A stretch of DNA of 64,000 nucleotides from positions 2,272,001 through 2,336,000 of the forward strand of contig CP084166.1 of the NCBI GenBank assembly GCA_021513695.1, written 5' to 3'. Shown piece after piece: positions 1 through 64,000 of this stretch. The DNA comes from Candidatus Heimdallarchaeum aukensis. GTDB taxonomy: Archaea; Asgardarchaeota; Heimdallarchaeia; Heimdallarchaeales; Heimdallarchaeaceae. The translations under genes were made by a program, and so were the position numbers. The notes under the pieces are model-generated. The model saw only the letters and a list, made by a program, of their open reading frames with translations, did not search any database and was not told the origin of the DNA. How positions within the stretch are numbered: position 1 is the first letter of the stretch; the number at the start of each line of letters is the position of its first letter.

Positions 1-2
1 AT

Positions 3-983
3 ACTCACAAGGATAAAATATATGGTTTCTTCCTTGGAAATGAGGACGGTATTATCTTTAAGCATAGAATTTTCAACAAGGAACTCTGTCCTGAATCAGT
101 GTTGGAAAATGTTGTAAGTTCTGTTTGTTCTTTTTTAAGAGAAACAGATCTCTCTGACCGGGGATCAATTACCTTGTCAAATTCTCTTATTTCATTTATT
201 AGAATTAAAGATGTTACTTATGTAATAAGTCATGGGATAGCAGAAATAAAAGAAGTCTATGAGATTCTGAATGAAATTGCAGACATATTTGAAGATCGGT
301 CTAAACGCCGTTTTCATAGTGGCAGTGAGAATCAGTTATTTTCTGGAGCTTCAGCTTCTTTTTCAGAAGTAGTGGAGGAAGTATTTAGAGAGATAATAAT
401 AGCTCAACAGAGGAAAGTTATGTACGAAGAAACAGTAGAAACAGATGCTGAAGAAATAATTCTTTCTGATCTAGAAATTGTTGACTTTCCTGTTTCTGTT
501 TCAGGAGAATCAAAAACTGAGCAAATTTCAAAAGAAAAAGAAGAAAAAGCAGCTACTGAAGGAAAAGAAGAAAAAGTAAAACCTGTTAGTAAGGAAGATC
601 ACTTGAGATCTATTTCATATAATATATTAAATTCTCTATCTGGAATCAAGCATCTAGTTTTTATCGAACATGCTGATAACAAAGCTAAAATGTTTTTTGA
701 ATATGGTGAGATTGAAGAAAAAATAGTTCAGCAAACGGTATCTATATGTGAAAAATTCCTAAAAGAAATTATAGAACTTATGGCTGATAAAGAAGAAAAA
801 AGTGCGATAGAAGTAAGTAAGAACTATCAGATTATCTTTGTTCCATTAAATGAAACTAATTTTATGTATGCTATCGCCACAAAAAGTATTGACCCTGTAA
901 TTATGGAACCTGTTTTTGAAAGAATTGCAAGACGGATAGTCCAGCTTGTTCTTGACTATAAAAAAGAAAAAAATGAAAGTTAA
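3..983 (+). CDS. hypothetical protein, 5'-partial at window edge; apparent tandem Roadblock/longin-like modules joined by an acidic K/E linker (fold call by eye)
   Basis: Frame is open from nt 3 (THKDKIYGFFLGNEDGIIFKHRIF...) through the listed GTG at 99, so the gene probably starts upstream of the window. Stop at 981-983. Purine-rich coding strand, as in most genes here. Confidence 0.6.
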   Translation, partial: THKDKIYGFFLGNEDGIIFKHRIFNKELCPESVLENVVSSVCSFLRETDLSDRGSITLSNSLISFIRIKDVTYVISHGIAEIKEVYEILNEIADIFEDRSKRRFHSGSENQLFSGASASFSEVVEEVFREIIIAQQRKVMYEETVETDAEEIILSDLEIVDFPVSVSGESKTEQISKEKEEKAATEGKEEKVKPVSKEDHLRSISYNILNSLSGIKHLVFIEHADNKAKMFFEYGEIEEKIVQQTVSICEKFLKEIIELMADKEEKSAIEVSKNYQIIFVPLNETNFMYAIATKSIDPVIMEPVFERIARRIVQLVLDYKKEKNES

Positions 984-984
984 T

Positions 985-1683
985 TTATGTGTTGAAAGCT
1001 CTATCTCCTGCATCTCCTAATCCTGGAACAATGTAACCTTTTTCATTCAGTTCCTTGTCTATGTCTCCCGTGAGAATAATGGTTTCTGGATATTTATCCA
1101 ATATCCTATTGATGCCATATTCAGAAGCTATAGCACTTAATACAACAATCCTTTTCGGTTTTTGCTGGTAAAGATGATCTAGAATGAACAACATCGTTGA
1201 TCCACTAGCTAACATGGGGTCTACAATAATAGCTACATTTGATTCATCTAAATAAGGTATGTTTATGTAAGGGACATCAATTCTGAACTCTTTTCCTCCC
1301 TCCCGAAGCATTTTTCCTCTAGATGCAGAAACAACGCCCATTGAAGCTCTAGAAAACTGATTAATTACGCCCTCTGCCATTGGTAGCGCAGCTCTAAGTA
1401 TAGCAACCACTACAATATTGTCTCTAATCTTTCTTACTTCTGCAATACCTAATGGCGTTTCTACTTTTTCTCCTACATTATCAAAATATCTAGCTGCTTC
1501 ATAAGCTAGGTAAGTACCCAACTTTTGAAGATTAAATCTGAATTCTGCAGGTTCTGTTTCTTTATTACGTAAAGTTCCAACAACTTGAGAAACAAGTAAG
1601 TTTTCGTTACTTATATTTTTATACATCTCAAGAGGACTATAAATTTGAAAGAAGAAAAACATTTCTGAAGATGTAAACTTCAT
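985..1683 (-). CDS. upp: uracil phosphoribosyltransferase
   Basis: PRPP-binding loop IIVDPMLASGST and C-terminal PGLGDAGDRAFNT typical of UPRTase. True start is probably the ATG at 1626 (MYKNIS...) rather than 1683. Confidence 0.85.
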   Translation of the reverse strand: MKFTSSEMFFFFQIYSPLEMYKNISNENLLVSQVVGTLRNKETEPAEFRFNLQKLGTYLAYEAARYFDNVGEKVETPLGIAEVRKIRDNIVVVAILRAALPMAEGVINQFSRASMGVVSASRGKMLREGGKEFRIDVPYINIPYLDESNVAIIVDPMLASGSTMLFILDHLYQQKPKRIVVLSAIASEYGINRILDKYPETIILTGDIDKELNEKGYIVPGLGDAGDRAFNT

Positions 1684-1773
1684 GTCAAGTAAAGTTATCC
1701 TATAAGAAAGAATTATCTTTATTCAAAAAGTAAATTAAGAATAGTGAATATAGTTAATCATTAGATTTACAAG

Positions 1774-2463
1774 TTGTTCAGCATGTATTCGGAGCTAGAT
1801 AAAAAAAATAAAAGAAACTTAATTAAAAGAATAGGGGTTATGCATGGAATAGAGATTACAGATAGAATGATTCAAGCTTTTATTAATGTTCCACGTGAGG
1901 AGTTTGTTCTCGAAAGAGATAAAAATTCAGCTTATGTAGATTCTCCAAGACCAATTCTCGCTGGACAAACAATTTCAGCTATACACATGGTAATTATGTA
2001 TATTTCTCCCTCCCTCTCTGATCCAAAGGAAGGAGATATCGTTCTTGAAGTTGGAGCAGGAAGTGGGTACAATGCAGCACTTTTTGCAGAAATGGTGGCT
2101 CCAAAAGGGTCATCTAACCCTGGGCATGTGTATGCGTTAGAAATTATCCCCGAGCTGGTAGAGTTTGCAAGAGAAAACATCGAAAGAACAGGTTATTCTG
2201 ACAGAGTTACAATAATTCATGCAGATGGAGGTATAGGATATCCCGAAAAAGCTCCTTTTGATATAATCTCTGTTGCTGCTGCATCTAAAGGGATTCCAGA
2301 GCCGTTAAAGGAACAACTTAAGGTAGGAGGAAGAATGATTATTCCTGTTGGGACAACATTTTTTCAAGAACTGATATTAATAAGAAAGGAATCAAGTGGA
2401 AATTTTTCACAAAAAAATATTTGTGGAGTTAGATTCGTTCCTTTGACGGGAAAATACGGGTAA
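1774..2463 (+). CDS. pcm: protein-L-isoaspartate O-methyltransferase
   Basis: SAM motif LEVGAGSGYNAALFA, QTISAIHMV block and C-terminal VRFVPLTG typical of PCMT. Listed TTG start; an ATG lies at 1783. Confidence 0.85.
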   Translation: MFSMYSELDKKNKRNLIKRIGVMHGIEITDRMIQAFINVPREEFVLERDKNSAYVDSPRPILAGQTISAIHMVIMYISPSLSDPKEGDIVLEVGAGSGYNAALFAEMVAPKGSSNPGHVYALEIIPELVEFARENIERTGYSDRVTIIHADGGIGYPEKAPFDIISVAAASKGIPEPLKEQLKVGGRMIIPVGTTFFQELILIRKESSGNFSQKNICGVRFVPLTGKYG

Positions 2464-2495
2464 AAAGAGAATACAAAGACAGCCAATTTCTCTAT

Positions 2496-3530
2496 TCAAC
2501 TAAAAAAGGAGTCTAATCTTTTTTGTTGGAGAATGGATTTTTGTTCTTCTTTTGTTTTTGACAAAACATTTCTTACTCTAGCTTCATCAAAGCCTCTTTG
2601 TTCACACAAGAATTCAACTATTCCTTCAATATCTATCTCTCCAAAACTAAGGTCATAGTCTTCAGTAATTACAGGATTTCTAAAAACTTCGCGTATCTCT
2701 TCATAATCTGCATTTAACTCAATGTTAACATTTTCTAGAACTTTCTCTATAGTACCATACTGCTGAATATATTTGTAAGCTGTTTTTGGTCCCACTCCTT
2801 TTACTCCATCAGGATTGAAATCAGTTCCAATTAGAATGGCCATATCGATAAGTTGATCCGGAGTTAAGTTCAATTCCTTTAACAGATTTTCTCTGCGATA
2901 TATCTCAACATTTACAGTAATATATCGATTACTTCTGGGGAGTTTTCTTCTACCTGAGAGAGTTAAATTTCTAATCAATATTGGAGCTCCAAATAACAAA
3001 CTATCAAAATCTTGTGAAGCTACACCCCATACTTTCCTATGTTGAGCTAGATAAGCAGCCTGAGCTTCTCCTTCTTGTGGAGCTTCAATATAAGGGATTC
3101 CCATTAATCTGAGCAAGTGTTTAGCATCTTTTAACATATCTTCAGTCAATGAAACAGTTCTTTGTGCAACAGTGCGAACACGTTCCATGTCTCCTCTTTC
3201 TCTCGCTTCTTCTAGTTCTTCTCTTGCTTTTTCTTTTAATTTTACTCTTCTTCTTATTTCTTCCTTTTTAAGTTCTGATGGTTTTCCATCAAAAACATAA
3301 ACCAATTTTATTCCATGTTGTAATAGTCTAGCATTGCGGTATAAAAGACCAGATAAATGACTAGTAACCATTCCGTCTATATTTTTTAAAAGAGAACCAT
3401 CCATTCCTCTGATGGAAGCTAAAAATTGGTAGAGAATATTATATGCGTCTACAGCTAAACGCTTTCGACTTAAATCAGAAAGTTCTATAGGTTCTCCTTT
3501 AATGAGGTCTGAAATTTTCTTTACTCCCAT
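2496..3530 (-). CDS. fen: flap endonuclease 1
   Basis: XPG-N/XPG-I acidic blocks (VYVFDGKP, EGEAQAAYL), H3TH GTDFNPDGVKGVGPKTA, C-terminal PCNA-binding PIP box QKRLDSFF. Confidence 0.92.
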   Translation of the reverse strand: MGVKKISDLIKGEPIELSDLSRKRLAVDAYNILYQFLASIRGMDGSLLKNIDGMVTSHLSGLLYRNARLLQHGIKLVYVFDGKPSELKKEEIRRRVKLKEKAREELEEARERGDMERVRTVAQRTVSLTEDMLKDAKHLLRLMGIPYIEAPQEGEAQAAYLAQHRKVWGVASQDFDSLLFGAPILIRNLTLSGRRKLPRSNRYITVNVEIYRRENLLKELNLTPDQLIDMAILIGTDFNPDGVKGVGPKTAYKYIQQYGTIEKVLENVNIELNADYEEIREVFRNPVITEDYDLSFGEIDIEGIVEFLCEQRGFDEARVRNVLSKTKEEQKSILQQKRLDSFFS

Positions 3531-3656
3531 TTAAAACACCATTACTTGTATAACCTATATATTTTATTATTTAAAGTTAATTTCAAATAAAGATCTGAGA
3601 ATAAATGGTCTGAACAGACAAGAATTAAATAAGGAAAGAAAAAAGTTAAACCGCCA

Positions 3657-4898
3657 ATGACTAAAAGTAATGAATATGTATTTTTTAAACTTGGACGGAA
3701 TAAGGAGTTGGCGGAAGTTGAAATTTCCACAATTCTTGAGAAAGTGGGAATAAATAGAAAAATTAGTTATTTTCAGTGGAAAGAATTTCTCTTTGTTAAA
3801 ATAGAAAAAAAAGAAGAACAGAAGGTTCTTCAAAAAATTAGAGAAACTGGAAGTATAGTAAAAGTTGGTAGTTGTTTTGCAAAATGTAATTCTGAGATTG
3901 AAGTTAAAAAAGTGATACCAGACAAAATTAATCAGATAATAGAAAAATTCTCAGGAAAAAAAGAAAAAATAAAATTTTCAATTAACCTTCAAATAGAGAA
4001 AGAAAAACAAAAATCTTTTTCTGAAATAGTGAAGAATGAGATACTAAAAATTGCAAAAGATAAAAGGGTAGAAGTGAAGATAATTCCAAAAAAAGGATAT
4101 TCACTAGAACTTAGCCCTTACCAGTATCACAAAGAAAATATGCCAAAAAGAGGTGTAGAATTAATTATTTTTGGTATAAAGTCAAAGTTGTATCTTGGAG
4201 AAACAAAATGGGTAACAAATCCATTCTTTGACATAAAACTTGATGAAGGACGGCCAGAACGATTATTTACACATGGGACATCAATAAAAATGGCTCGTTC
4301 ATTAATTAATCTCACAAATATCAAGAAAGGTTGTAAAATAGTAGATCCTTTTTCAGGAACAGGAACTCTATTGATTGTAGGATTGTTACAAGGTTATGAT
4401 GTTTTGGGTTTTGAAAAAGATCCGAGATGTGTTAGAGTTGCTAAAACAAATATACGTTGGGCAGTTGATAAATACAAACTTGAGCGAAGTTGGAAAATAT
4501 ACAAGAATGATGCCAGGGATATGCATAAAATAATTAGTGAAAAAGTTGATGCAGTTGTAACAGAACCATATTTAGGGCCATTTCTAAAAACTCTTCCTGA
4601 TTTAGAAGAAGGAAAAAAAATAATCCATGAACTTGAAAAGTTATATGCTAAAGTTTTATATTCGTGTAGTCAAATCTTGAAAGATGATTCTAGAGTAGTC
4701 ATAATCTTTCCTTTTTATGAATATCCAGACAAAACTAAACTTTCAATTAATTTAGAACGTGTAATAAATGGTTTATCGTTAGAACTAGTAGAAAAGACTC
4801 TTCACTTTAATGTTAGTTTTCCTATCAGCATCGGAAGAGAACATAATATTATCTCAAGACAAATTGTTATACTAAAGAAAAATAGTATGAAACAATAA
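3657..4898 (+). CDS. putative RNA (guanine-N2)-methyltransferase, Trm11/UPF0020-like
   Basis: SAM motif I IVDPFSGTGTLL and catalytic-type motif VVTEPYLG (variant of D/NPPY), with a long N-terminal extension that could be THUMP-like. Substrate not determinable. Confidence 0.5.
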   Translation: MTKSNEYVFFKLGRNKELAEVEISTILEKVGINRKISYFQWKEFLFVKIEKKEEQKVLQKIRETGSIVKVGSCFAKCNSEIEVKKVIPDKINQIIEKFSGKKEKIKFSINLQIEKEKQKSFSEIVKNEILKIAKDKRVEVKIIPKKGYSLELSPYQYHKENMPKRGVELIIFGIKSKLYLGETKWVTNPFFDIKLDEGRPERLFTHGTSIKMARSLINLTNIKKGCKIVDPFSGTGTLLIVGLLQGYDVLGFEKDPRCVRVAKTNIRWAVDKYKLERSWKIYKNDARDMHKIISEKVDAVVTEPYLGPFLKTLPDLEEGKKIIHELEKLYAKVLYSCSQILKDDSRVVIIFPFYEYPDKTKLSINLERVINGLSLELVEKTLHFNVSFPISIGREHNIISRQIVILKKNSMKQ

Positions 4899-4931
4899 TC
4901 TTTCAATCTTTGTTTAATTTACTAATCTTAT

Positions 4932-5195
4932 TTAATCTTCGCCAACCGCAAGAAAACTCATATCTTTTGTTAGTTTTTGGATACGTCTTTTAGTTTTAGA
5001 AATCCATGAGACATGAATTAATCCATTAGTTTCCAAAGAGAGTAGAGCTTTGTTTAATTCAGTTTCGGAATAATCGCCATAAAGTTCTCTAAGTGGATTT
5101 TCTAGCTCATTCTCAATAATTACTCCGCCCCGTTTTTCTAAAATTGCGAGAATACAAGATTTTAATGGCGTAACTCTCCATGCTGCAGAGGTCAT
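4932..5195 (-). CDS. small winged-helix-like hypothetical protein
   Basis: 87-aa ORF with purine-rich coding strand. The LKSCILAILEKRGGVI...LETNGLIHVS pattern resembles a wHTH. No family assigned. Confidence 0.4.
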   Translation of the reverse strand: MTSAAWRVTPLKSCILAILEKRGGVIIENELENPLRELYGDYSETELNKALLSLETNGLIHVSWISKTKRRIQKLTKDMSFLAVGED

Positions 5196-5343
5196 CGTAG
5201 AATCACCTAAAATAAAGATGTAGTAAGCTTTTTAGAATGTTTTGTTCCACAAGAAAAAGAGTCGAACTTTTAAATCTAAGAGACAAAATAAATTAGAAAG
5301 ACAAAATTTTTAATATATACTTTTTTTCAAGTTTTTAGTTATT

Positions 5344-5523
5344 ATGAACACACGAAATCGTATATATGTGATTATTACTTTATCGATAGCAATATTATTC
5401 TTAATCATTGCAATTGTTCAATCACAAATTGACAGTTTTAGCGCAATAACGAAGATGACTGAAGAAGAAGTGAAAAATTTCTTGTCGGGATACTTAGCAG
5501 GTTTCCCAAAACCATGGGAATAA
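5344..5523 (+). CDS. small membrane protein (59 aa), not in ORF track
   Basis: ATG 5344 to TAA 5521-5523. MNTRNRIYVIITLSIAILFLIIAIVQ... gives one clear TM helix. Ends 15 nt before the next gene, whose start follows gagagg. Confidence 0.4.
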   Translation: MNTRNRIYVIITLSIAILFLIIAIVQSQIDSFSAITKMTEEEVKNFLSGYLAGFPKPWE

Positions 5524-5538
5524 AGTGAGAGGATTGAA

Positions 5539-6465
5539 ATGACAAAGAACAAAGAAAAAAACATAACATTATCTTTACGTCCGATAACTAATCATAAAAT
5601 TAGAATAGTTAGAATCATTACACAATTAGTAATATTTAGCTTATTAAACGGGTTAATATTTGGGCTAGCTAGAGTAAGTTTAATTTTACCTATTGAATAC
5701 CCTACAGGAGGACCATTTTCTACGGTATGGAGTGGTTTTGAAGCGTTACAGTATGGGCTAACAATCTTTACCTTCCCCTATCTTGTAATAGCTATCTTTG
5801 GATTATTTGGAGCTGTGGCTGGAAAAACAACTTGTGGATGGGCTTGCCCAATGGGATTATTCCAAGATTTATTTAGTTACATCCCAATAAAAAAGAAAAA
5901 AGTTTCTAAACCAACAGAAAAGTCACTAAGAAGTTTCGCCGTGTTCATTATTATATTCGCTTTAGTATTCTCTTTAGTCATAGGAATATCTTATAATAAA
6001 AACGGTTCTGCAGCAAAAGACGCTTATGGAATATGGGGAAATATTCCTTATAGTGTGTTAGATCCCGTAGCAACAATTTTTGCAACTCTGTTTTATTATC
6101 TAAAATGGGGAATCCAAGCAGAAACACTTGGAGCTGAAATGGGTGATTGGAAATTTTGGTTTATTGCAAGAATATTATTCTTAGCAATAATCTTAATCCT
6201 CATAACCTTATATCCAAGAGCTTATTGTAGATGGTTCTGCCCAACAGGATACATATTAGGCTTTTTCAATAACTTTAGTCTATTTGGTTTAAAAATAAAT
6301 AAGAATAGATGTCCAACTGGTTGTAATAAATGTGAAAAAGCTTGTCCGGTTCAAGTACCTATACTAGATTATGATAAGAACATAACACATCCCAATTGTA
6401 CAAATTGTGGAGAATGTATAGATGCTTGTCCTGAAGGAGCTCTAAAAATAGGTTTCAGATTCTGA
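5539..6465 (+). CDS. polytopic membrane 4Fe-4S protein, NapH/MauN-like
   Basis: CGWACPMG and CRWFCPTG membrane-proximal Cys motifs, two ferredoxin motifs (CPTGCNKCEKACP, CTNCGECIDACP) and several hydrophobic helices. Confidence 0.7.
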   Translation: MTKNKEKNITLSLRPITNHKIRIVRIITQLVIFSLLNGLIFGLARVSLILPIEYPTGGPFSTVWSGFEALQYGLTIFTFPYLVIAIFGLFGAVAGKTTCGWACPMGLFQDLFSYIPIKKKKVSKPTEKSLRSFAVFIIIFALVFSLVIGISYNKNGSAAKDAYGIWGNIPYSVLDPVATIFATLFYYLKWGIQAETLGAEMGDWKFWFIARILFLAIILILITLYPRAYCRWFCPTGYILGFFNNFSLFGLKINKNRCPTGCNKCEKACPVQVPILDYDKNITHPNCTNCGECIDACPEGALKIGFRF

Positions 6466-6519
6466 TTATCCAAACTTATTTCATAGAAATTCTTTTTCTT
6501 TTCTCTTTTCTTTTTTGTA

Positions 6520-7773
6520 TTAACTTTGAATTTGTAAAGAATGATGGTATGCTTCTTTTTCTGTTTTTTGAAGAATAGAACTGTAACCTTTTTCTAAATA
6601 ATCCTGAATAATCGAAAGAACTGATTTTGATATGGGAAGTTTAACACTGTTATTAGTTTTCAGTATTTCTTCTATACTCACTTCAAGAGAGTCAAGATAA
6701 AGAGCAGCAGAATAAAGTTCCTTAATAAAGTTGTAATTCTTATGTATAATGAACCCTTTTAAATGAGACATTTTTAATAAAATCTCTGATAAAATTAAAT
6801 TAACCTTATTCGCTTGCTCTGGAATATATCGAATAGGAGAATAACCAAGTTTCATTTCATAATTATATCTAAAAGCTTTAACGCGCGGAAGAACCAATCC
6901 TAATCTTTTGAATGCTTTTCTGTCGAAATCCCCATATTTATCATTGTTTCCGTAAAGCTCTAAATATTTGGCTACCAAATGAGGATAATGTTTTCTAAGG
7001 GTATCAATAAATTCATCTTTATTTCTCCCTGGCTTAAGAGTAAGTCCCCAAGTGATAACATACTCTGCATTAGCTTTTTTTGCTTTGTGAAAAATATTTT
7101 CAATGTTTTCTTTTGTATCTCCAATAAAGGGTAAACATGGATTGAAATAAACCCCAGAATGTATTCCTTCTTTACGTAATTTAGAGATAGCTCGAAAACG
7201 ATCCTCTGAAGAACTAGCACGAGGTTCGAAAATCTTACGAACTGAATCATCCGCGAGAGTGATAGTGAAATTAACACTAGCATAAGTCTGTTCATTAATA
7301 GCTTTAAGCAAGTCAAGATCACGAAGAACGAGAGTGCTTTTTGTGAGAATGAAGACTGGTAATTCATAATCATGTATGACTTGAAGAAGTTTACGAGTAA
7401 GTTGAAGTTCTTTTTCTGCAGGTTGATAGACATCGCAAACTCCTCCACCTACAAAAATAACGAATTTAGAAGGAGAAGGCATCTGAATTCGCTCAACTGT
7501 AGTATCTAAATAGTTGAGTAATGAGTGGGATGAATTAGGAGAAAAAAATCCTCTTTTTTTGAGATATTTCTCCAAGAGCTCTGGAGCATTAACCTTAACT
7601 TTGATTCGATTAGCAAAATCTTCATGCATATAATAGGATTCAGCTTTACCGTCACAATATTTGCAATCGTGCCAACAACCCTGATAGGGATTAAGGTAAA
7701 CTTTAGCCCAAGAGAAAAAAGAAGGTGTTACTTCTTTAATTAACGATTTAGCACGAATACGTTCAATGATCAT
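6520..7773 (-). CDS. radical SAM protein, SplB/COG1533-like
   Basis: N-terminal NPYQGCWHDCKYCDG (CxxxCxxC) as in the 'DNA repair photolyase' radical SAM family. Long helical C-terminal extension. Confidence 0.6.
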   Translation of the reverse strand: MIIERIRAKSLIKEVTPSFFSWAKVYLNPYQGCWHDCKYCDGKAESYYMHEDFANRIKVKVNAPELLEKYLKKRGFFSPNSSHSLLNYLDTTVERIQMPSPSKFVIFVGGGVCDVYQPAEKELQLTRKLLQVIHDYELPVFILTKSTLVLRDLDLLKAINEQTYASVNFTITLADDSVRKIFEPRASSSEDRFRAISKLRKEGIHSGVYFNPCLPFIGDTKENIENIFHKAKKANAEYVITWGLTLKPGRNKDEFIDTLRKHYPHLVAKYLELYGNNDKYGDFDRKAFKRLGLVLPRVKAFRYNYEMKLGYSPIRYIPEQANKVNLILSEILLKMSHLKGFIIHKNYNFIKELYSAALYLDSLEVSIEEILKTNNSVKLPISKSVLSIIQDYLEKGYSSILQKTEKEAYHHSLQIQS

Positions 7774-7876
7774 TGTTTTCCCAATTAATCAAATAGAGTT
7801 TTTTTTATTTATAAAGATAGTTAGGTTGCTAGATTATCACCTTTAGATAAAGAAAAAAAGACATAGAATTAAAATA

Positions 7877-8947
7877 TTAAAACGATAAGGAAAAAAAGTC
7901 ATTGTTATTAAGTTTCGAATGAAACAAATAGCTTTTCCATTCAAGTTTACACGAACAAGAAGGTAAGTCCTGAAGAATATTGGGATCTTGAGAAAGAGTG
8001 AAATCTTTTAGGGCTTGAACAATTGTAGAGTCACAAGAACCACAGTTATGAGCTCCTCTCTTTTTACCTCCTGCAACAGGGTCACAAATGATTCTTAAGT
8101 TGGGATAGAGAGTAGAAAGTTCTCGGCAGATATGTACAAGTGACCATAAGTAGGGGGGACGATAAAGATTCTTATCAAAAAGTGAAGAGAGATAAGTGTC
8201 GCGTTGTATATTTATTGCATTAATTGATACGGTGTCTACCCCTAAAGAAACAACCTGTCTAACACTGTTAAAAACGTCCAACATGGAGTCAAATTCTGAA
8301 ACAAAAGGTGGTTTGAAAAGAAGGTAAGCTTTAATTTTTGCCCCAAAGGAAAAAACACGTTTTGTAGCACGTTCGAAATCTTCCCAAAAGAAACCTTTGT
8401 TTATAGAATCACGAAGAATAGCATTATTCGCACTTTCTAATCCTATAGCAATCTCAACTTTAGAAATATCAAAGTGATCACGGAGAAGTGTTAGTTTTTT
8501 TTCTGTAACATATGAAGGTCGAGACTCTAGTACTAACTCTTTAATACTTGACGAATAAGGTTGAAGTTCATGAAGGATAGAAATTAGAACATGGTTTGGG
8601 ACTTCGAGAGAATCAAGAATGCTACCACTAGTAAATAGTTTTATAGAATAAGAAAGGGACGGATCAATTAAAGAGGATAATTTAGAAGAAAAATCAGAGA
8701 GCATCTCTGAAAAATCTGGTTTTTGAGGGTTATCATAAAGATAACCGCAAATTGAACAACCTCCACTACGAGAAAGAGCCCAAGAACAACCTCTTGTAGG
8801 AAGAATAAAAACAATAGCTTTTGCTGGGCCAGTACGAAGACGATGATCTTCAACCCATGCAACAAGACGACGTGAAGTAGAACGCTTGGAAAGGGCTGAT
8901 TGGCGGTAACTATGGATTATGGAACTAAAAGAAGGGTTTATTTTCAT
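7877..8947 (-). CDS. raSEA: archaeosine biosynthesis radical SAM protein RaSEA (TIGR01210-like)
   Basis: Cys cluster region TRGCSWALSRSGGCSICGY and C-terminal CGSC/CSC cysteines. Its ATG overlaps the ArcS stop (ATGA at 8944-8947). ArcS-RaSEA pairing is known in archaea. Confidence 0.7.
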   Translation of the reverse strand: MKINPSFSSIIHSYRQSALSKRSTSRRLVAWVEDHRLRTGPAKAIVFILPTRGCSWALSRSGGCSICGYLYDNPQKPDFSEMLSDFSSKLSSLIDPSLSYSIKLFTSGSILDSLEVPNHVLISILHELQPYSSSIKELVLESRPSYVTEKKLTLLRDHFDISKVEIAIGLESANNAILRDSINKGFFWEDFERATKRVFSFGAKIKAYLLFKPPFVSEFDSMLDVFNSVRQVVSLGVDTVSINAINIQRDTYLSSLFDKNLYRPPYLWSLVHICRELSTLYPNLRIICDPVAGGKKRGAHNCGSCDSTIVQALKDFTLSQDPNILQDLPSCSCKLEWKSYLFHSKLNNNDFFSLSF

Positions 8948-10872
8948 TTTGTTTCACCTTTTTTGAGTTTGAGTTTTTTCTTTACTATAGCTAAAGAACC
9001 AGATGACATTTTATTCATGTCAACACCAGCAATAAGTGCACGAGCAGTGGCCAAAACACAACCTGAATTAACAATAAATATTTCATCAGATGGAAGAATA
9101 AATTCAGAAGCGTGATTACAACCAGGGGCGTAGATAGAACTACCTGTGATGGTCTCTGCAGCAAAATCTAAGTTGACGAGAGAGTAATCGAGAATCTCTT
9201 GAGCTGCTGCTGGCTGGAGAGAAAGAAAACCTGTACGGGAAAGATATGTGGCTATAAGTTTTTTTTCTCTGAATATCTGGATGTCTCTAGGATATTTACC
9301 ACGAGTGCGAATTGGAGAAGAAAAGAGAATATTACCTGAGCCAGGACCGTATTGGTAATCTGCCGTAGCAATGAGTTTGCGGAGAAAAGGAGATAGATTG
9401 TGAGATGAATTGGAGTCAGTAAGGTCCAAAGAAGAAAAAACTTCGCGTAGGGTTGAAGAAAGATTAGAAAGAGATGAAGAACTAGTTGGACGATCAGATA
9501 TGGAAGTATGATATACAGTCAAATTCAAAGAATTAGAAACACGTTCAACTATATCAGAGTAACCTTGACCATATGTGTGATTAATAAGAATAATGTTTTC
9601 TGGAAACTTAGAAAGAACATCAATGAGAAGAGACGAAGTGACAGCTATTTCTTCTTCTGACCAGAAACCTGAAACTGGTATATCATAAAAACGAGGAGGA
9701 TAAAGAGATTCGAGTTCACGAGGAACAACAGAAAGCGGAGAGGTAATTATTAACTCTGAAAGAAATGGTAAAAAGGATTTTCCTGCTTGACGGAGAGATT
9801 GAATAAAAAGTGAATGAGAGCGAGAAAGAGAATAAGGTTTTCTTGCAGAACAAGGAAAAAGAATTACAACTCGAGTTTGAGGAGATGGATTAAAGCGTTC
9901 TCGAACACGATGTCGGAAAAGTTCAACTTCAGGACGATTAAGCGATGAAGAGCTAGTACAAACTAAAGAAGTAGACTGTTGAGCTGGAAAGCGAGAAAGG
10001 AAGGTAGAGGAATAGTTACGGTCGAAGTAATTGAGAGTCGAAGAAAGAAGGGGTGAAGAATGAACATCGCGTTCTACTAAAGTACGAAGGTTATCAGACT
10101 CCAAAAAGAAACGGATTTGAGAAAGTTTGTTAGCCATGACTTGAAGATTGTGTCCTAGGATGTCGGGAGGAGAAGAGCGGCAGAAAGAACAATAACATTC
10201 TGGATGATTAGAAAGAGGATAAACAGAATCAGAAGTGAGGAAAAAACCTCGTTCTGAGAGATAGTAAGCAAGAGAATCGTCGAAAAAGTCTATACCTGAA
10301 TAGACAAGAAAAGAATAATAGGCGGGGGCAATTGGACCAGGAACATATAGAGCTATATCTGGAGAAAGTCGAGAGCGTAGAGAAACAAATAATTCAGAAA
10401 GTTTACGCTGATTGTTAAAGAGAGAAGAAAGACCAGTAAGAACAAAAAAAGAACAGTCAGTAGATAAAACATCTTCTAATAGAGGAGAATCGAAGAAAGT
10501 ATAAGGTAAAGTAAAAATTTGAGAATGAAGGTCTGGGAGAGATAGAAAAGAGGTAACATATTCAGAAAAAGATGATTCTGACAGAGTAGATGAAACAAAC
10601 GAAGGGTAAAATGGTTGAGATGAAAGTGTAAAAGAAGAAGAAAGAACTCGCTCGGAAAGGTGAGGTGGAAAAGACCATCGTAACTGGAAAGAAGAATCTA
10701 AGTCAGAAAAACGGGGAGGAAAAGAAGAATCAAAAAAACCTGAAAAGCCAAAATTAGAAGGTTTGTTACCAGAATTGAAAGAGAGAAGACCTGGTGCGAG
10801 GATATGAGAAGTACGAGTCTCAGCTAAAAGGCGAGAAAAACCAAAGGCAGAGAGAGGTTGAAAGAAACGCAA
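8944..10872 (-). CDS. arcS: archaeosine synthase ArcS (TGT-like N-domain, DUF5591 core, C-terminal PUA)
   Basis: DUF5591-type block ILFPCSARKPYSLSRSH and PUA-like C-terminus (SSIYAPGCNHASEFILPSDEIFIVNSGCVLATARALIAG). Uninterrupted 642-codon ORF with TTG start. Very Ser/Phe/Leu-rich and divergent. Confidence 0.7.
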   Translation of the reverse strand: MRFFQPLSAFGFSRLLAETRTSHILAPGLLSFNSGNKPSNFGFSGFFDSSFPPRFSDLDSSFQLRWSFPPHLSERVLSSSFTLSSQPFYPSFVSSTLSESSFSEYVTSFLSLPDLHSQIFTLPYTFFDSPLLEDVLSTDCSFFVLTGLSSLFNNQRKLSELFVSLRSRLSPDIALYVPGPIAPAYYSFLVYSGIDFFDDSLAYYLSERGFFLTSDSVYPLSNHPECYCSFCRSSPPDILGHNLQVMANKLSQIRFFLESDNLRTLVERDVHSSPLLSSTLNYFDRNYSSTFLSRFPAQQSTSLVCTSSSSLNRPEVELFRHRVRERFNPSPQTRVVILFPCSARKPYSLSRSHSLFIQSLRQAGKSFLPFLSELIITSPLSVVPRELESLYPPRFYDIPVSGFWSEEEIAVTSSLLIDVLSKFPENIILINHTYGQGYSDIVERVSNSLNLTVYHTSISDRPTSSSSLSNLSSTLREVFSSLDLTDSNSSHNLSPFLRKLIATADYQYGPGSGNILFSSPIRTRGKYPRDIQIFREKKLIATYLSRTGFLSLQPAAAQEILDYSLVNLDFAAETITGSSIYAPGCNHASEFILPSDEIFIVNSGCVLATARALIAGVDMNKMSSGSLAIVKKKLKLKKGETK

Positions 10873-11055
10873 AAATTACACCTAATAAAAGAAAATAAAA
10901 GAAGATTAAAAAGAATACGATTAGAAAGAAAAGAAAGACGGAACATTAGAAATAATTAAAACGATTTATATAAAATTTAAAATAAAAAAGGCTAATACTC
11001 TTGAGAAAAAATCAGTTGTATAATAAAAAAAGCAAAAGAAAAACTTTTCAAAAGT

Positions 11056-11096
11056 AACGAAAATTTTAAAACAGTTAAAAAAGTAGAAGTATCAGA
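11056..11096 (+). promoter_or_regulatory. copy 1 of duplicated upstream module (probable tRNA promoter with TTTTAAAA TATA-like box)
   Basis: 41 nt identical to 11275-11315 (aacgaaaattttaaaacagttaaaaaagtagaagtatcaga). Degenerate similarity continues to the tRNA. Ends 36 nt before tRNA-Lys(CUU). Confidence 0.6.
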
Positions 11097-11132
11097 AAAG
11101 CCTAAAACTTGCGAAAACGAGCGTTTTAGATG

Positions 11133-11209
11133 GGCCTCGTGGCTTAGTTAGGTAAAGCAACGGACTCTTAATCCGTCGATCAGGGGTTCAAATCCCCTCG
11201 AGGTCACCA
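11133..11209 (+). tRNA. tRNA-Lys (anticodon CTT), CCA encoded
   Basis: Hand-folded cloverleaf: acceptor GGCCTCG/CGAGGTC (one G-U), D stem GCTT/AAGC, anticodon stem ACGGA/TCCGT with loop CTCTTAA, T arm AGGGG-TTCAAAT-CCCCT, discriminator A then CCA. Confidence 0.9.
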
Positions 11210-11274
11210 ATTTTTTAGATTGTTCTTTTAAATAAGTTTGAATCCTCTACAATCCATTTTTGATTTTATTCTTA

Positions 11275-11315
11275 AACGAAAATTTTAAAACAGTTAAAAA
11301 AGTAGAAGTATCAGA
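11275..11315 (+). promoter_or_regulatory. copy 2 of duplicated upstream module (probable tRNA promoter)
   Basis: 41/41 identity with 11056-11096. Ends 32 nt before tRNA-Lys(UUU). Confidence 0.6.
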
Positions 11316-11347
11316 CATGCTTAAGACTTGAGAAAACAACATTCTCG

Positions 11348-11455
11348 GGGCTTGTAGCTCAGCTAGGTAGAGCAGCAGGCTTTTAAGCTTTCTGCGAGCC
11401 ATGCAAAAGCGCTGACACCTGTCGGCCATGGGTTCGAATCCCATCAAGCCCGCCA
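11348..11455 (+). tRNA. tRNA-Lys (anticodon TTT) with about 31-nt intron at canonical 37/38 position, CCA encoded
   Basis: Acceptor GGGCTTG/CAAGCCC, D stem GCTC/GAGC, anticodon stem GCAGG/CCTGT, loop CTTTTA|A split by 11386-11416, T arm ATGGG-TTCGAAT-CCCAT, discriminator G then CCA. Intron AAAAGC can pair with GCUUUU of the anticodon region (BHB-like). Confidence 0.85.
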
Positions 11456-11556
11456 AACTCTTTTTACCTTGTTTGAAAAGAAATCAAGAAGAGATACTAT
11501 AAAGTCAAAAATTTTTTTCAACATATTTTAATAATTTATTATTTTCTATATCTTGC

Positions 11557-12606
11557 ATGAAAACTACTCATGAAATTATATACTCCTCTTCTAGCTCTCT
11601 TCCTTCTATTCTTTCAAGTAGTGTTAATATTGTTGTCACTTCTCCCCCTTATCCAATGATTGAGATGTGGGATGAGCTTTTTTTTAATCTTAATCCTGAA
11701 ATCAAAACTTCTTTAACCTCTTATCCATCTTTAGCTTTTGAGCTTATGCATTTAGAGCTTGACAAAACTTGGAATGAAATTGATCGTCTTCTCAAACCTG
11801 GTTCGATTGTTTGCATAAACATTGGTGATGCAACGCGAAAGATTGATGGTAACTTTGCTCTTTATTCTAATAGTTCTCGAATAATCAGAAAATTTCTTGA
11901 ATTGGGCTATTTTTGTTTACCTTCTATTCTGTGGCGCAAACAAACTAACTCTCCCACCAAATTTATGGGGTCAGGCATGCTTCCTCCCGGTGCCTATGTA
12001 ACTTTAGAACATGAGCACATCTTGCTTTTCCGTAAAGGTTCTAAGCGAGAGTTTAATTCTTCCGAATCTAAATTGAATCGTCGTCGTAGCGCTTATTTTT
12101 GGGAAGAACGTAACCTTTGGTTTTCTGATATTTGGGAGTTTAAAGGCGTAAGTCAAAAACTAAATTCTGAAGTTTTGCGCTCTCGTAGTGCTGCATATCC
12201 TTTTGAGTTAGCTTTTCGCCTTATTAACATGTTTTCAGTTCAAGGTGATACAGTTCTTGATCCTTTTTTAGGTACGGGAACAACTACTCTAGCAGCTATT
12301 ACTTCATGTCGTAACAGTATTGGTGTAGAAATTGATAAAAATTTCAAGGCTATTATTCTCGAAAGCATAAGAAAGGTAAAAGATTTTGCAAATGGTTATA
12401 TTGATAATCGTTTGCAGGCACATCTGGCTTTTGTTAAACAAAAAGAAGAAACACATTCCTTTAAGCATCGTAACTCTATTTATGGTTTTCCTGTTATGAC
12501 TGCACAAGAAACTGATCTTTACTTTCCTAAAATTAAAAATGTTAAAATAAAAGATGAATCGCTTTTCGAAATTATTTATAAAAATAAAGAAAAGATTTAT
12601 TCGTAA
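11557..12606 (+). CDS. DNA N4-cytosine/N6-adenine methyltransferase (beta-class), no adjacent restriction enzyme
   Basis: Motif IV TSPPYP near the N-terminus and motif I DPFLGTGTT near the C-terminus (beta-class order). Ser-rich, pyrimidine-rich coding strand. Confidence 0.8.
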   Translation: MKTTHEIIYSSSSSLPSILSSSVNIVVTSPPYPMIEMWDELFFNLNPEIKTSLTSYPSLAFELMHLELDKTWNEIDRLLKPGSIVCINIGDATRKIDGNFALYSNSSRIIRKFLELGYFCLPSILWRKQTNSPTKFMGSGMLPPGAYVTLEHEHILLFRKGSKREFNSSESKLNRRRSAYFWEERNLWFSDIWEFKGVSQKLNSEVLRSRSAAYPFELAFRLINMFSVQGDTVLDPFLGTGTTTLAAITSCRNSIGVEIDKNFKAIILESIRKVKDFANGYIDNRLQAHLAFVKQKEETHSFKHRNSIYGFPVMTAQETDLYFPKIKNVKIKDESLFEIIYKNKEKIYS

Positions 12607-13376
12607 AAATCATCTCTTGTTCCAAACTCTCTTTCTATTGCAGCGATTAGTGTTTCTATATTATGCATAGTTGTCGCGCTTATTGGAAACAGTTCACCTG
12701 TGTTTCTAAATTGTTCTATAGTTTGTATTATGTTCAATCCTAGTTGTTTTGATAATGATATTGTTTGTCCTCTTTCTATTTCTATTCCTATTGTTTCTGG
12801 TTCTTCTATCCATCTTTCTAATCTTTCTTTGTGATCTTTTTTTATTAAATCTGCTTTTGAAATTACGGGTATTTGAGGGAGTTCTAATTGGAATTCTACT
12901 GATAGGCTTAGTAATAATATGCTTGCTAAACCTTCAGGTTTTAGTACTAATGATGGATCTATTAGGAACACCGATACAGGTTCTCTGTTTTCTTTTAACA
13001 TATTAGCGATAAACTTTCCACTGCTTCTATATGCAAATAATTCTATTTGTCCTGGTGTGTCTACGATTAAATATTGAGGGTCAACGTACTCCACTTCTGA
13101 CATCAAATCATGTATTTTAGTTGCTATTAGGTCCATACTGGCTATCATCGCCCCATTTGGACCTAGGTTGTATTCGTTTACTATTTCATTTATGTCTACT
13201 ATATCTCTTACATCTATCGCAGGAGCGTAAGGTATTGTTCTTACACCCGCATCTAAGTTAAGTATACCTACATCTAACTTCTTTTCCGAGAACCAATCAA
13301 ATAATGTCCTTGTCAGAAAAGTTTTTCCTGCTCCCGCAGTTCCAAGTAGGTAAATTATGTATTTTCTATCTGGCAC
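12597..13376 (-). CDS. GPN-loop GTPase
   Basis: Walker A GTAGAGKT, signature LGPNGA, DTPGQIE switch II. Confidence 0.85.
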   Translation of the reverse strand: MPDRKYIIYLLGTAGAGKTFLTRTLFDWFSEKKLDVGILNLDAGVRTIPYAPAIDVRDIVDINEIVNEYNLGPNGAMIASMDLIATKIHDLMSEVEYVDPQYLIVDTPGQIELFAYRSSGKFIANMLKENREPVSVFLIDPSLVLKPEGLASILLLSLSVEFQLELPQIPVISKADLIKKDHKERLERWIEEPETIGIEIERGQTISLSKQLGLNIIQTIEQFRNTGELFPISATTMHNIETLIAAIEREFGTRDDFYE

Positions 13377-13379
13377 TTT

Positions 13380-14165
13380 TTATTCTCCTATTTCTGTTAT
13401 CTTTATTTTGGGTTGATTCTCTTTTATTTTATCCATCAAAAACCTTTTTGCTTTTGCGACTATTTTTTCTCCTTCTTCTCCAGAATATGAAAAATGAATT
13501 GTTATTCCTTTTCTTTCTCCAAATTGAGGATGAGATTTAACATACAGTTTTTTAAATTTCTTCTTTGTTTGATTAATATAAGGTGCTATCTCACTTTCTC
13601 TACAGTTTTCTATCAGTATTTTACATTCTGTTATGCGGGTTTTTATTTTAGACGATAGGTAAGGGTGAATAGCCGTTGTGTATATAGATTTCACCTCCGT
13701 TGGGACACCAGGCAAACAGAATATCTCTGTTTTCTTATATTTTATTAAACATCCTGGCGCTGCTCCCGCACTGTTGTTTAGTATTTTTCCTCCTTCAGGT
13801 ATCATTGCCATCTTTCTTCTCTCTTCACTCATTTCTAATCCATACTTTTCATAATGCTCTTTTATTAACTCTAAGGCTTCTTTATTTTCTATAAGTCTCT
13901 TTCCTGTTACTCTTGATATAACTTCCATTTGTATATCATCATATGTTGGACCCAATCCACCTGTGACAATCAATATTTCTGGTTCTCTCTCTATGACTTC
14001 TTTAATGCACTCGCTTGCTTGTTCTAGATCATCCCTTACACTAGTTATTCTTCTTACTTCTATTCCTAATCTGGTTAGCTGTTCTCCAAGGTAAGTTGCG
14101 TTTGTATTAACAGTAATTCCCATTAGCAGTTCGTTTCCTAAACAAACAATCTCCGCTGTAACCAT
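13380..14165 (-). CDS. CinA-family MoCF-binding domain protein (COG1058-like)
   Basis: N-terminal AEIVCLGNELLMG...TNATYL and VTGGLGPTYDD motifs of the CinA/MoaB-like fold. Confidence 0.7.
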   Translation of the reverse strand: MVTAEIVCLGNELLMGITVNTNATYLGEQLTRLGIEVRRITSVRDDLEQASECIKEVIEREPEILIVTGGLGPTYDDIQMEVISRVTGKRLIENKEALELIKEHYEKYGLEMSEERRKMAMIPEGGKILNNSAGAAPGCLIKYKKTEIFCLPGVPTEVKSIYTTAIHPYLSSKIKTRITECKILIENCRESEIAPYINQTKKKFKKLYVKSHPQFGERKGITIHFSYSGEEGEKIVAKAKRFLMDKIKENQPKIKITEIGE

Positions 14166-14195
14166 TTTTTTTCCTTCTTTACATTTTTCTAATTA

Positions 14196-15272
14196 TTATT
14201 TTGATCTGTTTACTCCCATTTTTGCTATTTCTATGAGATATTCTTTATACTTCTTTTCAAATGCAGGCTCTGCTTTTTCAATAAACAATTTACATGTTGA
14301 GAATAATTCTTCTGCTTTTGCTTTAGCATAATCTAAAGCTCCTGTTTCTCTCATAATGTCTTTTATTTCTTCTATTTCTTCTTTTGTTGCATTTCTTTTC
14401 CCAATTACTTGTTTGAGTTTGTCTTTTTCTTTGTCATTCGCATTTTCTATTGTCTTTATTAGTAAAATTGTTTTTTTTCCTTCTTTAATATCGCTATCTA
14501 CTGGTTTTCCTGTTTTCATTTCATCTCCAAACGTACCAATGATGTCATCTACAATCTGGAAAGCTATTCCCATATTTCTTGCATAGGATGACAAAGCTTT
14601 AAGTTGCGTTTCTTCTGCTTCTGCATAAATTGCTCCCATTTTTGTTGCTTTTTCAAATAACGCTGCTGTTTTTCCATTTATCATTTCAAAATATTGCTTT
14701 TCTGTTACTTCAAATCTCCCTTGCATGTCTGTTTCATAGATGACCCCTTTTACAACTTCCATAAATCCCTTATTAAATTCTGAAGCTGCTTTTATCATTA
14801 TATCTGGTTTGAAATCTACTCTGTTTAGTGCTTTGTATGCTAAATTATAAACAAAATCTCCCCCTAGTATCCCCATGGCTAGGCCATAATCTTCAGGTTG
14901 AACATTCTTTTTGGGATAATTTTGCTTTGAATAATCTCTTAAAACTACATGAAAAGCTTTTTTTCCTCTTCTTGTTTCAGCAAAATCCATTATGTCATCA
15001 TGAATTAAACTAGCATTATGAAGAAGCTCTATCGATAATGAAGCAGGATAAATGGATTCATTGAAGTTAGTGTTTAAACAAGCTTCATAGGAAAGTAACA
15101 TAAGTACTGGTCTTATCCTTTTTCCTCCTGAAAATAGAAAATTATTAACTTCTTGAACATAATATTCTAAAAAAGGATTGTCCTTACATGCAGCAATTTC
15201 TTCGTTTATAAACTGTGTAAGTGCAATATTTACTTGTTCCATTTTTTTAGTGTAGAAACCTTTGAAATTCAT
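14196..15272 (-). CDS. idsA: polyprenyl (geranylgeranyl) diphosphate synthase
   Basis: First Asp-rich motif LIHDDIMDFAETRRG and second FQIVDDIIG. Confidence 0.85.
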   Translation of the reverse strand: MNFKGFYTKKMEQVNIALTQFINEEIAACKDNPFLEYYVQEVNNFLFSGGKRIRPVLMLLSYEACLNTNFNESIYPASLSIELLHNASLIHDDIMDFAETRRGKKAFHVVLRDYSKQNYPKKNVQPEDYGLAMGILGGDFVYNLAYKALNRVDFKPDIMIKAASEFNKGFMEVVKGVIYETDMQGRFEVTEKQYFEMINGKTAALFEKATKMGAIYAEAEETQLKALSSYARNMGIAFQIVDDIIGTFGDEMKTGKPVDSDIKEGKKTILLIKTIENANDKEKDKLKQVIGKRNATKEEIEEIKDIMRETGALDYAKAKAEELFSTCKLFIEKAEPAFEKKYKEYLIEIAKMGVNRSK

Positions 15273-15420
15273 TAACTATCCCTTGATATTTTGAGAGAAA
15301 GGTAATATTATTAATTTTTTTCTAAGAATTTATCCTTATCTGTATTTTCCATTTTTTTAAATTAAAAAATCCTTTATCCCAATTTATTTAAACTCTCTTT
15401 CCTTCCTTTATAAGAATAAT

Positions 15421-16050
15421 ATGCATTCCTATTTAAAAAAATTTCAAGAAGTTGCACAATCAATTGAAACAGAACTTAATAAAAAATCAACTTTAAAGGA
15501 AAAGTTGCTAAAGTTATCTCGTGATCTAGTAAAAACTTCTGGAAAAGTTATTTCAAATGTCCATTCAAAAAGAGTAAACGAAGCAGAACAGTTGCTCTCT
15601 ACTGCTATGTCACTTCACTCTCAGATCTGTGAGTTACTTTCTCAAGATCCGTCTTTTACAGATTCAGGATATATTTTAACAGCTTTACAAGAGTTTACTG
15701 AAGCCCACATTTTCTTCTCTTTGATTTCTAATTCTCCAATTCACTCTCCAACAGAGTTAAATGTAACTGATCAAGCTTACTTGTTAGGAATTGCAGATGT
15801 TATTGGAGAACTTCGGAGGCATATTCTTGAGATATTAATAAATGATAATATTGAGGAAGCAAAGAGGTTTTTTCAATTAATGAAAGACTTGTATGATATT
15901 TTCTTACAAATAGAAATCGACAAATCTTTGATCAGTGACTTTAGAAGAAAGCGGGACATGGCTAGAGTTTTGATAGAAAAAACTCTCTCCGATTTGTTTA
16001 TTGCAATTCAAAGTAAAAGATTAGAACTAAAAATGAAAGACTTAAGCTAA
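15421..16050 (+). CDS. translin-family protein (COG2178-like)
   Basis: All-helical, 209 aa, with YLLGIADVIGELRR block characteristic of translin/TRAX. Confidence 0.6.
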   Translation: MHSYLKKFQEVAQSIETELNKKSTLKEKLLKLSRDLVKTSGKVISNVHSKRVNEAEQLLSTAMSLHSQICELLSQDPSFTDSGYILTALQEFTEAHIFFSLISNSPIHSPTELNVTDQAYLLGIADVIGELRRHILEILINDNIEEAKRFFQLMKDLYDIFLQIEIDKSLISDFRRKRDMARVLIEKTLSDLFIAIQSKRLELKMKDLS

Positions 16051-17423
16051 TCTCTTGTAATAATTAATACTCCCACATCCATTACGTTTGTACCAGTGTA
16101 TCCCGTGATTATTTCTCCATGGAATTTATGGAAAAAACTATTCGTATCATGCTTTTTTAAACTCTTTTTTGCCTCTTTTTTTCTTAGTCTGTTACTAATT
16201 GTAAACGGCCCTACAATTGCTCCAGCTGCCTCAGAATTTCCGTCAATACCATCAGTTCCAAATTCAATAAGATATGCTTTTTTATTCTTTCCTAGCTTTA
16301 ATACAAAAGACAGAGCTAACTCTTGATTTCTTCCGCCTTTTCCAATATTTTCTGTATTTTTAGGAAGTTCTACTGTGGTTTCTCCACCCCACAAAAAAAC
16401 TCTCTCTCGTGGATTTTTTTTCACATATTTTTTAGCTATCCACTTACCTATTTTTGCAGCCTTTCCTTCAATGTTGTATGAAATTATTTCTCCATCGATA
16501 TTGTTTTGCTCTAAAATGTTTTCTCTTAAATGGTTTAGAACTACTTGGTTGCTACCGATTAATACATTATTTACTTTACGGAATTTTTCTCTATCTTTCG
16601 GAGTTTCATAATTTTTTTGTTTATGTCTATCTTGTAGTATCTCTTTTACTTCTATTGGTAATTTCTTTTCAATTTTGTATTTTCTAATTATTCTTTTACA
16701 GTCTTCCCATGTTGTTGTATCCATAACCGTAGGACCTGAAGATATGTTTGTTGGGTCATTCCCTGGTACATCAGAGATAATAAATGAATAGATATTTGCA
16801 GATGTATAGTTAACTATTTTTCCCCCTTTGATTTGAGAAAAGTGTTTTCTTACAGTATTTATTTCATGTATTGTGGCACCACTTGATAATAAAAGTTTCA
16901 TTAACTTTACATAACTATCCATTTTGATTATTGGTAGTTCAAATAGAGATGATCCTCCTCCTGAGATGAGGAAAATGCAAACATCTTGTTCTTTTAATTT
17001 TGACAGTATTTCGATTGTTTTTTTGGCAGCTTTTATACTTTCATCATTTGGTATAGGATGTCCTCCCCTAAAAAAATGACAATTTGGGATATTTTTTATT
17101 TTATCACTTGGTTCATCAGGAGAAGAAATAAGTATCTGATTAAAGGAATAGGGGGCATTTGTTATAAACCAATTAGCCATTGTCTGTGCTGCTTTTCCAA
17201 ATGAAATTAAGTAAAAATTTGCATTTTTGTCAAATACAAATTTCTCTTTTTTGCATATCAAGCTATTTTCTTCAAATTTTATATTTCTATTCAAAAAAGA
17301 ACTCGGTTGTGCAAAATTTATAGCTTCTTCTGCTGTATCTAATAGAAGTTTTACATATTTTCTTTCCTTCTCATCTGAGATTTTTGATAGAATTTCTCTC
17401 TTATTTTTAATCCATTCACTCAT
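16047..17423 (-). CDS. glycerate 2-kinase (MOFRL/DUF4147 family)
   Basis: FGKAAQTMA, LISGGGSSL, WGGETTV, GGRNQELALS and GTDGIDG blocks. Confidence 0.8.
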   Translation of the reverse strand: MSEWIKNKREILSKISDEKERKYVKLLLDTAEEAINFAQPSSFLNRNIKFEENSLICKKEKFVFDKNANFYLISFGKAAQTMANWFITNAPYSFNQILISSPDEPSDKIKNIPNCHFFRGGHPIPNDESIKAAKKTIEILSKLKEQDVCIFLISGGGSSLFELPIIKMDSYVKLMKLLLSSGATIHEINTVRKHFSQIKGGKIVNYTSANIYSFIISDVPGNDPTNISSGPTVMDTTTWEDCKRIIRKYKIEKKLPIEVKEILQDRHKQKNYETPKDREKFRKVNNVLIGSNQVVLNHLRENILEQNNIDGEIISYNIEGKAAKIGKWIAKKYVKKNPRERVFLWGGETTVELPKNTENIGKGGRNQELALSFVLKLGKNKKAYLIEFGTDGIDGNSEAAGAIVGPFTISNRLRKKEAKKSLKKHDTNSFFHKFHGEIITGYTGTNVMDVGVLIITRD

Positions 17424-17426
17424 TCT

Positions 17427-18062
17427 TTACATCCTGATGTTCTTTTGGATAATTTCTTGCATAATTTTTGAGGTTGATTTTCCTGGAACATATTGATTTA
17501 ATCTGATTATCTTTATATGTTCTAATCTATTCTCTTTTAATCTATTCTTTAGATCTTCTTCATTGAATTTTTGGTCATAACCTAAAGCTATAATATCTGG
17601 CATTATCTGCTTTACTGTTAAAATGAAATCTTCTTCATTTCCAATAACTGCCACATCTACATCTTTTATGTGGGCTATTACTTGTGCTCGATCCTTTTGC
17701 GAATTTGTTGGTTCGCGTTTTTTTAATTTCCTAACATTATTATCTGTAGTTATAACTACAACAAGCACATCCCCTAGTAACTTTGCCTGTTTAAGGGTAA
17801 AAATATGCCCAATGTGAATGAGGTCAAATACTCCCCCAGTCATAACTACTGAAATTTGTTTCCTCCCAAATTCTGTCAACGATAAATCATTTTCGTCTTG
17901 TCTTGCCAAAGAACCATTTCTTATTAATTCGTTAACAGTTTCTTGGATAATCTCTACAGGCAGTTCTAATCTTCGAGCAAGGTTTATACTATTCGTCTTT
18001 CTTTTTACTAATATGTCACAATAAGCATGTCTTAGAATCAAATTATCAATTGAGCCTGTCAT
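17427..18062 (-). CDS. ribL: FAD synthetase RibL-type cytidylyltransferase-fold enzyme with N-terminal winged-helix domain
   Basis: GGVFDLIHIGHI (HxGH) nucleotidyltransferase core in the C-terminal ~140 aa. Extra ~70-aa N-terminus (INLARRLELPVEIIQETVNELIRNGSL) looks like wHTH. Confidence 0.65.
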   Translation of the reverse strand: MTGSIDNLILRHAYCDILVKRKTNSINLARRLELPVEIIQETVNELIRNGSLARQDENDLSLTEFGRKQISVVMTGGVFDLIHIGHIFTLKQAKLLGDVLVVVITTDNNVRKLKKREPTNSQKDRAQVIAHIKDVDVAVIGNEEDFILTVKQIMPDIIALGYDQKFNEEDLKNRLKENRLEHIKIIRLNQYVPGKSTSKIMQEIIQKNIRM

Positions 18063-18068
18063 CTTTTA

Positions 18069-18761
18069 TCAACTTTTTTTTAATGAATATCGAATTATTA
18101 TTTCGTCTCCGTCCTTCAAGTTAAATTTTTCCCTAATATTAATGTCACTTACAATTTCTGCTATATTTTTTCCATAATGCGTTCTTCTTGGAACAATAAT
18201 TGCAGCTTTTTCATCAGAGTCAAATAGTTTAACTGAATAGCATAACACATCTCCAAAACTTCTTCCTTCTTCTTTAAAGCCAGTTATTATCTTTGGAAAT
18301 GATCCTCTAATAAGATCTAATTTCTCGACATCATTAGGGTCTATTCTTACATTTAGTGTTCCAGGGTAAGGGACAAAGCCTAGTGTCTTTTTGAAACTTT
18401 TTACATAACTTGGTTGAGACATATAATATTTTCCTTCTCCAAATCCAGTAAAAACTAATCCACGCAACACAAGTTCTGTTTTATCAGGGTGGATAGCTTT
18501 TTCTAGCTCAAATCGAAGGTTATGTAGTGTCTCAATACCCTTATCAGTTAACTGTGCATTAGAACCTCTAGGGCCTGATTCCCATAAAATAAAATCCATT
18601 GCTGCCAGTTTCAATAAGTATCTTGACGCACTTTGTTGAGACATATTGAATACTTTAGCAACTTCTGTTGTAGTAATCTCCACTTTATGATCGATTGCAT
18701 GCTTTTGTGCTATATATATTAGTAATCCAATCTCTCGATTTGATAAATGAAAAATGTTCAC
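18069..18761 (-). CDS. ribK: CTP-dependent riboflavin kinase fused to N-terminal wHTH (RbkR-like)
   Basis: C-terminal GLVFTGFGEGKYYMSQPSY...PYPGTLNVRI matches the archaeal riboflavin kinase fold. N-terminal TTTEVAKVFNMSQQSASRYLLKL is HTH-like. Confidence 0.75.
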   Translation of the reverse strand: MNIFHLSNREIGLLIYIAQKHAIDHKVEITTTEVAKVFNMSQQSASRYLLKLAAMDFILWESGPRGSNAQLTDKGIETLHNLRFELEKAIHPDKTELVLRGLVFTGFGEGKYYMSQPSYVKSFKKTLGFVPYPGTLNVRIDPNDVEKLDLIRGSFPKIITGFKEEGRSFGDVLCYSVKLFDSDEKAAIIVPRRTHYGKNIAEIVSDINIREKFNLKDGDEIIIRYSLKKS

Positions 18762-19024
18762 GAGTTATCAAAAACATAGATATTTGTACTTTCTTAAATT
18801 TTTCAGTTAATCAACTTAATTTTTTTGCATTTTTTTAATCAATTTTGCTCTCACGGACTTTTAAAGGGGTAGAACTGGTCTTTTATTGTACCATAGTAGG
18901 CGGTTGAGTGCCATACAAAAATAATTAGTTGCTTTTATGTTATCTCCTTCTTTTCATCAAAAGTATATTTTTTTGTAATTCGAATAAAAACCTTTAAATA
19001 TCCAGTTAGAAACTGTATAATGGG

Positions 19025-19050
19025 GACTTACATTTTTATGTAAGTCTTTT
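19025..19050 (+). terminator. perfect 9-bp hairpin followed by T4 (terminator-like or regulatory)
   Basis: gacttacat-tttt-atgtaagtc then tttt. Lies 24 nt upstream of the ATG at 19074. Confidence 0.3.
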
Positions 19051-19073
19051 ACATCTGATTGGAGTGAAGAAGG

Positions 19074-19208
19074 ATGTCTCGAAAAGAATCAGTGAAAAAA
19101 ATAGATGAGGAAGTAAAGAAATTGAAAGAGAAATTAGAAAAAGATGGAAAGAAAAGTGTTTCGTCTAGAGAATGGGTGAATTACGAAACTTTCAGTATTA
19201 TTTTTTAG
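19074..19208 (+). CDS. possible small basic coiled-coil ORF (44 aa), not in track
   Basis: ATG preceded by ggagtgaagaagg. Translation MSRKESVKKIDEEVKKLKEKLEKDGKK.... Stop 11 nt before the next ATG. Coding status unproven. Confidence 0.3.
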   Translation: MSRKESVKKIDEEVKKLKEKLEKDGKKSVSSREWVNYETFSIIF

Positions 19209-19219
19209 GAGGAATAAAA

Positions 19220-19516
19220 ATGAAAGAAGAAAATTACAATTTTGATTTATGGTCTGAAGAGCTATCAAAATCAATAAGAAATTGGGTTGAAACAACAATA
19301 TGCAATTTACAGAATGACCTAAAACAATTCCATGGTCCATTGAAACAATTCTCACAAATTTCATCAGAAGGAATACAAACTGCATTGGTTAATTTTACAA
19401 CAAATCTAAAAGAAACAATAACAGAATTATCGGAAGATTTCTTAGATACAATAGAAGATGCTCTTGATGCTATTGAGGATGTAATGGAAGATCTAGAAGA
19501 AGCTGCTGAAGAATAA
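19220..19516 (+). CDS. small acidic hypothetical protein (98 aa)
   Basis: ATG at 19220 preceded by aggagg. The track's 19172 start is probably over-extended. C-terminus strongly acidic (EDALDAIEDVMEDLEEAAEE). Confidence 0.5.
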   Translation: MKEENYNFDLWSEELSKSIRNWVETTICNLQNDLKQFHGPLKQFSQISSEGIQTALVNFTTNLKETITELSEDFLDTIEDALDAIEDVMEDLEEAAEE

Positions 19517-19563
19517 AAAGAGAAATAAAAAAAAGTAAACGGTGAAAAAAATGGAAAGTAAAT

Positions 19564-19579
19564 ATATTGGAATGAATTT
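19564..19579 (+). repeat. direct repeat copy 1 (atattggaatgaattt), candidate operator
   Basis: 15/16 identical to 19624-19639. Lies in the 269-nt gap upstream of the ArsR-HTH gene. Confidence 0.4.
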
Positions 19580-19623
19580 GTTGAAAAGTTTATCAAACTT
19601 AGATAAGGGGATGAGAAAGAAAA

Positions 19624-19639
19624 ATATTGGAATGTATTT
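19624..19639 (+). repeat. direct repeat copy 2 (atattggaatgtattt), candidate operator
   Basis: See copy 1. The two copies are spaced 60 nt start to start. Confidence 0.4.
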
Positions 19640-19785
19640 CCTTTACTTTTCTTCTCTAAATAGAAATTATTTGTATAAGACTTTTAATTGTTTTGAATTA
19701 TCGTCAAACAAATTCTCAAATGATATAGCCTATCTTGTAGCAAATAATTCTTGGAATATCAGTTCTATAGAGAGGAGGATTTTCT

Positions 19786-20916
19786 ATGAGTGATGATGAT
19801 GAATATAAAATAAAGAAGGAATTGGAAGAATTAAAGAAAAGAAATCAAGAATTAGAGAAAATGATTAAAGCTGTATTTAACAGAATGGATAAGATAAATG
19901 GTTCAAGAAAAGAAGATGAAAAAACAGGTGATAATGTCTCTGATAAAATCGAAAAAAAAGAGATTGAAAAGCTTCTTGAAAAAGATCTCAGACGGTTAAA
20001 AAAGGAAAGAATCAGCAACCAACATCATAGACACCACTTCTCTCCTAATTTAGAAGAAAGAAGATTTGAACGTGATGAGAGAGTTCATTCGATACGAAGA
20101 GCTCCTTCTCCTCCTAGCGCTCCTTCTACACCTAGAACTCCTTCCACACCTAAAGAACCTTTACCTCCAGAACATATCGGTCGTCCTCCAAGAAAACACA
20201 TTTTATTGTCTAAAGAAGAGATTGCTCGAGCTAGAGAAGAGATTAAACGTGCAAAGGAAGAGCTTCGACGAGAAAGAGAACGAATGAGACTTGAAGCTAG
20301 AAGAAAAGCTTTAGAATCTGCAAAAAAATCTGATGTTAAGCCATTTATTTTTTCTAAAAATATCGATTTAGATGGTTTTGGAGAAACAATCTCAAAGTAC
20401 GTTGAAAGTATCCTAGAATCTGTTTCAAGAAATATCGAAGAAACTGTAAAAAGTGCTTTTTCAACAGAAAAATCTTCAACTGGTAGAATCTCTGGTTCCA
20501 ATTTTCCCACATCAAATAAAAAGGCTAGTAAATTTTCCTTTCCTTACGATTACAGGAGGATTCCTATAGACGAAATAGAATCCTACCTTGATGAGATATC
20601 TGAGCTTTTATCTGCAATAGGTGATAAGAATCGATTACATATCTTAAAATTGCTTGAACTTCAACCTGAATATCAAAAAGAGCTTTCAGAAAAAACTGGT
20701 CTTCGTGGTGGTACATTTAAGCATCATACAGACATTCTTGCAAAAAATGGACTTATTACACAAGAAACAGTAAGAGGAAGATATCTTATAACACAACTAG
20801 GGATTGAAGCTCTAAAGTTAGCAGAGATATTATATACCAGAAAACAGGACCTGTATTCTTCAGAAGATTCGTTAGATGATGAAGATGATGATGAAATAAA
20901 TATTGATATTAATTAG
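19786..20916 (+). CDS. coiled-coil / proline-rich / C-terminal ArsR-type wHTH fusion protein
   Basis: ggagg RBS. C-terminal NRLHILKLLELQPEYQKELSEKTGLRGGTFKHHTDILAKNGLI is ArsR/SmtB-like. Central APSPPSAPSTPRTPSTPKEPLPPE tract, flanking K/E/R coiled coil, acidic tail. Confidence 0.7.
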   Translation: MSDDDEYKIKKELEELKKRNQELEKMIKAVFNRMDKINGSRKEDEKTGDNVSDKIEKKEIEKLLEKDLRRLKKERISNQHHRHHFSPNLEERRFERDERVHSIRRAPSPPSAPSTPRTPSTPKEPLPPEHIGRPPRKHILLSKEEIARAREEIKRAKEELRRERERMRLEARRKALESAKKSDVKPFIFSKNIDLDGFGETISKYVESILESVSRNIEETVKSAFSTEKSSTGRISGSNFPTSNKKASKFSFPYDYRRIPIDEIESYLDEISELLSAIGDKNRLHILKLLELQPEYQKELSEKTGLRGGTFKHHTDILAKNGLITQETVRGRYLITQLGIEALKLAEILYTRKQDLYSSEDSLDDEDDDEINIDIN

Positions 20917-20930
20917 GGGGAGTTTAAAAA

Positions 20931-21593
20931 ATGACATTGAGTATTAGAAATTCTCCTATAAAAATTAAGAAAACAATTACGCACACCTTTAACAGTAAAC
21001 ATGTCAAATTAGAGTTGAAGAAGGGGTCTTTGCTCTTTCCTATTTTTGATGATTCTAACGATGTTCAAGTGGGTTGGCTGTTCTCTGGAACACTTACTGT
21101 TTTTGGTGATTTAATTGTCCACACTAATGATGGAGCTGCAGGAAAAATCGTTTCACAACAATACTCTAATAGTGTTTTTATGCCTGTAGTTCTTGAATTT
21201 TTATCTTTCAATGCTGTAAGAGAAATTAAACCTTTATCCGATTTTAGTTATTATACGAAGATTATAATGGACTTTAATAAAAAGATAATTTTCACTAATT
21301 TTATAAGAAAAACAGCACCCAACACCTTTATTTGGGGAGATAAACATGGGTCTTTTTGGATGATCTCAAAGGAAAAAACGTTTTTTGTGAATTTACCTGA
21401 AGTACTAGCGAGAGAAAGAGATGATGAATTACTATATCTAGATAAAAAGGGTTTCACTATAGTAAAAGACGGTGTTATTTCCTTCGAAACATCTACATTT
21501 TTATCTGGTCAAAGAATTAGGAAATTCATTTCTGAAATGTTGGATAATGTAAACATCGATACTTTTCTTAAAAATTTTAATATTACTTTTTGA
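20931..21593 (+). CDS. hypothetical protein (220 aa)
   Basis: Starts 14 nt after the previous stop, preceded by ggggga. No recognisable motif. Confidence 0.5.
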   Translation: MTLSIRNSPIKIKKTITHTFNSKHVKLELKKGSLLFPIFDDSNDVQVGWLFSGTLTVFGDLIVHTNDGAAGKIVSQQYSNSVFMPVVLEFLSFNAVREIKPLSDFSYYTKIIMDFNKKIIFTNFIRKTAPNTFIWGDKHGSFWMISKEKTFFVNLPEVLARERDDELLYLDKKGFTIVKDGVISFETSTFLSGQRIRKFISEMLDNVNIDTFLKNFNITF

Positions 21594-21682
21594 AATTTTT
21601 TTCTTTTTTTATTTAAATCATCGAAATTGAATATTTATACAAGAAAAAGTAATTAAGAAGAAATTGTTTTTGAACTTAATTT

Positions 21683-22117
21683 TCAAAACACTTGTTTTAG
21701 TTTTTCAGATATTTCATTTAGCAATTGTTCCAGTTCTAACAATTCCGTTTCTTTCTTTGCTTTTAATTGACTTTCAATATTTTCTTTGAATTGCTTTAGA
21801 TCCCTTAGCACTAAAATATATTGTTCAATTTTTTCTTTCTTTTTTTCTATTAGTTGGGGAATGTCTTCTATTGATGTAACTGAAGATAATAAACTAGGGT
21901 CATTTTTTTCTTTTGCTACTATCAAGTTGCTAATTTCATTATCCAATTTGTCAATATTTCGATTAGTTGCATATATTTTTTGATTGATCTTTATTAAAAT
22001 ATCTTGAGCTCTTTCGATTATAGGCGATTGCTCTTGCTTTTTTCTTAATAAAATAAGCAATAAGGCAATTGAAACTATTCCAATTACACATAAAATTATT
22101 ACTAAAATGGTTTGCAT
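21683..22117 (-). CDS. membrane-anchored coiled-coil protein
   Basis: N-terminal TM helix ILVIILCVIGIVSIALLLILL followed by K/E/L heptad-like sequence. Confidence 0.5.
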   Translation of the reverse strand: MQTILVIILCVIGIVSIALLLILLRKKQEQSPIIERAQDILIKINQKIYATNRNIDKLDNEISNLIVAKEKNDPSLLSSVTSIEDIPQLIEKKKEKIEQYILVLRDLKQFKENIESQLKAKKETELLELEQLLNEISEKLKQVF

Positions 22118-22259
22118 AAGTAAAAGAATCTGTACTAATAAAAAAAACTATTGAAATATAAATTTGATTTATTGATTGATTTACTGCTGAAAGTTCCTTT
22201 TGGCTTGTATCTTTGAAAAATAAATTTTTTTTATAAAAAAAAAAGAATAGTATTAACAG

Positions 22260-23723
22260 TTAGAGTTGTTTGTAATTGATAATTCTAACTGTTAGTGGTT
22301 TTTTTGAAATATCTGCAATTCTTGCACCAATTATAAGTGAGATTCCTTTTGTATGTGCAATTTCAAGTAATCTTTGAGTTACTACTCCATCCACTATCAT
22401 TGTTTGAGCTTTTTCAATATTTTGTAGTTTGTTAAAAATCTCTTTTACTGAACTTTTTAGCACAACATTATAATTTTCATCAAAAACAACAGCTTCAAAT
22501 TGTTGTTTTACATCATTTACAGCTTTTTCTAACTGTTCAGGAAGCCTTATTCTTCTGATTACGCGTCTGGTGTGTTGTTGTCTTCCGCTTTGTGGATAAC
22601 TTCTTTGTTGTCTTCCGCTTTGTGGATAACTTCTTTGTTGTCTTCCGCTTTGTGGATAACTTCTTTGTTGTCTTCCATTCTGTGGATAACTTCTCTGTGG
22701 ATGACTTATTTGCTCTTTTTGTGGAGTGTGTCTATGATGAATCTCTTGTTCGTCTCTTCTTATAGTTTTTGAGGGGCGGAGTTCATGTTCATCTCTTTTT
22801 TTGCGTTTTTTTGGTTCTCCCTTTCTCTTTGTTCTCTCCTTGAACTCTGCAACAGTGATACCTTTATCGCTTCCAGTCAAGAAAATTGCTTTTTCTATCG
22901 GAACAGCATTTTTTAGTGCTTCATGTATCTCTGCCTCTGTGAGGTCTTCTACTTCTTTTCCCACAGGTGCTCTAGCTACATAACTTACATTAGCAACTTG
23001 AATTAGTTCTTTTAAAATTAAGTCTGCTCCCCTATCTCCATCGAGAAAAGCTGTTACTGTTTTATTTTTTATCAATTCTAGTAGTTTTTTAGGTATACTT
23101 GTTCCATTAACTGCTATTGTATTATCTATTCCAACTTTCAATAGGTTTATTACGTCTGCTCTACCTTCTACTAGAATAACCTTAGACGATTTCTCAAACC
23201 CAGGTCCTGCGTTGAATTTTTCATCTGTTAAACGTATCACAGTAGATTCTTTTACTTTTTTTGATGATTCTTCAACTTCTCTTTGAATTGAAGCACTAAA
23301 AGGACTTACCTTTTCATCCCATTGTCTAATAATCTCTGCGGCCCGATTAACAATGGCTTTCCTCTTTTTTATTCTTACATCAGTTATCTCATTCAGTTTT
23401 ATTTCACAATTACAAGGTCCAACCCTATCTACTGTCTCAAGTGTTGCAGCTAAAATCGCTGTTTCAGTTCTTGATAGACTAGATGGGATGATAATTTCAC
23501 CTGTTGTTATTCCCTCTTTGCTTGATATTTTTACATCAATTCTTCCAATCTTTCCAGTTTTTTGTAATTCTCTAATATCTAATTCCTCACTGAGTAAACC
23601 ATCAGTTTGGCCATATAATGCCCCTATAATGTCTGGTTTTTCTACTATTCCAATTACTTTAAAATTTGCATGTATCTCATATTTTGTCGTTGCTGTATCG
23701 GTTTTAGCACCCATTTTCATCAT
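22260..23723 (-). CDS. dnaG: archaeal DnaG primase (TOPRIM) with internal repeat insertion
   Basis: N-terminal TKYEIHANFKVIGIVEKPDIIGALYGQTDGLL typical of archaeal DnaG. TOPRIM ILVEGRADVINL / DGDRGADLI. Basic and Q-rich insertion carries the QRSYPQSGRQ repeats. Confidence 0.88.
   Translation of the reverse strand: MMKMGAKTDTATTKYEIHANFKVIGIVEKPDIIGALYGQTDGLLSEELDIRELQKTGKIGRIDVKISSKEGITTGEIIIPSSLSRTETAILAATLETVDRVGPCNCEIKLNEITDVRIKKRKAIVNRAAEIIRQWDEKVSPFSASIQREVEESSKKVKESTVIRLTDEKFNAGPGFEKSSKVILVEGRADVINLLKVGIDNTIAVNGTSIPKKLLELIKNKTVTAFLDGDRGADLILKELIQVANVSYVARAPVGKEVEDLTEAEIHEALKNAVPIEKAIFLTGSDKGITVAEFKERTKRKGEPKKRKKRDEHELRPSKTIRRDEQEIHHRHTPQKEQISHPQRSYPQNGRQQRSYPQSGRQQRSYPQSGRQQRSYPQSGRQQHTRRVIRRIRLPEQLEKAVNDVKQQFEAVVFDENYNVVLKSSVKEIFNKLQNIEKAQTMIVDGVVTQRLLEIAHTKGISLIIGARIADISKKPLTVRIINYKQL
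22575..22706 (-). repeat. 30-bp in-frame tandem repeat, about 4.4 copies, inside dnaG
   Basis: Plus-strand unit ttgttgtcttccgctttgtggataacttct is identical at 22575, 22605 and 22635, variant at 22665, then a partial copy. Encodes QRSYPQ(S/N)GRQ. Confidence 0.95.
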
Positions 23724-24144
23724 CTCATGTAACTTTTTGTTAAGTCAGAATGGATACAGCGTTTCCTCTAACTCTCCCTACCTACTCTCAACAATAACAT
23801 TATCAAATCTGTTAAATCTTGATTATTCTAATTTATTTATTATGAATTATGATATTGTGATGTGAGTGTGATCGTGATGAGTCAGAGGATAGTTCTATCC
23901 ATACTATTATAGTTATTATTAAGACTCAATTATTTACTTACTGTGTCTGACACTTATTTTTATTATTTCTTATCAGACCTCATGATTAACTCCACATACA
24001 ACATTAAAAAACTTACCATTCTGTACAAACAGTAACTGTTAAACTTCCTAGAATGTAGTTTCTTTAGAGTTGAGGATTGTTTGATGTATTTAAATATTTA
24101 TAGCTGATAAAAAAAACTAAAAGAGAGTTTAACTATTTTATATT

Positions 24145-24801
24145 ATGCAAGAATTCACTTCTCATTTACTTCCTTTTAATGAAAATCACTCTCTTCATTA
24201 TTTAAAAATTGGAGAATCAGAAAATGCTATTATCTTAATTCATGGAGGGGATAGAAAATTCCAAAATGCACAATATTGGACCCCTCTCTTCCATGATTTG
24301 TCAAATAGTTTTACCGTGTTCGCAATTGACCTTTTAGGACATGGTGATTCTATCCCTGGAGAATCTCTAGCACAAAGTCAAAGAGTTCCAATTGAAACTC
24401 AAATAGAGGTTTTGAAAAAATTTAGTGATAAAGTGCTGATAAACTATGAAAAAAAGATTTGGGTTGGTCGGTCATATGGTGCAAATGTAGTTCTACACTT
24501 TACAAATAAATATCCAGAAGTAGTAACTCATCTATCTCTAATAGCTCCAGCTGTTTTTAGTATTTTCGTGGAAAATTTGAGTGATATAGTAAAGAATAAA
24601 CCTTTAATGCTATTTTGGGCAGAGAATGACCCAATTGTTCCTTTTTCCAATAATCATTTCTTTCTTAAACATTTTACTGATTGTAAATTAGTAAATGCAG
24701 GAACTATTACTTGCTCTGAAACAGAAAAATGGAGAGCACATACTCCTGAAATGGAAAAAAAAGATTTATTTCTCTCTTCTTTTTTAGCTTCTCTTCGTTA
24801 A
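24145..24801 (+). CDS. alpha/beta hydrolase
   Basis: HG oxyanion region LIHGG, nucleophile elbow GRSYG, C-terminal His region. Confidence 0.65.
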   Translation: MQEFTSHLLPFNENHSLHYLKIGESENAIILIHGGDRKFQNAQYWTPLFHDLSNSFTVFAIDLLGHGDSIPGESLAQSQRVPIETQIEVLKKFSDKVLINYEKKIWVGRSYGANVVLHFTNKYPEVVTHLSLIAPAVFSIFVENLSDIVKNKPLMLFWAENDPIVPFSNNHFFLKHFTDCKLVNAGTITCSETEKWRAHTPEMEKKDLFLSSFLASLR

Positions 24802-24846
24802 TTTTTTTGACCAAAAAAAGAAAATAGGTGTTGATTAAAAGTTAAA

Positions 24847-25350
24847 TTATACATATTCTATGTAGACTCCAGTTCCCAATATTGATGAAACTGTTTGTAC
24901 TAATACTTCTTCTGATATTGGGAGTTTGTCTTTGTATTTTTTGTTAATCTCAACTTTGTATTCTTTGTCGCTAAAGGGAGGAATATACAAAACAGTAACA
25001 TTTTGTACAGGTGTTGGATCAATTAAGCTTTCTACTAGTTTTTTAGGATCATTTGTCTTCTTTAAGAATCGTATTTTTTTAGCTGCGATATTCTCTAACT
25101 CAGGTAAGATATAATCAGAAGATAAAACTGGAACATCTTGACTTCGTACAACTAGTATTACTAAATCTTCTAATTCAATAGAAGAATAAAAGTGAATATC
25201 ATTAAGTTCTTTATGTGATTTAGCTAGATCTACTAATAATTTTGAAATTTCTATGTCTAAATCGCTGATTTTTCCTTCCCTGTAAAGAACTTTGCATTTT
25301 CTACATAGAGTATTTGTTTGGGCGTCAATACGACATATTGGAAGTTTCAT
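24847..25350 (-). CDS. hypothetical protein with N-terminal Cys motif; possibly Zn-ribbon plus KH-type RNA-binding protein
   Basis: MKLPICRIDAQTNTLCRKCKVLYREGKISDLDIEISKLLVDL resembles the N-termini of small archaeal NusA-like/KH proteins as I recall them. Not verifiable here. Confidence 0.35.
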   Translation of the reverse strand: MKLPICRIDAQTNTLCRKCKVLYREGKISDLDIEISKLLVDLAKSHKELNDIHFYSSIELEDLVILVVRSQDVPVLSSDYILPELENIAAKKIRFLKKTNDPKKLVESLIDPTPVQNVTVLYIPPFSDKEYKVEINKKYKDKLPISEEVLVQTVSSILGTGVYIEYV

Positions 25351-25601
25351 TCTACATCACGTATAGCAAATTATTAGTTTTAAATTTCAAGTTTTATTTA
25401 AAAAACTATTTATGTCTTCAAATTTAACGGACATCTTCTCTTTGATGTAAAATCCTTATTTCTCAAAGAATATGTTGGTTATTATCTTATTCTCTTAATC
25501 TGATAGGTTACGATCTATCTTTTCGATTAAAAAAACTGTGTCCATAGTAATTAAAACTTAAAAAATTGTTTAATAAAAAAAAATGAATTAGGTTTCTGGA
25601 G

Positions 25602-26657
25602 CTATATAAGACCCCTTTCCATGAGAACTCTAAATTCTTCAAGAGATAAACTCTCACCATTCTTATATTTTGTCAGAATGGCTTCAGCTCTTGAATCTAG
25701 AATCTCATCTCTTATTTGTTTAGCTCTGATTTTCCTTTCTTTTCTTCGTGCTTTTAGCTCAATTCCTACTGTTTTTGAAAGGATTTTCATATCTTTTGTT
25801 ATAGAATCTAATTCTTTCTTTATTTCTTTAATTTTAGAGCTAATAGTTAATACTTCTGCGTGTAATGAATCTGCTTCTTCTTTTGCAATTTTAGCTTCTT
25901 TTGTGGCTTCAACCATTCTCTTCTGATGAACTTGTGATTGATTAGCTAGTGTAGTGACGCTTGTATGATATGTTTTAATTTCCATTTGCATTTGTCTGAG
26001 TTTATTTTGCATTTCTTTAATTTCACTCTTTAGTTCTCTGAAAATCTCTAGTTTTTCAAGTGCTCCACTTAATGCTTCTAACTGCTTAAGGGTTTCTCTC
26101 TCTTGATCTTTATCCAGAAAAGGAGTTGTTTCTAGTTTTCTTTCAATAGCTCTTATTTTTTCACCTACTCTTCTATCTCGAGGAGCTCCTACATCTTTTA
26201 TCTTTGAGGATAGCTCTAAAAGTCTATTTTTAATCTTCTCTGCTTCCTCTTTAAGGATATCTCTCATCTGTTTTCTTACTTGTACTTCTTCGTTGATTTT
26301 GTCTCTTTTCTCTTTTTCACTTCTTGCTTCCTGAAAAAGTTTCTTCACAAGTTCATTTTTCTCGTCTCGTAACTTTCTCTTCTCACTTCTTTCTTCTAAA
26401 AGTCTATGTAATTCATTAGAAAGCATACTTCGTCTTTGTCTAAGATAACTTAGTTTCTCTTTCTTTTCCTCAAGACTGAGTTCAGCAAAACGTGATTCTT
26501 CTTTCTCTTTTTGTTCTTCAGTATCTGTTTTTGGGGTAGCTTGTTCCTGTATTAATTCTTGTTTTTGTTCTTGTTCTGGATTAGCTTTGTTTTCCCCTGT
26601 TAATTCAGATTCACTCTCTTCCTCTTTGATATTAATATTTTCCTCGTTCGAGCTCAT
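25602..26657 (-). CDS. long coiled-coil protein (COG1340-like)
   Basis: 351 aa, acidic N-terminus, then continuous K/E/R/L heptad-like sequence. Confidence 0.6.
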   Translation of the reverse strand: MSSNEENINIKEEESESELTGENKANPEQEQKQELIQEQATPKTDTEEQKEKEESRFAELSLEEKKEKLSYLRQRRSMLSNELHRLLEERSEKRKLRDEKNELVKKLFQEARSEKEKRDKINEEVQVRKQMRDILKEEAEKIKNRLLELSSKIKDVGAPRDRRVGEKIRAIERKLETTPFLDKDQERETLKQLEALSGALEKLEIFRELKSEIKEMQNKLRQMQMEIKTYHTSVTTLANQSQVHQKRMVEATKEAKIAKEEADSLHAEVLTISSKIKEIKKELDSITKDMKILSKTVGIELKARRKERKIRAKQIRDEILDSRAEAILTKYKNGESLSLEEFRVLMERGLI

Positions 26658-26749
26658 TTGTCAGCACACTAGAAGTTCTAAATTCTTTTTTAGCAAAGAG
26701 TTTTCCACTCTCTGCGACACAACCTTTGGATAAAGGAGATTATTATAAT

Positions 26750-26908
26750 TTATTTTTTGTCAGATCGTCTCATACGTAGATTCTTTGATCTGCATTTTCT
26801 ACATTTTTTTGCAGTTATCGGGTTAGTAGCTGAGCATTCTCTACAAACCTTTACATCCATCAGATGTGCTCGTGCTATTGCGCGATGTTCGGGATTAGTT
26901 ACTGGCAT
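26750..26908 (-). CDS. rpl40e: 50S ribosomal protein L40e (52 aa), not in ORF track
   Basis: Hand translation MPVTNPEHRAIARAHLMDVKVCRECSATNPITAKKCRKCRSKNLRMRRSDKK, showing the C-x2-C...C-x2-C zinc ribbon and basic tail of L40e. The track's 26757..26993 plus-strand ORF is its antisense. Confidence 0.85.
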   Translation of the reverse strand: MPVTNPEHRAIARAHLMDVKVCRECSATNPITAKKCRKCRSKNLRMRRSDKK

Positions 26909-27305
26909 TTTTTTAAACTCCTATAATTCTCCTTTACGTGTCCTAATTTCTGCTCTGTGTTTGATATTAAAAAAATTTCTATCGGTGTCTTGAACTTTTG
27001 TCTGAAGGAGTATTTATCAAGTAAAATTTAGTGTTGTTGTTTCTCCGTTAAACAACTTGATTTCTGCGTAGTTTTTTGTATGTTGATCCTGCACTCAGAT
27101 AAGCTAATTCAAGAGAGTGCAACTAGCATCTATTAACCTGAGGAGAAGGTTAAGTTTTCTTATATTAATTGGAGCAAAATGAAACAAACTCTTGCTCATA
27201 AAGAGCTGTTAGTATTTATGCTTCTATGTTTTAGAAAGACTAAAAAGTGATAATGTTTTGAATTACTCAAAGCGGTTTAATAATTGTCGAATGGCGGTTG
27301 TAACA

Positions 27306-28523
27306 ATGAATAAAACTATACAAGAAACGCTTAAATGGTTTGAAAATGAAATTTCTTCTGAACTTGCTAAACCTAGAAAAACTGCTTCTAAGCACCTTGA
27401 TGTTATAAAAGATAGGGTAAATGATATTAAAGATACTTCAGAAAGATTTGATTATAGTGATGTTAACGATCCTGATGTTTATCAAAACTATGCTACATCA
27501 ATTTATAAGAAAACTTTAGAAAAAATGAATGAAATTGAATTTCCAGAAGTAATTACATATAAGAATATTGACGATTTTTATAATCGGACTTTAAATATCC
27601 TTAATTCATATATTGAAATTCTAGCGAAGTACTTAACTTGGCTTAAACGTGATCGTTCTTATAAAACTAGAGTTAAAAATTTAGATAGGGCAATTACTAG
27701 ATTACAGCAAGAATTGTATAAACTTAACACAAAAACACTTGATGAATACTTAGAATATGAAAAATATGAGAGCGTGATTGATGATTTAAACTATCTGCAG
27801 GAATTAATTAATAGAAAAAAAGAAATTGAAAATGAAATTGAATCTCACAAAGATGATATTGAGCGATTAGATAAAATCATTGCAGAAAAATCTCGTGAAA
27901 AAGAAGAATTAGAGGGTCACCCGGGTTTTGCACAGCTAAAAGAAAATAAGGCGAAACTTTCACAGATTGAACTTACTATCTCTTCCAAAGTTAATGAAAT
28001 TAAGAAATTATGCTCAAAAATACTTAAAGCTGCTGATACAAGAAAAGTTGAACTTGACGATTATACACGAGAGCTGATTAAATCTATTATCAAAAATCCG
28101 CTAGAAGAGCTTGTTAAGGAAACTGATGGATATCCTGGCATCAAAAGTATGTTAAAAGAAGTTAGAAAGATTAGTGAATCACCAAATATTCAAATGAAAA
28201 AGGAGAAACTAGAAAAAGCTTTTAACAATATGGAGGAAATTCTAAACGATAGTTTACTTGACCTACAAAAAGAAGCTAAATTTTTACTAAAACAAACACA
28301 AGCTATTGAAGAGAAATTCGCTGAATTAGAAATTGATCGGAAAATATCCAAATTAAAACGTGAAATTGAAGACCTAAAAATAGATAAAGATAGAATAACA
28401 TTAGCTCAACGACGCGAATTAGCTGAAATAGAAAAAGAAGTAAACAATCTTTATGAAGATTTAATGAAACGTATAGAAGAATATACTGGAAAACACGTAA
28501 ATATTCTCTTAGAAGCCACTTGA
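27306..28523 (+). CDS. long coiled-coil protein (about 405 aa)
   Basis: Likely ATG at 27306 (MNKTIQ...); the track's 27258 start is a non-ATG extension. Nearly all helical K/E/L/I sequence. First gene of the Roadblock-GTPase string. Confidence 0.6.
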   Translation: MNKTIQETLKWFENEISSELAKPRKTASKHLDVIKDRVNDIKDTSERFDYSDVNDPDVYQNYATSIYKKTLEKMNEIEFPEVITYKNIDDFYNRTLNILNSYIEILAKYLTWLKRDRSYKTRVKNLDRAITRLQQELYKLNTKTLDEYLEYEKYESVIDDLNYLQELINRKKEIENEIESHKDDIERLDKIIAEKSREKEELEGHPGFAQLKENKAKLSQIELTISSKVNEIKKLCSKILKAADTRKVELDDYTRELIKSIIKNPLEELVKETDGYPGIKSMLKEVRKISESPNIQMKKEKLEKAFNNMEEILNDSLLDLQKEAKFLLKQTQAIEEKFAELEIDRKISKLKREIEDLKIDKDRITLAQRRELAEIEKEVNNLYEDLMKRIEEYTGKHVNILLEAT

Positions 28524-28694
28524 TTAATAGCTTTTTTTTTTATTTTTTATAAAGAAATGATATTGCAATTATCAACACAATTTTTAAATGATATGACTAA
28601 ATGATATAAGATAGTAAACATAGAACAACATTTAATATGTTTAACATCATTTAGCATATTAAGGATATGTAAATATATTTGAGGAGAATCAACT

Positions 28695-28994
28695 ATGATT
28701 TCACAAAAACAATTTGAAGAAACTCTGAAAAAGTTAGAAAGCCATCCCAGTGTAAGGGGCGTTATAATAACAAGTAATGATGGCTTACCTATCTCTAGTA
28801 CAAAAAATCTTTCAATAGAAATGCGAGAAAATGTTTCAGCATTAGTAGCTTCATTGGTTGGAAGAGCTAAAGCTGTGGTTAGCGAACTAGAAGAAGGAGA
28901 CTTGAATTTCTTTACTTTAGACACAACAAAGGGTGAGATTCTTGTCGCTCCAGAACAGGATTATGTGTTAATCGTTTTACGTAATAAGCAATAA
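28695..28994 (+). CDS. Roadblock/LC7 (MglB-like) protein
   Basis: 99 aa. [22 protein letters not shown]...[10 protein letters not shown]...[16 protein letters not shown] fits the Roadblock/LC7 pattern. gaggag RBS upstream. Confidence 0.8.
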
Positions 28995-29065
28995 TAGAGT
29001 CATCATTAGTAGAAATTATATATAAAAGAAATAGGTTTCATTAAACAACGGAAGAGAGAGTTAGA

Positions 29066-29632
29066 ATGAGAAAAGATGCCTCAGGAAAGCAACACTTTAA
29101 GATAGTGTTTGTTGGACCTAGTTTAGCTGGAAAAACAACTTTACTTAGAAGACTCCATTCTGATGTCACAGGAATAAAAAAAGGTGGATTAAACAGTATA
29201 GAAGATCCTTCAGGAAGAACAATTTACTTTGATTTCTCACCTTTTATGGCGACATCAAATGTCATTTTGGATATTTACACAGTGGCTGGTCAAAAAAGGC
29301 ATAGACACCAAAGGGCGTTAGTTTTGAAGGGTGTTGACGGTCTCTTGTTTGTTGCAGATTCTTCAAGAGCGATGTTGGCCGATAATGTCGAATCAGCAGA
29401 AGAATTGAAAAAAGAACTTGGAGACAAATTAAACAATGAGATTCCACTAGTTATAGTTCTAAATAAACGTGATTTGCCAGATGCAATGGATAAACGAGAG
29501 TTAATCGATGCTTTAAATCTTGGAACAAATTTACCAGTTTACGAAACAATCGCCACAGAAGGTATAGGTGTTAAACGCGCTTTTCAGTCCCTAGCTAGAG
29601 AAGTTTTATTAAAACAAGTTTATAACATGTAG
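29066..29632 (+). CDS. MglA-family small GTPase
   Basis: G1 GPSLAGKTT, G3 TVAGQ (Thr in place of Ras Asp, as in MglA), G4 NKRD. 188 aa. Confidence 0.75.
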   Translation: MRKDASGKQHFKIVFVGPSLAGKTTLLRRLHSDVTGIKKGGLNSIEDPSGRTIYFDFSPFMATSNVILDIYTVAGQKRHRHQRALVLKGVDGLLFVADSSRAMLADNVESAEELKKELGDKLNNEIPLVIVLNKRDLPDAMDKRELIDALNLGTNLPVYETIATEGIGVKRAFQSLAREVLLKQVYNM

Positions 29633-29653
29633 GAATAATCGTCACATAATAAG

Positions 29654-30994
29654 ATGAACTTGGAGAACAATTTTTTAACCTTTTTTTTAGCTTGTAAATA
29701 TCGTTTTAAAAATTTAAAAGGAGAAAAGCTTCAAAGATATCAAGAAAATCGGTTGAAGAAAATTGTTGATTATAGTGTAAAAAATTCTCCTTTTTTTAAG
29801 AGGTATTATTCTAATTACAACATTAATGATGTTTTCAATTTACCGACTGTAAATAAACATATAATGATGGAAAACCTATCAGAGTATAACACAGTTGGTT
29901 TTACAAAAGAAGAATTAATCAATTTCTGTTTGGAAGTGGAAAGGTCTAGGGACTTTTCTAAGAGATATAAAAAGTATAATGTTGCTATGTCTTCTGGAAC
30001 AAGCGGAAATAAAGGAATTGTAATAACTAGTCCAAAAGAAGAACGATATCTTAAAGCAGCTTTTTTTGCACGATTCCCTTTTCCTAGAACCTTGAAATTA
30101 AATATCGCTTTTATTTTGAGGGTTAGTACTCCTGCATTTAACATTAATAAATTTGGACAGAAACTCACCCATTTCAGTTTGCTTGATCCCCTAGAAGAAA
30201 TAGTAGAAAATCTAAACTCGCTTCAACCAAATATTCTCTCTGCTCCTCCTTCAATGCTCAATCTTCTTGCGGACGAGTACAGTGAGGGAAAGTTATGCAT
30301 TAAACCAAAAAAAATTATCTCTTATGCTGAAATCTTATATCCCGATATTAGAAAAAAAGTTGAAGAAACTTTTGGTATTAGAATTGATGAAATCTACCAA
30401 GCAAGTGAAGGCCCAATCGCTATGACTTGTAAACATGGATCATTACACATAAATGAAGACCTACTTGTTTTACAAACTCTAAACGAAGATGGTAGTCCAA
30501 CAGAAAAAGGAGAACTTTGCCACAAACTTATTGTATCTGATTTATATAAAACATCTCAACCCATAATCCGCTTTGAACTTAACGATATGATTAGAATAAG
30601 AGCTGAAAAATGTACTTGCGGTTCTGGATTTAGAATAATCGATGAAATTGTAGGGCGAACTGATGATTTATTAATTGGGGTTAATTCATCTACTGGTCAG
30701 GTTCATTACATTTTTCCTGATTATATACGCAGAGCTATTATCTCTTCTTCTGAGCAAGTAATCGAGTATCAAGCAATTCAAACCAGTAAAAACAGATTAG
30801 AAATTTCAATTCAATTATCAAAAGATAAAGACGAATTCCAAAACATCAAATCAGTTATCAAAAGAGCTGTAGAACAAGTTTTCAAAACTTACAATTGTGA
30901 GATTCCTGATGTTACAGTGAAAATTAGTCAATCTCAACTTCATCCAGTTTCTAAGAAGTTAATACGCATTCAACGAAAGTTTTCTATTGCTTGA
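29654..30994 (+). CDS. adenylate-forming enzyme, phenylacetate-CoA ligase / F390 synthetase family (COG1541-like)
   Basis: MSSGTSGNKG (SSGTTG-type P-loop), YQASEG, GRTDDLLIG motifs. Confidence 0.7.
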   Translation: MNLENNFLTFFLACKYRFKNLKGEKLQRYQENRLKKIVDYSVKNSPFFKRYYSNYNINDVFNLPTVNKHIMMENLSEYNTVGFTKEELINFCLEVERSRDFSKRYKKYNVAMSSGTSGNKGIVITSPKEERYLKAAFFARFPFPRTLKLNIAFILRVSTPAFNINKFGQKLTHFSLLDPLEEIVENLNSLQPNILSAPPSMLNLLADEYSEGKLCIKPKKIISYAEILYPDIRKKVEETFGIRIDEIYQASEGPIAMTCKHGSLHINEDLLVLQTLNEDGSPTEKGELCHKLIVSDLYKTSQPIIRFELNDMIRIRAEKCTCGSGFRIIDEIVGRTDDLLIGVNSSTGQVHYIFPDYIRRAIISSSEQVIEYQAIQTSKNRLEISIQLSKDKDEFQNIKSVIKRAVEQVFKTYNCEIPDVTVKISQSQLHPVSKKLIRIQRKFSIA

Positions 30995-31046
30995 AGATTA
31001 ACTCTTCTCTTTAAACTTTATATACGAGAGCATTAATTTTCCTTTT

Positions 31047-32309
31047 ATGCGCCGTTATTTATCTATAGATTTTCTTCGAGGGTTAGGCATATTTTTTGTT
31101 GTGTTATTACATCAGCTTGTGTTTCATTACACTAATATTATTGAAGCAATTGAAAATCCCAACATTATTGTAATAATAGTAGGTTTTCTTTTAGAATTTG
31201 GAGGATTATTTGTTATAATCTCATCTATGGCGCATACGGTAACCAACTATGGAAGATTGAGAGACAATACTCAATCTCTCAGAAATATCTTAACTAGTTC
31301 AATTTTTTATGGATTCTTTTTCTTAATAATGAATTACATTTATTTCCTTATTTTTGCTCCTGGTCTATTAGACAGAGGTGTGGGAGAATTCAGAATGTCT
31401 ATTATTCCCGCTTTAATAAGGAAAGGAGTTTTTGTTCCTCCTGACATTGATCGTTATTTCCACGCAACTATTTTGGGAATCATTGGTTGGAGTATAATCT
31501 TTGTGAATATAGTTCTTTATTTCATATTTAGGAAAAATGGTTTACAAAAAGTTAAACGAAATATAATAATCATGTTTACCATAGGGACTCTATTTACAGT
31601 AGCAGGATTATCTCGAATATATCTTTATCCCGTATTTAACGGACTTGTTGACAATTCAAATTATTTTTCTGCGATTTTCCTTGGATTTTTAGTAAATAAT
31701 TATTATCCAATTTTTCCTTATCTTGGGTTCGCTTTCTATGGTTCTATGATAGGGTTAGCAATAGTGTATGAAGAATATAAAAAATATTACTGGAAGTTCT
31801 TTTTTGTTCTTGGTTTTTTCTGGTTAATATTAGGTGTTGCTGGTTATGTCTCTTTTGAAGATACAATGCTTGAGCGAGCTGTTGATATGCATGCTGTTTC
31901 TTTTGAAGCACTAATGTTAGGTATTTTTATTCTGTTATTTCAACTATTCTTTAAACTCATTGATCAAAATGGAGATGATGTTAGCCCAAAAAAAGAAAAA
32001 ACTACTCGTTTCTTTAGAAGATTTGGTGTTGTTTCATTTACAATTTTTATGTTTGAAACTACCTTCTCTGAACTGATCGGAAAAGTATTCGATTTAGTTT
32101 GGGCTGGCTGGAACACAGAAATGTGGTCATGTTTTATATTTTCATTTACAAATCTGATTCTTTGGACAATTATTATTGTTTTATGGGAAAAAACGGGATT
32201 TAAATATGGGTTAGAATGGATGACTGGAAAGATCCTCTATTTACTAGTAAAACGCCCTTCTACAAAAATCTATTTGAAGCAAATTCTATATTTAGAGGAA
32301 ACAAAATAA
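31047..32309 (+). CDS. polytopic membrane protein, DUF1624 / heparan-alpha-glucosaminide N-acetyltransferase-like
   Basis: N-terminal RRYLSIDFLRGLGIFFVVLLH signature and about 10 hydrophobic helices. Confidence 0.6.
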   Translation: MRRYLSIDFLRGLGIFFVVLLHQLVFHYTNIIEAIENPNIIVIIVGFLLEFGGLFVIISSMAHTVTNYGRLRDNTQSLRNILTSSIFYGFFFLIMNYIYFLIFAPGLLDRGVGEFRMSIIPALIRKGVFVPPDIDRYFHATILGIIGWSIIFVNIVLYFIFRKNGLQKVKRNIIIMFTIGTLFTVAGLSRIYLYPVFNGLVDNSNYFSAIFLGFLVNNYYPIFPYLGFAFYGSMIGLAIVYEEYKKYYWKFFFVLGFFWLILGVAGYVSFEDTMLERAVDMHAVSFEALMLGIFILLFQLFFKLIDQNGDDVSPKKEKTTRFFRRFGVVSFTIFMFETTFSELIGKVFDLVWAGWNTEMWSCFIFSFTNLILWTIIIVLWEKTGFKYGLEWMTGKILYLLVKRPSTKIYLKQILYLEETK

Positions 32310-32356
32310 TACTTTTTTCTACCCCTATTATGTAACAAACAATTAATTAACAGGCA

Positions 32357-32833
32357 ATGAGAACTTTTTTTAGATTGAGAATGAGTTTAAAAACAAGTTT
32401 CTACTGCTATGGACATAAAAATGTTTTATGTAAGCATTTAACTACACTTGAATTTACTACAGATGACTTTCTTACATTAAGAGGTGACTGTATAATAGGA
32501 ATAAGATCCAACATGAGTTTGTTTTCACTACCAGAAAAAATGAAACAATTTATCAGAAATGATAATACAAAAATAATTGTCAAGATGGAAGTTGACGATT
32601 TAGTTGAAGAAGTAATAGGCTATGGAAATTCAAAGCTGGAATTATCAGACACACATGCAATGATTATTAGAAAAAGCTCTTACACATGTTCAAGGACTTT
32701 AATGATAGGTGCAAATAAGGCTGCAATTGATATTTCAAGAGAGATTGTTCAAAAAATGAAAAACCCTGATTCTAAAATGAGGGTCACAATTCAAGTGTTT
32801 CCTGCAGATAATAGAAGATCAATACACGCATGA
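32357..32833 (+). CDS. DUF371-like protein
   Basis: FYCYGHKNVLCKHLTTLEFTTDDFLTLRGDCIIGI resembles the archaeal DUF371 N-terminus as I recall it. Confidence 0.45.
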   Translation: MRTFFRLRMSLKTSFYCYGHKNVLCKHLTTLEFTTDDFLTLRGDCIIGIRSNMSLFSLPEKMKQFIRNDNTKIIVKMEVDDLVEEVIGYGNSKLELSDTHAMIIRKSSYTCSRTLMIGANKAAIDISREIVQKMKNPDSKMRVTIQVFPADNRRSIHA

Positions 32834-33864
32834 ATCTCATGTGGAGCACTTTCTCTTATTTTTTGAAAGTGAAGAATTTGCTTTATTCTCCAATTTGTTT
32901 TACTTAACTCGTTTTTTACTAAATTGTAGAGGTCATTTCTTCCTGTTTCATCTTTGACAAAAGAATAAAAGTGTAGAATTGTTCCTTCTTTAAAAATTTG
33001 TGAAGCTAATTGTAGAAATTGGATGGACGTTTTTGGTAAATTCATAATGACTCTGTCGGTTTTAGGTAGGTTGTCTATAATTTCTCTAATATCACCTACA
33101 ATTGGGTAAATTTTTCCTTTAAGTTTGTTTAGTGAAATTGATTTCTTAAGGCAATCAATAGCTTTTTGGTTAATATCTATTCCATAAATAGTAGCTTTTG
33201 TTTTTTTGGCTATATGAAGAGGAAAAGGACCTGTACTTGTAAACATGTCTACAACAATTTCTCCCTCTTTGACTAAATTTGCTATTCGATTATGTTCGTC
33301 TCCTAACCTGGGACTAAAATATGTTTTTTCTACATCTACAAATATTCTTATTCCATATTCTTTATGAATTGTTTCGGTTTTTTTTTCGCCAAATAAATGT
33401 TCAATTTTTCTGAGTCTGTATTCACCTGAGACAGCAGAAGTTTTTCTATAAACACTTTTTATTGAAGGAAAGAGGTTACAAAGCATCTTTCCAATTTCAT
33501 GTTTAAAAGGTGAAAGCGTTTCATCAAATTCGATAATTGCGATGTCACCAATTTGATCAAACGATTTTGGGATAAAATCCACCATATTATTTGGAATAAC
33601 ATTTTTTAAAGCTTCAGCAAGGCTTTTTGGTTTTTGTCTTTTTTTCTTAAAGAAAAATTCTACTATCTCTCCTTGCTCTTTTAGTGGAAAATCATTGATG
33701 AAGGCTTTTTTTTTATCAAGATTTATTTTTAATGGAAAAAAAAGATAGTCTTCTTGTTTTGAAATTTTAAAATTAAAATCCAAATAATTGTTATTAATTA
33801 ACCATTTTCTAGTCTGTTCTCCATATGAACAATGAATTTTTAATGCAATGGAACGAACAGACAT
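32791..33864 (-). CDS. trm5: tRNA (guanine37-N1)-methyltransferase, Trm5/Met-10+ family
   Basis: FSPRLGDEHNRI, VVDMFTSTGPFPLHIAK (SAM motif) and MNLP blocks. Confidence 0.75.
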   Translation of the reverse strand: MSVRSIALKIHCSYGEQTRKWLINNNYLDFNFKISKQEDYLFFPLKINLDKKKAFINDFPLKEQGEIVEFFFKKKRQKPKSLAEALKNVIPNNMVDFIPKSFDQIGDIAIIEFDETLSPFKHEIGKMLCNLFPSIKSVYRKTSAVSGEYRLRKIEHLFGEKKTETIHKEYGIRIFVDVEKTYFSPRLGDEHNRIANLVKEGEIVVDMFTSTGPFPLHIAKKTKATIYGIDINQKAIDCLKKSISLNKLKGKIYPIVGDIREIIDNLPKTDRVIMNLPKTSIQFLQLASQIFKEGTILHFYSFVKDETGRNDLYNLVKNELSKTNWRIKQILHFQKIRESAPHEIHACIDLLLSAGNT

Positions 33865-34023
33865 ACTTTGCTTTCATTTTGTTTTTTTATAAATTTATTT
33901 TTATAGAATGAATTTTTTCTTTTTTATGCGTAAAGAAAAGAAAAAGTGAGAACCAACAAGCGATAAGAGTTTTTATACTAAATTAGCTTACGAAAAATAT
34001 AGCTAATAAAGACAGAATAATTA

Positions 34024-34455
34024 TTATTGTTTAATCTTTTCTTTTTTGACTACTTTGATTTCATCAATTTCTGTAACAGGATACTGTCCATCTTTATCTT
34101 TTTCTAGATATTTTACCATATCCCAGATTGTTGAAAGGAAAATACTTACTCCTACAACTGCTTCCATTTCTACTCCTGTCCGAGCAACAGTCTTTACTGT
34201 TACCTCTACAATTATCTCCTCTTCTTTAATCTCATGATTAAAATCAACGTGTGTTATTGGTATTTGATGACACATAGGAATTAGTTCAGGAGTACGTTTA
34301 ATTGCTTGCATAGCTGCAATTTTTCCTACAACTAATGGGTCACCTTTTTTTATTGTGCGTTCATTTATTTGTTTTATAGTTTCTTTTTTAAGTTGTATTT
34401 TTCCTCTAGCTGTAGCGATCCTGGTAATATGATTTTTATTACTTATATCAATCAT
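34024..34455 (-). CDS. moaC: cyclic pyranopterin monophosphate synthase MoaC
   Basis: MIDISNKNHITRIATARGKI...MCHQIP...GVEMEA motifs. Start moved to the ATG at 34455, giving an 8-nt overlap with the moaA stop instead of the track's 74 nt. Confidence 0.85.
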   Translation of the reverse strand: MIDISNKNHITRIATARGKIQLKKETIKQINERTIKKGDPLVVGKIAAMQAIKRTPELIPMCHQIPITHVDFNHEIKEEEIIVEVTVKTVARTGVEMEAVVGVSIFLSTIWDMVKYLEKDKDGQYPVTEIDEIKVVKKEKIKQ

Positions 34456-35350
34456 AGAAATTTTTTCCTTTGACAAAAAAGGGTCTCCTCCTTTCCATTG
34501 CTTTTTTAAGAGATTTCTCAATATCTTCTTCTATTGGAACTAGGTTGTCAATTCTGTATAAACATGGTTGAAATTGAAAATCGTTTGTTACACGTAAAGT
34601 CTTACAATTCATGCAGAAATTGGTGTTGTGAACTGGATTAACTATTTCTATTTTTGCACCGTTTGGGAGAGTATACTGTTTTCTATGATGTAAATCTCTT
34701 ATTTTTATTTCAACCGCTTCTTTTTCTAATTTTGAAGCAAGATCTTTTAGACTAACATGAAATTTGTTAAAGTATTCTTTGTCTAAATCGATTAATTCAA
34801 TGATTTGCAACATAACATCCTTTTCTGCAGCAAAATTAATCATAGGTTCAATCTCATTCTCATTTATGCCCTTTAGTAAAACCATGTTTAGTTTGATAGG
34901 TGTCAAACCTATTTCTTGTGCAATTGTAATTTGCTTGTCTATTGACTTTAATGATTTATACGAAGGGTTGTAGTGATATGAGTCACAACTGATGTTTACC
35001 CTATCTAAACCTGCTTCTTTTAGCTGTTCTGCATATTTTTCTAATAGAAGTCCATTTGTTGTCATAGATAAATCTTCAATTTTTGGGTGCGATGAAAAAA
35101 TTTTTACTATGTCAACAATTTGGGGGTGAATTAAAGGCTCTCCACCCGTAATTTTTATGCTTGATATTGAATACTTGTCAATAATCGACAAAAGTTTTTT
35201 TATTTGATCAAGAGTTAATTTATTAGAATTATGTGAAGAAAAACCTTCATTGTGGCAATAAGGGCAGTTTAGGTTACAACTAGAAATAACAGAAACTCTT
35301 AATCTTGTTATCTCTCTATTGTATTTATCTATTAGTTTTATAATGATCAC
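34448..35350 (-). CDS. moaA: GTP 3',8-cyclase MoaA (radical SAM)
   Basis: CNLNCPYCHNEG cluster motif, ITGGEPL, and a C-terminal second Cys cluster (CMNCKTLRVT...QPC). Confidence 0.88.
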   Translation of the reverse strand: MIIIKLIDKYNREITRLRVSVISSCNLNCPYCHNEGFSSHNSNKLTLDQIKKLLSIIDKYSISSIKITGGEPLIHPQIVDIVKIFSSHPKIEDLSMTTNGLLLEKYAEQLKEAGLDRVNISCDSYHYNPSYKSLKSIDKQITIAQEIGLTPIKLNMVLLKGINENEIEPMINFAAEKDVMLQIIELIDLDKEYFNKFHVSLKDLASKLEKEAVEIKIRDLHHRKQYTLPNGAKIEIVNPVHNTNFCMNCKTLRVTNDFQFQPCLYRIDNLVPIEEDIEKSLKKAMERRRPFFVKGKNFYD

Positions 35351-35353
35351 CTG

Positions 35354-35800
35354 TTATTTAATAACCTCTATTTTATCGTCAACAGAGATGGTTCCTGTTT
35401 TTATAACTTTAGTAAATATTCCTTCTTTTGGCATAATACAATTTCCCACTAACTTCCTTATTTCACAGCCATGATGGCACTCTTTTCCGATTTGAGTAAC
35501 TTCTAAAACTACATTATTTATCTTTATTTTTGTTCCAATTGGTAGTTCATGAAGTGATATACCTTCTGTCGTTATATTTTCAGCAAAATCACCGTAGTTA
35601 AGGGATAAACCTTGTTTTTTCATCTTGTCAATACTTTCTTTTGCTAAAAGAGAAACTTGTCTGTGCCAATCTCCAGCGTGAGAATCCCCTTTTAATCCAG
35701 TTTGGGTAATTTCACAGCTGTACACATTAGTTTTTTTTGTTCCTTTTCTTTCACTAATATTTACAGCTTTAACCCTTCCTATCATTTCAATAAAAAGCAC
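35354..35800 (-). CDS. MOSC domain protein
   Basis: 148 aa, GDSHAGDWHRQVSLL and a conserved C-terminal Cys region. Sits in the moa operon. Confidence 0.65.
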   Translation of the reverse strand: MLFIEMIGRVKAVNISERKGTKKTNVYSCEITQTGLKGDSHAGDWHRQVSLLAKESIDKMKKQGLSLNYGDFAENITTEGISLHELPIGTKIKINNVVLEVTQIGKECHHGCEIRKLVGNCIMPKEGIFTKVIKTGTISVDDKIEVIK

Positions 35801-35905
35801 CTATGTTCTTTTTTAAATATTTACTATTTACACTTTTACTTGTAGAGACAGAGAGAATCCTTGCCATTTGTTAAAATTTATAAAAGGAGAGACGACAATC
35901 AAAGT

Positions 35906-37114
35906 ATGAGACCCTTTAAAAGATTAATTAGTTTAGATGAAGCTTTAAGAATTCTAGATGAAAATACAACTCCATTATCTGAAACGGAAACTGTTTCTAT
36001 CTTTGAATTATTAGGTAGAGTTTCTGCACAAGATGTCATTGCTGACCTAAATATTCCCCCATTTAACAGATCAGCAATGGATGGTTTTGCTGTGAAAGCA
36101 TCCTCAACTTTTTTGGCTTCTGATAGAAATCCTGTGTATTTGGAGTGTATAGATAAAATACTAGCGGGTGACGTTCCGCATAAAGAAATAAATGAAAATG
36201 AGTGCATTGAAATCGCAACAGGAGCAATGCTTCCTAGTTCTGCAGATGCTGTAGTTCCAGTGGAATATACTAATAGAGAAGGAAATAAAATTGAAATTAT
36301 CAAAAGTTTTCCTCCTAACGCTAACGTTTCCTTAGAAGGTGTTGACATTAAAAAAGGAGAAAAAGTTATTGAAAAGGGAATGGTTCTAGTTCCAGGAAGA
36401 ATAGGTGTGTTAGCTGCCTTAAATATCTCTTCTTTAGAAGTTTACCGGAAACCAAAGGTTGCAATTATTCCAACAGGAAGAGAGATTGCTCCTTTAGGTG
36501 GAGAATTAAAATTAGGACAAGTCTATGACATTAATACTTATACAATTACCTCTTTAATAAAAGATATTGGTGGAGAACCAATTGTTTTTGATATTGTAGA
36601 AGATAAATTCGAAGATCTGGAAAAAGCAATTTTAGAAGCATTAGAAAAAGCAGATTTAGTTTTGATACTAGGCGGAAGTTCTGTTGGAGAGAGAGACATT
36701 AACATTGACGTATTAGAAAAACATGGTACTATACTTTTTCACGGAATTCAACTTAAACCAGGAAAACCGAATTTATGTGCAAAAATTAATGGAAAATTAG
36801 TTTTAAATCTTGCAGGTTATCCTACGTCTTGTCTTACTAATGGCTATATTATCGTTTCTCCAGTTTTAAAGAAAATGGCTCGCCTTCCTCAAAGACCAAA
36901 ACAGAAAATCAAAGCAAAGTTAGGAAGAAAAATTGTTTCAAACCTTGGAAGACATCAGTTTTTCACTGTACGTTTAGAAGGTGATATCGCCTATCCCGCA
37001 TTCAAAGAATCTGGTGCAATTACAAGTATTGCTTTAGCTGATGGTTATATTGAAATCCCCTATAATGTAGATTTGATTGAAGAAGGGGCAGAAGTTGAAG
37101 TAACATTATTTTAG
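35906..37114 (+). CDS. moeA: molybdopterin molybdotransferase MoeA
   Basis: PPFNRSAMDGFAV, IATGAMLP and GGSSVGERD motifs. ATG at 35906 preferred to the track's TTG at 35861. Confidence 0.85.
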   Translation: MRPFKRLISLDEALRILDENTTPLSETETVSIFELLGRVSAQDVIADLNIPPFNRSAMDGFAVKASSTFLASDRNPVYLECIDKILAGDVPHKEINENECIEIATGAMLPSSADAVVPVEYTNREGNKIEIIKSFPPNANVSLEGVDIKKGEKVIEKGMVLVPGRIGVLAALNISSLEVYRKPKVAIIPTGREIAPLGGELKLGQVYDINTYTITSLIKDIGGEPIVFDIVEDKFEDLEKAILEALEKADLVLILGGSSVGERDINIDVLEKHGTILFHGIQLKPGKPNLCAKINGKLVLNLAGYPTSCLTNGYIIVSPVLKKMARLPQRPKQKIKAKLGRKIVSNLGRHQFFTVRLEGDIAYPAFKESGAITSIALADGYIEIPYNVDLIEEGAEVEVTLF

Positions 37115-37122
37115 TGATTAAA

Positions 37123-37650
37123 ATGAATGAAACTCCCAAAGAGAAACATACGGTTAACAAAAACATTTCAATAAATGTTCAGCTTATAATGGTAAGTGAT
37201 TCTTTATCTAAAGCAGATGATATAACTAGAAAAAGAAACGATAAATCTGGAAATATAGCTAAAGATATGCTTGAAAAAGCAGGGATTTCTCCAGGAACTA
37301 TAATTTATGTAGAGGATAGCCTTGCAGAAATTCAGAAAAAAATAAAGCTAGCAGTTGAAGAAGGCAAAAATTTTATTATAACTATGGGTGGAACCGGAAT
37401 TAGCTCACGAGACGTAACTATTGAAGCAGTAAAACCTTTATTAACAAAACAGCTAGATGGTTTTGGAGAACTCTTCCGATCTCTAACATTTGAACAAGTA
37501 GGTACAGTTTCAATAATGACCCGTGCACTTGCAGGAATAATAAAACAATCACTTGTTGTTTCTCTCCCAGGTTCTCCAAATGCAGTTAAATTAGGAATAG
37601 ATATTATCTTAAAAGAGCTGATGCATATATTGAATTTAATTAGTAGATAG
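37123..37650 (+). CDS. moaB: MoaB/Mog-type molybdenum cofactor biosynthesis protein
   Basis: ITMGGTGISSRDVT and LPGSPNAV motifs. Alternative GTG start at 37114 overlaps the moeA stop. Confidence 0.8.
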   Translation: MNETPKEKHTVNKNISINVQLIMVSDSLSKADDITRKRNDKSGNIAKDMLEKAGISPGTIIYVEDSLAEIQKKIKLAVEEGKNFIITMGGTGISSRDVTIEAVKPLLTKQLDGFGELFRSLTFEQVGTVSIMTRALAGIIKQSLVVSLPGSPNAVKLGIDIILKELMHILNLISR

Positions 37651-37662
37651 TGAGATGAATAA

Positions 37663-38070
37663 ATGAGTAAAAAAAGAGCAACAAGTTACGAACGAAATCT
37701 GGGTGATAGATTTTGGAAGGAGGGATTCGCTGTTATGCGTGCCCCTTCTTCTTCAGGAACCTCTGTTTTTCCTAGGCCTGATCTACTTGTAGGGTCATCA
37801 AAAAAGAAGAAAATCTTTGCTATCGAACTTAAAACAGCAAGACAAGATACTTTTTACGTTACGAAGAAACAAATAAATGGATTAACTAAATTTTCTGAAA
37901 TCTTTGGGGCAATTCCTATTTTAGCTGTTAAATATGTGTCAAAACGTCTTCCTTTTCTTTTTCTTAAAATCCCTGACGATTTGATTGAAAGTCGAGGAGA
38001 GAGCTACGTCATAAATATAGAACATGTTACTAGGGTTGGAAAAAAATTGGAAGAACTAATTAGTGATTAA
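37663..38070 (+). CDS. hjc: Holliday junction resolvase Hjc
   Basis: SYERNLGDRFWKEGFAVMRAPSS...PDLLVG...AIELKT gives the E...PD...ExK catalytic pattern of Hjc. Confidence 0.8.
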   Translation: MSKKRATSYERNLGDRFWKEGFAVMRAPSSSGTSVFPRPDLLVGSSKKKKIFAIELKTARQDTFYVTKKQINGLTKFSEIFGAIPILAVKYVSKRLPFLFLKIPDDLIESRGESYVINIEHVTRVGKKLEELISD

Positions 38071-38179
38071 GTTAGTTTTTCTCTTTTCTTTTTATACTAA
38101 TTTCTTTATTAAAAAACTGACCAACCACTAAATTTAAAACAGTCTTTATGGCGAGGATTTAACCAGAGAAACAGAACGG

Positions 38180-38464
38180 ATGAACACTATGATTACAATA
38201 AAACGAGAAATAAAGTCACCTTTCAGTAATTACGGTTTTGAGAAAACCAGTAGTCAATACCAGGTGATTTTAACTTATTTAGAAACCAATGATGCAGAAA
38301 AGAGAAGAATTGGCTACGCACTTTCTATTCCGAAATTTGATGAATTACCAGATGGGCTTAAAGAAATAGTACGCCAAAAATGGTTTTCCGAACAAAAAAA
38401 AGAAAACTTTGAAAAAGAATTTTGCGCTTTATGTGACAAAGTTTTTCGTTTTCAACCAGAGTAG
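38180..38464 (+). CDS. hypothetical protein (94 aa)
   Basis: ORF only. No motif recognised. Confidence 0.35.
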   Translation: MNTMITIKREIKSPFSNYGFEKTSSQYQVILTYLETNDAEKRRIGYALSIPKFDELPDGLKEIVRQKWFSEQKKENFEKEFCALCDKVFRFQPE

Positions 38465-38523
38465 TTTGTATTCAAAGAACTTATATTTTTCCTCTTAGTT
38501 TTTTGATAAGGTGTGAAAAATAC

Positions 38524-39603
38524 TTGAAAATTCTAAGGCAAGATTATCGTCATGGCTATCTTGAACTAATTCCTGAAACCATAGATGATCTCTATGCTAT
38601 CTATCGTATTCTAAAACCAGGAGATAGAGTGCGTGCTTCAACAAAGAGGAGAATACGTAAAGATTCTGAAGATAGCCGAGCAGATTCTGGGGAAAGAGTC
38701 AAATTAGTTTTAGAAATTAAGGTTGAAAACATTTCCTTTGGAGATAACCTTAGTATTAAAGGACCTATTGTCGCGGGAAATGAAAATCTTATTTCCTTAG
38801 GTGAGTACCACACCATTGCTTTAAAAGAAATGGAAAAAGTCATAATTTATAAGGATCACTGGAATACTTCGGAGAAGCAGATAATTAGCGATATAGAAAA
38901 AGAATCTCGATTAGCTAAAATAGTAATTATTACTCTTGATGAAGGAAGCGTGTGTGTTGCTTTAGTTACACAATTCGCGGTAAAAATTGTTGCTGAAATT
39001 GATCATTCTATCACTCGTAAATTTTCTGATGCAAAACAGCATTCTTCTGCTTTAGGAAAGTTTTTCCAAGAGGTTCTTGAGATCATCAAAGAAGTCTATG
39101 AACAACACAATCCTCAAACGATTATTCTCGCTGGACCTGGCTTTACTCCAGAAAATTTTCTAGATTTTGTTAGAAAAAGAGATAATAGTTTAGCTCAAAA
39201 AATTCAATTTGTTCATGCTAATACTGGAGGACGAGTAGGTTTACATGAAGTTTTGTCCCGCAACCTTCCTGAAAAAATAGCTGAAGAACAAAGAGTAGTT
39301 TACGAAACCAGGTTACTTGAAGAATTCTTTAAGCGTGTAGGTAAAGATACTAACACTGTAACATATGGTTATGACAATGTAAAAAAGGCATTAGAAATGG
39401 GTGCTGTAGATACGTTAATGATTTCAGATGATAAATTGCGGATCTATGACGAAAAAGAGCGAGAAAAAGTTGAACAGCTTATAGAGCTTAATAGACAAAT
39501 GGGTGGAAAAACTGTGTTTTTTTCGACACAACATGAGACAGGAGAAAAGTTAAAATCATTGGGCGGTATCGTAGCGCTATTACGTTATTCAGTTGAGATA
39601 TGA
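38524..39603 (+). CDS. pelA: Pelota (Dom34) mRNA surveillance factor
   Basis: LKILRQDYRHGYLELIPETIDDLYAIYRIL matches canonical Pelota N-termini (MKIL...). TTG at 38524 is therefore favoured over the track's TTG at 38503. eRF1-like C-terminal domains. Confidence 0.85.
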   Translation: MKILRQDYRHGYLELIPETIDDLYAIYRILKPGDRVRASTKRRIRKDSEDSRADSGERVKLVLEIKVENISFGDNLSIKGPIVAGNENLISLGEYHTIALKEMEKVIIYKDHWNTSEKQIISDIEKESRLAKIVIITLDEGSVCVALVTQFAVKIVAEIDHSITRKFSDAKQHSSALGKFFQEVLEIIKEVYEQHNPQTIILAGPGFTPENFLDFVRKRDNSLAQKIQFVHANTGGRVGLHEVLSRNLPEKIAEEQRVVYETRLLEEFFKRVGKDTNTVTYGYDNVKKALEMGAVDTLMISDDKLRIYDEKEREKVEQLIELNRQMGGKTVFFSTQHETGEKLKSLGGIVALLRYSVEI

Positions 39604-40706
39604 CTTTTTTCAAAAAGGGGATCAAGGTAAGTAATAAACCCATTTTCCATAGGATATTGTTCAATTATAGCTATTTGGGATATCTTATCCTCAAATTTAT
39701 TTTTTAGAATTTCAGCTGTCTCTTTTATTATTAGTGAACTAGTGTAAATTGCCTTTTTTTCTATTTCAGCACTGAGCATGTCTTCAGAAACATATAACTC
39801 ATTTTTCATGTATTCCAATATATCTTTAATATCCTCTTTTTTATCTACAATTATTCTTCCTCTGACAATTAATCCTTCTTTTGTTATCCAGTCATGCTTT
39901 TTAGCATAGTTCTTTGCTCGTCGAATAAATCTATTACGCAGTTGTATTCTGTCTTTATACACTGAAGAGCAAAAATGTAAAGTGATGTTACTCTTTCTAA
40001 ATTTTTTTAATATCTTCAAAGCTAGTTCCTTACTTCCTTTTACTGCAGATTGTGTGTTAGAAACTGGTCTAAAATCCTTTTTCCTTAAGTTCTTGAAATT
40101 TGTTTCAGCAAATTCGAACTCATTTAAATTTACAAAATCTAACTTATTTTTAATTGCAAATTCTACAATATGTTCTATTTCTAATTTCTTTCCCGGTATA
40201 GCTGGTATCTCTATACCTACTTTCCAATTGTGTTTTGCAGCTTCTTTAATCGATTTTTCTATCTCTTCGCTTTTTTTTAATTGAGGAAAATGAAAACGAA
40301 TCTCATCTAGTCCTACACTATAAAGCATTTCCAGTTCTTCATTAGGTATGGCTCTTGCTGTGTAGAGGTGTATATGAAATTCTTTTCCAAATTCTTCTTT
40401 CAATCTCTGAATATAATTTAAAGTCCTTTCAATTTTGAGTGTTGGTTCTCCCCCAGTAATACTCGCTCCTAAAGCATTGATTTGTTTTGCTTCATCTATT
40501 GCTTCCTCCACTGCATCAATTTTTTGCTCATTAGCAAAAATTACGTCTGCTTTTCTTTGTGTACTGACAGGACAATAGTAGCAATTGAAAGGGCATTTAC
40601 CTGTAATAAAAATCACTAATTTAGAACCTAATGCGCATAGTTGACAACCTAAAGGGGGCTTACCCACTATTTTATTCTTTTTTGACCATGTTCGGACTTT
40701 TAACAT
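39585..40706 (-). CDS. radical SAM protein (PflA-related, COG2108-like)
   Basis: GKCPFNCYYCPVS cluster motif and ITGGEPTL. 19-nt convergent overlap with pelota. Confidence 0.65.
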   Translation of the reverse strand: MLKVRTWSKKNKIVGKPPLGCQLCALGSKLVIFITGKCPFNCYYCPVSTQRKADVIFANEQKIDAVEEAIDEAKQINALGASITGGEPTLKIERTLNYIQRLKEEFGKEFHIHLYTARAIPNEELEMLYSVGLDEIRFHFPQLKKSEEIEKSIKEAAKHNWKVGIEIPAIPGKKLEIEHIVEFAIKNKLDFVNLNEFEFAETNFKNLRKKDFRPVSNTQSAVKGSKELALKILKKFRKSNITLHFCSSVYKDRIQLRNRFIRRAKNYAKKHDWITKEGLIVRGRIIVDKKEDIKDILEYMKNELYVSEDMLSAEIEKKAIYTSSLIIKETAEILKNKFEDKISQIAIIEQYPMENGFITYLDPLFEKSHISTE

Positions 40707-40795
40707 CTGTTAAATAACAAACTTGGACAATATTATAAAGTATAGGATTTGTTTCTTCCAAAAAAGACTTATTGGTATCCTCCTTTTTTTCCTTA

Positions 40796-41743
40796 ATGAA
40801 ATGTACATTTTGCGGGACTGATGAAGTTGTCTACGTTCGTCCATATGATAAAATTGCCTTGTGCAAAGAACATTTCAACGAGCAGTTTGAAAGGAGAGTT
40901 AAGCGAACAATTAATCGTTATAAAATGTTTCAACGAAAAGACAAAATTGCAGTAGGAGTTTCTGGAGGAAAAGATAGTATAGCACTTCTTGATACACTTG
41001 TAAAAATCGAAAAGAATTTTCCCGAAAGTGAAATTATTGCTATAACAATAGATGAAGGTATTGAAGGATACAGAGAAGAAGGTTTGTATTACGCTAAAAA
41101 ACACGCAAAAAGGCTTAACGTTGAACACCATATCTTTTCTTTTGAAGAAGATTTTGGTTATTCTTTAGATGAAATTATAGCCATTTTAGGAGAGAGAGGA
41201 GGAAAAAACCGCGCTTATGGAGCTTGTTCATATTGTGGAATTTTACGAAGAAAAATACTTAATGCCGCAGCTAAAACAGTTGGGGCAAATGTAGTCGCAA
41301 CTGGACACAACCTTGAAGATGAAGCTGAAACAGTTCTTTTGAATATAATACGAGGAGATGTCAATCGTTTAAGCAGACAAAGTCCTTTCCCTAAGAAAGT
41401 TCACAAGGATTTAGTTCCAAGAGTGAAACCCTTTAGACTTACTCCTCAAGCAGAAATTGTAATGTATATGATTGTTAATGAATTAGAATATCAGGAAGTT
41501 GCATGCCCATATGCAGTTGAGGCATATAGAGGAAATGTTCGTGATTTTATATTTGAATCACAAAATTCACAACCCATGCTTTCGTTCAATATTGTGAAAG
41601 CTCAAGATAAACTAGTTCCATACTTAACAAGAAATAGAGATGAAACTAAAGCAAAAATTAAAAGTTGTAAAATGTGCGGTGATCCTTCTGCTAGTGAAAT
41701 ATGCAAGGCATGTAGCCTGAAAGAACAATTGTCTAATCTTTGA
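40796..41743 (+). CDS. tRNA 2-thiolation PP-loop ATPase (TtuA/Ncs6 family)
   Basis: PP-loop GVSGGKDS with N-terminal (CTFCG...CKEH) and C-terminal (CKMCG...CKAC) zinc fingers. ATG at 40796 preferred. Confidence 0.8.
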   Translation: MKCTFCGTDEVVYVRPYDKIALCKEHFNEQFERRVKRTINRYKMFQRKDKIAVGVSGGKDSIALLDTLVKIEKNFPESEIIAITIDEGIEGYREEGLYYAKKHAKRLNVEHHIFSFEEDFGYSLDEIIAILGERGGKNRAYGACSYCGILRRKILNAAAKTVGANVVATGHNLEDEAETVLLNIIRGDVNRLSRQSPFPKKVHKDLVPRVKPFRLTPQAEIVMYMIVNELEYQEVACPYAVEAYRGNVRDFIFESQNSQPMLSFNIVKAQDKLVPYLTRNRDETKAKIKSCKMCGDPSASEICKACSLKEQLSNL

Positions 41744-41762
41744 GAAAAAAATAGAAAAGAAG

Positions 41763-42404
41763 TTATCCTAAAGGAGCTCCGCAATTTGCACAAAAACTGT
41801 AAGAAGATTTTTGTTTTGCTCCACAATTGTCACAATAGACGAAACTTTCTGTTTTTTTAACAGTCTTTGAGGTGTAGGGTTGTGCATAAGCTGAAGAACT
41901 TGTGGGCGCGCTTGATACTCCAGTTTTTGCAGCTCCACCGTAAGGCTGGTATCCAGTGCTTTCATAATTCGCTGCTCTTATTACAGAACGAATAATTGAG
42001 CCTGCAATTATAAATATGAAAATAAATACAATAATTGGTACTATAAATGAAGTTTCATAAGATGTCGCAAGTGTGGATACAATTATTATTATGAAAATAA
42101 ACGCAATGAACATAAATATAGGCAAAAAGCAGAATCCACTGAAATAATGTCCGTGTCTATAGTGTCTTCGTCTATAATAGGGATAGATACCCCAACCTGC
42201 TCTGTGGTAGTGACGACTACTTGTATGTCTTCGTGTACTTCCAGCTCTTATTAATGAACCACTGGAGCGATGAAATGATCCTCCTCCTCTTGTTATTGAT
42301 CTTCCAAATGAAGAAGAACCTATTCGACTAAACGATCTACCACCAAAGCTTCTAGCTCCGCTGAAGCCTCCACCTGTTCTTGATATTCTTGGCATAACTA
42401 CCAC
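41763..42404 (-). CDS. membrane protein with N-terminal Arg/Gly/Ser-rich low-complexity region and C-terminal zinc ribbon
   Basis: RISRTGGGFSGARSFGGRSFSRIGSSSFGRSITRGGGSF..., two hydrophobic helices, and C-terminal CDNCGAKQKSSYSFCANCG. Confidence 0.55.
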   Translation of the reverse strand: MVVMPRISRTGGGFSGARSFGGRSFSRIGSSSFGRSITRGGGSFHRSSGSLIRAGSTRRHTSSRHYHRAGWGIYPYYRRRHYRHGHYFSGFCFLPIFMFIAFIFIIIIVSTLATSYETSFIVPIIVFIFIFIIAGSIIRSVIRAANYESTGYQPYGGAAKTGVSSAPTSSSAYAQPYTSKTVKKTESFVYCDNCGAKQKSSYSFCANCGAPLG

Positions 42405-42505
42405 GATACTATTTTTTTTGGAAGAATATAAAGTCTTCTAAATAGATTGACAAAAATGATAATTATAAAAGAATATTTAATATGGTAGAAAACAAAATCA
42501 TAATG

Positions 42506-42513
42506 TTTAAAAT
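42506..42513 (+). promoter_or_regulatory. TATA-like box (tttaaaat) for SRP RNA
   Basis: About 29 nt upstream of the first paired nucleotide of the SRP RNA, which fits archaeal TATA-to-TSS spacing. Confidence 0.4.
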
Positions 42514-42541
42514 CTCTTTACTTTTTCTAACATAAGAAGAT

Positions 42542-42873
42542 GCTGAGCTGATAGCAACAGCTAAAGTGGGAAGCTAGGGCTCTCCTGTAACCGGAAACGC
42601 TCTATATGCCGGGCTGAAAACTGCTGCTGAGGGCTCGTCGAGGAAGATACGCTCTGTCTGGAAAGCGTCGAAGCATCGCCCCATGAGATTGTGCACACCC
42701 GAGGCGCCTTTGGAGGAAGGTGTTAGAAGGGTTGAGATCAAAAAGGGTCAGGCACGGAAGTGAGCAGCCCTAAGATCGATGCATGATGCCCATGGCAAGC
42801 GGTGTGGAGCTTAAGGGCAGTAAAACGGCTTCCAAAACGGGTTCGAACAGCAGGCTGCTAAGATTAGTTCAGC
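42542..42873 (+). ncRNA. signal recognition particle (7S) RNA
   Basis: Sharp GC-rich island. Helix-8 motif GGGTCAGGCACGGAAGTGAGCAGCCCTAAG matches the universal SRP RNA core. 5' GCTGAGCTGAT pairs with 3' ATTAGTTCAGC (11 bp, 2 G-U). T6 run at 42883-42888 follows. Confidence 0.85.
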
Positions 42874-42977
42874 AGTCTTGTATTTTTTATTTAAGGAAAG
42901 AGTAAAATTAATTCTTTCTACAGCAACCAAAAAGTTATTTTATTAATATACCTTAACCTATCAAAGAAGAAAATAAG

Positions 42978-44132
42978 ATGGTCGTTATGAGTGGATATAG
43001 CCCTACTTGGACTTCAAAAGGCTCTGACAAATTAAGGATCCTTCAAGTCACAAAGATACTAATGAATATAATAGATAGATTGATCAATTCGATTGACGTA
43101 ACTGATGAAAAAACAAGAAATATGGTTGAAGGAATAATAGCGAACACAATTTATAATTATTTTACACCAAACAAAGATTTAGCGATCGAAAAACAGTATG
43201 AATATCTACTAGAATTCTTAGGTTGGAAATTAATTTCTATCGAAAAAAAAGATGATGATTCACTCTCATTAAGTTTAGGTGCAAATCGTTTTATTGATGA
43301 AGAAACAGATAATTTAGCATATAACGCAATTGTTTTAGGCATTGCAAAATCTATTGGATATTTCATTTTCAATAAAGATGTTAAAGTAGAATTGATGGTA
43401 AGTCAGTTTGATTCGACTCAAATAACTGCTCTAATTGAGCGAACTGATAAAGAAATAGCTGTTGAAACTCAAGAAAAGTTAGGTATTCAAATCTCAAAAG
43501 AAGAAGGAGAATTAGGAATCGAACAGAAACAAGCTCCAGCTACCAAAAAAACTCCTGCAATTGAAGTTAAGCCTGAATTAGAATTAGATGTTAAATCTAT
43601 ATTTTCTCCTATTCTTCAGAATTATCCACCCACATCAATTTTGCCTGTATTTCATAAAGTTTTATCTGAAATTGTTACAAGCTTCTTTTCAGAGATTGAA
43701 GACAGTCAAGTAATTAATGCAAAGGCATCGTATTCCGAAATAAACACCGTTTTCTTAATAGAATTTATACTTAGAACCTTACCAACTATTGGAAAAGATG
43801 TGAGTGAGATTGCTACTCTCGCAGGGCAATATCTAATTAAAGCTATACTTACAAAAACACCTGATGATATCATAAAATATTTACCAAAAGAACTTCTTTC
43901 TGAAATCTCTAGACGTGTATCTTATGTTGAATTTGGTGCGCGAGATTATTGTTCTTATGCTCCAGGAGAACGATGTGTTGAAGGGAAAAGAGATTTATGC
44001 GACTTTGTTCTATTTCTTTGGCAAGGAATGTTAGATTCTCTCATTCCTGAAAAAAAATTCAAACTTGGAGAACGCATTCCGGCAACAAGAAGAGGAAAAT
44101 TCTGTTTGGTGGAATTTATAAAACAACAGTAG
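42978..44132 (+). CDS. hypothetical protein with C-terminal V4R-like (TRAPP/Bet3-related) domain
   Basis: C-terminus YCSYAPGERCVEGKRDLCDFVLFLWQGMLDSL...RRGKFCLVEF follows the V4R pattern (C...C-x-F..G...G...G..C..E). The N-terminal half may hold a second degenerate copy. Confidence 0.5.
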   Translation: MVVMSGYSPTWTSKGSDKLRILQVTKILMNIIDRLINSIDVTDEKTRNMVEGIIANTIYNYFTPNKDLAIEKQYEYLLEFLGWKLISIEKKDDDSLSLSLGANRFIDEETDNLAYNAIVLGIAKSIGYFIFNKDVKVELMVSQFDSTQITALIERTDKEIAVETQEKLGIQISKEEGELGIEQKQAPATKKTPAIEVKPELELDVKSIFSPILQNYPPTSILPVFHKVLSEIVTSFFSEIEDSQVINAKASYSEINTVFLIEFILRTLPTIGKDVSEIATLAGQYLIKAILTKTPDDIIKYLPKELLSEISRRVSYVEFGARDYCSYAPGERCVEGKRDLCDFVLFLWQGMLDSLIPEKKFKLGERIPATRRGKFCLVEFIKQQ

Positions 44133-44142
44133 GTGTGAAAAA

Positions 44143-44604
44143 ATGGGTAGAAAAACAATAAAAAAAACATATAAGGATACATATGCAAGAGGACAAGTTG
44201 ATAAAAGTGAATTTCAAGGTAGATATTTTGTTAAAATAGAGCTTGTATCTCTGAAGGTACTGGAAGATAAAGATTTACTTGGAAATGAAAGTGAATTTTA
44301 TTTTAAAGTGGGAAGAATGTTACACAAGCATCGAATTCCTCAGAAAGGTACTATTAATTTAGAGAAAAATGAGGTTTTTCAGCCAACAGATGGGTTGACT
44401 TTATATACACAATTTATTCATAAACCTGAAAGGGGAACAATTGTGGTTCCTTTTCGTCTACGCGAAAGAGATCCATTGAAGGTGGATGACCACATTATTA
44501 AAACTAAGTTATCTATTCCTCTAGGATCTTCTGATTATATAGTTCTGGTAGAAAAATCTGTAAAAGTAAAACTAAAAATTTCAGCTTTGGAAACTCGATA
44601 CTAA
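44143..44604 (+). CDS. hypothetical protein (153 aa), probably all-beta
   Basis: Starts 10 nt after the previous stop, preceded by aggtg. Alternating hydrophobic pattern. No family recognised. Confidence 0.45.
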   Translation: MGRKTIKKTYKDTYARGQVDKSEFQGRYFVKIELVSLKVLEDKDLLGNESEFYFKVGRMLHKHRIPQKGTINLEKNEVFQPTDGLTLYTQFIHKPERGTIVVPFRLRERDPLKVDDHIIKTKLSIPLGSSDYIVLVEKSVKVKLKISALETRY

Positions 44605-44616
44605 AATAACAAATTC

Positions 44617-45828
44617 TTACCATTTATTTTTTTTAAAAATAAATTTCAACCCTGTTTTCATGAAGAAAGGCCAAAGTTCTAATTTTGTTAATAACTTCCA
44701 AACTATGGCCTGTTGATTATCTACATCTCCTTTAGATGTAAATATTTGTTTATACTTTGGTTTATTGAATATTTTTAGTAGATTATCGATGTCTTTGTCA
44801 TCTAAAGAATCTAAATATTGTCTAACAAGCTTCATTATGAAAAGATTTCTAGCAAATTCCTTTTTCCACCTTTTTTCATACTGCTTTAGGAATGATTTTT
44901 TATAATTTTCTTCGATTATTGCTTTTGCAGCTATCTCTCCCGCAATTCTGGCTGCTATACCCCCTAAAATTACACCGCCCCCTGTCGTAGGTTTCGTCTG
45001 TCCTGCTGCATCTCCAACAACTAAGATATTATCAGTATAGCTTCTGTTAATATAAGATCCTAATGGTATCGCTCCACTCATTTCTCTCAAAATTTTTGCA
45101 GAATAAAATCTCTCCTTCAATAGTTCGCTATTTATAAAATTTCTCAAATATTTTTTTGCTGGTCGATATCTAGTTCCTATTCCTACCTTTGCCACACTAT
45201 TGTCTATTGGAATAATCCACCCAAAGAAACCTGGGGCATATTTTGATATCTGATATAACTCCACATATCTTTTATCTAAATTTTCTATACCATCAATTAT
45301 AAATTGCGAAGCAAAGATTATCTCATCAGGATTAGATAATCCGACTTGAGAATTAAGTTTAGGAAATCTTCCTTCTGCTAGAATCGAAACTTTAGTTGTT
45401 ATTCTACTCTCTTTAGCTTGTTTTCCTAACACTAATTCAATATTTTCTGATTTTCTGTGTATATTTTTAACCCTTGAATTTGTTCTTATTTCTATTCCAT
45501 TATCATGTGCAATTGATGCCAAATATCTGTTAAACTTACTTCTATCTACTACAAGTGCATGATTTGAATTTTTTTCAACTACTAACTCTGTTCCATTAGC
45601 AGAAAATATTTTGGCTCCTATTATTTCCTTGTTTTGAATAATTTCTGATGGTAATTTGTTGAGACCTATTTTTTCTAACCCTTCTATACTTAGTAATCCT
45701 GCACAGTGTTCAGTAATTCCTATTTCTTTTTTGGATTCAAGTACTAGAACATCTACATCATATTTACTCGCTTCAATTGCAGATAGTAGTCCAGCTGGTC
45801 CTCCACCAATAACAACGATTTTTTTCAT
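44617..45828 (-). CDS. geranylgeranyl reductase family flavoprotein
   Basis: N-terminal VVIGGGPAGLLSA dinucleotide fold, VVGDAAGQTKPTTGGG. Length typical of archaeal lipid GGR. Confidence 0.8.
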   Translation of the reverse strand: MKKIVVIGGGPAGLLSAIEASKYDVDVLVLESKKEIGITEHCAGLLSIEGLEKIGLNKLPSEIIQNKEIIGAKIFSANGTELVVEKNSNHALVVDRSKFNRYLASIAHDNGIEIRTNSRVKNIHRKSENIELVLGKQAKESRITTKVSILAEGRFPKLNSQVGLSNPDEIIFASQFIIDGIENLDKRYVELYQISKYAPGFFGWIIPIDNSVAKVGIGTRYRPAKKYLRNFINSELLKERFYSAKILREMSGAIPLGSYINRSYTDNILVVGDAAGQTKPTTGGGVILGGIAARIAGEIAAKAIIEENYKKSFLKQYEKRWKKEFARNLFIMKLVRQYLDSLDDKDIDNLLKIFNKPKYKQIFTSKGDVDNQQAIVWKLLTKLELWPFFMKTGLKFIFKKNKW

Positions 45829-45881
45829 TAAGAATGAAGAAAACTAACTATTCAAAAATAATGTTGTCCTATTATAAAAAA

Positions 45882-46805
45882 TTAAAAAGCTAGTTCTAAC
45901 TCATCTACAGCTTTTATTTCATTTTGTTTAATGATGTGCTTTTCCCATGTTTCTGTGTCGATAGCCAACTTTAGAACTTCCTCGAATTCTATTCTTTTGT
46001 TATAGTCTTGAAATATCTCAATAGCTTTGTTTTCATTTTCTTTAATCCACTCGTTAGAAAAATTAGATAGAAATTCAGTAAATATCTGGTAAGCTTTTAT
46101 TTTTTCTTTATTTGTTGTTAAAACGATTGTAAACGCTTTTTCTATTTTTCTAATGAGGACTATGATGTGCTCTGATTCTATTTCAGTTAAATCTCCTAGA
46201 CCATATTGCTGACTCATGTTCAGTATTGCAGAAATAAAAGCGACTAATAAAACAGCATCATAAGGTAAAGATTGGGTAATTAGCAGATACAAAGGTTGTC
46301 CATCTTCATTTGCAATCAATATGTCTAAATCCTTTAGAACCAAGCCAAACGATGTAAATATTTTTTCGTTACCAACTTTTATTTTTTCAATATTTGTTCT
46401 TTTGTTTACAACTAAATTTAGTGATCTCGCAAAATTACTCACTTGCTTTCTCTCATATTCTATAGTCTTTTTATCTTCCATTATGTCATTTATAGAACTA
46501 CTTTTGACCCATGCAAATTGTTGACGAAAGATTTTTACTACTTTTTTGACTACTGTTGAATAATAATCCTTTTTCTTGACGATAACTAAAAAATAATCAT
46601 TTACTGCTTCATAAATAACTTCATTTTCTCCAAAAATGACTTTTTTTGGTATTTTTTCTCCTAATTCTGTAGTAAGTGTTGTCACAGCACTTATGAAACT
46701 TATAAGGGACGCTTTGATTTCCCTGTTAGACCAGGTTCCATGATAGATTCTGTAAAACCTACATGAACCGTTTCTTTTTAGTATCAAAATGGCCTTGATT
46801 AACAC
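45882..46805 (-). CDS. hypothetical protein with two Roadblock/longin-like modules (fold call by eye)
   Basis: MLIKAILILKRNGSCRFYRIY...YFLVIVKKKD and DILIANEDGQPLYLLITQ...AFTIVLTTNKEK resemble the strand-helix-strand pattern of longin/Roadblock domains. Confidence 0.45.
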   Translation of the reverse strand: MLIKAILILKRNGSCRFYRIYHGTWSNREIKASLISFISAVTTLTTELGEKIPKKVIFGENEVIYEAVNDYFLVIVKKKDYYSTVVKKVVKIFRQQFAWVKSSSINDIMEDKKTIEYERKQVSNFARSLNLVVNKRTNIEKIKVGNEKIFTSFGLVLKDLDILIANEDGQPLYLLITQSLPYDAVLLVAFISAILNMSQQYGLGDLTEIESEHIIVLIRKIEKAFTIVLTTNKEKIKAYQIFTEFLSNFSNEWIKENENKAIEIFQDYNKRIEFEEVLKLAIDTETWEKHIIKQNEIKAVDELELAF

Positions 46806-46913
46806 TGTTTTTCACTTTGTTTTATTTTCTTTATTTATCACTTTTTTTATAGTCTCAGTTTTTATGTGCGCAGTTTAAAAAAGTATAAATTGGTTTTTTC
46901 TAATTATAACTAA

Positions 46914-47990
46914 TTAATCAATAATATAAACTGATGAAGCTTTGAAGATTGCGCATATTTCTTTTCCTTTCTTTATATCTAACTTTCTTTTTGATGTTCT
47001 CGTAATTACAGATGTAATCTCTATTCCACAATCCAGTACTACTTTCACATTTGATGATAAGTTTTCAATGATTTCAACAACTTTGCCCTCAAAACAATTT
47101 CTTGCACTGGTGAAATCCATTTTTTTAGGAGAAAGTATAATGTCCTCTGGTCGTATTGTTATAGTTATTTTTTGATTCGGTTTGAGTTTAAGATCATCAG
47201 ATAAAAATATCTTAATTTTCTTATTAGCATTTTCTGGAATAAAAAAAGTGAGATTCTCTTCATGATAAATAGTTCCTGAAAAAATATTCTCAAAATTAAA
47301 AAACTCTGCAATAAATTGAGATTTAGGATCCTCTATTATATCTTCAGGAGTGGCAAATCGTTCTATTTGTCCATTATTTAGTATTATGACTTTATTTGCT
47401 AATTCTGTTGCATCACCAATATTATGAGTAACATAAATAATTGTTTTATTGTAAACCTCTTTCGCTTTTTTAAGTAGTTTTATTATCTCTCTAGCTTTTC
47501 TTCTATCAACTCCAGAAAGAGGTTCATCCAATAAAATCAGTGGAAAATCAAGAATTAAAGCTCTGGCAATCGATATCCTATGCGCTTCTCCTCCAGACAA
47601 ATTTTTAGGTAATCGATTCCTCTTTTCTTCTAATCCCATGAATTCAAGAATGTCGTTAATTCTTTTTTCTCGTTCTTCTTTTGGAAAGTGATTAAGAATA
47701 AGTGCATATTCAAGATTTTCCTGAACTGTCATGTGAGGAAATAGTGTCGGTTTTTGTGGTACATAAGCTATTTGCCTTTTATTTAGAGGAAGGTAGGTGA
47801 TATCTTTCCCTCTGTAAACAATAGTCCCTTCGTTAGGAGAATAAATACCAAGGATAGTTTTTAGTAAAGATGTTTTTCCACTTCCAGAGGGCCCCAAAAT
47901 AACTATTGAATCATTTTTGGAGGCAGAAAATGTTATATCCTTTAACTCAAATTTTCCTAGAGTTAATCTAATTGAATTCACTTTTAACAT
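46914..47990 (-). CDS. molybdate/tungstate ABC transporter ATPase with C-terminal TOBE/Mop domain
   Basis: Walker A GPSGSGKTS, signature LSGGEAHR, Walker B LLDEP, and a C-terminal TOBE-like beta domain. Confidence 0.85.
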   Translation of the reverse strand: MLKVNSIRLTLGKFELKDITFSASKNDSIVILGPSGSGKTSLLKTILGIYSPNEGTIVYRGKDITYLPLNKRQIAYVPQKPTLFPHMTVQENLEYALILNHFPKEEREKRINDILEFMGLEEKRNRLPKNLSGGEAHRISIARALILDFPLILLDEPLSGVDRRKAREIIKLLKKAKEVYNKTIIYVTHNIGDATELANKVIILNNGQIERFATPEDIIEDPKSQFIAEFFNFENIFSGTIYHEENLTFFIPENANKKIKIFLSDDLKLKPNQKITITIRPEDIILSPKKMDFTSARNCFEGKVVEIIENLSSNVKVVLDCGIEITSVITRTSKRKLDIKKGKEICAIFKASSVYIID

Positions 47991-48806
47991 TTATCTGTCC
48001 TCCTTCATCATAATTCTTGCTCCTACTCTTGCTAAGGCAAAAAGAATTGTACTTATAATAATGATAAAAACAGCAACAGGTCTAGCTGCATTTGTTCCTT
48101 GAGAGTTGTATAAATCGAAAACAATTACTGGAGCTGTTAAGGGATAATATGCCATGAAAACCACGGCACCAAACTCTGATGCTGCTCTTGCCCAACACAA
48201 AATAGTACTTGCTAAAATACTTTTTCTCGTTTGAGGAAAAACCACTTTTCTAAATGTGGTAAAAGATGATGCACCTAATATGTGCGAAAAAATTTCAAAA
48301 TCTGGGTCTATTAGATCAAATGTCTCTCTTGCACCTTGTATTAAAATGGGGGCGCTAACGAATAATTGAGCTATTACTATTCCTAGAATTGACCTTGTAA
48401 ATATAGTACCATACTCTGATGGGAATATTTGACCGATTAAACCATATCTACCAAAAACAGATAATAAAGCAATACCAGCAACACTATGGGGGAGAGCTAA
48501 AGGTAAATCTACTAATGTAATAAGAAAATTTTTTCCAAAAAACTCTTTTCTTGAAAAAATATATCCTAAACTAATTCCAAAAAATATTGAGACTATTGCT
48601 GTAATTGTAGCTGTAAAGAAAGTTGTCAGTATTGCTAGTTGCACTTTCTCAATCTTTAGAATCTCAATAAGACTTTGAGGTTTTTCTGAAAAAACCATCC
48701 ACAAAATAGGAATCACTAAAAGAAATAGGGCTAACATACTAAATAAGTAAAGAATAAGATAAAAAAGAGATATTTTTTTGGTAAAATGTTTTATTTTTAC
48801 TTTCAT
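47991..48806 (-). CDS. molybdate/tungstate ABC transporter permease
   Basis: Six hydrophobic segments and an EAA-like loop (ARAASEFGAV). Abuts the ATPase gene with no gap. Confidence 0.8.
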   Translation of the reverse strand: MKVKIKHFTKKISLFYLILYLFSMLALFLLVIPILWMVFSEKPQSLIEILKIEKVQLAILTTFFTATITAIVSIFFGISLGYIFSRKEFFGKNFLITLVDLPLALPHSVAGIALLSVFGRYGLIGQIFPSEYGTIFTRSILGIVIAQLFVSAPILIQGARETFDLIDPDFEIFSHILGASSFTTFRKVVFPQTRKSILASTILCWARAASEFGAVVFMAYYPLTAPVIVFDLYNSQGTNAARPVAVFIIIISTILFALARVGARIMMKEDR

Positions 48807-48809
48807 AAT

Positions 48810-49844
48810 TTACAGCTCTACATTAGCTATAACTTTATCTTTTAATTTTTCTGGTAATAAACTTATGTTTTTTGTTTGTGGAGGATTAATAACCGGTTGG
48901 TAAGCTTGTTCGCTAATTATTCTTAATCCTTCTTCTGAAAGAATAAAACTAACAAAATCAACGGCTTCTTGGAAATTGGGTGCATTGTTTGGGATTGTTA
49001 ATCCGTACCATATTGCTTTACCTGTTTTTTCAGTAATACCTGGGCCTGTTGTATTTACAACTTCTCCAGTTATCGAGTTAAAGTAAACTGTTGCCTTACT
49101 ATAATAATCATTAAACGATTGGTTTGCGAGATTAATGTGTTCATCCAATTTGATATATGATAAATTATACTGAAGAGCCATGCTTTCATAAAGAAAAGCA
49201 TAGTCTATTTCTCCGATTTGTAATGGCCCCACAAGCTGTGCTTCATTACTTGTCCAAGGGTTTTTGAGTGTGGGGTGATTTATGTAATTATTCCACAGAC
49301 TACTATCATTATAAAAGAATGAAGCAAGTTTAAGAGTAATAAGTGTTCTATATCCACATGGATCATCTGCAGGATTAGATCTAGTTGTTATCACAGATGA
49401 TCGATTTGCATATAGGTACCAATTTGAAGCGTTTATCTCCGATGAAAATTGACTTTTTGAAGTGTAGGCTAAAACTATTGCATTTCTGGCAAAAACAACA
49501 CTCCAATTTGCCCATTTTGGTTGTGTTTCAACCATCATAGTATCAATTAGTTTATAATCAGAACTGAAAAGGATATCAGCTAATCTTCCTTCCTCAGTTA
49601 TTTTTCTTATTGAAGCTGCGCTCCCTGCTGATTCATGTTCAATAACAATATTAGGGTGTTGTCTTTCATATTCTTCTGCTAATTTTTCGATAGGGTAACT
49701 CAAGCTTCCTGCATGAAAAATAACAAGATGTGTTTTTTTATCACGTAAAAGTATCATACTAGCTGAAAATATAAAAGCTACGATAAAAAGACCGATTAAG
49801 ATATTAATAATGATCTTTTTGCTATTCATTATCTTCGAGAACAT
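48810..49844 (-). CDS. tungstate/molybdate substrate-binding protein (WtpA/ModA-like)
   Basis: N-terminal anchor helix, then VIFHAGSLSYP...ESAGSAASIRKI...ADILFSSDY, typical of WtpA-type binding proteins. Confidence 0.7.
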   Translation of the reverse strand: MFSKIMNSKKIIINILIGLFIVAFIFSASMILLRDKKTHLVIFHAGSLSYPIEKLAEEYERQHPNIVIEHESAGSAASIRKITEEGRLADILFSSDYKLIDTMMVETQPKWANWSVVFARNAIVLAYTSKSQFSSEINASNWYLYANRSSVITTRSNPADDPCGYRTLITLKLASFFYNDSSLWNNYINHPTLKNPWTSNEAQLVGPLQIGEIDYAFLYESMALQYNLSYIKLDEHINLANQSFNDYYSKATVYFNSITGEVVNTTGPGITEKTGKAIWYGLTIPNNAPNFQEAVDFVSFILSEEGLRIISEQAYQPVINPPQTKNISLLPEKLKDKVIANVEL

Positions 49845-50118
49845 CTACAAGATTTAAAAAAATATTTGTTGATATATGGACTTAATTTCTTATAAAATCA
49901 AGCAATAGAGCTTGAGAGATGTTTATCGACACAATAACATTAAATCAAATAGTGGTTATCAAATTGTCGCTTGTAATATATTATGAAGACAGTAAAACAA
50001 CCTTTAGCTTGTTTATCAATTAGAAATAACATATTACTATTTTGTTCTTATTTTCTAATTTTTAAATTAAAAGAGATTTTTTTGTTGTTTTCTCATCTCA
50101 TTAATTGTATCAAAAAGT

Positions 50119-50571
50119 CTAAATTTTTACCGAAGCTATTACAGTTTCAAAGTTTATGTCTTCGAATTTATTAATAATTGAATATCCTTCACTATTAATT
50201 GGTAAGTTTGAAATAAATAAAGCATGTATTCTTCTTCCTTCTGGTTTTACTCTTGTAATACGTTCGATGAAATCTTTTATGTCTTCAATAGGAACAAAGC
50301 TGTCTCTATAAAACCTACATTCACCTAAAATAAGTTTTTGTTCATTAAAAGCTACAAAATCAAAAATGAGTATCTCGTTCAGTGTCCAACTTACCCATTG
50401 ATATCCATCGTTTTCATAATCATACATAGGGATATCGAAACCTGATTTTTTTAATTCCTCAACACATAGTTTTACAACATCTGGATGAGCCTTACCAGGG
50501 ACAAAGTAACTTAATTTAGGTAATATATTTGATATTTTTAGTACTAGTTGTGTTGTGAGATTCATCCTCAT
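50119..50571 (-). CDS. hypothetical protein, possible PD-(D/E)xK nuclease-like fold
   Basis: 150 aa. FDFVAF...LILGECRF could be a D...ExK/R-type motif. Weak, by eye only. Confidence 0.3.
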   Translation of the reverse strand: MRMNLTTQLVLKISNILPKLSYFVPGKAHPDVVKLCVEELKKSGFDIPMYDYENDGYQWVSWTLNEILIFDFVAFNEQKLILGECRFYRDSFVPIEDIKDFIERITRVKPEGRRIHALFISNLPINSEGYSIINKFEDINFETVIASVKI

Positions 50572-50752
50572 TTTTTATATTGGAAAATAGTATAAGAATA
50601 TATTCATCATCTTGATTTTCGTATATTTTTTTCATTCTCTGTTGTTACTTCATATTTTGTCCTATTTCATTCATTTTTTTCATTTTCTTCTTTAGTAAAA
50701 GGTCTTTATCTCTAAACTTAAATATAATAGTAAAAATCTCGATTTAGTTAAA

Positions 50753-51625
50753 ATGAGTTTCGAGATTCTGGATACACGAGAGTTAAATTCCGAGAATACT
50801 TGGATGAAAATTAAAGCTCCTTTAATTGCTGAAAGATGTAAAGCAGGACAATTTGTTATTATACGTGCAAATGAAAAAGGAGAACGAATTCCTCTAACCA
50901 TTGCTAATTGGGATAAAGAAGAAGGTTCTTTTGAAGTTGTTTTTCAAAAAGTGGGTGCAAGTACATTAGAATTAGGCACTTACAAAAAAGGAGATCTATT
51001 GCTCGATGTTGTAGGTCCTTTAGGAATACCCACACATACAGAAGGAGCGGGAAATACCGTGGTTATTGGTGGAGGATTAGGAATTGCAATTGCTACTCCT
51101 GTTGCACGAGCTTATAAAGAAGCAGGAAATAAAGTACATGTTATTATAGGGGCTCGAACAAAAGAATTGCTCTTTAATATTGAAATTTTAGAATCTTTTG
51201 CAGATGGACTAACGATTTGTACAGATGACGGTAGTTTTGGTATTAAAGGCTTTGTGACCCAACCATTACAAGAAATGATCGATAAAGGAGAAAAAATTGA
51301 TACTGTATTTTGTGTTGGCCCCCCCATAATGATGAAGTTTATTTCAAAAATAACAGAAAAACATGGGATTCACACTGTTGCTTCTCTCAATACTATTATG
51401 TTAGATGGAACAGGTATGTGTGGTGCATGTAGAGTTACTGTTGGTGACGAAATTAAATTTGTTTGTGTTGACGGTCCTGACTTCGATGCACATTTAGTAG
51501 ATTGGGATGAAATGATGGCTAGAACACAAGCTTATAGAGAAGAAGAGAAAATAGCATTAGAGCACTACCATAAATGTAGAGCTGAAAAGGCTTTAGAAGA
51601 GCAAAATGCTCAAGAAAATAAGTAG
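50753..51625 (+). CDS. NfnA/SudB-type ferredoxin-NADP+ oxidoreductase small subunit (PyrK-like)
   Basis: FAD/NAD-binding fold (RIPLTIA, GGGLGIA) and C-terminal 2Fe-2S motif GTGMCGACRV...CVDGP. Confidence 0.8.
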   Translation: MSFEILDTRELNSENTWMKIKAPLIAERCKAGQFVIIRANEKGERIPLTIANWDKEEGSFEVVFQKVGASTLELGTYKKGDLLLDVVGPLGIPTHTEGAGNTVVIGGGLGIAIATPVARAYKEAGNKVHVIIGARTKELLFNIEILESFADGLTICTDDGSFGIKGFVTQPLQEMIDKGEKIDTVFCVGPPIMMKFISKITEKHGIHTVASLNTIMLDGTGMCGACRVTVGDEIKFVCVDGPDFDAHLVDWDEMMARTQAYREEEKIALEHYHKCRAEKALEEQNAQENK

Positions 51626-51637
51626 AGGTAGAAAAAG

Positions 51638-53104
51638 ATGGGTTCCGAAGCAAAAAAAAGTAGGGGTAGAAAGCCATTAGTAAGAACAAGATTACCTATG
51701 GCTACACAGAGACCAGAAGATAGAGTAAAAAATTTTAATGAAGTTCCTTATGGTTATAATGAAGCAGAAGCAGTCCTTGAATCACAAAGATGCCTTCAAT
51801 GTAGAAACGCTCCTTGTGTTAAAGGATGTCCTGTTGAAGTTCCAATTCCTCAATTTATTAAATTGGTTCAAGAAGGTAAATTCGTTGAGGCTGCAGAAGT
51901 AATAAAAACAAAAAATAGTCTTCCTGCTATAACTGGAAGAGTATGCCCACAAGAACTTCAATGTGAAGCACGTTGTGTTATGGGGAGAAGATATCAACCT
52001 GTATCAATAGGTAATCTTGAACGTTTTGTTGCTGATTATGCAAGAGAACATGGTGAAGCGTTACCTGAACTCCCTGAACCAACTGGAAAAAAAGTGGCTG
52101 TAGTAGGTGCAGGCCCAGCAGGATTAACATGTGCAGGGGATCTAGCTTTACTTGGACATGAAGTAACAGTTTTTGAAGCTCTTCATGCTCCTGGTGGTGT
52201 TTTAATATATGGTATTCCAGAATTTCGTTTACCTAAAGATATTGTCAGATATGAAACTAATTACTTAAAGAAATTAGGTGTAAAGATTATACCCAATTTT
52301 ATTATTGGGAAAAATAAAACCGTTAAAGAGCTACTAAATGAATTTGATGCAGTTTTTATAGGCACTGGTGCAGGTTCTCCAAGATTGCTAAAAATTCCAG
52401 GAATAAACCTAGTTAATGTATATTCAGCTAATGAATACCTAACCAGAGTAAATCTGTTGAAAGGTTATCTGTTTCCTGAATATAAAACTCCAGTGAAAAA
52501 AGGAAAAACTGTTATTACAATTGGAGCTGGAAACGTAGCTATGGATGCGGCACGAACCGCAAAAAGACTTGGAGCAGAGAACTCAATAATAGTTTACAGA
52601 AGAAGTAAAAAAGAATGTCCAGCTAGAGTAGAAGAAGTACATCACGCAGAGGAAGAAGGTATAGATTTCAGATTTTTAACTAATCCAATTAGAATAATAG
52701 GCGATGAAAATGGACGTGTAAAGGCTTTAGAATGCCTGCGTTACAAACTTGGCGAACCAGATGAAACAGGAAGAGCTAAACCTATTCCTATTGAAGGTTC
52801 AGAGCATATAATCGAATGTGATGTTGTTATAATTGCAATTGGAAACAATCCTAACCCCATTATTCCTCAAACTACACCAGACTTAGAAACTAGTAAGTGG
52901 GGAACAATAATCACTAACTCGAAAACAGGAGAAACTAGTTTACAACGAGTTTATGCTGGAGGAGATATAGCAACAGGAGCAGCAACAGTTATTGCAGCGA
53001 TGGGAGCAGGAAAAATAGCCGCAAAAAGCATCCACAAACAATTAATGGGTCACGAAATCGATGAAGAAGAACATAACCTCGAAGTTGGCAAATGTGACTC
53101 TTAA
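51638..53104 (+). CDS. NfnB/SudA-type subunit (glutamate synthase small-chain-like, GltD family)
   Basis: CLQCRNAPCVKGCP Fe-S region, VAVVGAGPAGLTCAG and a second dinucleotide fold TIGAGNVAMD, YAGGDIATG. Confidence 0.85.
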   Translation: MGSEAKKSRGRKPLVRTRLPMATQRPEDRVKNFNEVPYGYNEAEAVLESQRCLQCRNAPCVKGCPVEVPIPQFIKLVQEGKFVEAAEVIKTKNSLPAITGRVCPQELQCEARCVMGRRYQPVSIGNLERFVADYAREHGEALPELPEPTGKKVAVVGAGPAGLTCAGDLALLGHEVTVFEALHAPGGVLIYGIPEFRLPKDIVRYETNYLKKLGVKIIPNFIIGKNKTVKELLNEFDAVFIGTGAGSPRLLKIPGINLVNVYSANEYLTRVNLLKGYLFPEYKTPVKKGKTVITIGAGNVAMDAARTAKRLGAENSIIVYRRSKKECPARVEEVHHAEEEGIDFRFLTNPIRIIGDENGRVKALECLRYKLGEPDETGRAKPIPIEGSEHIIECDVVIIAIGNNPNPIIPQTTPDLETSKWGTIITNSKTGETSLQRVYAGGDIATGAATVIAAMGAGKIAAKSIHKQLMGHEIDEEEHNLEVGKCDS

Positions 53105-53177
53105 ATTTCTAAACCTTTTTTTAATTCCCTTTCAATCTTTTTTTGGTAAAAAAGTCTTAATCCAGTATTGATCTTAT

Positions 53178-53657
53178 CTATAAGATTAAACGATAAAGAT
53201 AGGCATTTTCTCCATCTTCATAATATTTTCGAATAGTTCTGATTCGCTTAAAACCCATTTTTTCATATAGATTAATTGCATAATTATTAGTTACTCTTAC
53301 CTCGAGTTTAATCGAACTAAAACCTAGTTCTTTTACTTTAGTTACGAAGTATCTAAGCAGCATTTTTCCGTATCCTTTCTTCCTAAAATTTCTATGAATT
53401 GCTATAGAAAGTATATGTGCTTCAGACTTAAATGATGATCTTCCACCAAGAATGAAACCTATTATCTTGCTATTAGAATTACTATTATCCAATAAATTAA
53501 CATCTGTTTCTAAAACAAAGCATAGGTCAGGATTCTGAAAGAAAATTAAGGAAATATACGATTCAGGGAAAGGAAATGCAAACGTGATTCGCTCTAAATC
53601 ATAAACATCAATAATATCTTCAGCTTGCATTTCCCTTATCTGCACCATAAGTTTCAC
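53178..53657 (-). CDS. rimI: GNAT N-acetyltransferase (RimI/Ard1-type)
   Basis: IREMQAEDIIDVYDLE..., acetyl-CoA motif RNFRKKGYGKMLL, NNYAINLYEKMGF. Confidence 0.75.
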   Translation of the reverse strand: MKLMVQIREMQAEDIIDVYDLERITFAFPFPESYISLIFFQNPDLCFVLETDVNLLDNSNSNSKIIGFILGGRSSFKSEAHILSIAIHRNFRKKGYGKMLLRYFVTKVKELGFSSIKLEVRVTNNYAINLYEKMGFKRIRTIRKYYEDGENAYLYRLIL

Positions 53658-53764
53658 AATTAGTAGTCATTGATTACAACCATAGTTTAGTAGAAAAAAA
53701 CTTTGTGTTCTATTAAATAGTTTAAAATAGGGAAAGTTAAATAAGACTTTGAGTAGATTCTTAT

Positions 53765-53998
53765 GCCTTCTATCGAGGACTTGCTAGAGGTTGTTTATGA
53801 CAAACGATGAAAGCAAGAGCAAAAAGAAGGCTACAGCCTATCATATACGGGCTCTTTACCAAGTTGAGTGTGTCACTCAGAACAATGAGGTTGAGTCAAC
53901 CCTGATAGGCTACATTGGGTTCTCCTGAGGAGCTCTGCTAGCAGATGTGGGGTTGTCCCAAAGATGAAGCTTAGTGTTAGCCTTAGGGGAACCCTTTA
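53765..53998 (+). ncRNA. candidate structured ncRNA of unassigned family (strand inferred from neighbours)
   Basis: GC-rich island with no ORF. Hairpins ttgagtg/cactcag (53864-53880), ggttg/caacc (53889-53901), ctcc/ggag (53922-53932). Long-range agcctatca (53835-43) pairs with tgataggct (53903-11); gctagc (53937-42) pairs with gttagc (53976-81). Confidence 0.5.
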
Positions 53999-54057
53999 GT
54001 TATATTGAAACAGAAAAATTAAAAATAGGTTGGAATTAAGCAATTCAGTAGAAAATA

Positions 54058-54132
54058 GGGGTAGTAGTCTAGTGGTATGACAACGCCTTCACGCGGCGTA
54101 GGTCGCAGGTTCAATTCCTGCCTACCCCACCA
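54058..54132 (+). tRNA. tRNA-Val (anticodon CAC), CCA encoded
   Basis: Acceptor GGGGTAG/CTACCCC, anticodon stem ACGCC/GGCGT with loop TTCACGC, T arm GCAGG-TTCAATT-CCTGC, discriminator A then CCA. Confidence 0.9.
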
Positions 54133-54155
54133 CTAACAATTTGTTGAGAAATCAA

Positions 54156-55121
54156 ATGTCAGAATCAAATACTGATCACGGATTTATTGACCTTTTTTCG
54201 GGAGCTGGAGGTTTTAGTTCTGGGTTTAGACTTGCTGGCTTTAAAGAATTACTCGCTATTGAAAGAGATCCCTCTGCCTTAAGAACATACAACTTGAACC
54301 TGCCTGATGCAATTTGTATAAATGATGATATACGAAATATTCATTCCTTAGAAATAGAACAAAAATGTTCTCAAAAACCAACAGTTATATTAGCTTCTCC
54401 TCCTTGTGAACCATTCACTGCTGCAAATACAAAACGAAAGGAAACTGCGTGGGAAAGGTTTTTTGAGGACCCTCAAGGTGATTTAATTTTTCATGCAATA
54501 AGGATAATCAAAGACTTGAATCCCGATTTTTTTGTTATTGAAAATGTTGTGCCTATTATAGATGGTGAAGGAAAAGATATTATTCTCGAAGCTTTTGCAG
54601 ACTCCAAATTCCAAGACATCCATTTTAATGTTATTCGTGCAGAAAAACACGGTTCTCCTTCTTCTAGAAAACGTGTTTTTATTTCTAACATTAATCTTAA
54701 TTTAGAGAAAAAAAAGACTGTTACTGTTGGTCAAGCTTTATCTGGTCTTCAGGATCCTTCCTATCCAAATGATCTTCCCAATCATTTTTTATCTCCTGTT
54801 CCTGATAAGATTCAAAAAAGAATTCATCAAATCAAGCCTGGGCATGCAGCTGTTTACTTTGAAGGAGCTTTAAGTGAAAAAGTAAATTGGGTCAAGCTTG
54901 ATAAAGACAAAGTTTCCCCTACTGTGATGGGGAAATCTCGATTTATTCATTTTCATCAAGATAGAGCCTTAACTGTACGTGAACATGGACGATTGATGAC
55001 CTTTCATGATGATTTTAAATTTACTGGAACGATTGAGGAAATGTATAACCAAGTTGGAGAGGCAGTTCCTCCATTAATTTCTTATTTGATCGCAGAAGAG
55101 ATAAAAAAACAAATTAGTTGA
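54156..55121 (+). CDS. dcm: DNA (cytosine-5)-methyltransferase, no adjacent restriction enzyme
   Basis: Motif I DLFSGAGG, motif IV SPPCEPFT, motif VI FFVIENV, motif X QVGEAVPP. ATG at 54156 lies 23 nt after the tRNA-Val 3' end; the track's TTG at 54141 would be 8 nt after. Confidence 0.85.
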   Translation: MSESNTDHGFIDLFSGAGGFSSGFRLAGFKELLAIERDPSALRTYNLNLPDAICINDDIRNIHSLEIEQKCSQKPTVILASPPCEPFTAANTKRKETAWERFFEDPQGDLIFHAIRIIKDLNPDFFVIENVVPIIDGEGKDIILEAFADSKFQDIHFNVIRAEKHGSPSSRKRVFISNINLNLEKKKTVTVGQALSGLQDPSYPNDLPNHFLSPVPDKIQKRIHQIKPGHAAVYFEGALSEKVNWVKLDKDKVSPTVMGKSRFIHFHQDRALTVREHGRLMTFHDDFKFTGTIEEMYNQVGEAVPPLISYLIAEEIKKQIS

Positions 55122-55174
55122 AAGTATCAATTTTTCCAAAACATTTAATTTTTCTATAGTAAATTTCTTTTAGA

Positions 55175-56227
55175 ATGTCTTCGAGTAAATCATCTAGTAA
55201 AGCGAAAAGGATAAATTTTTCCACTCTTTTTAAAGGAATAATTAAAGCTGGTTATTGTGCTTCTTGTGGAGCTTGTGTAAGTGTCTGTCCTGTTAATAGT
55301 ATTGAAATGCAAAATGATCTTCCAAAACTTGTTTCTACATGCATTTCTTGTGGAGCTTGTGTAGATGCTTGTTATCGTTTCCAAAAACGAGAGAAACAAG
55401 AACAAGCAGCAATGGATCCGAATGAAATTTTAGAAATATATACTGCTAAAGCTAAAGATGAACGTATTTATACTCAAGCACAGAATGGGGGTGTTGTTAC
55501 AACTCTTCTAGTTCATGCATTTGAGGAAGGGCTAATTGATGGGGCTTTAGTTACGGATAAGTACTCTAATCTTTTTGAACCTAAACCTATCCTAGTAAAT
55601 ACCTCAGAAGGTGTTATTCATGGGGCTGGATCAAAATATGTTATTAGTAATAGCTTAACAAAATTAGATGCTGTTCGTACTAGTCATAAAAAGAAAGCAG
55701 CAATTGTTGGTGTTCCTTGTCATATTGAATCTCTTACACGAATCATGGAATTTGGATATCTGGGACTTGATCATAGGGTTGCTTTGAAAATAGGTCTATT
55801 CTGTATGCACTCTTATGATAAAAATCTGCTCAAACAATTTGTTGCTGATAAATTTAACATTACTCCTGAACAAATAATAAAGATGGATATTGATAAAGGT
55901 AAGTTCATTTTTGTTACTGAAACAGAGAAATACAAAGTAAAGTTATCAGATATAGATTCCGCTTTCTACAATGGATGCCACTTTTGTTCAGATTTTACTG
56001 CAGACTATTCAGATATTGCTGTAGGTAATATTGGTGTAGACACAAAGAGCAATGTTGTTTTAGTTCGCACTCAGAAAGGCAAAGAATTGTTTGAATCTGC
56101 AATCGAAAAGGGACTTCTTGAAGTAACAAAAATTGATTCTTCAGAATGGGAGACAAAATTTGGGCTTGTCTTCAAACTTGAAAAAAGAAAGAAAAAAGAG
56201 GCTAAAGCCCTTCCCGCTCTAGACTAA
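55175..56227 (+). CDS. FrhB-family (coenzyme F420 hydrogenase/dehydrogenase beta-like) Fe-S flavoprotein
   Basis: N-terminal 2x[4Fe-4S] motifs CASCGACVSVCP and CISCGACVDAC, then an FrhB_N/C-like body (VGVPCHIESL, CHFCSDFTADYSDIAVGN). Confidence 0.7.
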   Translation: MSSSKSSSKAKRINFSTLFKGIIKAGYCASCGACVSVCPVNSIEMQNDLPKLVSTCISCGACVDACYRFQKREKQEQAAMDPNEILEIYTAKAKDERIYTQAQNGGVVTTLLVHAFEEGLIDGALVTDKYSNLFEPKPILVNTSEGVIHGAGSKYVISNSLTKLDAVRTSHKKKAAIVGVPCHIESLTRIMEFGYLGLDHRVALKIGLFCMHSYDKNLLKQFVADKFNITPEQIIKMDIDKGKFIFVTETEKYKVKLSDIDSAFYNGCHFCSDFTADYSDIAVGNIGVDTKSNVVLVRTQKGKELFESAIEKGLLEVTKIDSSEWETKFGLVFKLEKRKKKEAKALPALD

Positions 56228-56235
56228 CCATTGAT

Positions 56236-57000
56236 TTGGTGATCTCTTCATTGAAAAAAATTGAACTTTTTTCCATTCCTTTTCCTATTGTTAAAAAAGG
56301 AGATAATATCGCTGAACTGATTCTAAAAGAATTAAGTGAAAACAATATAGAAATTCAAGATGGAGACATTTTTGTTATTGCTCACACTATTATTTCTCGC
56401 GCAGATGGAAATGAATACTATCTACCAACAATTTCTCCTTCTTTTCTTGCTGAAATAATTTCTCGTAAAACAGGAAAAGACCCTTCTTTAGTTCAATTAA
56501 TTCTAAATGAGTCGTCTTCTCTAGAGAAAGTTCAGAATAACATTATTATTAGTAAACATCGTCTAGGGTGGATATCTGCTAATGCCGCAGTTGATCAGTC
56601 CAACTCTCTTCCTAACCATGCTGTTACGTTACCTACTGATCCTGAAAAAACTGCTAAAAAAATTGGCTCTTATTTACAATCCAAATTAAAGAAAAAGATT
56701 TCAATATTGATTTCAGATACTCATGGTCGTGCTCTTAGGAGAGGAGCAATTAACATAGCAATTGGTTCTTATAATTTTTCAGTAATTGATGATGCAAGAG
56801 GTCGCAAAGATATTTTTGGCAATGAACTAAAATCCACTCTTGTGGCATTAGCTGATGAAGTTTGTTCTGCTGCAGAGTTATTAATGGGACAAGCTGACGA
56901 AATGTCTCCGATTGTTATTATAAGAGGATTTACTCAACGTTCACCTGTTTCTTCAATTTATGAATTGCAATATGAAGATGATAAACGACTTTTTAAATGA
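56236..57000 (+). CDS. cofE: coenzyme F420-0:L-glutamate ligase CofE-like
   Basis: GDIFVIAHTIISRADG, ISANAAVDQSN, ISDTHGRALRRGAINIAIG blocks typical of CofE. Non-ATG (TTG/GTG) start. Confidence 0.7.
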   Translation: MVISSLKKIELFSIPFPIVKKGDNIAELILKELSENNIEIQDGDIFVIAHTIISRADGNEYYLPTISPSFLAEIISRKTGKDPSLVQLILNESSSLEKVQNNIIISKHRLGWISANAAVDQSNSLPNHAVTLPTDPEKTAKKIGSYLQSKLKKKISILISDTHGRALRRGAINIAIGSYNFSVIDDARGRKDIFGNELKSTLVALADEVCSAAELLMGQADEMSPIVIIRGFTQRSPVSSIYELQYEDDKRLFK

Positions 57001-57063
57001 AAAAAGAGTAAGTTTAAATAATAACCAAATTAATTCAATCAACAAAAGCAATTCGCTTGTAAG

Positions 57064-57795
57064 GTGTATTATGTGTTTAAACGTTCAAAACGCTCAAAGC
57101 TTGAAGAAGCTAATATACTCTTAGGAGAAGCAAAGGTTCTAGGTCAGCAAAGGAAATATCAAGAAGCCACTGAAACAATTGAAAAAGCAATAGCACTTTT
57201 TACACAGGAAAATGATAGACAAAAACTTGATCTGTCTAAAGCTCTATTTTATGAATTCAAAGCTGAACAATCTATAAAGTCTAACAGAGCTTTAGAAGCT
57301 TCTAACTATCTCGGGAGAGCCGGAGGATTTTACATGCGTTTGCATATGGTTAACGATTTAAACCGGGTTTACAAGAAACAAGCGGACATTTTACTTATTC
57401 TAGCTAGACAAACTATGAAAGAAAAACATTTTATTGAAGCAGCGTCTTATTTTGAGCAAGCCGCTATGGCTTATCAAAAATTAAAAAATAAAGAAATGGA
57501 ACTTGATTGTAAAGCTAAATCTTATGTTTCTCGTGCAGCTGCAGAAAAAACTATATCTGGAAGGAAGGTTTATCTTAGAAAAGCAGTGGAAATAATGCAA
57601 GAAACAGGAACTGATAATCCAATAATAAAGGGCCATCTAGCTTATTATAATGGTTTATTTATTAAGGAAGAAAAGAAAGAGGAAGCTCTTCGCTATTTTA
57701 GTGAAGCTTTACAGAACTATCAAAAAGCTGGAATGTCAAAAAGGGTAGAAGAAATAAAAAAGATGATTAATGACCTAGTTTCAAGCCAGATCTAG
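57064..57795 (+). CDS. all-helical TPR-like repeat protein
   Basis: Repeated A/Y/L patterns (KYQEATETIEKAIALF; HFIEAASYFEQAAMAYQKL; EEALRYFSEALQNYQKAG). GTG start. Confidence 0.5.
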   Translation: MYYVFKRSKRSKLEEANILLGEAKVLGQQRKYQEATETIEKAIALFTQENDRQKLDLSKALFYEFKAEQSIKSNRALEASNYLGRAGGFYMRLHMVNDLNRVYKKQADILLILARQTMKEKHFIEAASYFEQAAMAYQKLKNKEMELDCKAKSYVSRAAAEKTISGRKVYLRKAVEIMQETGTDNPIIKGHLAYYNGLFIKEEKKEEALRYFSEALQNYQKAGMSKRVEEIKKMINDLVSSQI

Positions 57796-57847
57796 TTTCA
57801 AAATAGTAGAATTGTTCTGACTTACTTTATTAGAGATGAATAAAATA

Positions 57848-58441
57848 CTATCTAATGTATATCTCTCTAAATTTCAAAACCTTTTCTTCACTTTGGATAG
57901 CTAATCTTGCAGCATGAGAAAAAAGTTTTTCAACATTTTCAGATGATAATGCAGATGTTTCTATATAATCAAAATTATTTTCTTTTGCATATTCTTCTGC
58001 TTTTTCTCTGTCTACAGCTCTTGCATTTTTTAGATCACTCTTATTTCCACATAAAATAATTGGAATTTCTGAACATTTTTTCTTTATTTCACTAACCCAA
58101 AAGGATACATCATCAAATGTTGACGTTTTAGTAATATCATAGACTACGATAGCAACTTTAGCTCCTAGAAAATATTTTTGTCTAACAAATCCAAAAATTT
58201 CTTGAGCTCCTGTATCCCATAAACTAATTCTAACATTAACATCATCGGTGAGTATATTTTTAGACAAATTTTCATTTAATTCGTCCTTTGTTAAGGAAAG
58301 ACTTTTCGTTAACCAACTCACACCCATTGTTGGGATATAAGAATATGAGAAAGTGTTCATAGCATATCTTCTTGCCAATGATGTTTTTCCTACAAAAGCT
58401 GAACCAATTGTTATAATTTTATACAAATGTCGTTCTATCAT
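57848..58441 (-). CDS. Rab/Ras-like small GTPase with variant G3 motif
   Basis: G1 GSAFVGKTS, switch I YIPTMGVSW, G3 WDTGAQE (canonical DTAGQE), G4 GNKSD, G5 ETSAL. No C-terminal Cys. ATG at 58441 preferred, 2 nt after the upstream gene's stop. Confidence 0.8.
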   Translation of the reverse strand: MIERHLYKIITIGSAFVGKTSLARRYAMNTFSYSYIPTMGVSWLTKSLSLTKDELNENLSKNILTDDVNVRISLWDTGAQEIFGFVRQKYFLGAKVAIVVYDITKTSTFDDVSFWVSEIKKKCSEIPIILCGNKSDLKNARAVDREKAEEYAKENNFDYIETSALSSENVEKLFSHAARLAIQSEEKVLKFREIYIR

Positions 58442-58443
58442 TT

Positions 58444-59292
58444 TTATCTCCAAAATATTTCTATTAGTTTTCTTTCTATGTTGATACTGCTTAAACGCCT
58501 CCAATCATCGAGAATCAAAGGCTTTGTATTCGTATTGATTAATTCTCTAAACTGTTCTGGTTCAAAATACTTACTAGTGATATCAACAAATTCTGAAATG
58601 AAATTAAGGAATGTCTCCTTTATTTGGCTATAATCTTCAATTTCTGTTATTTCTGTTGAGTTTACTTCATCTCTTATAAAGAACCCTTCTTTGTCAAAGA
58701 AAAATAACTCGTCAATTTTTTTGTAATCATTTATTAATTTATTAACATCATTTCTTAGTAACTGATTAATTTTTTTCCTTTTCGATTGATCTTCCACAAC
58801 TTTTTGTATTCCTGAACATACTGAATTTATTATATTCTCAAATATTTCTAATAAATTTCTGAACTCAATATCTTTGATGTGATTAGATATAATAGCGTTC
58901 ACTTTGAAAACTTCGGAAATCACCATAGATGGCGATAAGGGTTTTTTTACTTGTTTAATTTCATCAAGGAAATTTTTAGCAGTTTCTTTATCATAGATGT
59001 CAAAAGAGTATAGAAAGAGATTCATTAAAAAGAATAATTGAGAATACGCCATTCCTTCTTTTTGCTCTTGGGAGATTAGTACAAATATGAAATCATACTT
59101 CTTTTCAACTAAAACAATTGTTTTCTTAAAAATTATTTCTCTTAATGGTCCTAATTCTCTTTGTTCTCCCATCTTTATGAATTTTAATAGTTCCGCAAAT
59201 TGGTCAGGTTTAAGAATTAAATTTTCACTATTAGGCGTGTCTGTAAAGATAGTATCGTAGTTATTTTTGTTGAGTATGTAAAAATTAACCAA
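58444..59292 (-). CDS. hypothetical protein, N-terminal longin/Roadblock-like module; candidate GTPase partner
   Basis: 282 aa. MVNFYILNKNN...KTIVLVEKKYDFIFVLISQEQ...SQLFFLMNLFLYSF. Tightly coupled to the downstream GTPase. Confidence 0.5.
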   Translation of the reverse strand: MVNFYILNKNNYDTIFTDTPNSENLILKPDQFAELLKFIKMGEQRELGPLREIIFKKTIVLVEKKYDFIFVLISQEQKEGMAYSQLFFLMNLFLYSFDIYDKETAKNFLDEIKQVKKPLSPSMVISEVFKVNAIISNHIKDIEFRNLLEIFENIINSVCSGIQKVVEDQSKRKKINQLLRNDVNKLINDYKKIDELFFFDKEGFFIRDEVNSTEITEIEDYSQIKETFLNFISEFVDITSKYFEPEQFRELINTNTKPLILDDWRRLSSINIERKLIEIFWR

Positions 59293-59419
59293 TTAGTACA
59301 CCTTTCTATAATTACTTTTAAATAAATTTAAACTTATTCCTTCTTTAGATTCTGCGTTAACTTTGCCAGTTTCTATTTTTCTTCTATAAATTTTAAAAAG
59401 TATAAAAAAAGATAGAAAC

Positions 59420-61612
<2,193 letters not shown>

Positions 61613-61780
61613 TTATTTCCTCTGATGAAATTCATTTATTATTCCTTGATTCAAAACCTTAATTGACCTTTATTAAGGTTATTTTTTGACAGCATTTTAT
61701 TAACAAATGGGAAATTAGTATTTATATTATATTTTATAAAGAACAAAGAAAAAAGAAACAAAGAAAAAGAAAATGTACTT

Positions 61781-63499
61781 TTAGCAACCCGGAGTGAAGT
61801 AAGGCTTAAGTTCTCCAATATGAGAATCTTCTTCGAGAGTTGCTATCTGATAAATTTTATACCCTCCAGTTAGATTTCTTGGATCAAAACCATGTTGCTT
61901 TAGAATTCGGTATGCGAGATAAGAAGTGAATCCAGTCACACAATGTAGATATACTGGCTTATTTTTTGGAATCTCATCTAGCCTTTCTCTTAATTGACCA
62001 ATAGGTATGTTTATCGCACCTGGAATACAACCTTCAGCATGTAATTCTGGTCCTCTTACGTCAATAATTGTCGCCCCTTCTTCTTTTAATTTCTGTGCTT
62101 CATTCCAATGCCATATCTTCACTTCTCCCCTCATTACGTTAGAAGCAACAAAACCAGCCATATTTACACAATCTCTGGCACAACCAAATTGTGGAGCATA
62201 GCACAATTCAAGATTTTCTAAATCATATACTGTCCCCTTAAAGTTTATAACTGTTGCAATGACATCTATCCTTTTTTCTGTTCCTGGCCCACCTACTGCT
62301 TGTGCTCCTAATATTCTGCCATTTTTAGAGTCAAAAATCAGTTTCATTGATATTTCTTGGGCATCAGGGTAGTAACTTGCATGATTTTGGGGATGAACAT
62401 AGATTTTCTCATAGTTAGTAATTCCTAATGATTTGAGTTGTTTCTCGTTTAATCCAGTTTGAGCAACAGTTTTGTCAAAGACTTTAAGAACAGCCGTACC
62501 TATTGAGCCTTTGTAAGTTGTATCTCTTCCAGCAAGATTGTCAGCAGCTATTCTCCCTTCTCTGTTAGCTGGACCAGCAAGAGGAACAACAGTCGGCTTT
62601 TCAGTAATGAAATTTTTAATCTGAACAGCATCACCTACAGCATATATATCAGGGTCAGAGGTTTGCATGTGTTCGTCAACTATTATATATCCTCGTTCAG
62701 TTAGTTCGAGACCACAATCTTTAGCTAAATGTGTGTCTGGTCTAATCCCTATACTCAAAATGACAAGATCTGTTCCAATTTTCCTTCCGCTTTTAGTAAT
62801 AACTTTGTACTTTCCTTCTCCATCTGTAGACTTCTCAATGCCTACAACCCCATCTCCTAAAATAAGTTTGACCCTATTGAGTACAAGTTCATTATGGATA
62901 AATTGTGCCATCTCTCTGTCTAATGTAGGTAAAACTTGGTCTAAAAGTTCAATTACTTTTACACGAATACCTCTTCGACTAAGATTTTCGACCATTTCTA
63001 ATCCTATATACCCTCCTCCTATTACTGTTGCTGTAACAGGGTTGTTCTTCTCAATAAATTCATATATTTTTTCTGTATCTGGAATATTACGGAGAGAAAA
63101 AATAGGTATATCATCCATTCCTCTGAAAGGAGGACGAATTGGCTCTGCACCAGGTGCTAAAACAAGCTTGTCATAAGAAAGTTCATACTCTTTTCCCACT
63201 TCTCTGTCAATCACTTTAACTATTTTCCTTTCTCGATCGATTGAAATAGCCTCATTCAAAACTCTGACATCAATATTGAAAAACTGTTTAAATTTTTCAG
63301 GTGTCATTAAAACTAGTTTTTCGCGGTCTTGTATCACTTTTCCAATATAATAAGGAAGACCACAGTTTGCAAAAGAAACATATGGTCCTCGTTCTAGTAT
63401 TATTATTTCCGCAAATTCATCTAATCGCCGATATCTAGCTGCTGTGCTTGCGCCACCAGCAACACCACCTATTATTATTATTCTCTTTTTCAATTTCAT
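61781..63499 (-). CDS. CoA-disulfide reductase / NADH oxidase family flavoprotein with C-terminal rhodanese domain
   Basis: IIIIGGVAGGAS, redox Cys SFANCGLPYY, second dinucleotide fold VIGGGYIGLE. C-terminal rhodanese with LHCVTGFTS active-site loop. Confidence 0.85.
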   Translation of the reverse strand: MKLKKRIIIIGGVAGGASTAARYRRLDEFAEIIILERGPYVSFANCGLPYYIGKVIQDREKLVLMTPEKFKQFFNIDVRVLNEAISIDRERKIVKVIDREVGKEYELSYDKLVLAPGAEPIRPPFRGMDDIPIFSLRNIPDTEKIYEFIEKNNPVTATVIGGGYIGLEMVENLSRRGIRVKVIELLDQVLPTLDREMAQFIHNELVLNRVKLILGDGVVGIEKSTDGEGKYKVITKSGRKIGTDLVILSIGIRPDTHLAKDCGLELTERGYIIVDEHMQTSDPDIYAVGDAVQIKNFITEKPTVVPLAGPANREGRIAADNLAGRDTTYKGSIGTAVLKVFDKTVAQTGLNEKQLKSLGITNYEKIYVHPQNHASYYPDAQEISMKLIFDSKNGRILGAQAVGGPGTEKRIDVIATVINFKGTVYDLENLELCYAPQFGCARDCVNMAGFVASNVMRGEVKIWHWNEAQKLKEEGATIIDVRGPELHAEGCIPGAINIPIGQLRERLDEIPKNKPVYLHCVTGFTSYLAYRILKQHGFDPRNLTGGYKIYQIATLEEDSHIGELKPYFTPGC

Positions 63500-63664
63500 C
63501 CCTTAAAAGTTATTTAGTAGAGACTCCTAAATAGAAATATAAAATTAAAGGTATAACTATATTATATCTAATACTAAAAAATATCCAGCAAACTAATGTT
63601 TTTTACATTTTTAGTTAATAGAATTTTGGAAAAATATTAACATATAAAAAAAGAGAAAGTGCAT

Positions 63665-64000
63665 TCACTCTATTTCTTCTAATTCTTCTAACAAATAGCG
63701 AGTACTAGTTTGTTTCATTCGTGAATCTTGTTCTTTTTCTCTTTCACTAATAATATCTCTTTCTATTCGGTCTAAGGCAATAGCAAACGCTCCAAATAAT
63801 CCATAACCCTCTGAGCGAGAGACATAAGTTTTTCCTTTATTTGTTGTTATTCTTAATCTAATCTGATACAAACTGTATCCTCTAAATTTCTTCTTTGGAA
63901 TAGATTTAATATGGATATAGAAATGTCCTGCATTCCCAATCATCAAAGAATATTTATCAATGAACTCTGAAGATAAATCAAAAAGTTGCTTTAAATCTTC
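63665..64000 (-). CDS. hypothetical protein, 5'-partial at window edge
   Basis: Reading frame stays open from the listed start (63946) to nt 64000 (…EDLKQLFDLSSEFIDKYSLMIGNAGHF…), so the gene probably starts beyond the window. A faint resemblance to ribosome-hibernation-factor folds is unverified. Confidence 0.45.
   Translation of the reverse strand, partial: EDLKQLFDLSSEFIDKYSLMIGNAGHFYIHIKSIPKKKFRGYSLYQIRLRITTNKGKTYVSRSEGYGLFGAFAIALDRIERDIISEREKEQDSRMKQTSTRYLLEELEEIE

Follow-up and report, generated by a model that had tools for sequence, protein, structure and literature searches.

At the edge of the DNA analysed here, a stretch of 64,000 nucleotides from Candidatus Heimdallarchaeum aukensis (the window), lies a reading frame in which a preliminary description had noted what look like two Roadblock/longin modules. 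In eukaryotes, most regulators of Rab, Rag and Arf GTPases are built around longin and Roadblock domains. That these domains have expanded in Asgard archaea is a central argument for tracing the control of membrane trafficking to archaea; the Asgard examples described so far are mostly single domains or GTPase fusions. The locus raises two questions: whether this frame is a real gene, and of what extent, and what a single chain carrying two such modules might do in an archaeon.

Extent and distribution of the gene

The coding sequence occupies positions 3..983 of the window on the + strand, with 326 codons plus the stop (981..983) inside the window and its first 14 codons outside it. Frame 3 of this strand is free of stops from nt 3 through 980 and terminates at 981..983. 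In the list of open reading frames the entry is only 294 aa long and begins at GTG-99, the first canonical start codon within the window, because the frame runs off the window edge. The view that this entry is a fragment of a frame open to the edge is borne out by the best database match, P0001, a protein of 340 aa that is 99% identical and adds 14 residues at the N-terminus (MCKISVKDVQSKVN), as well as by the near-identical contig that encodes it (L004), where a GTG start lies 14 codons 5' of window position 3. The loss at the edge is minor, 14 of 340 residues being missing from the window, and translation may begin at this GTG (-42) or at an alternative GTG, the one used in L001. Residue numbers given below follow P0001, and the corresponding amino acid of the window is obtained by subtracting 14.

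One could take the shorter ORF of 294 aa from GTG-99 for the real gene, or regard the ORF as a non-functional remnant, as GTG-99 is the first canonical start inside the window and an in-frame TGA, which according to the preliminary description would make GTG-99 the real start if it stood just upstream, is indeed present 54 nt 5' of window position 3. In L004, however, this TGA is found 12 nt 5' of the GTG start, which itself sits, followed by conserved coding sequence, between the TGA and the window edge, and a promoter-like AT-rich element upstream is conserved in two strains. Moreover, initiation at GTG-99 would remove residues 1-46, including strands beta1 and beta2, two core strands of the first module. 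The region of nt 3-99 codes for IYGFFLGN-x-DG-IIYK, among the best-conserved residues of the family: G26, G30, K34, F38 and C43 are near-invariant (≥90%) in the 21 sequences that cover residues 1-46 in the 28-sequence alignment A1, the other 7 having later beginnings and not being counted there. Strong purifying selection acts across the family. When compared with its 89% identical orthologue in L001, the window gene shows 85 synonymous and 37 non-synonymous codon differences, with synonymous to non-synonymous ratios of 39:13 and 38:10 in the two modules and 8:14 in the linker. The GTG-99 or remnant reading is effectively refuted, and window 3..983 is a real gene under purifying selection that is relaxed in the linker. 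The region has a G+C content of 31-33%, and the neighbours of the gene include those for UPRTase, PCMT, a flap endonuclease and an ArcS-like tRNA enzyme, a set consistent with an archaeon. A protein of 282 aa encoded elsewhere in the window has a 100% identical counterpart in the closed genome of Ca. H. aukensis (family Heimdallarchaeaceae).

When searched against 5.8 billion proteins, the sequence retrieved 27 clusters (E 1e-197 to 2e-67), whose members are full-length at about 305-345 aa apart from a few shorter fragments. An exhaustive HMM profile search of 1.84 billion representatives returned the family only, with 11 matches, 4 of them full-length clusters. Neither Pfam, with the window protein and all 28 members, nor NCBIfam gave a meaningful match, and PDB sequences yielded none by phmmer or by profile hmmsearch. 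In particular, Robl_LC7 (PF03259) gave no match at E≤1, let alone at its gathering score, with the window protein or with any of the 28 members. Recurrent weak matches to Pfam Utp11 in 11 members (best E 2.6e-4) stay below any threshold, and a Utp11 identity was dismissed for this reason; presumably these matches stem from the charged linker. A scan of 185,579 species-representative genomes yielded 25 loci, one per genome, nearly all labelled Heimdallarchaeota (one is labelled 'Thorarchaeota' and several are unclassified), with Ca. H. endolithica as the closest at 88% identity. The family is single-copy and conserved in Heimdallarchaeaceae-type Asgard archaea, and it appears confined to one family-level clade.

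Predicted fold and kinship of the two modules

A model built with AlphaFold2 on the 28-sequence alignment (mean pLDDT 71, pTM 0.46) divides the protein into two globular modules and a linker. The N module (18..443, +) is predicted to be of canonical longin type from the order of its elements: residues 20-118 follow a β-β-α-β-β-β-α pattern (b1 20-27, b2 32-37, a1 45-62, b3 67-71, b4 76-82, b5 85-91, a2 96-118), with further helices at 123-161, an invariant F-H-S...F-S-G-A-S signature at residues 118-131 and, before the core, a short and poorly conserved N-terminal helix (6-14). Whether this module is best called a canonical longin or a hybrid with an extra N-terminal helix is judged from secondary-structure order only, which favours the former tentatively. 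The linker (429..581, +; residues 157-207) is predicted to be disordered, with pLDDT below 50; it is acidic and lysine-rich (45% D/E/K), has a column identity of 0.49, is rich in indels in A1 and varies in length and sequence across the family, so that the acidic K/E linker proposed earlier holds, with relaxed selection on it. The C module (591..977, +) is predicted to be of Roadblock type, again from AlphaFold2 element order (a 211-225, b 229-238, b 241-249, a 253-275, b 282-284, b 289-295, b 300-307, long C-terminal helix 312-339); its α-β-β-α-β-β-β-α topology, with an N-terminal helix bearing invariant residues, is that of Roadblock/LC7 (PF03259).

Both modules present the hallmarks of the longin/Roadblock superfamily, namely a five-stranded antiparallel sheet, a b-b-a-b-b-b core, flanking helices and similarity to solved members. 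Among the structures retrieved by fold search are δ-COP (with a figure of 12.5), AP-3 μ/σ (11.8), AP-2 σ (11.4), LAMTOR MP1/p14 (11.1-11.2), Sec22b (10.6), Asgard Roadblock structures (9.3-10.6), Mon1/Ccz1/Inturned (about 10) and MglB (9.4-9.7). Each of these matches covers about 100-117 residues, that is, one module, and the predicted fold assignment is therefore regarded as secure. The segments quoted in the preliminary description correspond to the strand-rich cores, beta3-beta5 in the N module and beta1-beta2 plus beta4-beta5 in the C module. Its proposal of two Roadblock/longin modules with an acidic linker between them thus agrees with structure prediction and fold search at the level of the superfamily, with the refinement that the predicted subtypes differ, a longin being followed by a Roadblock domain. 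Aligning one module with the other by hhalign (E 0.48) reveals no sequence relationship, which leaves an internal duplication without sequence support.

By another reading, the protein would be an adaptor/coat-like or SNARE-like structural longin protein, analogous to sigma/mu adaptins, zeta/delta-COP or the regulatory domains of Sec22/Ykt6, which would bind membranes or cargo instead of regulating a GTPase. We consider this highly improbable, because neither the protein nor its conserved neighbourhood has a SNARE motif, a transmembrane segment, a mu-homology domain or a solenoid large-subunit partner, Pfam Clat_adaptor_s matches none of the 28 members, and the C module is of Roadblock type, a domain that adaptins lack.

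A closer parallel to the architecture is provided by eukaryotic Rab GEF subunits. In Mon1/Ccz1, LD1 is a canonical longin (ββαβββαα), LD2 is of Roadblock type (αββαβββα) and LD3 of lamtor type (Klink et al. 2022, PMC8833172). MON1/CCZ1, Fuzzy/Inturned and HPS1/HPS4 share with the present protein the occurrence of several longin-superfamily domains per chain and a long flexible linker (PMC8833172), and both its predicted topologies and its collinear Foldseek alignments correspond in type and order to LD1 followed by LD2. The best Foldseek match in the PDB is a Mon1 chain (8jbe_C, E 7e-5), and alignments of about 350 columns in which both modules are collinear involve exclusively MON1 or HPS1 chains (E 7e-5 to 3.5e-3). 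The TM-scores of these alignments are low, about 0.2, as is to be expected if the domains are arranged differently or if the model leaves their relative geometry undefined. Other features set the protein apart from tri-longin Rab GEF subunits: these have three domains, while here two are found in 340 residues, with no lamtor-type LD3 or alphaX helix assignable; homology to them is not detectable in the sequence; the best match to the Pfam models Fuz_longin_1-3 and Intu_longin_1-3 comes from a single member of 28 (Intu_longin_1, E 0.16); and, unlike theirs, the distribution of the family is restricted to one archaeal clade.

Within the Asgard archaea, the known single-domain Roadblock/longin proteins (e.g. 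PDB 9jue, 9jq8, 7yh1 and 7f8m; Tran et al. 2024, PMC10933270) are homodimers of ~110-120 aa that Pfam Robl_LC7 recognizes, in contrast to the fusion of a longin and a Roadblock domain described here, which evades all sequence models. Asgard fusions of the type longin-GTPase-Roadblock, with Rag- or Arf-like GTPases (PMC10933270), do share an N-terminal longin and a C-terminal Roadblock domain in one polypeptide, but in our protein the inter-module region of about 90 residues (helices plus disordered linker) is too short for a G domain and contains no P-loop. Finally, FLCN, SMCR8, NPRL2 and Asgard longins with a GP motif resemble it in having an N-terminal longin in a multi-domain protein, as found in Heimdallarchaeia. 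Longins with GAP activity differ from other longins by a Gly-Pro motif where the beta1-beta2 loop ends or beta2 begins (PMC12290439). No member spanning this stretch has Gly-Pro before beta2, A1 reading G-N-x-[DE]-G-[I/M/L/V/E] and never Pro, so that an identity as GAP longin was rejected; unlike the longin GAP subunits of the FLCN/SMCR8/NPRL2 type, the protein also lacks a DENN module.

Genomic context and other modules in the window

ORF clustering over the 25 loci revealed a conserved block that reads GGR>, <154 aa, <385 aa, (EF-1β>), <~700 aa, family gene>, <radical-SAM, <ArcS-like, where the arrowheads give orientation. The ~700-aa gene is divergent from the family gene in 23 of 25 genomes, with a gap of 188-422 bp (loci L005, L009 and L011-L034, e.g. 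L011:3712-5811, - strand). It encodes a cytoplasmic GAF-PAS-HisKA, PhoR-like sensor kinase that is unusually well conserved (median identity 61%), and its ATPase domain is apparently degenerate, without an HATPase_c Pfam match and with the N-box Asn seemingly replaced as judged by eye. The block is broken in Heimdallarchaeum, and the kinase gene was found neither in the window nor in the sister genomes L001 and L010. With homologues that differ by 45-97% (median 56%), the synteny hints at a functional link but does not prove it.

The pairing recalls the actinobacterial conservon, which consists of the CvnA kinase, the CvnB Roadblock protein, CvnC (DUF742) and the CvnD GTPase. A kinase gene that might correspond to CvnA adjoins the family gene in 23 of 25 relatives but not in the window, L001 or L010, and the GTPase and DUF742 are missing: no small-GTPase family occurs among the conserved neighbours within ±6 kb in the 25 loci or the window, and in contrast to the conservon, MglB, LAMTOR2-LAMTOR3 and Rag platforms there is no adjacent MglA/CvnD-type GTPase or CvnC (DUF742) gene. 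An alternative that we judge unlikely is that no GTPase is involved and that the protein works for the GAF-PAS-HisKA kinase, as its signalling adaptor or its output module. The modules would then act as protein-protein or small-ligand-binding domains; the longin/Roadblock fold is related to GAF/PAS-like sandwiches.

The most stable synteny anchor is the convergent downstream pair of a radical-SAM gene (RaSEA-like, 356 aa) and an ArcS-like gene (642 aa), found at 24-25 of 26 loci and assigned by synteny, BLAST and Pfam at 7877..10872 (-) of the window, where five or six genes are inserted between it and the family gene and the linkage is loose. The two genes overlap by 4 nt; the ArcS-like protein carries TGT/DUF5591/TGT_C2/PUA domains, and the 356-aa protein falls below the Pfam threshold, with weak Radical_SAM matches in its homologues. 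The pair resembles the archaeosine pair RaSEA-ArcS; it is probably no functional partner but a marker of synteny.

Part of the ancestral neighbourhood has been displaced within the window to 42978..45828 (mixed strands), as indicated by synteny clustering and BLAST (51-61% identity, E 1e-69 to 1e-166). It comprises a 384-aa orphan (42978..44132, +), a 153-aa orphan (44143..44604, +) and a geranylgeranyl-reductase-like (GGR) gene (44617..45828, -), which in 17-21 of the 25 other genomes lie 3-5 kb 5' of the family gene. Neither orphan has a Pfam, NCBIfam or PDB match; they occur together in about 20 Heimdall genomes beside the kinase/family-gene block, and beside a di-longin gene in the window and in L035. 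Invariant features of the 384-aa protein are an N-terminal MSG-SPTWT-KGSDKLR motif and four C-terminal cysteines spaced C-x7-C-x7-C-x34-C. A V4R/TRAPPC3-like nature of this neighbour (385 aa in relatives), suggested by its Cys-rich C-terminus, was discarded, a PDB profile search and Pfam with 19 members being unsupportive.

A further neighbour is an all-helical, coiled-coil-like protein of ~700 aa (L001:1-2483 and L007:5774-7885; 38% identity between genomes), whose gene is the divergent neighbour of the family gene in L007 and L008. In L001 it lies ~6 kb upstream of the family gene beside a further 129-aa Roadblock/LC7 paralogue, and another Roadblock gene is therefore probably located just outside the window. 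Kinship of this protein (L007/L008) with a 421-aa coiled-coil-like protein of the window, described below, was rejected (BLASTP E 0.66).

The displaced genes adjoin the di-longin gene of the window (45882..46805, -), which encodes 307 aa and is not linked to the family gene in most genomes. The AlphaFold2 model of this protein (pLDDT 71, pTM 0.68) predicts a longin at 3-128, a second ββαβββα module, longin or lamtor-like, at 160-256 and a helical tail. The preliminary description had seen a similar two-module design here: two modules are predicted indeed, but they form a longin plus longin arrangement with a tail, and no homology between the two families is detectable (hhalign E 0.9). The best Foldseek matches of the di-longin protein are MON1A, Mon1, HPS1 and Fuzzy over about 290-370 columns, and a 42% identical homologue, P0045, passes the Pfam Fuz_longin_1 threshold (27.6 vs 26.1 bits).

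Two further proteins had been named as carriers of a single module. The one at 28695..28994 truly belongs to Roadblock/LC7 (Pfam 1.3e-19), without detectable homology to our family at the sequence level (hhalign E 0.8). It is encoded in the stretch 27258..29632 (+) as a 99-aa protein between a 421-aa coiled-coil-like protein without Pfam match and a 188-aa Arf-like GTPase (29066..29632; Pfam Arf 4.8e-18); the Roadblock-GTPase pair is found again in L035, L036 and L037, in L035 divergent from the di-longin gene. A Ser/Leu-rich antisense ORF of 125 aa (28547..28924, -), mostly inside the Roadblock gene, is unsupported as a gene and probably spurious. For the protein at 58444..59292 (-; 282 aa), whose family is genus-restricted, an N-terminal longin is weakly indicated (Fuz_longin_1 E 0.033; hhalign to the second di-longin module E 0.003). 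Together with a Ras/Rab-like GTPase (57848..58504; Pfam Ras 1.6e-45), this longin-like ORF occupies 57848..59292 (-), apparently as a longin-GTPase operon with coupled translation. The longin-like ORF stops 2 nt short of the probable ATG of the GTPase (58441); with the listed TTG start (58504), the two genes would share 61 nt. The pair adjoins CDC48 in the window and in L037, where the homologue is 29% identical (E 6e-35).

In sum, six modules in four proteins, together with two small GTPases, are encoded in the 64 kb, and the same genes co-localise in shuffled order in L035-L037, interleaved with housekeeping genes. The earlier impression that this fold is unusually frequent is correct as to local density, which exceeds the average implied by published Lokiarchaeon counts; the expansion as such, however, is a known Asgard trait, predictions for one Lokiarchaeon giving 38 Roadblock and 41 longin domains (PMC10933270).

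A proposed platform for a small GTPase

On these grounds, we favour as probable, by analogy, that the longin-linker-Roadblock protein is a dimeric platform docking a small Ras-superfamily GTPase, scaffold- or GEF-like and possibly wired to a sensor. The two modules would dimerise, be it with one another or with a partner protein, into a beta-sheet platform, for which the MglB dimer, LAMTOR2/3, the Rag C-terminal domains, TRAPPC1/C4 and the LD1s of Mon1-Ccz1 offer analogues, even if MglB is a homodimer and the present protein a two-domain heterotypic chain. Such a platform would dock the GTPase and control its nucleotide state or its localisation. Serving as a platform for a small GTPase is what essentially every characterised pair of these domains does (PMC10933270). 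As the N module lacks the Gly-Pro signature of GAP longins, it would more likely act as a scaffold or in a GEF-like way than as a catalytic longin GAP; the Roadblock module may, by analogy with MglB, play an arginine-independent GAP role. The conserved divergent pairing with the GAF-PAS-HisKA kinase in most relatives suggests a connection of this platform to a pathway that senses signals. The function is read from the fold alone.

A more far-reaching idea, drawn from architecture alone and in our opinion very doubtful, is that this protein, as the equivalent of LD1-LD2, and the di-longin protein of 45882..46805 are archaeal two-domain relatives or precursors of tri-longin Rab-GEF subunits, which would pair via their first longins as a Mon1-Ccz1-like GEF for one of the Rab-like GTPases of the same shuffled neighbourhood. 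If true, this would mean that the GEF architecture arose before eukaryogenesis.

Both the fold class and how abundant it is in Asgard archaea were known before; new here are the orphan family, its LD1-LD2-like architecture and the linkage to a kinase. In the searchable literature, the coverage of which is incomplete, we came across neither this family nor any archaeal longin-Roadblock chain lacking a G domain, and no earlier account of archaeal tri-longin proteins or of Heimdallarchaeum longins. The protein shows that multi-longin chains exist in Heimdallarchaeia yet evade profile-based annotation, and censuses of ESPs based on Pfam/InterPro therefore under-count them. With its 340 aa and its origin in a closed genome, it is a small and tractable target for questions on GTPase platforms and kinase input in Asgard archaea.

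Follow-up and report, generated by a model that had tools for sequence, protein, structure and literature searches.

Two overlapping minus-strand genes of the window (the whole stretch of DNA analysed, 64 kb in length) most probably encode an intact archaeosine synthase of the Heimdall group of Asgard archaea, with ArcS as the alpha subunit and RaSEA as the beta subunit, and the divergent look of the pair stems from an N-terminus peculiar to its clade together with a local strand bias; we put the probability of this reading at about 0.85. As a gene pair, the finding is routine and extends the ArcS-RaSEA route to archaeosine, characterised in Euryarchaeota, to a Heimdall-group Asgard lineage. 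The strand bias is the more interesting result: a conserved enzyme can take on a highly divergent look through a mutational bias tied to position. The two genes are:

8944..10872, minus strand: arcS, archaeosine synthase alpha subunit homologue (ORF of 642 aa, TTG start)
7877..8947, minus strand: RaSEA, radical SAM enzyme for archaeosine formation, beta subunit (ORF of 356 aa, ATG start)

The assignment of the 642-aa ORF to ArcS, made in the initial annotation, is borne out by profile searches and by a full-length ArcTGT-like fold. The protein matches the NCBIfam ArcS model NF040592 (3.4e-108, 362.7 bits) and Pfam DUF5591 (PF17884; 7.2e-43, 146 bits against a cut-off of 26), with further Pfam matches to TGT, TGT_C2 (4.3e-7), and PUA (9.4e-4, under its cut-off). 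The score lies below the NF040592 equivalog cut-off of 440, which is an annotation threshold and not a biochemical feature; all seven Asgard ArcS homologues tested also score below 440 (338–411 bits), a Methanosarcinales ArcS scores 657, and the model is tuned to euryarchaeal ArcS. Because the NCBI model misses all Asgard ArcS tested, the NCBI names of such proteins are 'DUF5591 domain-containing' or 'hypothetical'. The AF2 model of ArcS (pLDDT 89.4, pTM 0.90), which is mostly confident over residues 1–135, has its best fold match in ArcTGT 1J2B/1IQ8 (Foldseek E 4e-19, 575 columns, TM 0.54–0.60), and the C-terminal C2/PUA part matches AF0587 2Q07 by sequence and fold (TM 0.81). The parts of ArcS are:

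10468..10872, minus strand: N-terminal part of the TGT-like barrel, residues 1–135, without alignment to the euryarchaeal ArcS profile
10150..10197, minus strand: zinc-site motif C226-x-C228-x2-C231...H241, aligned to ArcTGT 1IQ8
9814..9855, minus strand: ArcS signature PCSARKPYSLSRSH (P340–H353), within the DUF5591 domain
9448..9927, minus strand: DUF5591 domain, residues 316–475 (Pfam PF17884)
8977..9372, minus strand: C2 (residues 501–562) and PUA (residues 576–632) domains, from Pfam and the fold match

The signature at residues 340–353 keeps the motif P340-C341-x3-K345-P346-Y347-x2-S350-x2-H353 (PC-x3-KPY-x2-S-x2-H), which Phillips et al. are said to have described in 2010 as diagnostic of ArcS; P340, C341, S342, K345, P346, Y347, S350, and H353 are invariant across 43 sequences that include annotated euryarchaeal ArcS. 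C226/C228/C231/H241 align with C279/C281/C284/H307 of the P. horikoshii ArcTGT, and D198 aligns with ArcTGT D249. Across 43 ArcS homologues, H241 is invariant and conservation of the three cysteines is 90% or higher. The profile check for zinc-binding and catalytic residues, suggested at the outset, thus found the motif, the zinc site, and D198 all kept. That only short islands of ArcS are recognisable is true by eye, but by alignment the protein is colinear with its clade over all 642 residues. The TGT-like N-domain was described as barely detectable; residues 1–135 fail to align with the euryarchaeal profile, a clade-wide trait (the NF040592 match begins at residue 137 in the window ArcS and at 133–141 in all Heimdall homologues).

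The 356-aa ORF is assigned to RaSEA: it scores 306.4 bits against TIGR01210, above the curated equivalog cut-off of 212.15, and its residues 31–347 cover profile positions 2–309 of 313. Pfam Radical_SAM gave no match to it at E<=0.01 and only a 'weak' one in relatives. Profile searches placed both ORFs in the families proposed for them. Two groups of RaSEA residues stand out, the second of which probably constitutes another metal site, as judged from its sequence:

8747..8788, minus strand: radical-SAM cluster cysteines C54-x9-C64-x2-C67, invariant in 40 Asgard RaSEA
7949..8050, minus strand: C-terminal H300, C302, C305, C331, and C333, invariant in 40 sequences

The junction and the starts of the two genes were read directly from the sequence:

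8944..8947, minus strand: ATGA stop/start overlap of arcS and RaSEA
10879..10883, minus strand: AGGTG Shine-Dalgarno-like site of arcS, 6 nt 5' of the TTG
8955..8959, minus strand: AGGTG Shine-Dalgarno-like site of RaSEA, within the last arcS codons

The plus strand reads TCAT at 8944–8947, which is ATGA on the coding strand, and the RaSEA ATG (8947–8945) shares bases with the ArcS TGA (8946–8944); the overlap noted initially is thereby verified on the minus strand. The spacing between the RaSEA AGGTG and its ATG is 7 nt, and neither ORF contains frameshifts or stops. The TTG start of arcS, also noted before, is supported because the N-terminus (M/L)RFFQP is kept in 24 clade members and because of the AGGTG site upstream. 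The ATGA overlap and the internal AGGTG may couple translation of the two subunits, and such coupling would favour matched subunit amounts.

The pair had been called highly divergent, and this applies to the N-terminal ~135 residues, which differ clade-wide from euryarchaeal ArcS, but not to its position among relatives: the window ArcS sits within a Heimdallarchaeota ArcS clade (P0002–P0039, named 'DUF5591 domain-containing protein' or, at JGI, 'archaeosine synthase') of full-length colinear orthologues. Over its full length it shares ~50% identity with dozens of these proteins (range 47–61%), is colinear without large gaps with 23 Heimdall homologues, and shows 52% ArcS identity to the nearest GTDB representative. 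The clade shares the tRNA-Lys/arcS/RaSEA layout with the window, tRNA-Lys(TTT) likewise lying just 5' of arcS in relatives, and often the ATGA overlap as well (the same 4-nt overlap occurs in 8/14 Heimdall loci); in the window, by contrast, the tRNA-Lys genes point away from arcS and the ATP_bind_1..RFK block lies in inverted order. RaSEA lies directly downstream of arcS in 47/47 loci that have a RaSEA homologue, these being Asgard (Heimdall, Loki, Thor, and Jord) plus one MAG labelled Thermoproteota, and one locus (P0043) carries an apparent in-frame ArcS-RaSEA fusion. The two genes are thus genetically linked in Asgard archaea, and their adjacency, often with the 4-nt overlap, runs across the Asgard lineages sampled, whereas no euryarchaeal locus examined has RaSEA in the sequence flanking arcS, of which up to 10 kb was covered.

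Among the closest known systems is the T. kodakarensis ArcS-RaSEA complex, an archaeosine synthase with lysine transfer (Yokogawa et al. 2019, as summarised in PMC11298593); RaSEA-dependent lysine transfer to preQ0-15 is biochemically known for T. kodakarensis alone (PMC11298593). The window pair has the same families, ArcS signature, zinc site, C2/PUA part, and RaSEA radical-SAM cysteines, and we infer for it the same chemistry, preQ0-15 to preQ0-Lys to G+. In this scheme, modelled on the T. kodakarensis enzyme, ArcS would act in a complex with RaSEA and attach L-lysine to the preQ0 nitrile at tRNA position 15, and the radical-SAM chemistry of RaSEA would then cleave preQ0-Lys to give the formamidine of archaeosine. 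Archaeosine synthase activity and complex formation of the window proteins are predictions from sequence, and the window ArcS is only about 28–30% identical to euryarchaeal ArcS. Because the M. jannaschii ArcS is reported to use Gln, Asn, or NH4+, not lysine (as cited in PMC11298593), the nitrogen donor of the window ArcS could also differ. The P. horikoshii ArcTGT (1IQ8/1J2B) has the same multi-domain fold as ArcS and shares the zinc site and the D249-equivalent Asp, but it swaps G15 for preQ0, lacks the DUF5591 insertion bearing PC-x3-KPY, and is 15–16% identical to ArcS. No ArcTGT had been seen in the window, and this stands: an hmmsearch of all ORFs of at least 80 aa, with an ArcS profile that is also sensitive to ArcTGT, matched ArcS alone, Pfam scans of the 45 other window ORFs gave no TGT domain, and no ArcTGT or preQ0-synthesis gene was found within the 64 kb.

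What makes ArcS look odd is the composition of its gene. The purine fraction of the arcS coding strand is 0.344 (0.40, 0.36, and 0.28 at codon positions 1, 2, and 3) against 0.55–0.60 in most window genes and 0.49–0.53 in the Heimdall clade, and it falls to 0.26–0.29 in the first 200 codons; the pyrimidine bias is strongest over residues 1–135. Codon choice follows suit: CGN outnumbers AGR by 34 to 3 among Arg codons, where the background ratio is 207 : 540, and TCN outnumbers AGY by 109 to 3 among Ser codons. Relative to seven orthologues, the third position has changed by -0.17 in A and +0.17 in T. In the protein, Ser reaches 17.4% (7–13% in the clade) and Lys drops to 2.8% (6–9% in the clade), and of its 181 differences from the clade consensus, 43 are gains of Ser. 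It is on the nucleotides that the bias acts, depleting A + G at all three codon positions; ArcS has its odd, divergent look because its coding strand is pyrimidine-enriched at this level, and the depletion of A/G has turned Lys, Glu, Asn, and Ile into Ser, Leu, Phe, and Arg(CGN). Selection on the protein as the cause of the Ser enrichment would leave synonymous sites and adjacent genes free of bias, and both are biased. The pyrimidine enrichment of this strand had escaped the initial annotation.

From this composition, from the ArcS score under the equivalog cut-off, and from the low mean identity of the window protein (50.5%) and of P0039 (48.9%), which stand furthest from the rest of the clade (~55%), one might conclude that the pair is decaying or neo-functionalised and has lost the ability to make archaeosine, its Ser-rich low complexity reflecting relaxed constraint. 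We consider this highly improbable given that dN/dS against a strain with a 97% identical ArcS is 0.14 for ArcS and 0.19 for RaSEA, both genes thus being under purifying selection, that the ORFs are intact, that all columns invariant across 43 ArcS and 40 RaSEA homologues are retained, that the AF2 fold is confident over the full length, and that the locus is syntenic with the tRNA-Lys/arcS/RaSEA layout of relatives. A pseudogene or relaxed selection is rejected by the dN/dS values and the intact invariant residues.

The composition of arcS is part of a larger pattern, a sawtooth in strand composition with the following extent and centre:

3600..19000, no strand assigned: local strand asymmetry, seen as plus-strand third-position A-T skew
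11133..11209, plus strand: tRNA-Lys CTT (ARAGORN and Rfam)
11348..11452, plus strand: tRNA-Lys TTT, intron-containing (ARAGORN and Rfam)

On the plus strand, the A-T skew at third positions climbs to +0.42 at arcS, switches to -0.38/-0.47 to the right of ~11.3 kb, and is back to about 0 by ~19 kb. The switch is centred on the two tRNA-Lys genes upstream of arcS, both divergent from it, and the bias dies away over ~7 kb to either side. In the window, as in L017, a locus of a related lineage with orthologues of the window genes, the sawtooth is antisymmetric: T exceeds A and C exceeds G on the outward strand of each flank. The bias declines with distance in both loci (Spearman -0.84, p=1e-5, and -0.72, p=0.002, respectively). 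Neighbouring genes that point inward shift the opposite way, to A-rich, with an effect that scales with distance. Comparison of orthologues between the window and L017 revealed that the sign of the bias follows gene orientation and not gene identity: ATP_bind_1 is at +0.47 in the window, where it is inward and by the centre, and at -0.19 in L017, where it is outward and far; RFK is at -0.56 in L017 and +0.11 in the window. Among strain differences, A<>T transversions make up 24/119 at 6–12 kb against 11/140 elsewhere (Fisher p=0.006). Most Heimdall relatives of the same gene order show the bias weakly or not at all, and among 88 ArcS loci (about 80 distinct genes) there were no cases of a composition like that of the window arcS outside a small sub-lineage.

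As the source of the bias, a replication-initiation zone is our leading guess: a zone of this kind, or another site of frequent unwinding in the tRNA-Lys/arcS region, is a possible but tentative driver. The outward parental strand would repeatedly become single-stranded, for longest near the centre, and would lose purines there, for example by depurination, with mainly T put in. The antisymmetry of both flanks in the two loci, the drop with distance, the dependence of sign on gene orientation, and the excess of A<>T transversions near the centre all point this way, as does the T>A on the outward strand, which is the polarity of the leading-strand AT skew at bacterial and mammalian origins. Against it, the outward C>G is the reverse of the G>C usually seen on leading strands, replication skews as a rule span whole chromosome arms and not about 7 kb, Pfam scans revealed no Orc1/Cdc6 gene in the window, the skew centre has no ORB-like repeats (its sole notable repeat is a duplicated 63-nt tRNA promoter region), and most relatives with this gene order lack the bias or have it weakly. 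A search of one literature library on skew or origins in Heimdallarchaeia returned nothing relevant.

Transcription-associated mutational asymmetry, or R-loops arising from strong divergent tRNA-Lys promoters, with a T-rich non-template strand, would explain why tRNA genes lie at the centre in the window, L017, and L001, why the skew makes a lesser jump in the same direction (+0.11 to -0.19) at the tRNA-Val gene at 54.06 kb, and why the strongly affected genes of L017 are all transcribed outward; it is nevertheless unlikely, because the right flank at 12.6–18.8 kb is biased although its genes are mainly transcribed towards the centre, which would demand antisense transcripts that start at the tRNA and methylase promoters and read through for kilobases. 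In the unannotated 550-nt tRNA-Lys/arcS spacer of L017, a search for ncRNA with Rfam at E<=1 gave tRNA and chance matches, and the ORFs there are short only. An antisense gene as the cause of the purine-rich plus strand over arcS was rejected, the only plus-strand ORF of at least 60 aa being one of 71 aa at 8900–9115. Also rejected was a skew carried over by inversion of the 12.6–18.8 kb block, because inversion preserves coding-strand composition, yet the window genes are opposite in sign to their L017 orthologues. Highly improbable as well, a horizontally acquired rSAM-RaSEA-ArcS-methylase island (6.5–12.6 kb) from a donor with pyrimidine-rich codons would fit the CGN-rich Arg and Y-rich fourfold sites (0.70–0.79 against 0.50) of these four adjacent genes, the lack of the methylase and rSAM gene at this position in relatives, and the adjoining tRNA genes, which are common integration sites, but the Heimdall clade has orthologues of ArcS and RaSEA in synteny with the window, L017 has the same bias over its vertically inherited neighbours RFK, CTP-transferase, and MOFRL, the 88 loci supply no such composition outside the small group, and orthologous neighbours right of the centre shift oppositely by orientation and in proportion to distance, which is not the pattern of a transferred island; transfer is therefore rejected.

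Returning to the initiation zone, we speculate, with slightly more reserve, that in the Heimdallarchaeial sub-lineage of the window, P0002, and P0039 groups the tRNA-Lys/arcS region is a fixed centre of strand-asymmetric mutagenesis, most plausibly a zone of replication initiation or recurrent unwinding, that rewrites the composition of flanking proteins over ~7 kb per side; with the same reserve, outward genes such as arcS would come to encode Ser/Phe/Leu-rich proteins and inward genes Lys/Glu-rich ones. If true, the places where replication starts in uncultured Asgard archaea could be located by their third-position A/T sawteeth, with sequence as the only data needed. Skew jumps are familiar from bacterial oriC and from the S-jumps of mammalian 'N-domains', and gradients from strand displacement are familiar from vertebrate mtDNA. 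Unlike these, the sawtooth extends ~7 kb per side, sets purine against pyrimidine (C>G as well) and not keto against amino, comes with no initiator gene or ORB repeats found, and is confined to a small sub-lineage; it shares with them the abrupt sign change, the outward T>A, and the gradient with distance.

The pair that the initial annotation had read as ArcS, a homologue of the archaeosine synthase alpha subunit, and RaSEA, the radical SAM beta subunit, is laid out as follows:

8944-10872, minus strand: ArcS-like gene, 642 aa, TTG start
10879-10883, minus strand: AGGTG upstream of ArcS, 6 nt from the TTG
7877-8947, minus strand: RaSEA-like gene, 356 aa, ATG start
8955-8959, minus strand: AGGTG upstream of RaSEA, 7 nt from the ATG, within the last ArcS codons

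As had been proposed, the ArcS stop and RaSEA start share four bases, ATGA on the coding strand (plus-strand TCAT, 8944-8947). Because the N-terminus (M/L)RFFQP is kept in 24/24 aligned clade members and an AGGTG precedes it, the annotated TTG start is supported. The proposed identities also held up in profile searches: over residues 137-632 ArcS hit NF040592, the NCBIfam model for the archaeosine synthase alpha subunit (362.7 bits, 3.4e-108), and its Pfam matches were DUF5591 (7.2e-43), TGT_C2, TGT and, weakly, PUA, while RaSEA scored 306.4 bits against TIGR01210, the RaSEA model for the radical SAM protein of archaeosine biosynthesis (curated cut-off 212). Among solved structures, ArcS matched AF0587 (2Q07, 7e-26) and P. 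horikoshii ArcTGT (1IQ8, 3e-11). An AlphaFold2 model of ArcS using 43 homologues as input (mean pLDDT 89.4, pTM 0.90), mostly confident in the Ser-rich N-terminal region as well, has its closest folds in ArcTGT (1J2B/1IQ8; ~575 columns, E 4e-19, TM 0.54-0.60) and gives a TM of 0.81 with 2Q07. All 43 aligned ArcS homologues, ranging from Asgard archaea (Heimdall, Loki, Thor) to Methanosarcinales and haloarchaea, carry the signature P340-C341-x3-K345-P346-Y347-x2-S350-x2-H353; C226/C228/C231 are ≥90% conserved and H241 is invariant, and HMMER alignment to 1IQ8 pairs these four with the ArcTGT zinc ligands C279/C281/C284/H307 and D198 with ArcTGT D249. C54-x9-C64-x2-C67 and the C-terminal H300, C302, C305, C331 and C333 of RaSEA are invariant in 40 Asgard sequences. 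A check for zinc-binding and catalytic residues thus found the ArcS signature, the zinc-site residues and the RaSEA cysteines all present. From dN/dS values relative to a sister strain (L088, 97% identical ArcS), 0.14 in ArcS and 0.19 in RaSEA, we infer that both genes are functional and constrained. By sequence criteria, the pair belongs to the ArcS-RaSEA archaeosine synthases, and by analogy its predicted activity and complex would be those of T. kodakarensis, in which lysine is added to preQ0-15 only by the ArcS-RaSEA complex, with RaSEA turning preQ0-Lys into G+ (PMC11298593); it differs from the T. kodakarensis pair in its clade-specific N-terminus, tight gene linkage and extreme composition.

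RaSEA lies directly 3' of arcS in 18/18 Heimdall-clade loci from homologue and locus searches, in every fetched Loki, Thor and Jord locus with a detected homologue and, likewise, in one MAG labelled Thermoproteota; it was not found near arcS in the fetched flanks (up to 10 kb each side) of euryarchaeal loci. The ATGA-type 4-nt overlap recurs in 8/14 Heimdall loci. We note that in one Heimdall relative (P0043, from a single 2.2-kb JGI contig) the C-terminal half of ArcS is apparently fused in-frame to RaSEA, which is either genuine or the product of faulty sequencing or assembly across the ATGA junction; if real, it would support an ArcS-RaSEA complex. As initially annotated, the 64-kb window holds no ArcTGT, nor any TGT-family ORF besides ArcS. 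On its 3' side RaSEA adjoins a same-strand gene for a radical SAM protein of the PA0069/Rv2578c type (6520-7773, minus strand; NCBIfam 157 bits, below cut-off), which also has pyrimidine-rich codons and is unique to the window lineage at this position.

The description of the pair as highly divergent is only partly borne out. The window ArcS averages 50.5% identity to its clade against a mean pairwise identity of ~55% in the Heimdall clade, but database searches returned, besides one relative at 97% and one at 61%, ~40 full-length relatives at 47-55%, many of them labelled Heimdallarchaeota, and the first ~135 residues are unaligned to the NCBIfam ArcS profile in every Heimdall homologue tested. 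Euryarchaeal ArcS proteins are ~30% identical to it. The lineage is poorly represented, since the closest GTDB species representative reaches only 52% ArcS identity. All seven Asgard homologues scored (five Heimdall-clade proteins plus the homologues P0048 and P0054) fall below the 440-bit cut-off (338-411 bits), which explains their NCBI record names, 'DUF5591 domain-containing' or 'hypothetical'; one Methanosarcinales ArcS scores 657 bits.

What sets the window gene apart is its composition. Its coding strand contains 34.4% purines (codon positions 1/2/3, 0.40/0.36/0.28), compared with 0.425 in RaSEA and 0.55-0.60 in most other long window ORFs, and in the protein Ser reaches 17.4% (7-13% in clade relatives) and Lys only 2.8% (6-9%). 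Among 181 departures from the clade consensus, the most frequent gains are Ser (43), Leu (25) and Phe (16), and the chief losses Ile, Glu and Lys. Synonymous usage is skewed as much as the amino acids: Arg codons are CGN 34 : AGR 3 (window background 207 : 540), Ser codons TCN 109 : AGY 3, and fourfold-site pyrimidines 0.79 versus 0.50. Relative to seven orthologues of ordinary composition, third positions shift by A -0.17, G -0.05, T +0.17 and C +0.05, and positions 1 and 2 shift in the same sense. Because synonymous sites and all codon positions shift alongside the amino acids, we conclude that the bias acts on the nucleotide sequence and drags the protein along. Its cost in profile score is ~30-45 bits, the two most skewed homologues scoring 363 and 365 bits against NF040592 versus 392-411 for the others.

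The odd appearance of ArcS is explained by a strand-bias sawtooth, and it is this sawtooth, rather than the ArcS-RaSEA pair, itself of modest interest, that deserves pursuit. The asymmetry reaches beyond the ArcS gene: third positions show a purine/pyrimidine skew, mainly A/T and antisymmetric, that spans 3600-19000, is centred on the tRNA-Lys/arcS spacer (~11.2-11.5 kb) and decays over ~7 kb. Third-position A-T skew, taken gene by gene and expressed on the plus strand, runs as follows:

0-3 kb: ~0
Left flank: radical SAM gene +0.21; RaSEA +0.31; ArcS +0.42
Past the tRNA-Lys genes, plus strand: methylase -0.38
Minus-strand genes: ATP_bind_1 -0.47; MoCF -0.38; polyprenyl synthase -0.25
19-20 kb: back to ~0

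The most extreme genes lie 3-4 SD off 32 background genes beyond 27 kb. On both flanks T is in excess on the strand that runs 5' to 3' outward from the centre, as is C, though less symmetrically; this outward-strand bias falls with distance (Spearman -0.84, p=1.3e-5, 18 genes). The same sawtooth is present in the independently assembled locus L017 of a related lineage (ArcS P0039, 50% identical), where it spans 1-15000 and is centred on the tRNA-Lys/arcS spacer at ~9.2-9.9 kb (RFK +0.56, ArcS -0.59; Spearman -0.72, p=0.002); the lineage of the homologue P0002 has a weak version. It is absent in other Heimdall genomes sharing the gene order, and the composition outliers among 88 fetched ArcS loci (~80 distinct genes) come from these three lineages alone.

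A natural experiment tells position apart from gene identity. Compared with L001, L017, L008, L009 and L011, the window lineage has a seven-gene block (ATP_bind_1, MoCF, polyprenyl synthase, translin, MOFRL, CTP-transferase, RFK; 12597-18761) inverted relative to arcS; the tRNA-Lys orientation is also reversed. Coding-strand skews of the end genes are:

RFK: in L017 adjacent to the centre, outward, -0.56; in the window 7 kb off, inward, +0.11
ATP_bind_1: in L017 ~6.5 kb off, outward, -0.19; in the window adjacent, inward, +0.47

Because inversion alone keeps coding-strand composition, these opposite signs must have arisen in place. The inward-facing MoCF, polyprenyl synthase and MOFRL of the window have more Lys/Glu and less Ser than their L017 orthologues. 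A<>T transversions account for 24/119 differences between the window and the sister strain at 6-12 kb and for 11/140 elsewhere (Fisher p=0.006), an excess which hints that the process is ongoing.

A replication-initiation zone at the centre, or some other point where the DNA is repeatedly unwound, would fit four features of the skew: it is antisymmetric, it has T>A polarity on the outward strand, it does not depend on gene orientation and it weakens with distance. On this reading the outward parental strand would spend most time unpaired close to the centre, and it is there that purines would be lost from it. However, neither an Orc1/Cdc6 gene in the window nor ORB-like repeats at the centre were found, the scale is far below that of normal replication skews, and the G/C polarity is unusual. 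The coincidence of the centre with tRNA genes, together with a smaller same-sign jump at tRNA-Val (54 kb), suggested instead a transcription-associated asymmetry radiating from the tRNA locus, but this would need long antisense read-through over 12.6-18.8 kb. Horizontal transfer (arcS-RaSEA is syntenic and orthologue skew tracks position and orientation), relaxed selection (dN/dS is low and invariant residues are kept) and protein-level selection for composition (synonymous sites are shifted equally) are contradicted by the data.

At the skew centre the window holds two tRNA-Lys genes divergent from arcS, of which ARAGORN in default mode overlooked the intron-containing one, and a 63-nt repeat (two copies, 92% identical), which carries a TTTAAAA box and looks like a duplicated tRNA promoter:

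11056-11118 and 11275-11337: 63-nt repeat, one copy before each tRNA-Lys gene
11133-11209: tRNA-Lys(CTT)
11348-11452: tRNA-Lys(TTT), intron-containing

In 6/6 relatives scanned, tRNA-Lys(TTT) precedes arcS and shares its strand, at ≤ ~110 nt in three and farther in the other three. Two same-species contigs from independent assemblies (L087 and L090) both end within the tRNA-Lys/repeat region, at 0.2-0.65 kb on the upstream side of arcS, suggesting a repeat or between-strain structural variation at the skew centre. The ~550-nt spacer of L017 between tRNA-Lys and arcS (9445-9990) is balanced in composition, has no convincing ORF or Rfam match and holds two TTTTAGGG(C)GGGGA-like elements. An N4/N6 DNA methylase (11557-12606), missing from this position in relatives, directly follows the tRNA-Lys pair, and a C5 cytosine methylase (54141-55121) directly follows tRNA-Val; both have T-rich codon usage and could be what is left of elements that inserted at tRNA genes. 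In the 400-nt ORF-free spacer immediately upstream of tRNA-Val, the Rfam model of HgcG/Pab40, an archaeal H/ACA guide RNA, matches below threshold (53709-53998, plus strand; 50.5 bits, E 6.6e-13, gathering score 77). Between 20931 and 26657 third positions on the plus strand favour T regardless of gene orientation (-0.12 to -0.36), a pattern that stops abruptly at ~27 kb (+0.04) and whose edge may be a further such boundary. Other features of the window are:

2496-3530: FEN1
22260-23723: DnaG-like Toprim protein
29066-29632: Arf-family small GTPase, an Asgard eukaryotic-signature protein
32791-33864: Trm5/TYW2 tRNA-modification gene
40772-41743: TtuA-like tRNA-modification gene
42554-42861: SRP RNA

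Follow-up and report, generated by a model that had tools for sequence, protein, structure and literature searches.

Results

Gene content of the flavin-cofactor locus

The window, the whole 64,000-nucleotide stretch of Candidatus Heimdallarchaeum aukensis DNA that was analysed, contains two flavin-cofactor genes, rbkR and ribL, followed by a glycerate 2-kinase gene. The coordinates of the rbkR and ribL ORFs were confirmed, and both lie on the minus strand. The features referred to below are as follows.

18069..18761, minus strand: rbkR, 230 aa, GTG start, stop included; winged-helix regulator and CTP-dependent riboflavin kinase
18471..18761, minus strand: RbkR N-terminal winged-helix domain, residues 1-97; recognition helix SQQSASR = residues 41-47
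18063..18068, minus strand: rbkR-ribL spacer, 6 nt, AGTTGATAAAAGATGACA, between the rbkR stop TGA and the ribL ATG
17427..18062, minus strand: ribL, putative FAD synthetase, 211 aa, ATG start; PF01467
17850..18062, minus strand: RibL N-terminal predicted winged-helix domain, residues 1-71 (AlphaFold, Foldseek, hhalign, codon differences)
17919..17957, minus strand: RibL helix 3, residues 36-48, VEIIQETVNELIR, at the recognition-helix position of the winged helix
17862..17879, minus strand: RibL LTEFGR, residues 62-67, where the N-domain meets strand 1 of the catalytic core
17430..17849, minus strand: RibL nucleotidyltransferase domain, residues 72-211 (PF01467, 3glv match)
17805-17816, minus strand: RibL HxGH motif, H83-H86, within the catalytic domain
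16047..17423, minus strand: glycerate 2-kinase (DUF4147 + MOFRL), third gene of the transcription unit, after a 3-nt gap from ribL
18787..18805, minus strand: TGAAAAATTTAAGAAAGTA, likely operon promoter of BRE/TATA type, 26-44 nt before the rbkR GTG
19025..19046, unstranded: perfect palindrome GACTTACAT-N4-ATGTAAGTC in the divergent intergenic region; contains TTAC-N8-GTAA

With a spacer of only 6 nt, co-transcription of rbkR and ribL is implied. Their adjacency was kept in loci L003, L004 and L087-L090 and was missing in locus L001 and in Nitrosotenuis, while glycerate 2-kinase was found downstream of ribL in loci L001-L004 and L087-L090. The three genes, with ribL in its winged-helix form (wH-ribL), constitute a conserved Heimdallarchaeaceae operon, and an earlier sequence-only reading of this DNA was correct in placing the two flavin genes consecutively in one operon. 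No paralogue of rbkR or ribL was found elsewhere in the window.

RbkR

[quoted passage not shown] 2017, PMC5397151; PDB 3cta/5trd). PF01982, the CTP-dependent riboflavin kinase model, matched residues 103-224 (E 1e-39), and residues 24-224, spanning both domains, aligned with Thermoplasma RbkR 3cta/5trd (phmmer, E 1e-34), confirming the initial description of the kinase as an RbkR type with an HTH N-domain. The NF010762 model ('wHTH domain/riboflavin kinase') scored 188 bits, under its curated cutoff of 279. The SQQSASR recognition helix is identical to that of taRbkR, which contacts DNA through Ser38/Gln39/Gln40/Ser41 (PMC5397151); across 117 homologues S41, Q42, Q43, A45 and S46 were 96-100% conserved, and the column entropy of the SQQ[ST]ASR helix was close to 0. 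The GxGxG, TLN, Tyr, Glu and Arg residues named for the CTP/FMN site of RbkR (PMC5397151) were kept in the 3cta alignment. The homologues have their N-terminus in common and start with GTG, TTG or ATG. The protein is accordingly classed as an ordinary member of a known FMN-responsive regulator/kinase family.

RibL and its catalytic domain

To our knowledge, RibL is the sole known archaeal FAD synthetase, and the characterised form is the short one of Methanocaldococcus jannaschii only. The RibL of the window is 100% identical to the database entry 'FAD synthase [Ca. Heimdallarchaeum aukensis]'. The PF01467 cytidylyltransferase model covered residues 74-201 (E 7e-19), and the core originally quoted, GGVFDLIHIGHI, corresponds to residues 76-87. 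Its closest solved relative was the uncharacterised 143-aa protein 3glv from Thermoplasma volcanium (E 6e-27, 42% identity; TM 0.92, normalised to the target), with HldC (E 3e-13) and TagD (E 2e-9) far behind in the PDB search; no NCBIfam equivalog reached its cutoff. G77, D80, H83, G85 and H86 were invariant in the RibL alignment and the C-terminal consensus was PGxSSSKI, so that both the HxGH and the C-terminal (I/S)S(S/T)K motifs of GCT-like nucleotidyltransferases were present. On this sequence evidence, and from its synteny with rbkR, the ORF at 17427-18062 is provisionally assigned as a RibL-type FAD synthetase and not as a glycerol-3-P, heptose or choline transferase. The 3glv match begins at residue 73, and residues 1-71 are therefore extra.

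The N-terminal extension is translated

The extension might have been an annotation artefact, with translation really starting at Met74, just ahead of the catalytic core, and the 70 preceding codons left untranslated. A Met is indeed present at residue 74 (VVMTGG), short RibLs begin exactly there, and one homologue (P0003, 193 aa) has been called with a shortened N-terminus; the P0003 locus, however, encodes the complete N-terminus in frame. Homologues of 44-92% identity align along 100% of the query length, and the upstream region is conserved as protein across phyla. When codons 1-71 were compared with those of the sister species (L087), 18 synonymous and 10 non-synonymous differences were counted, a pattern showing purifying selection on a translated extension, so that the internal Met can be dismissed as the start. 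The predicted fold of the extension is also confident, and promoter room for a separate start is lacking because the ribL ORF begins 6 nt after the rbkR stop. With the conservation and the codon counts ruling out an internal start, the probability left to the artefact is vanishingly small, and the originally proposed extension of about 70 residues withstood this objection.

Fold and relatives of the RibL N-terminal domain

AlphaFold predicted the topology H-b-H-H-b-b-H for residues 1-70, that of a winged helix (H5-18, H25-32, H36-48, E52-54, E60-62, H64-68), with block mean pLDDT values of 81-96 and an overall value of 88. The full-length model had a pTM of 0.83, and pLDDT was high across the domain junction. 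The best Foldseek matches were DtxR/IdeR N-terminal domains, spanning 65-72 residues with TM 0.82-0.87 and rmsd 1.3-1.9 A. In profile searches against the PDB the domain matched DtxR/MntR, Lrs14 and MarR winged helices, the best single-domain match being 5zr4 (E 8e-6), and hhalign related it to the N-domain of RbkR with a probability of 95.7%. Some wH-RibL members matched TrmB, MarR_2, HTH_45 and GfcR-type 'wHTH-PRTase_assc' models, and PF08100 (O-methyltransferase dimerisation) matched 4 of 36. The first ~71 residues are thus confidently predicted to be a winged-helix domain, distantly DtxR/MarR-like, and the winged-helix N-terminus proposed at the outset is borne out by the model and by its structural and profile matches.

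When 1.84 billion representatives were searched with the N-domain profile, full-length single-domain matches were obtained solely in RibL-like proteins of ~205-230 aa or fragments; the remaining matches were multi-winged-helix repeat proteins or DtxR-like regulators. Judged by this search, the domain is dedicated to RibL. There was no solved two-domain wH-RibL structure, the maximum query-normalised TM being 0.54.

Distribution of winged-helix RibL

The winged-helix architecture was present in 108 of the best 120 database relatives of RibL and in ~27 of 80 GTDB species loci, mainly of Nitrososphaerota and Bathyarchaeia; the protein search added Heimdall and Thor archaea. A wH-RibL of ~205-215 aa is the usual RibL of Nitrososphaerota. 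Thermoplasmata and Loki archaea have RbkR together with a short RibL. Database names for wH-RibL are plainly "FAD synthase/cytidylyltransferase" with the extra domain unmentioned, and Pfam annotation overlooks it. In the literature, RibL is listed only as a plain enzyme, sometimes inside RbkR regulons (PMC5397151), and no paper was found on the RibL winged-helix fusion, in agreement with the initial remark that it was not known to be described. It had been conceded at the outset that finding the architecture common and already annotated would count against the proposal. It is common, and the proteins do bear FAD synthase annotations, albeit ones that are silent on the extra domain. wH-RibL is a widespread but apparently undescribed RibL subfamily.

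Conservation and charge of the putative DNA-reading surfaces

The winged helices of the two proteins differ at helix 3 and the wing. In RibL, column entropy across helix 3 was 1.0-3.2 bits and low only at the buried L46, and acidic residues made up 30-69% at positions 36, 37, 41, 44 and 45. As a caveat on this variability, recognition helices can vary if operators co-evolve. The net charge of helix 3 plus wing was -4 in the RibL of the window and averaged -2.3 in the wH-RibL family (n=108; 81% negative, 11% positive), against a family mean of +2.5 for RbkR (n=117; 93% net positive, 0 negative; +1 in the RbkR of the window), although a bona fide MntR-like domain has -1 on the same segment, which makes charge a weak criterion. 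The Asgard-like wH-RibL subgroup averaged -2.8, and 16% of the TACK-like members were net positive.

The only near-invariant polar motif of the RibL N-domain was LTEFGR (L62 94%, T63 94%, G66 100%, R67 99%; n=108), in which T63, G66 and R67 stand 5-9 residues ahead of strand 1. In the long RibLs the superfamily K/R at -5 before GxFD is replaced by V/I, with an invariant GR at -11/-10 and a G at -1 in 99%; the K/R at -5 is retained in 80% of short RibLs and systematically missing from the long forms. Conservation in the wH-RibL N-domain is that of a hydrophobic core and a junction motif, not of DNA-facing positions. These alignments suggest that wH-RibL does not possess a conserved DNA-compatible recognition helix and wing, and at this locus RbkR alone appears to bear the marks of a protein that binds specific DNA sequences. 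The notion of two enzyme-regulator fusions exerting layered FMN/FAD autoregulation is disfavoured by this variable and acidic RibL surface, which is unlike that of RbkR.

Promoter and operator searches

About 95 nt upstream of the rbkR GTG are conserved with L087, and an element TGAAAnnnTTAAG(T/A)A occurs upstream of rbkR at the same place in six Heimdall loci. TGAAAAATTTAAGAAAGTA is, by its sequence, likely to be the BRE/TATA promoter of the operon; footprinting of the six Heimdall upstream regions revealed nothing common beyond this BRE/TATA-like element. The operator of SQQS-type RbkRs is TTAC-N10-GTAA (PMC5397151), and upstream of rbkR no match to it with <=1 mismatch was found in 18700-19120. 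The sole related match in that region was TTAC-N8-GTAA at 19028-19043, the spacing of which differs from N10. Three exact TTAC-N10-GTAA matches in the window were set aside, all being intragenic and within chance (12/100 shuffles gave >=3).

Two palindromes were also considered and rejected. The palindrome at 19025-19046 (9+9) lies 264-285 nt upstream of rbkR and 27 nt ahead of the ATG (19073) of a small plus-strand ORF. It is therefore closer to the divergent gene, it has the N8 spacing, its further copies in the window are within chance, and in L087 its conservation is only partial. TTGATAA-N18-TTATCAA, found on searching 18740-19180, straddles the rbkR GTG and is retained only in part by the sister species.

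Upstream of 26 wH-ribL genes, in AT-rich DNA and at few diverse loci, no dyad but one exceeded shuffled controls, and this lone dyad, shared by four near-identical Nitrosopumilus loci, was discarded because it lies within the end of the preceding gene's coding sequence. No riboflavin-biosynthesis genes were identified among the annotated ORFs between 13.4 and 22 kb of the window. Overall, the palindromic operator anticipated upstream of the operon did not emerge: none was conserved there or upstream of stand-alone wH-ribL genes, in a low-power search that included no rib promoters.

Discussion

Role of the RibL winged helix

The reading that we prefer, while regarding the balance for and against it as even, is that the RibL winged helix forms part of the enzyme as a structural or interaction module, which would not bind DNA specifically and would not read operators in the manner of RbkR or NadR. 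The ~70-residue domain continues directly into strand 1 of the nucleotidyltransferase core and might cap or buttress the active-site entrance via the invariant LTExGR junction; oligomerisation or partner binding are other possible roles. Integration with the core is favoured by the invariant T63, G66 and R67, by the loss of the K/R at -5 from the long forms and by the confidently modelled junction of the full-length protein. Against this reading, the closest structural relatives of the fold are real DNA-binding domains, and the RbkR fusion in the same pathway, together with NadR in the same enzyme superfamily, gives a regulator a prior probability that is not small.

GCT-type nucleotidyltransferases are dimers, and a RibL dimer would present two winged helices, as in a classical repressor. 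Such a dimer could act as a trigger enzyme, binding DNA with an affinity altered by FMN, ATP or FAD occupancy and exerting two-tier control with the FMN-sensing RbkR. The resemblance to DtxR/IdeR and MarR DNA-binding domains, the homology with the RbkR N-domain, the matches of individual members to TrmB, MarR_2, HTH_45 and 'wHTH-PRTase_assc' models and the retention of the domain in several phyla all speak for this, as do the analogous HTH plus HxGH nucleotidyltransferase architecture of NadR, with a weak NF005988 match, and the precedent of RbkR itself, on which FAD is without effect, leaving a sensing gap (PMC5397151). It is nevertheless doubtful, given that helix 3 and the wing present an acidic, variable surface unlike that of RbkR, that the conserved residues belong to the hydrophobic core and the junction motif, that the searches upstream of the operon and of monocistronic wH-ribL genes yielded no conserved palindrome, and that Heimdall ribL uses the promoter of RbkR, its own promoter region being absent with only the 6-nt spacer available. 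The fuller proposal is unlikely; it would make wH-RibL a second transcription factor that senses flavins in TACK and Asgard archaea and supplies FAD-level feedback, with the Heimdallarchaeaceae operon as a two-sensor FMN/FAD module. Quite improbable is a specific partner-binding role, in which the winged helix would recruit RbkR, either to pass FMN on from the kinase to the adenylyltransferase or to influence how RbkR binds DNA, or else RNA or another protein. Winged helices that do not bind DNA occur in Rio2 kinase and in O-methyltransferase dimerisation domains, and the dimerisation model PF08100 matched 4/36 members. The acidic surface would suit protein-protein contacts, although its exposed positions are unconserved, which argues against a fixed partner. 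The N-domains of RbkR and RibL are homologous, the genes are adjacent in Heimdallarchaeaceae, and RbkR is found in lineages with wH-RibL, namely Thaumarchaeota (PMC5397151), Heimdall and Bathyarchaeia; yet adjacency is missing in L001 and Nitrosotenuis, and the pairing of RbkR with short RibL in Thermoplasmata and Loki means that RbkR does not require the wH form.

Much of archaeal diversity, in the Nitrososphaerota, Bathyarchaeia, Heimdall and Thor lineages, uses the longer RibL; this includes the ecologically dominant ammonia oxidisers of the Nitrososphaerota and, in Heimdall and Thor, relatives of eukaryotes. If its extra domain binds DNA, archaeal flavin homeostasis would have a further regulator, acting at the level of FAD. 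Otherwise, wH-RibL would cleanly exemplify the recruitment of a winged helix as an accessory to an enzyme, and would caution that surveys of regulons and transcription factor repertoires should not take each enzyme-wHTH fusion for a transcription factor.

Comparison with known systems

The RibL FAD synthetase of M. jannaschii (Mashhadi et al. 2010, as cited in PMC5397151 and PMC11423594) and 3glv share with the RibL of the window the HxGH core and the ALGYDQ and (S/T)SSK motifs, and the latter is ~71 residues longer at the N-terminus. MjRibL has two C-terminal cysteines that have been linked to air sensitivity (PMC11423594); these are missing from the RibL of the window, whose sole Cys is C15 in the N-domain. 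As EhFADS is also without them, the cysteines are a property of MjRibL and not of the activity.

The DNA-binding domain of DtxR/IdeR/MntR has the 'IY' in H1 and 'LTxxGR' patterns in common with the RibL N-domain. RibL differs from these regulators in having no metal-binding or dimerisation domain and in its DNA-contact positions, which are variable and often acidic. Compared with RbkR, wH-RibL belongs to the same pathway and likewise combines an N-terminal winged helix, homologous at the profile level, with a C-terminal flavin enzyme; the catalytic folds differ, and the invariant, basic helix 3 and wing of RbkR contrast with variable, acidic ones in wH-RibL, for which no operator has been predicted or found.

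Fusions of comparable design are known as 'trigger enzymes': NadR comprises an HTH domain, an NMN adenylyltransferase and a ribosylnicotinamide kinase, and BirA an HTH domain and a biotin ligase (PMC5397151). Like wH-RibL, both have an HTH-type N-domain fused to a cofactor-adenylylating enzyme, and the NadR transferase belongs to the same HxGH superfamily as RibL; the NF005988 (NadR) match to RibL covered residues 29-125 (E 0.0012), the similarity being driven by the HxGH region. wH-RibL differs from NadR in having no kinase domain, and its winged helix is DtxR/MarR-like and not of the NadR or BirA type.

Organization of the flavin-enzyme operon

Three consecutive minus-strand genes are separated by gaps of 6 and 3 nt:

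18069-18761, minus strand: rbkR, 230 aa, GTG start
17427-18062, minus strand: ribL (FAD synthetase), 211 aa
16047-17423, minus strand: glycerate 2-kinase (DUF4147 + MOFRL)

The 211-aa ribL product was 100% identical to a Candidatus Heimdallarchaeum aukensis protein named 'FAD synthase' by its source. The block was kept in six further Heimdallarchaeaceae loci (L003, L004 and L087-L090), followed there by a convergent translin-family gene, a polyprenyl synthase gene and a CinA/MoCF-type gene. The rbkR-ribL link was absent from L001, the locus of a 63%-identical relative, and from Nitrosotenuis, where rbkR lies 3 kb off on the opposite strand. L001, from a related Heimdall contig, continues past ribL and the glycerate kinase gene (at 7229-8195) with typical Asgard eukaryotic-signature genes, one for a small GTPase of the Arf family and one for a Roadblock/LC7 protein. 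The translin-family gene of the window (15421-16050, plus strand; PF01997, E 1e-9) is convergent with the rbkR operon, with conserved synteny; NCBIfam models call its product 'haloacid dehalogenase superfamily protein', a family name that seems misleading.

The riboflavin kinase

PF01982 matched RbkR residues 103-224 (E 1e-39), and both domains (residues 24-224) aligned with Thermoplasma acidophilum RbkR (taRbkR; PDB 3cta/5trd, E 1e-34). The recognition helix, SQQSASR, is the same as that of taRbkR, in whose published complex with the operator TTACT-N8-AGTAA both bases and backbone are contacted by Ser38, Gln39, Gln40 and Ser41 (PMC5397151). Across 117 RbkR homologues, these contact positions were 96-100% conserved, and Arg/Lys was conserved in the wing. 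The GTG start agrees with homologues beginning at the equivalent residue with GTG, TTG or ATG. The window kinase is a standard RbkR.

The N-terminal extension of RibL

PF01467 covered RibL residues 74-201, and the match to the nearest solved protein (3glv, 143 aa) started at residue 73. The extension ahead of this core is translated. Relatives of 44-92% identity aligned to the entire query, and the N-domain was alignable across phyla. Compared with the sister species (L087, 92% identity), 18 synonymous and 10 non-synonymous differences fell in codons 1-71 versus 38 and 6 in the catalytic part; the N-domain is therefore under purifying yet more relaxed selection. The one apparently short close homologue, P0003 (193 aa; L088 4001-4582), was rejected as such: the deposited gene call starts too late, and MTGTLENLILRN..., the N-terminus of the full 211-aa form, lies in frame upstream.

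An AlphaFold2 model of full-length RibL, built on a 36-sequence alignment (mean pLDDT 88, pTM 0.83), placed helices at residues 5-18, 25-32, 36-48 and 64-68, a bridge at 23 and strands at 52-54 and 60-62. Residues 1-71 are thus predicted to have winged-helix topology, and the N-domain modelled alone gave the same fold. In a Foldseek search of the PDB, DtxR/IdeR N-terminal domains ranked first (TM 0.82-0.87, rmsd 1.3-1.9 Å), followed by MarR-type proteins. The sequence profile likewise matched winged helices of MntR/DtxR, Lrs14 and AdcR/MarR; the top single-domain match was 5zr4 (E 8e-6), outscored by one artificial repeat protein solely through summed repeats. At lenient thresholds, family members matched wHTH-PRTase_assc (17/36), HTH_45 (16/36), TrmB (10/36) and MarR_2 (6/36). 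Alignment of the RibL and RbkR N-domain profiles (hhalign) gave a probability of 95.7%, spanning helix 2, helix 3, the wing and helix 4. No solved structure spanned both RibL domains, the maximum query-normalised TM being 0.54. The extra winged helix proposed in the sequence-only reading was thereby borne out, and with it the succession of two flavin enzymes that each carry one at the N-terminus.

Regulator or accessory module

RbkR, encoded next door, served as the positive control for DNA-reading traits.

Traits of helix 3 and wing in the two N-domains
Helix 3 column entropy: RbkR, near 0 bits; RibL, 1.0-3.2 bits, lowest at buried L46
Net charge of helix 3 + wing, family mean: RbkR, +2.5 (93% positive, none negative); RibL, -2.3 (81% negative)
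Net charge of helix 3 + wing, window proteins: RbkR, +1; RibL, -4

Acidic residues made up 30-69% at RibL helix 3 positions 36, 37, 41, 44 and 45, the wing loop was net acidic, and the Asgard-like subgroup averaged -2.8 over helix 3 and wing. Charge by itself is not decisive on DNA binding, since a genuine MntR-like domain scored -1 on the equivalent segment. Conservation in the RibL domain fell instead on the hydrophobic core and on L62, T63, G66 and R67 (LTExGR), which sit 5-9 residues ahead of strand 1 of the Rossmann fold. Relative to GxFD, short RibLs, which start at the catalytic core, have K/R at -5 in 80%; in the long, winged-helix form that position is V/I (97%), position -1 is Gly (99%) and Gly-Arg at -11/-10 is invariant. 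This junction pattern in the sequences suggests structural coupling between the winged helix and the catalytic core.

Taken at roughly even confidence, the best explanation is that the winged helix would be an accessory module of RibL, integrated with its core. A trigger-enzyme reading draws on the resemblance to DtxR-, MarR- and RbkR-type domains; the variable, acidic helix 3 leans against the N-domain as a regulator, and we consider this reading rather unlikely. A partner-binding role would fit the acidity of this surface; its variability speaks against a fixed partner, and such a role appears improbable.

Operator searches and a presumed promoter

The ~95 nt adjoining the rbkR GTG, between it and the divergent gene, were conserved with the sister species. 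Two elements lie upstream:

18787-18805: BRE/TATA-like element TGAAAnnnTTAAG(T/A)A, conserved in Heimdallarchaeaceae (L003, L087-L090) at ~25-50 nt before the rbkR start codon
19025-19046: perfect 9+9 palindrome GACTTACAT-N4-ATGTAAGTC, containing TTAC-N8-GTAA

The first, presumably the BRE/TATA of the Heimdallarchaeaceae lineage, was the only element that six Heimdall loci had in common upstream of rbkR. The palindrome has a third half-site, TTTACAT, just downstream; 27 nt after the palindrome begins a small plus-strand ORF divergent from rbkR (ATG 19073, ~44 aa), with a 114-aa ORF (19172-19516) behind it. The palindrome was kept only partly in the sister species, and no further copies beyond chance were found in the window. 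TTAC-N10-GTAA was not found upstream of rbkR in a search of low power; its three matches in the window were all intragenic, a chance-level number. A similarly low-powered search ahead of 26 wH-ribL genes of other lineages gave no shared dyad beyond shuffled controls. All operator negatives are low-power results. With no shared operator found and RibL helix 3 variable and acidic, the layered FMN/FAD-responsive autoregulation suggested earlier is unsupported.

Neighbouring genes and DUF357

A 376-aa protein (19786-20916, plus strand), syntenic in L087, combines a C-terminal ArsR-type HTH (PF01022, residues 280-325) with a long, charged, coiled-coil-like N-terminal part containing a Pro/Ser/Thr-rich stretch (PSPPSAPSTPRTPSTPKEPLPPE), an unusual architecture among ArsR-family proteins. 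The CinA-N/MoCF-type protein (13380-14165, minus strand; 261 aa) is encoded in synteny with ribL in every Heimdallarchaeaceae locus examined. It scored 261 bits against NF002291, under the curated cutoff of 293, and matched Ta0487 (3kbq, E 5e-28), weakly FLAD1_M and, over residues 2-218, the N-terminal molybdopterin-binding-like domain of human FAD synthase isoform 2 (8ron, E 8e-12). It may act as an FAD or ADP-ribose pyrophosphatase.

Desulfurococcales RibL has another N-terminal domain, DUF357 (PF04010; E 5e-15 and 2e-19), in at least two loci (L034, L068), and in L080, from the same Desulfurococcales/Pyrodictium set, the open reading frame ahead of the core is of similar length. In Nitrosopumilaceae, the gene directly upstream of wH-ribL encodes a TP_methylase-DUF357 fusion (Nitrosotenuis, L005 3926-4960). 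Fusion and neighbourhood suggest a link between DUF357 and FAD synthesis.

Distribution and relation to known proteins

Among the best 120 relatives, 108 had at least 64 residues ahead of the GxFDxxHxGH motif; named sources included Heimdallarchaeaceae, Thorarchaeota, Nitrososphaerales, Nitrosopumilaceae, Nitrosotenuis, Methylarchaceae and Bathyarchaeota. Among the 80 loci listed from a scan of GTDB species genomes, ~27 had the long form (Nitrosopumilus, Nitrososphaera, Nitrosocaldus, Conexivisphaerales, Bathyarchaeia and a few others). In that scan, RibL of 130-160 aa starting at the catalytic core occurred in Thermoplasmata, Methanosarcinales, Methanomicrobiales, Methanobacteriales, Archaeoglobi, Poseidoniales, Thermoprotei and DPANN, and in one Promethearchaeota (Loki) and one Njordarchaeota genome. 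When 1.84 billion representatives were searched exhaustively with the profile, the N-domain was recovered end to end, in a single stretch, only in ~205-230-aa RibL-like proteins or fragments thereof; the other matches were tandem winged-helix repeat proteins and DtxR-like regulators. The architecture being this widespread, the fusion is not peculiar to the H. aukensis genome.

The database names of the best 120 relatives never mention an extra domain, and precomputed Pfam gave PF01467 alone for all but five. No description of a winged-helix RibL was found in the literature searched, within which the view that the fusion is undescribed appears correct. In the RbkR paper, RibL appears as a plain enzyme (PMC5397151). 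Its 2017 survey was made without Heimdall archaea (PMC5397151), so the window RbkR simply adds a new member to a known family.

Follow-up and report, generated by a model that had tools for sequence, protein, structure and literature searches.

Within the window (the whole 64-kb stretch of Candidatus Heimdallarchaeum aukensis DNA analysed here) four co-oriented open reading frames of 44, 98, 376 and 220 aa lie on the + strand, each with a GGAGG/GGTGA-like ribosome-binding site. An earlier reading made without database searches (the sequence-only reading) had proposed these four ORFs, with a gap of 269 nt ahead of the 376-aa gene and the 220-aa gene following after 14 nt, and ORFs and gaps were both recovered as it described them. 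The dN/dS values relative to Candidatus Heimdallarchaeum endolithica were 0.24 (44 aa), 0.30 (98 aa), 0.13 (376 aa) and 0.07 (220 aa), and because these fall between 0.07 and 0.30 the four ORFs are real genes under purifying selection. The features of the locus are as follows.

18963-18978: distal operator-like site GTATA-N6-TGTAA, degenerate (2 mismatches in the left arm) and weak, ahead of the TATA-like box
18993-19000, + strand: TATA-like box TTTAAATA behind AAAACC; presumed promoter of the operon
19025-19046: proximal candidate operator, a perfect palindrome GACTTACA-TTTTTA-TGTAAGTC with the core TTACA-N6-TGTAA at 19028-19043
19049-19053: extra half-site TTACA, conserved in loci L001 and L005 (TTACATCTG)
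19074-19208, + strand: gene 1, 44-aa basic microprotein (pI 9.3) with a single charged helix and, at the C-terminus, a short hydrophobic tail
19220-19516, + strand: gene 2, 98-aa acidic all-helical protein (pI 4.1)
19542/19551-19793, + strand: possible fifth ORF, 83 aa from GTG (19542) or 80 aa from ATG (19551), filling the 269-nt gap
19564-19579 and 19624-19639, + strand: two 16-nt direct repeats (ATATTGGAATG), identical at 15/16 positions and 60 nt apart
19786-20916, + strand: gene 3, 376-aa protein with coiled-coil helices, Pro-rich tract, ArsR-fold winged helix and acidic tail
20098-20152, + strand: 18-nt tandem repeat, 3.1 copies (Tandem Repeats Finder), coding the (R/S)APS(T/P)P hexapeptides of the Pro-rich tract
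20566-20841, + strand: winged helix-turn-helix (wHTH) domain, residues 261-352 (Pfam HTH_5, homolog alignment, pLDDT >95)
20857-20913, + strand: acidic tail with the conserved C-terminal motif [IFY]-[DN]-[IV]-x-I-[EKD], here EINIDIN (C-termini of 85 homologs)
20931-21593, + strand: gene 4, 220-aa beta-rich partner ‘P220’, immediately downstream of the wHTH gene

Distribution and neighbourhood of the operon

The 376-aa protein has 85 protein homologs, nearly all from Asgard archaea. Related loci (n = 46, from GTDB contigs with one genome per species, i.e. about 46 species-level genomes) came nearly all from Heimdallarchaeota, with a few from Thor-, Kari-, Bathyarchaeia and Thermoprotei, and the closed H. 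endolithica genome contained only one match. The operon is chromosomal, apparently single-copy and found mainly in Heimdall-type Asgard archaea. Conservation of the gene neighbourhood had been named beforehand as the test able to refute the cluster, and in essentially all related loci the wHTH and 220-aa genes were neighbours: wherever the contig continues, the wHTH gene is in essentially every case followed directly by a P220 homolog (E 1e-5 to 1e-121), the loci of Kari-, Bathy- and Thermoprotei members included. The main Heimdall clade has kept both 5′ genes, the one for the 44-aa microprotein and the one for the acidic helical protein, and there the operon neighbourhood also keeps a C5 DNA methyltransferase and DnaG primase. 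The chromosomal site, beside housekeeping genes, is stable across many genomes.

Searches with Pfam and NCBIfam found no transporter, reductase or toxin gene within the operon, and an Rfam scan of 18700-22300 returned nothing relevant; a sigma-70 and terminator scan is uninformative for archaeal DNA. The PADLOC defence-system models left the 44-aa and 220-aa proteins unmatched and gave the other two weak coiled-coil/wHTH matches only. Our literature search found no paper on this family, operon or motif.

The winged-helix protein and the proteins encoded with it

In an AlphaFold2 model of the 376-aa protein helices span residues 3-39, 51-84, 136-181 and 195-225, with a disordered stretch (85-135) into which the QHHRHH patch and the Pro/Ser/Thr tract fall, followed by a winged helix at 261-350 (pLDDT >95) and the acidic tail; together with Pfam, the model bears out the succession of N-terminal helices, QHHRHH, Pro/Ser/Thr tract, wHTH and acidic tail previously proposed. 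The Pfam HTH_5 model (PF01022) passes marginally on residues 280-325 (23.4 bits against a cut-off of 22), and many homologs carry precomputed PF01022/PF12840 matches. The domain has the alpha1-alpha2-alpha3-alpha4(recognition)-beta-beta-alpha5 arrangement of the ArsR/SmtB type, and its ArsR signature LGDxNRLxIL can be aligned with 6j0e, a solved ArsR structure. A search of the PDB with family profiles gave only a marginal ArsR match (E 0.0024). Across the 85 homologs the wHTH is 50-80% identical to the query, with 17 invariant columns; the recognition helix reads GGTFKHHTDIL. The winged helix is of canonical ArsR/SmtB fold, and the earlier description of the cluster, as uncharacterised and with an ArsR-type winged helix at its centre, is supported.

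The 376-aa protein contains no Cys, like 96.5% of its family, and alpha5 (QLGIEALKLAEILYTRK) has neither His nor Asp; there is no His/Asp/Glu metal site in the last helix. Lacking both Cys and alpha5 ligands, the protein cannot sense metals or thiols, and a metal-sensing ArsR was rejected on these ligand residues; the NCBIfam metalloregulator model NF033788 (HTH_metalloreg) scored 27.5 bits against a cut-off of 55. The remark of the sequence-only reading that the protein is far more elaborate than a metal sensor was thus well founded. Its ‘eukaryote-like’ Pro/Ser/Thr tract fared less evenly. Pro-richness at the tract position is common to about 60 of 86 homologs, with PPLPPKPP nearly fixed there in one clade, and is a family feature by position and composition, but the exact tract of the window is a recent 18-nt tandem repeat whose sequence is not conserved. 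Its S-T-P motifs, considered as polo-box-type phospho-sites, are a coincidence, since they are absent from H. endolithica. Variants of the C-terminal motif among the 85 homologs include IDIDIED, EFDVKIK, EYDVSIK and EYEIGIE.

P220 has the lowest dN/dS of the four genes and an invariant motif of G48, G53, D60, G68 and G71, and belongs to no Pfam, NCBIfam or PADLOC family. A word-indexed homology search recovered only 2-4 proteins, and an exhaustive profile search only 25 representative clusters among 1.8 billion proteins; two long multi-stretch matches (P0099 and P0107) look spurious. Neither the family profile searched against PDB sequences nor a Foldseek comparison of the P220 model with the PDB returned anything (TM at most 0.25), and P220, as modelled, appears to have no convincing fold match in the PDB. 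Comparison with eukaryotic peptide-binding domains of the single-layer beta-sheet and polo-box kinds (the TCP G-box of CPAP/SAS-4, the polo boxes of Plk) gave generic beta-meander scores at 4-9% identity, from a moderate-confidence model built on 4 sequences. In one Kariarchaeota homolog of P220 a C-terminal extension matches the HMM of the acidic protein (E 0.0018), a suggestive Rosetta-stone link between the two.

Neither small 5′ protein gave anything above threshold in Pfam, NCBIfam or PADLOC, and the apolipoprotein, ZorA and baculovirus matches of the 98-aa protein are sub-threshold amphipathic-helix noise. In 27 loci the ORF that immediately precedes the wHTH gene is matched by the gene 2 HMM (E 1e-11 to 1e-29); gene 2 is absent from the second clade and from L006. 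Gene 1 has the family consensus ETLKxLDQEIRRLKxEL and its profile weakly matches the helix at the N-terminus of the 376-aa protein (hhalign probability 77%, for a biased charged helix); one might speculate that the microprotein is a paralogous decoy of that helix.

Promoter, repeats and a candidate operator

In the sequence-only reading the 269-nt gap would serve the 376-aa gene as promoter, and the two ATATTGGAATGNATTT repeats in it could be operators. The repeats do exist at 19564 and 19624, are the only copies within the window, and a 15/16 direct repeat arose in only 0.9% of shuffles of the gap; equally good repeats were present, however, in 4 of 237 real 269-nt windows of the same sequence, so that their significance is marginal and not clearly above chance. 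Neither copy is conserved in H. endolithica, the closest relative, although neighbouring blocks are, and being absent from the orthologous region they fail the conservation test. Most relatives, among them L005, L006, L007 and L008, moreover have no gap at all, the genes abutting, and in the window the repeats lie in frame (KYIGMNL / KNIGMYF) inside the possible fifth ORF, which is kept open. This ORF is open at the same length in H. endolithica behind a conserved GGTGA-N6-ATG, and only 0.5% of its simulated neutral descendants stay open; its dN/dS, however, is 0.66, its substitutions are flat over codon positions (24/22/22), it has no Pfam match, and it is missing from the four loci with abutting genes. 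It is probably coding and lineage-specific, and the gap is then not empty. With a far better conserved palindrome elsewhere, we reject the repeats as operators and regard a separate repeat-controlled promoter in the gap as very improbable, an interpretation largely refuted by its own conservation test. Taken as a whole, the earlier observation is partly confirmed: its ORFs, gaps, protein features and repeats are there, but the repeats are neither clearly above chance nor conserved in H. endolithica, and the gap is probably not empty.

The presumed promoter of the operon lies instead upstream of gene 1, where general knowledge of archaeal promoters would assign that role to the TATA-like box at 18993-19000. 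L001 and L005 both keep the block aaaCCTTTAAATA, to which GGTTTATATAT corresponds in other clades. About 24 nt separate the box from the proximal palindrome downstream of it, and 28 nt the palindrome from the first start codon. Its core TTACA-N6-TGTAA has one exact match in the 64-kb window (0.14 expected) and one each in L001, L002, L004/5, L006, L007 and L008, always upstream of gene 1. Related loci with the motif carry it once or twice ahead of the operon and nowhere else. In all, 24 exact sites were counted at -800 to -100, in 21 of 42 non-redundant loci, and the other 337 kb examined contained none; 1.7 would be expected over the whole. One-mismatch sites fill most of the remaining Asgard loci and are often paired 47-67 nt apart (16 nt in L029 and L032). 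The spacings have no clear periodicity, therefore helical phasing gives looping no support and was not used as an argument. The distal site of the window corresponds in position to O1, which many relatives have 47-67 nt ahead of the proximal site; additional half-sites were seen in all clades, and the order O1, TATA, O2, extra half-site, SD, ATG is kept in both clades.

The motif also follows the type of recognition helix. Carriers are the members with GGTFKHH(T/M)D, whereas the Thermoprotei and Hadarchaeota members have AGTLSSHLN and no motif, and L051 and L053 have ATATCT-N2-AGATAT in place of TTACA-N6-TGTAA. A conserved inverted repeat at the operon's own promoter, overlapping core promoter elements, is the arrangement of an autoregulated repressor. 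From this co-occurrence and co-variation the palindrome upstream of the first gene is likely a credible candidate binding site of the wHTH.

Regulatory model and alternatives

We consider it rather probable, on sequence evidence, that the locus is an operon repressed by one of its own products, a scaffold-like regulator of ArsR fold encoded together with its partner P220. The 376-aa protein would dimerise via the canonical ArsR helices and bind TTACA-N6-TGTAA, whose half-sites are centred 11 bp from each other, roughly one turn of the helix, and therefore face the same side of the DNA. Copies of the palindrome flank the TATA box of the operon's own promoter, and since the proximal copy (19025-19046) sits where transcription should start, its occupation would block RNA polymerase and repress the operon. 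The long N-terminal helices, the Pro-rich tract and the acidic C-terminal peptide may serve as interaction surfaces, with the co-encoded proteins, above all P220, supplying signal input or effector function. Running against autorepression are the restriction of exact sites to half of the loci, the 2 mismatches in the distal site of the window, and the NCBIfam metalloregulator score below its cut-off. The earlier verdict that no function can be inferred holds for the physiological role, but was too pessimistic with respect to the regulatory logic.

Since about 260 of its 376 residues model as non-DNA-binding helices and disorder, the protein might alternatively be mainly architectural, its wHTH anchoring it to DNA whilst the coiled coils, polyproline-type tract and acidic C-terminal peptide bridge components and P220 docks, with autoregulation secondary or absent. 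The recurrence of Pro-rich tracts at one position (with the nearly fixed PPLPPKPP), the conserved C-terminal peptide motif and the methyltransferase/DnaG neighbourhood of the main Heimdall clade would all suit such a tether; that neighbourhood is, however, absent from the second clade, the Pro-rich and acidic motifs have no identified partner, and a palindrome so specific, confined in 367 kb to the promoter of the operon itself, is more readily expected of a dedicated autoregulator than of an architectural protein acting genome-wide. We regard this reading as rather unlikely. Distinctly improbable in our estimation would be a eukaryote-style DNA-bound adaptor of Heimdall-type archaea, in which a sequence-specific wHTH, coiled-coil oligomerisation, a polyproline-II motif and an acidic-hydrophobic C-terminal peptide, together with a decoy-like microprotein and a dedicated peptide-binding P220, would link a DNA locus or gene expression to the Asgard cytoskeletal or protein-interaction machinery. 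Profilin, SH3 or WW-like domains are readers of polyproline-II motifs of this PPLPPKPP type; such an adaptor, if real, would represent prokaryotic short-linear-motif-based regulation on a transcription factor.

The palindrome itself could be read as a hairpin in the 5′ leader RNA affecting stability or translation, or as the site of an unrelated factor, with the wHTH of the operon regulating other targets. With a start about 25 nt after the TATA-like box it would be transcribed, and a 9-bp stem is possible in the window; yet the arms keep the sequence TTACA / TGTAA across lineages without compensatory changes, only 5-bp arms and a 6-nt spacer remain outside the window's lineage, equivalent sites also occur upstream of the TATA box, where they would be untranscribed, and the motif varies with the type of recognition helix in the co-encoded wHTH, which leaves this reading a small chance. 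Source annotations as ‘ArsR family transcriptional regulator’, weak NCBIfam metalloregulator and SdpR matches and PADLOC Csa3/CasR matches on the wHTH might point to a conventional ArsR/SmtB metal or metalloid sensor, or to a mobile defence or toxin-antitoxin module. The missing Cys and alpha5 ligands, an operon devoid of transporter, reductase or toxin genes and a stable chromosomal site by housekeeping genes make this close to negligible. A CRISPR-associated Csa3/CasR was itself rejected: TIGR01884 scored 15.8 against 60.2, the PADLOC matches span only helices and wHTH, and the N-terminus is helical or disordered in the model, with no CARF domain.

Among known systems, the ArsR/SmtB repressors (SmtB, CzrA, ArsR, NolR, BigR) share with the 376-aa protein the LGDxxRLxIL and xHHL signatures and a palindromic site at their own promoter, a likeness that suggests autorepression. 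The 376-aa protein differs from them in lacking metal or thiol ligand residues, in adding an N-terminal coiled-coil extension of about 260 aa with a Pro-rich disordered tract and an acidic tail with a conserved C-terminal peptide, and in the obligate adjacent partner of unfamiliar family. Phr, the Pyrococcus heat-shock regulator, combines an ArsR-like wHTH with a helical part and represses promoters, its own included, by binding just downstream of TATA; its site sequence and domain order are different, it has no P220-like partner, and its NCBIfam model (NF053602) scored 14.6 bits on the 376-aa protein against a cut-off of 320. The Sulfolobus chromatin protein Sso10a, of about 95 aa, has an N-terminal wHTH and a short antiparallel C-terminal coiled coil. 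A Pro-rich tract, an acidic tail and a partner operon are all missing from Sso10a, and a general chromatin protein of that kind is hard to square with the site specificity implied for the 376-aa protein. Bacterial phage-shock-type operons encode a PadR-type wHTH, a helical signalling protein and a beta-rich ‘Toastrack’ protein. By analogy only, the logic of a wHTH regulator, alpha-helical modules and a beta-rich protein in one operon may be similar, but none of 31 P220 homologs matched the Toastrack/DUF4097/DUF2154 Pfam models at E of 0.1 or better, and membrane segments are lacking.

In the literature searched the operon is undescribed; it is conserved across the archaeal lineage usually placed closest to eukaryotes. 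It joins a familiar DNA-binding fold to features rare in prokaryotic regulators, namely long coiled coils, a conserved polyproline-type motif, an acidic tail with its conserved end peptide, a microprotein resembling the N-terminal helix of the regulator and an obligate partner whose fold is unmatched in the PDB. Were it merely an autoregulated repressor, it would be a useful but modest addition to archaeal transcription-factor diversity. As the recognition helix is almost invariant, a binding result would carry over to dozens of uncultured genomes and might delimit a Heimdallarchaeial regulon, and if the Pro-rich or acidic motifs turn out to dock partners such as Heimdall profilin, the family would bear on how early linear-motif signalling arose.

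A conserved operon centred on a wHTH-P220 gene pair

The operon comprises four genes on the forward strand, each with a GGAGG/GGTGA-type ribosome-binding site 5' of its start codon:

19074-19208, + strand: gene 1, encoding a 44-aa protein
19220-19516, + strand: gene 2, encoding an acidic 98-aa protein
19786-20916, + strand: gene 3, encoding the 376-aa winged helix-turn-helix (wHTH) protein
20098-20152: 18-nt tandem repeat (3.1 copies) encoding the Pro-rich tract of the 376-aa protein
20931-21593, + strand: gene 4, encoding a 220-aa protein (P220)

The window is AT-rich (GC ~31%), its genes have their best protein matches in Heimdallarchaeaceae, and the closed genome of a close relative, the Asgard archaeon Candidatus Heimdallarchaeum endolithica (CP084167.1, locus L001), is collinear with it across the entire neighbourhood. 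Relative to H. endolithica, dN/dS was 0.24, 0.30, 0.13 and 0.07 for the 44-aa, 98-aa, 376-aa and 220-aa ORFs respectively (dS 0.5-1.0), indicating that all four are under purifying selection and hence are real genes.

Gene-context look-ups, together with scanning one genome for each species, yielded 46 loci, nearly all from Heimdallarchaeota with a few from Thor-, Kari- and Bathyarchaeia, Thermoprotei and Hadarchaeota; the scan returned a single match in the closed H. endolithica genome. In essentially all loci that continue beyond the wHTH gene a P220 homologue lies directly 3' of it (profile, E 1e-5 to 1e-121), an adjacency extending to Thermoprotei and Kariarchaeota, which makes the wHTH-P220 pair the conserved core. 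The main Heimdall clade carries two extra genes 5' of this pair, a microprotein of ~43 aa (consensus ETLKxLDQEIRRLKxEL) and an acidic helical protein, the latter located by HMM matches in 27 loci, whilst the sole upstream gene of the second clade encodes a basic microprotein of ~31 aa. The main-clade neighbourhood is stable, running from a convergent C5 DNA methyltransferase through TyrRS to DnaG primase, of which the window and H. endolithica retain DnaG only. Both this stability and the PADLOC result speak against a mobile or defence element; PADLOC, like Pfam and NCBIfam, gave no family for P220 either singly or over 31 homologues.

In the main-clade loci L004-L032 (~20 MAGs) the gene directly 3' of P220 is the convergent C5 cytosine DNA methyltransferase (PF00145), within ~20-40 nt of the P220 stop codon, and TyrRS/TrpRS and DnaG come next. 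The methyltransferase and tRNA synthetase are absent from the window and H. endolithica, which have a 144-aa TM-plus-coiled-coil ORF there instead (21683-22117, minus strand). The DnaG gene of the window (22260-23723, minus strand, Toprim domain) contains a 30-nt tandem repeat (22575-22712, 4.1 copies, 95% match) that encodes QQRSYPQSGR units within a C-terminal insert of low complexity, and the copy number may differ between the two genomes since DnaG is 487 aa long in the window versus 472 aa in its H. endolithica ortholog.

The 376-aa protein and P220

An AlphaFold2 model of the 376-aa protein (alignment of 85 sequences) bears out the elaborate architecture that the sequence-only reading had proposed for this ArsR-HTH protein. 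It has long helices at residues 3-39, 51-84, 136-181 and 195-225, disordered segments at 85-135 (His patch and Pro/Ser/Thr tract) and 226-255, a winged helix predicted with very high confidence at 261-350, its final helix reaching residue 366, and an acidic tail. Across the family, conservation is highest in the wHTH (17 invariant columns and 50-80% identity to the query among 85 homologues). It extends to helix 201-225, to the N-terminal helix (KELEELKKRNQELE) and to a peptide [IFY]-[DN]-[IV]-x-I-[EKD] at the extreme C-terminus, after the acidic run; in the window, where the C-terminal peptide is DDEDDDEINIDIN, this motif reads EINIDIN, and in other homologues IDIDIED, EFDVKIK or EYDVSIK.

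The DNA-binding domain has a fold of the ArsR/SmtB class. A role as a metal sensor is nevertheless ruled out, since the protein contains no cysteine (as is true of 96.5% of its family), every Asp/His/Glu ligand of the alpha5 metal site is missing from its last helix and it scores below the NCBIfam metalloregulator cut-off. The 376-aa protein has an ArsR fold but is no metalloregulator, nor is it Phr, Csa3 or Sso10a.

The Pro/Ser/Thr tract had been singled out as eukaryote-like and unusual in archaea. Its exact sequence, in the window the product of the 18-nt tandem repeat, is not conserved within the window's own clade in the family alignment, but Pro-richness at this position is a family trait, with at least six Pro in a 25-aa window in ~60 of 86 homologues versus 3% Pro overall. 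In one clade of homologues [ML]PPLPPKPP or MPPMPPMPP is nearly fixed, a type of motif that profilin, class II SH3 domains and group II WW domains recognise. We consider it quite improbable that the 376-aa protein is a eukaryote-like adaptor sitting on DNA and acting through short linear motifs.

A search of 1.8 billion proteins yielded only 25 representative clusters of P220, and a search by sequence found no relative in the PDB. The invariant residues G48, G53, D60, G68 and G71 map to one long beta hairpin (motif QxGW..G......ADLxVHTxxGAxG), and a model built from four sequences (pLDDT 73.7) has two halves, each a beta-meander plus helix, whose likeness to peptide-binding beta domains is a lead only. 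The Kariarchaeota locus L050 encodes a P220 homologue of 383 aa (1840-2991) with a C-terminal extension comprising Gly/Met/Asn-rich low complexity, FDFD repeats and an acidic-protein-like segment (E 0.0018), and a DIDVDF-type terminus like the tail motif of the wHTH regulator.

A candidate operator at the operon promoter

Two elements lie upstream of the first operon gene:

18993-19000: TATA-like box TTTAAATA, ~24 nt 5' of the palindrome
19025-19046: perfect palindrome GACTTACA-TTTTTA-TGTAAGTC, the proximal candidate operator

An extra TTACA half-site lies 3' of the palindrome. The 64-kb window has a single copy of the core, TTACA-N6-TGTAA (0.14 expected), and L001, L002, L004/5, L006, L007 and L008 contain exactly one copy each, always 5' of the first operon gene. 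In a set of 47 non-redundant loci (367 kb), 42 of them with enough upstream sequence, there were 24 exact sites at -800 to -100, in 21 of the 42 loci (1.7 expected in total), and none in the remaining 337 kb. With one mismatch allowed most other Asgard loci gain sites, often two, 47-67 nt apart, and both clades keep the same layout of distal site, TATA box, proximal site, extra half-site, ribosome-binding site and start codon. An RNA hairpin could also account for a palindrome, but the arms hold their sequence and do not co-vary, and some sites lie 5' of the TATA box, which favours protein-DNA recognition. Members with the recognition helix GGTFKHH(T/M)D carry TTACA-N6-TGTAA, whilst those of Thermoprotei and Hadarchaeota have the helix AGTLSSHLN and lack the motif.

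In two uncultured Thermoprotei loci with the latter helix (L051 and L053), ATATCT-N2-AGATAT beside the start codon, immediately 5' of a short wHTH homologue, may be a clade-specific operator. The upstream intergenic region is 536 nt in L001 versus ~312-315 nt in the window, and the extra ~120 nt (roughly 3950-4080, locus coordinates), with the inverted repeats AGTACTTCCG...CGGAAGTACT at its ends, resembles a MITE-type insertion that separates the degenerate distal site from the TATA-like box. In the window this ~312-nt region is shared with two divergent genes (17427-18761, minus strand), encoding a 230-aa fusion of an N-terminal wHTH with a CTP-dependent riboflavin kinase and a 211-aa RibL/FAD-synthetase-type cytidylyltransferase-like protein with an N-terminal HTH-like segment, beyond which lies a DUF4147/MOFRL glycerate-kinase-like gene.

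Operators had previously been proposed elsewhere, at two 16-nt direct repeats (19564-19579 and 19624-19639) in the 269-nt gap between the 98-aa and 376-aa genes. The repeats are present in the window but are not credible operators: both copies are altered in H. endolithica though adjacent blocks are kept, 4 of 237 real windows of equal size contain a repeat just as good, and in L005, L006, L007 and L008 the genes abut, with no promoter gap 5' of the 376-aa gene. This holds whether or not the ORF in the gap (83 aa from GTG, 80 aa from ATG; GGTGA-N6-ATG conserved) is a gene. The ORF is open at identical length in H. endolithica, and in simulations of neutral descent only 0.5% of copies stayed open; on the other hand, its dN/dS is 0.66 and its substitutions are spread evenly over the three codon positions (24/22/22). 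We put the odds that it is a fast-evolving, lineage-specific small gene at roughly even. The most conserved gap block (19645-19706, TTTTCTTCTCTAAATAG.A.TTATTTGTAT.AGACTTTTAATTGTTTTGAA) is ~93% identical to H. endolithica versus 73% for the whole ORF, and could be an internal promoter/regulatory element or the conserved core of a small protein (FSSLN..YLY.TFNCFEL).

Proposed mechanism

The operon is conserved, the ArsR-fold DNA-binding domain has a near-invariant recognition helix and no sensor residues, and a conserved palindrome flanks the core promoter. The domain architecture, the obligate P220 partner and the candidate operator appear to be undescribed in the literature searched. We infer that a dimer of the 376-aa protein binds TTACA-N6-TGTAA, whose half-sites are 11 bp from centre to centre, roughly one turn of the helix, and so lie on the same DNA face. 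Since the proximal site coincides with the position where transcription is expected to start, its occupation would repress the operon, which is how archaeal repressors such as Phr, MDR1 and LrpA act. The microprotein helix resembles the N-terminal helix of the 376-aa regulator (hhalign probability 77%) and this likeness, with the acidic-protein-like extension of the Kariarchaeota P220 homologue, weakly hints at physical links. The coiled coils, Pro-rich tract and acidic C-terminal peptide would be interaction surfaces, and P220, possibly with the microprotein and acidic protein, would supply the signal or perform the function.
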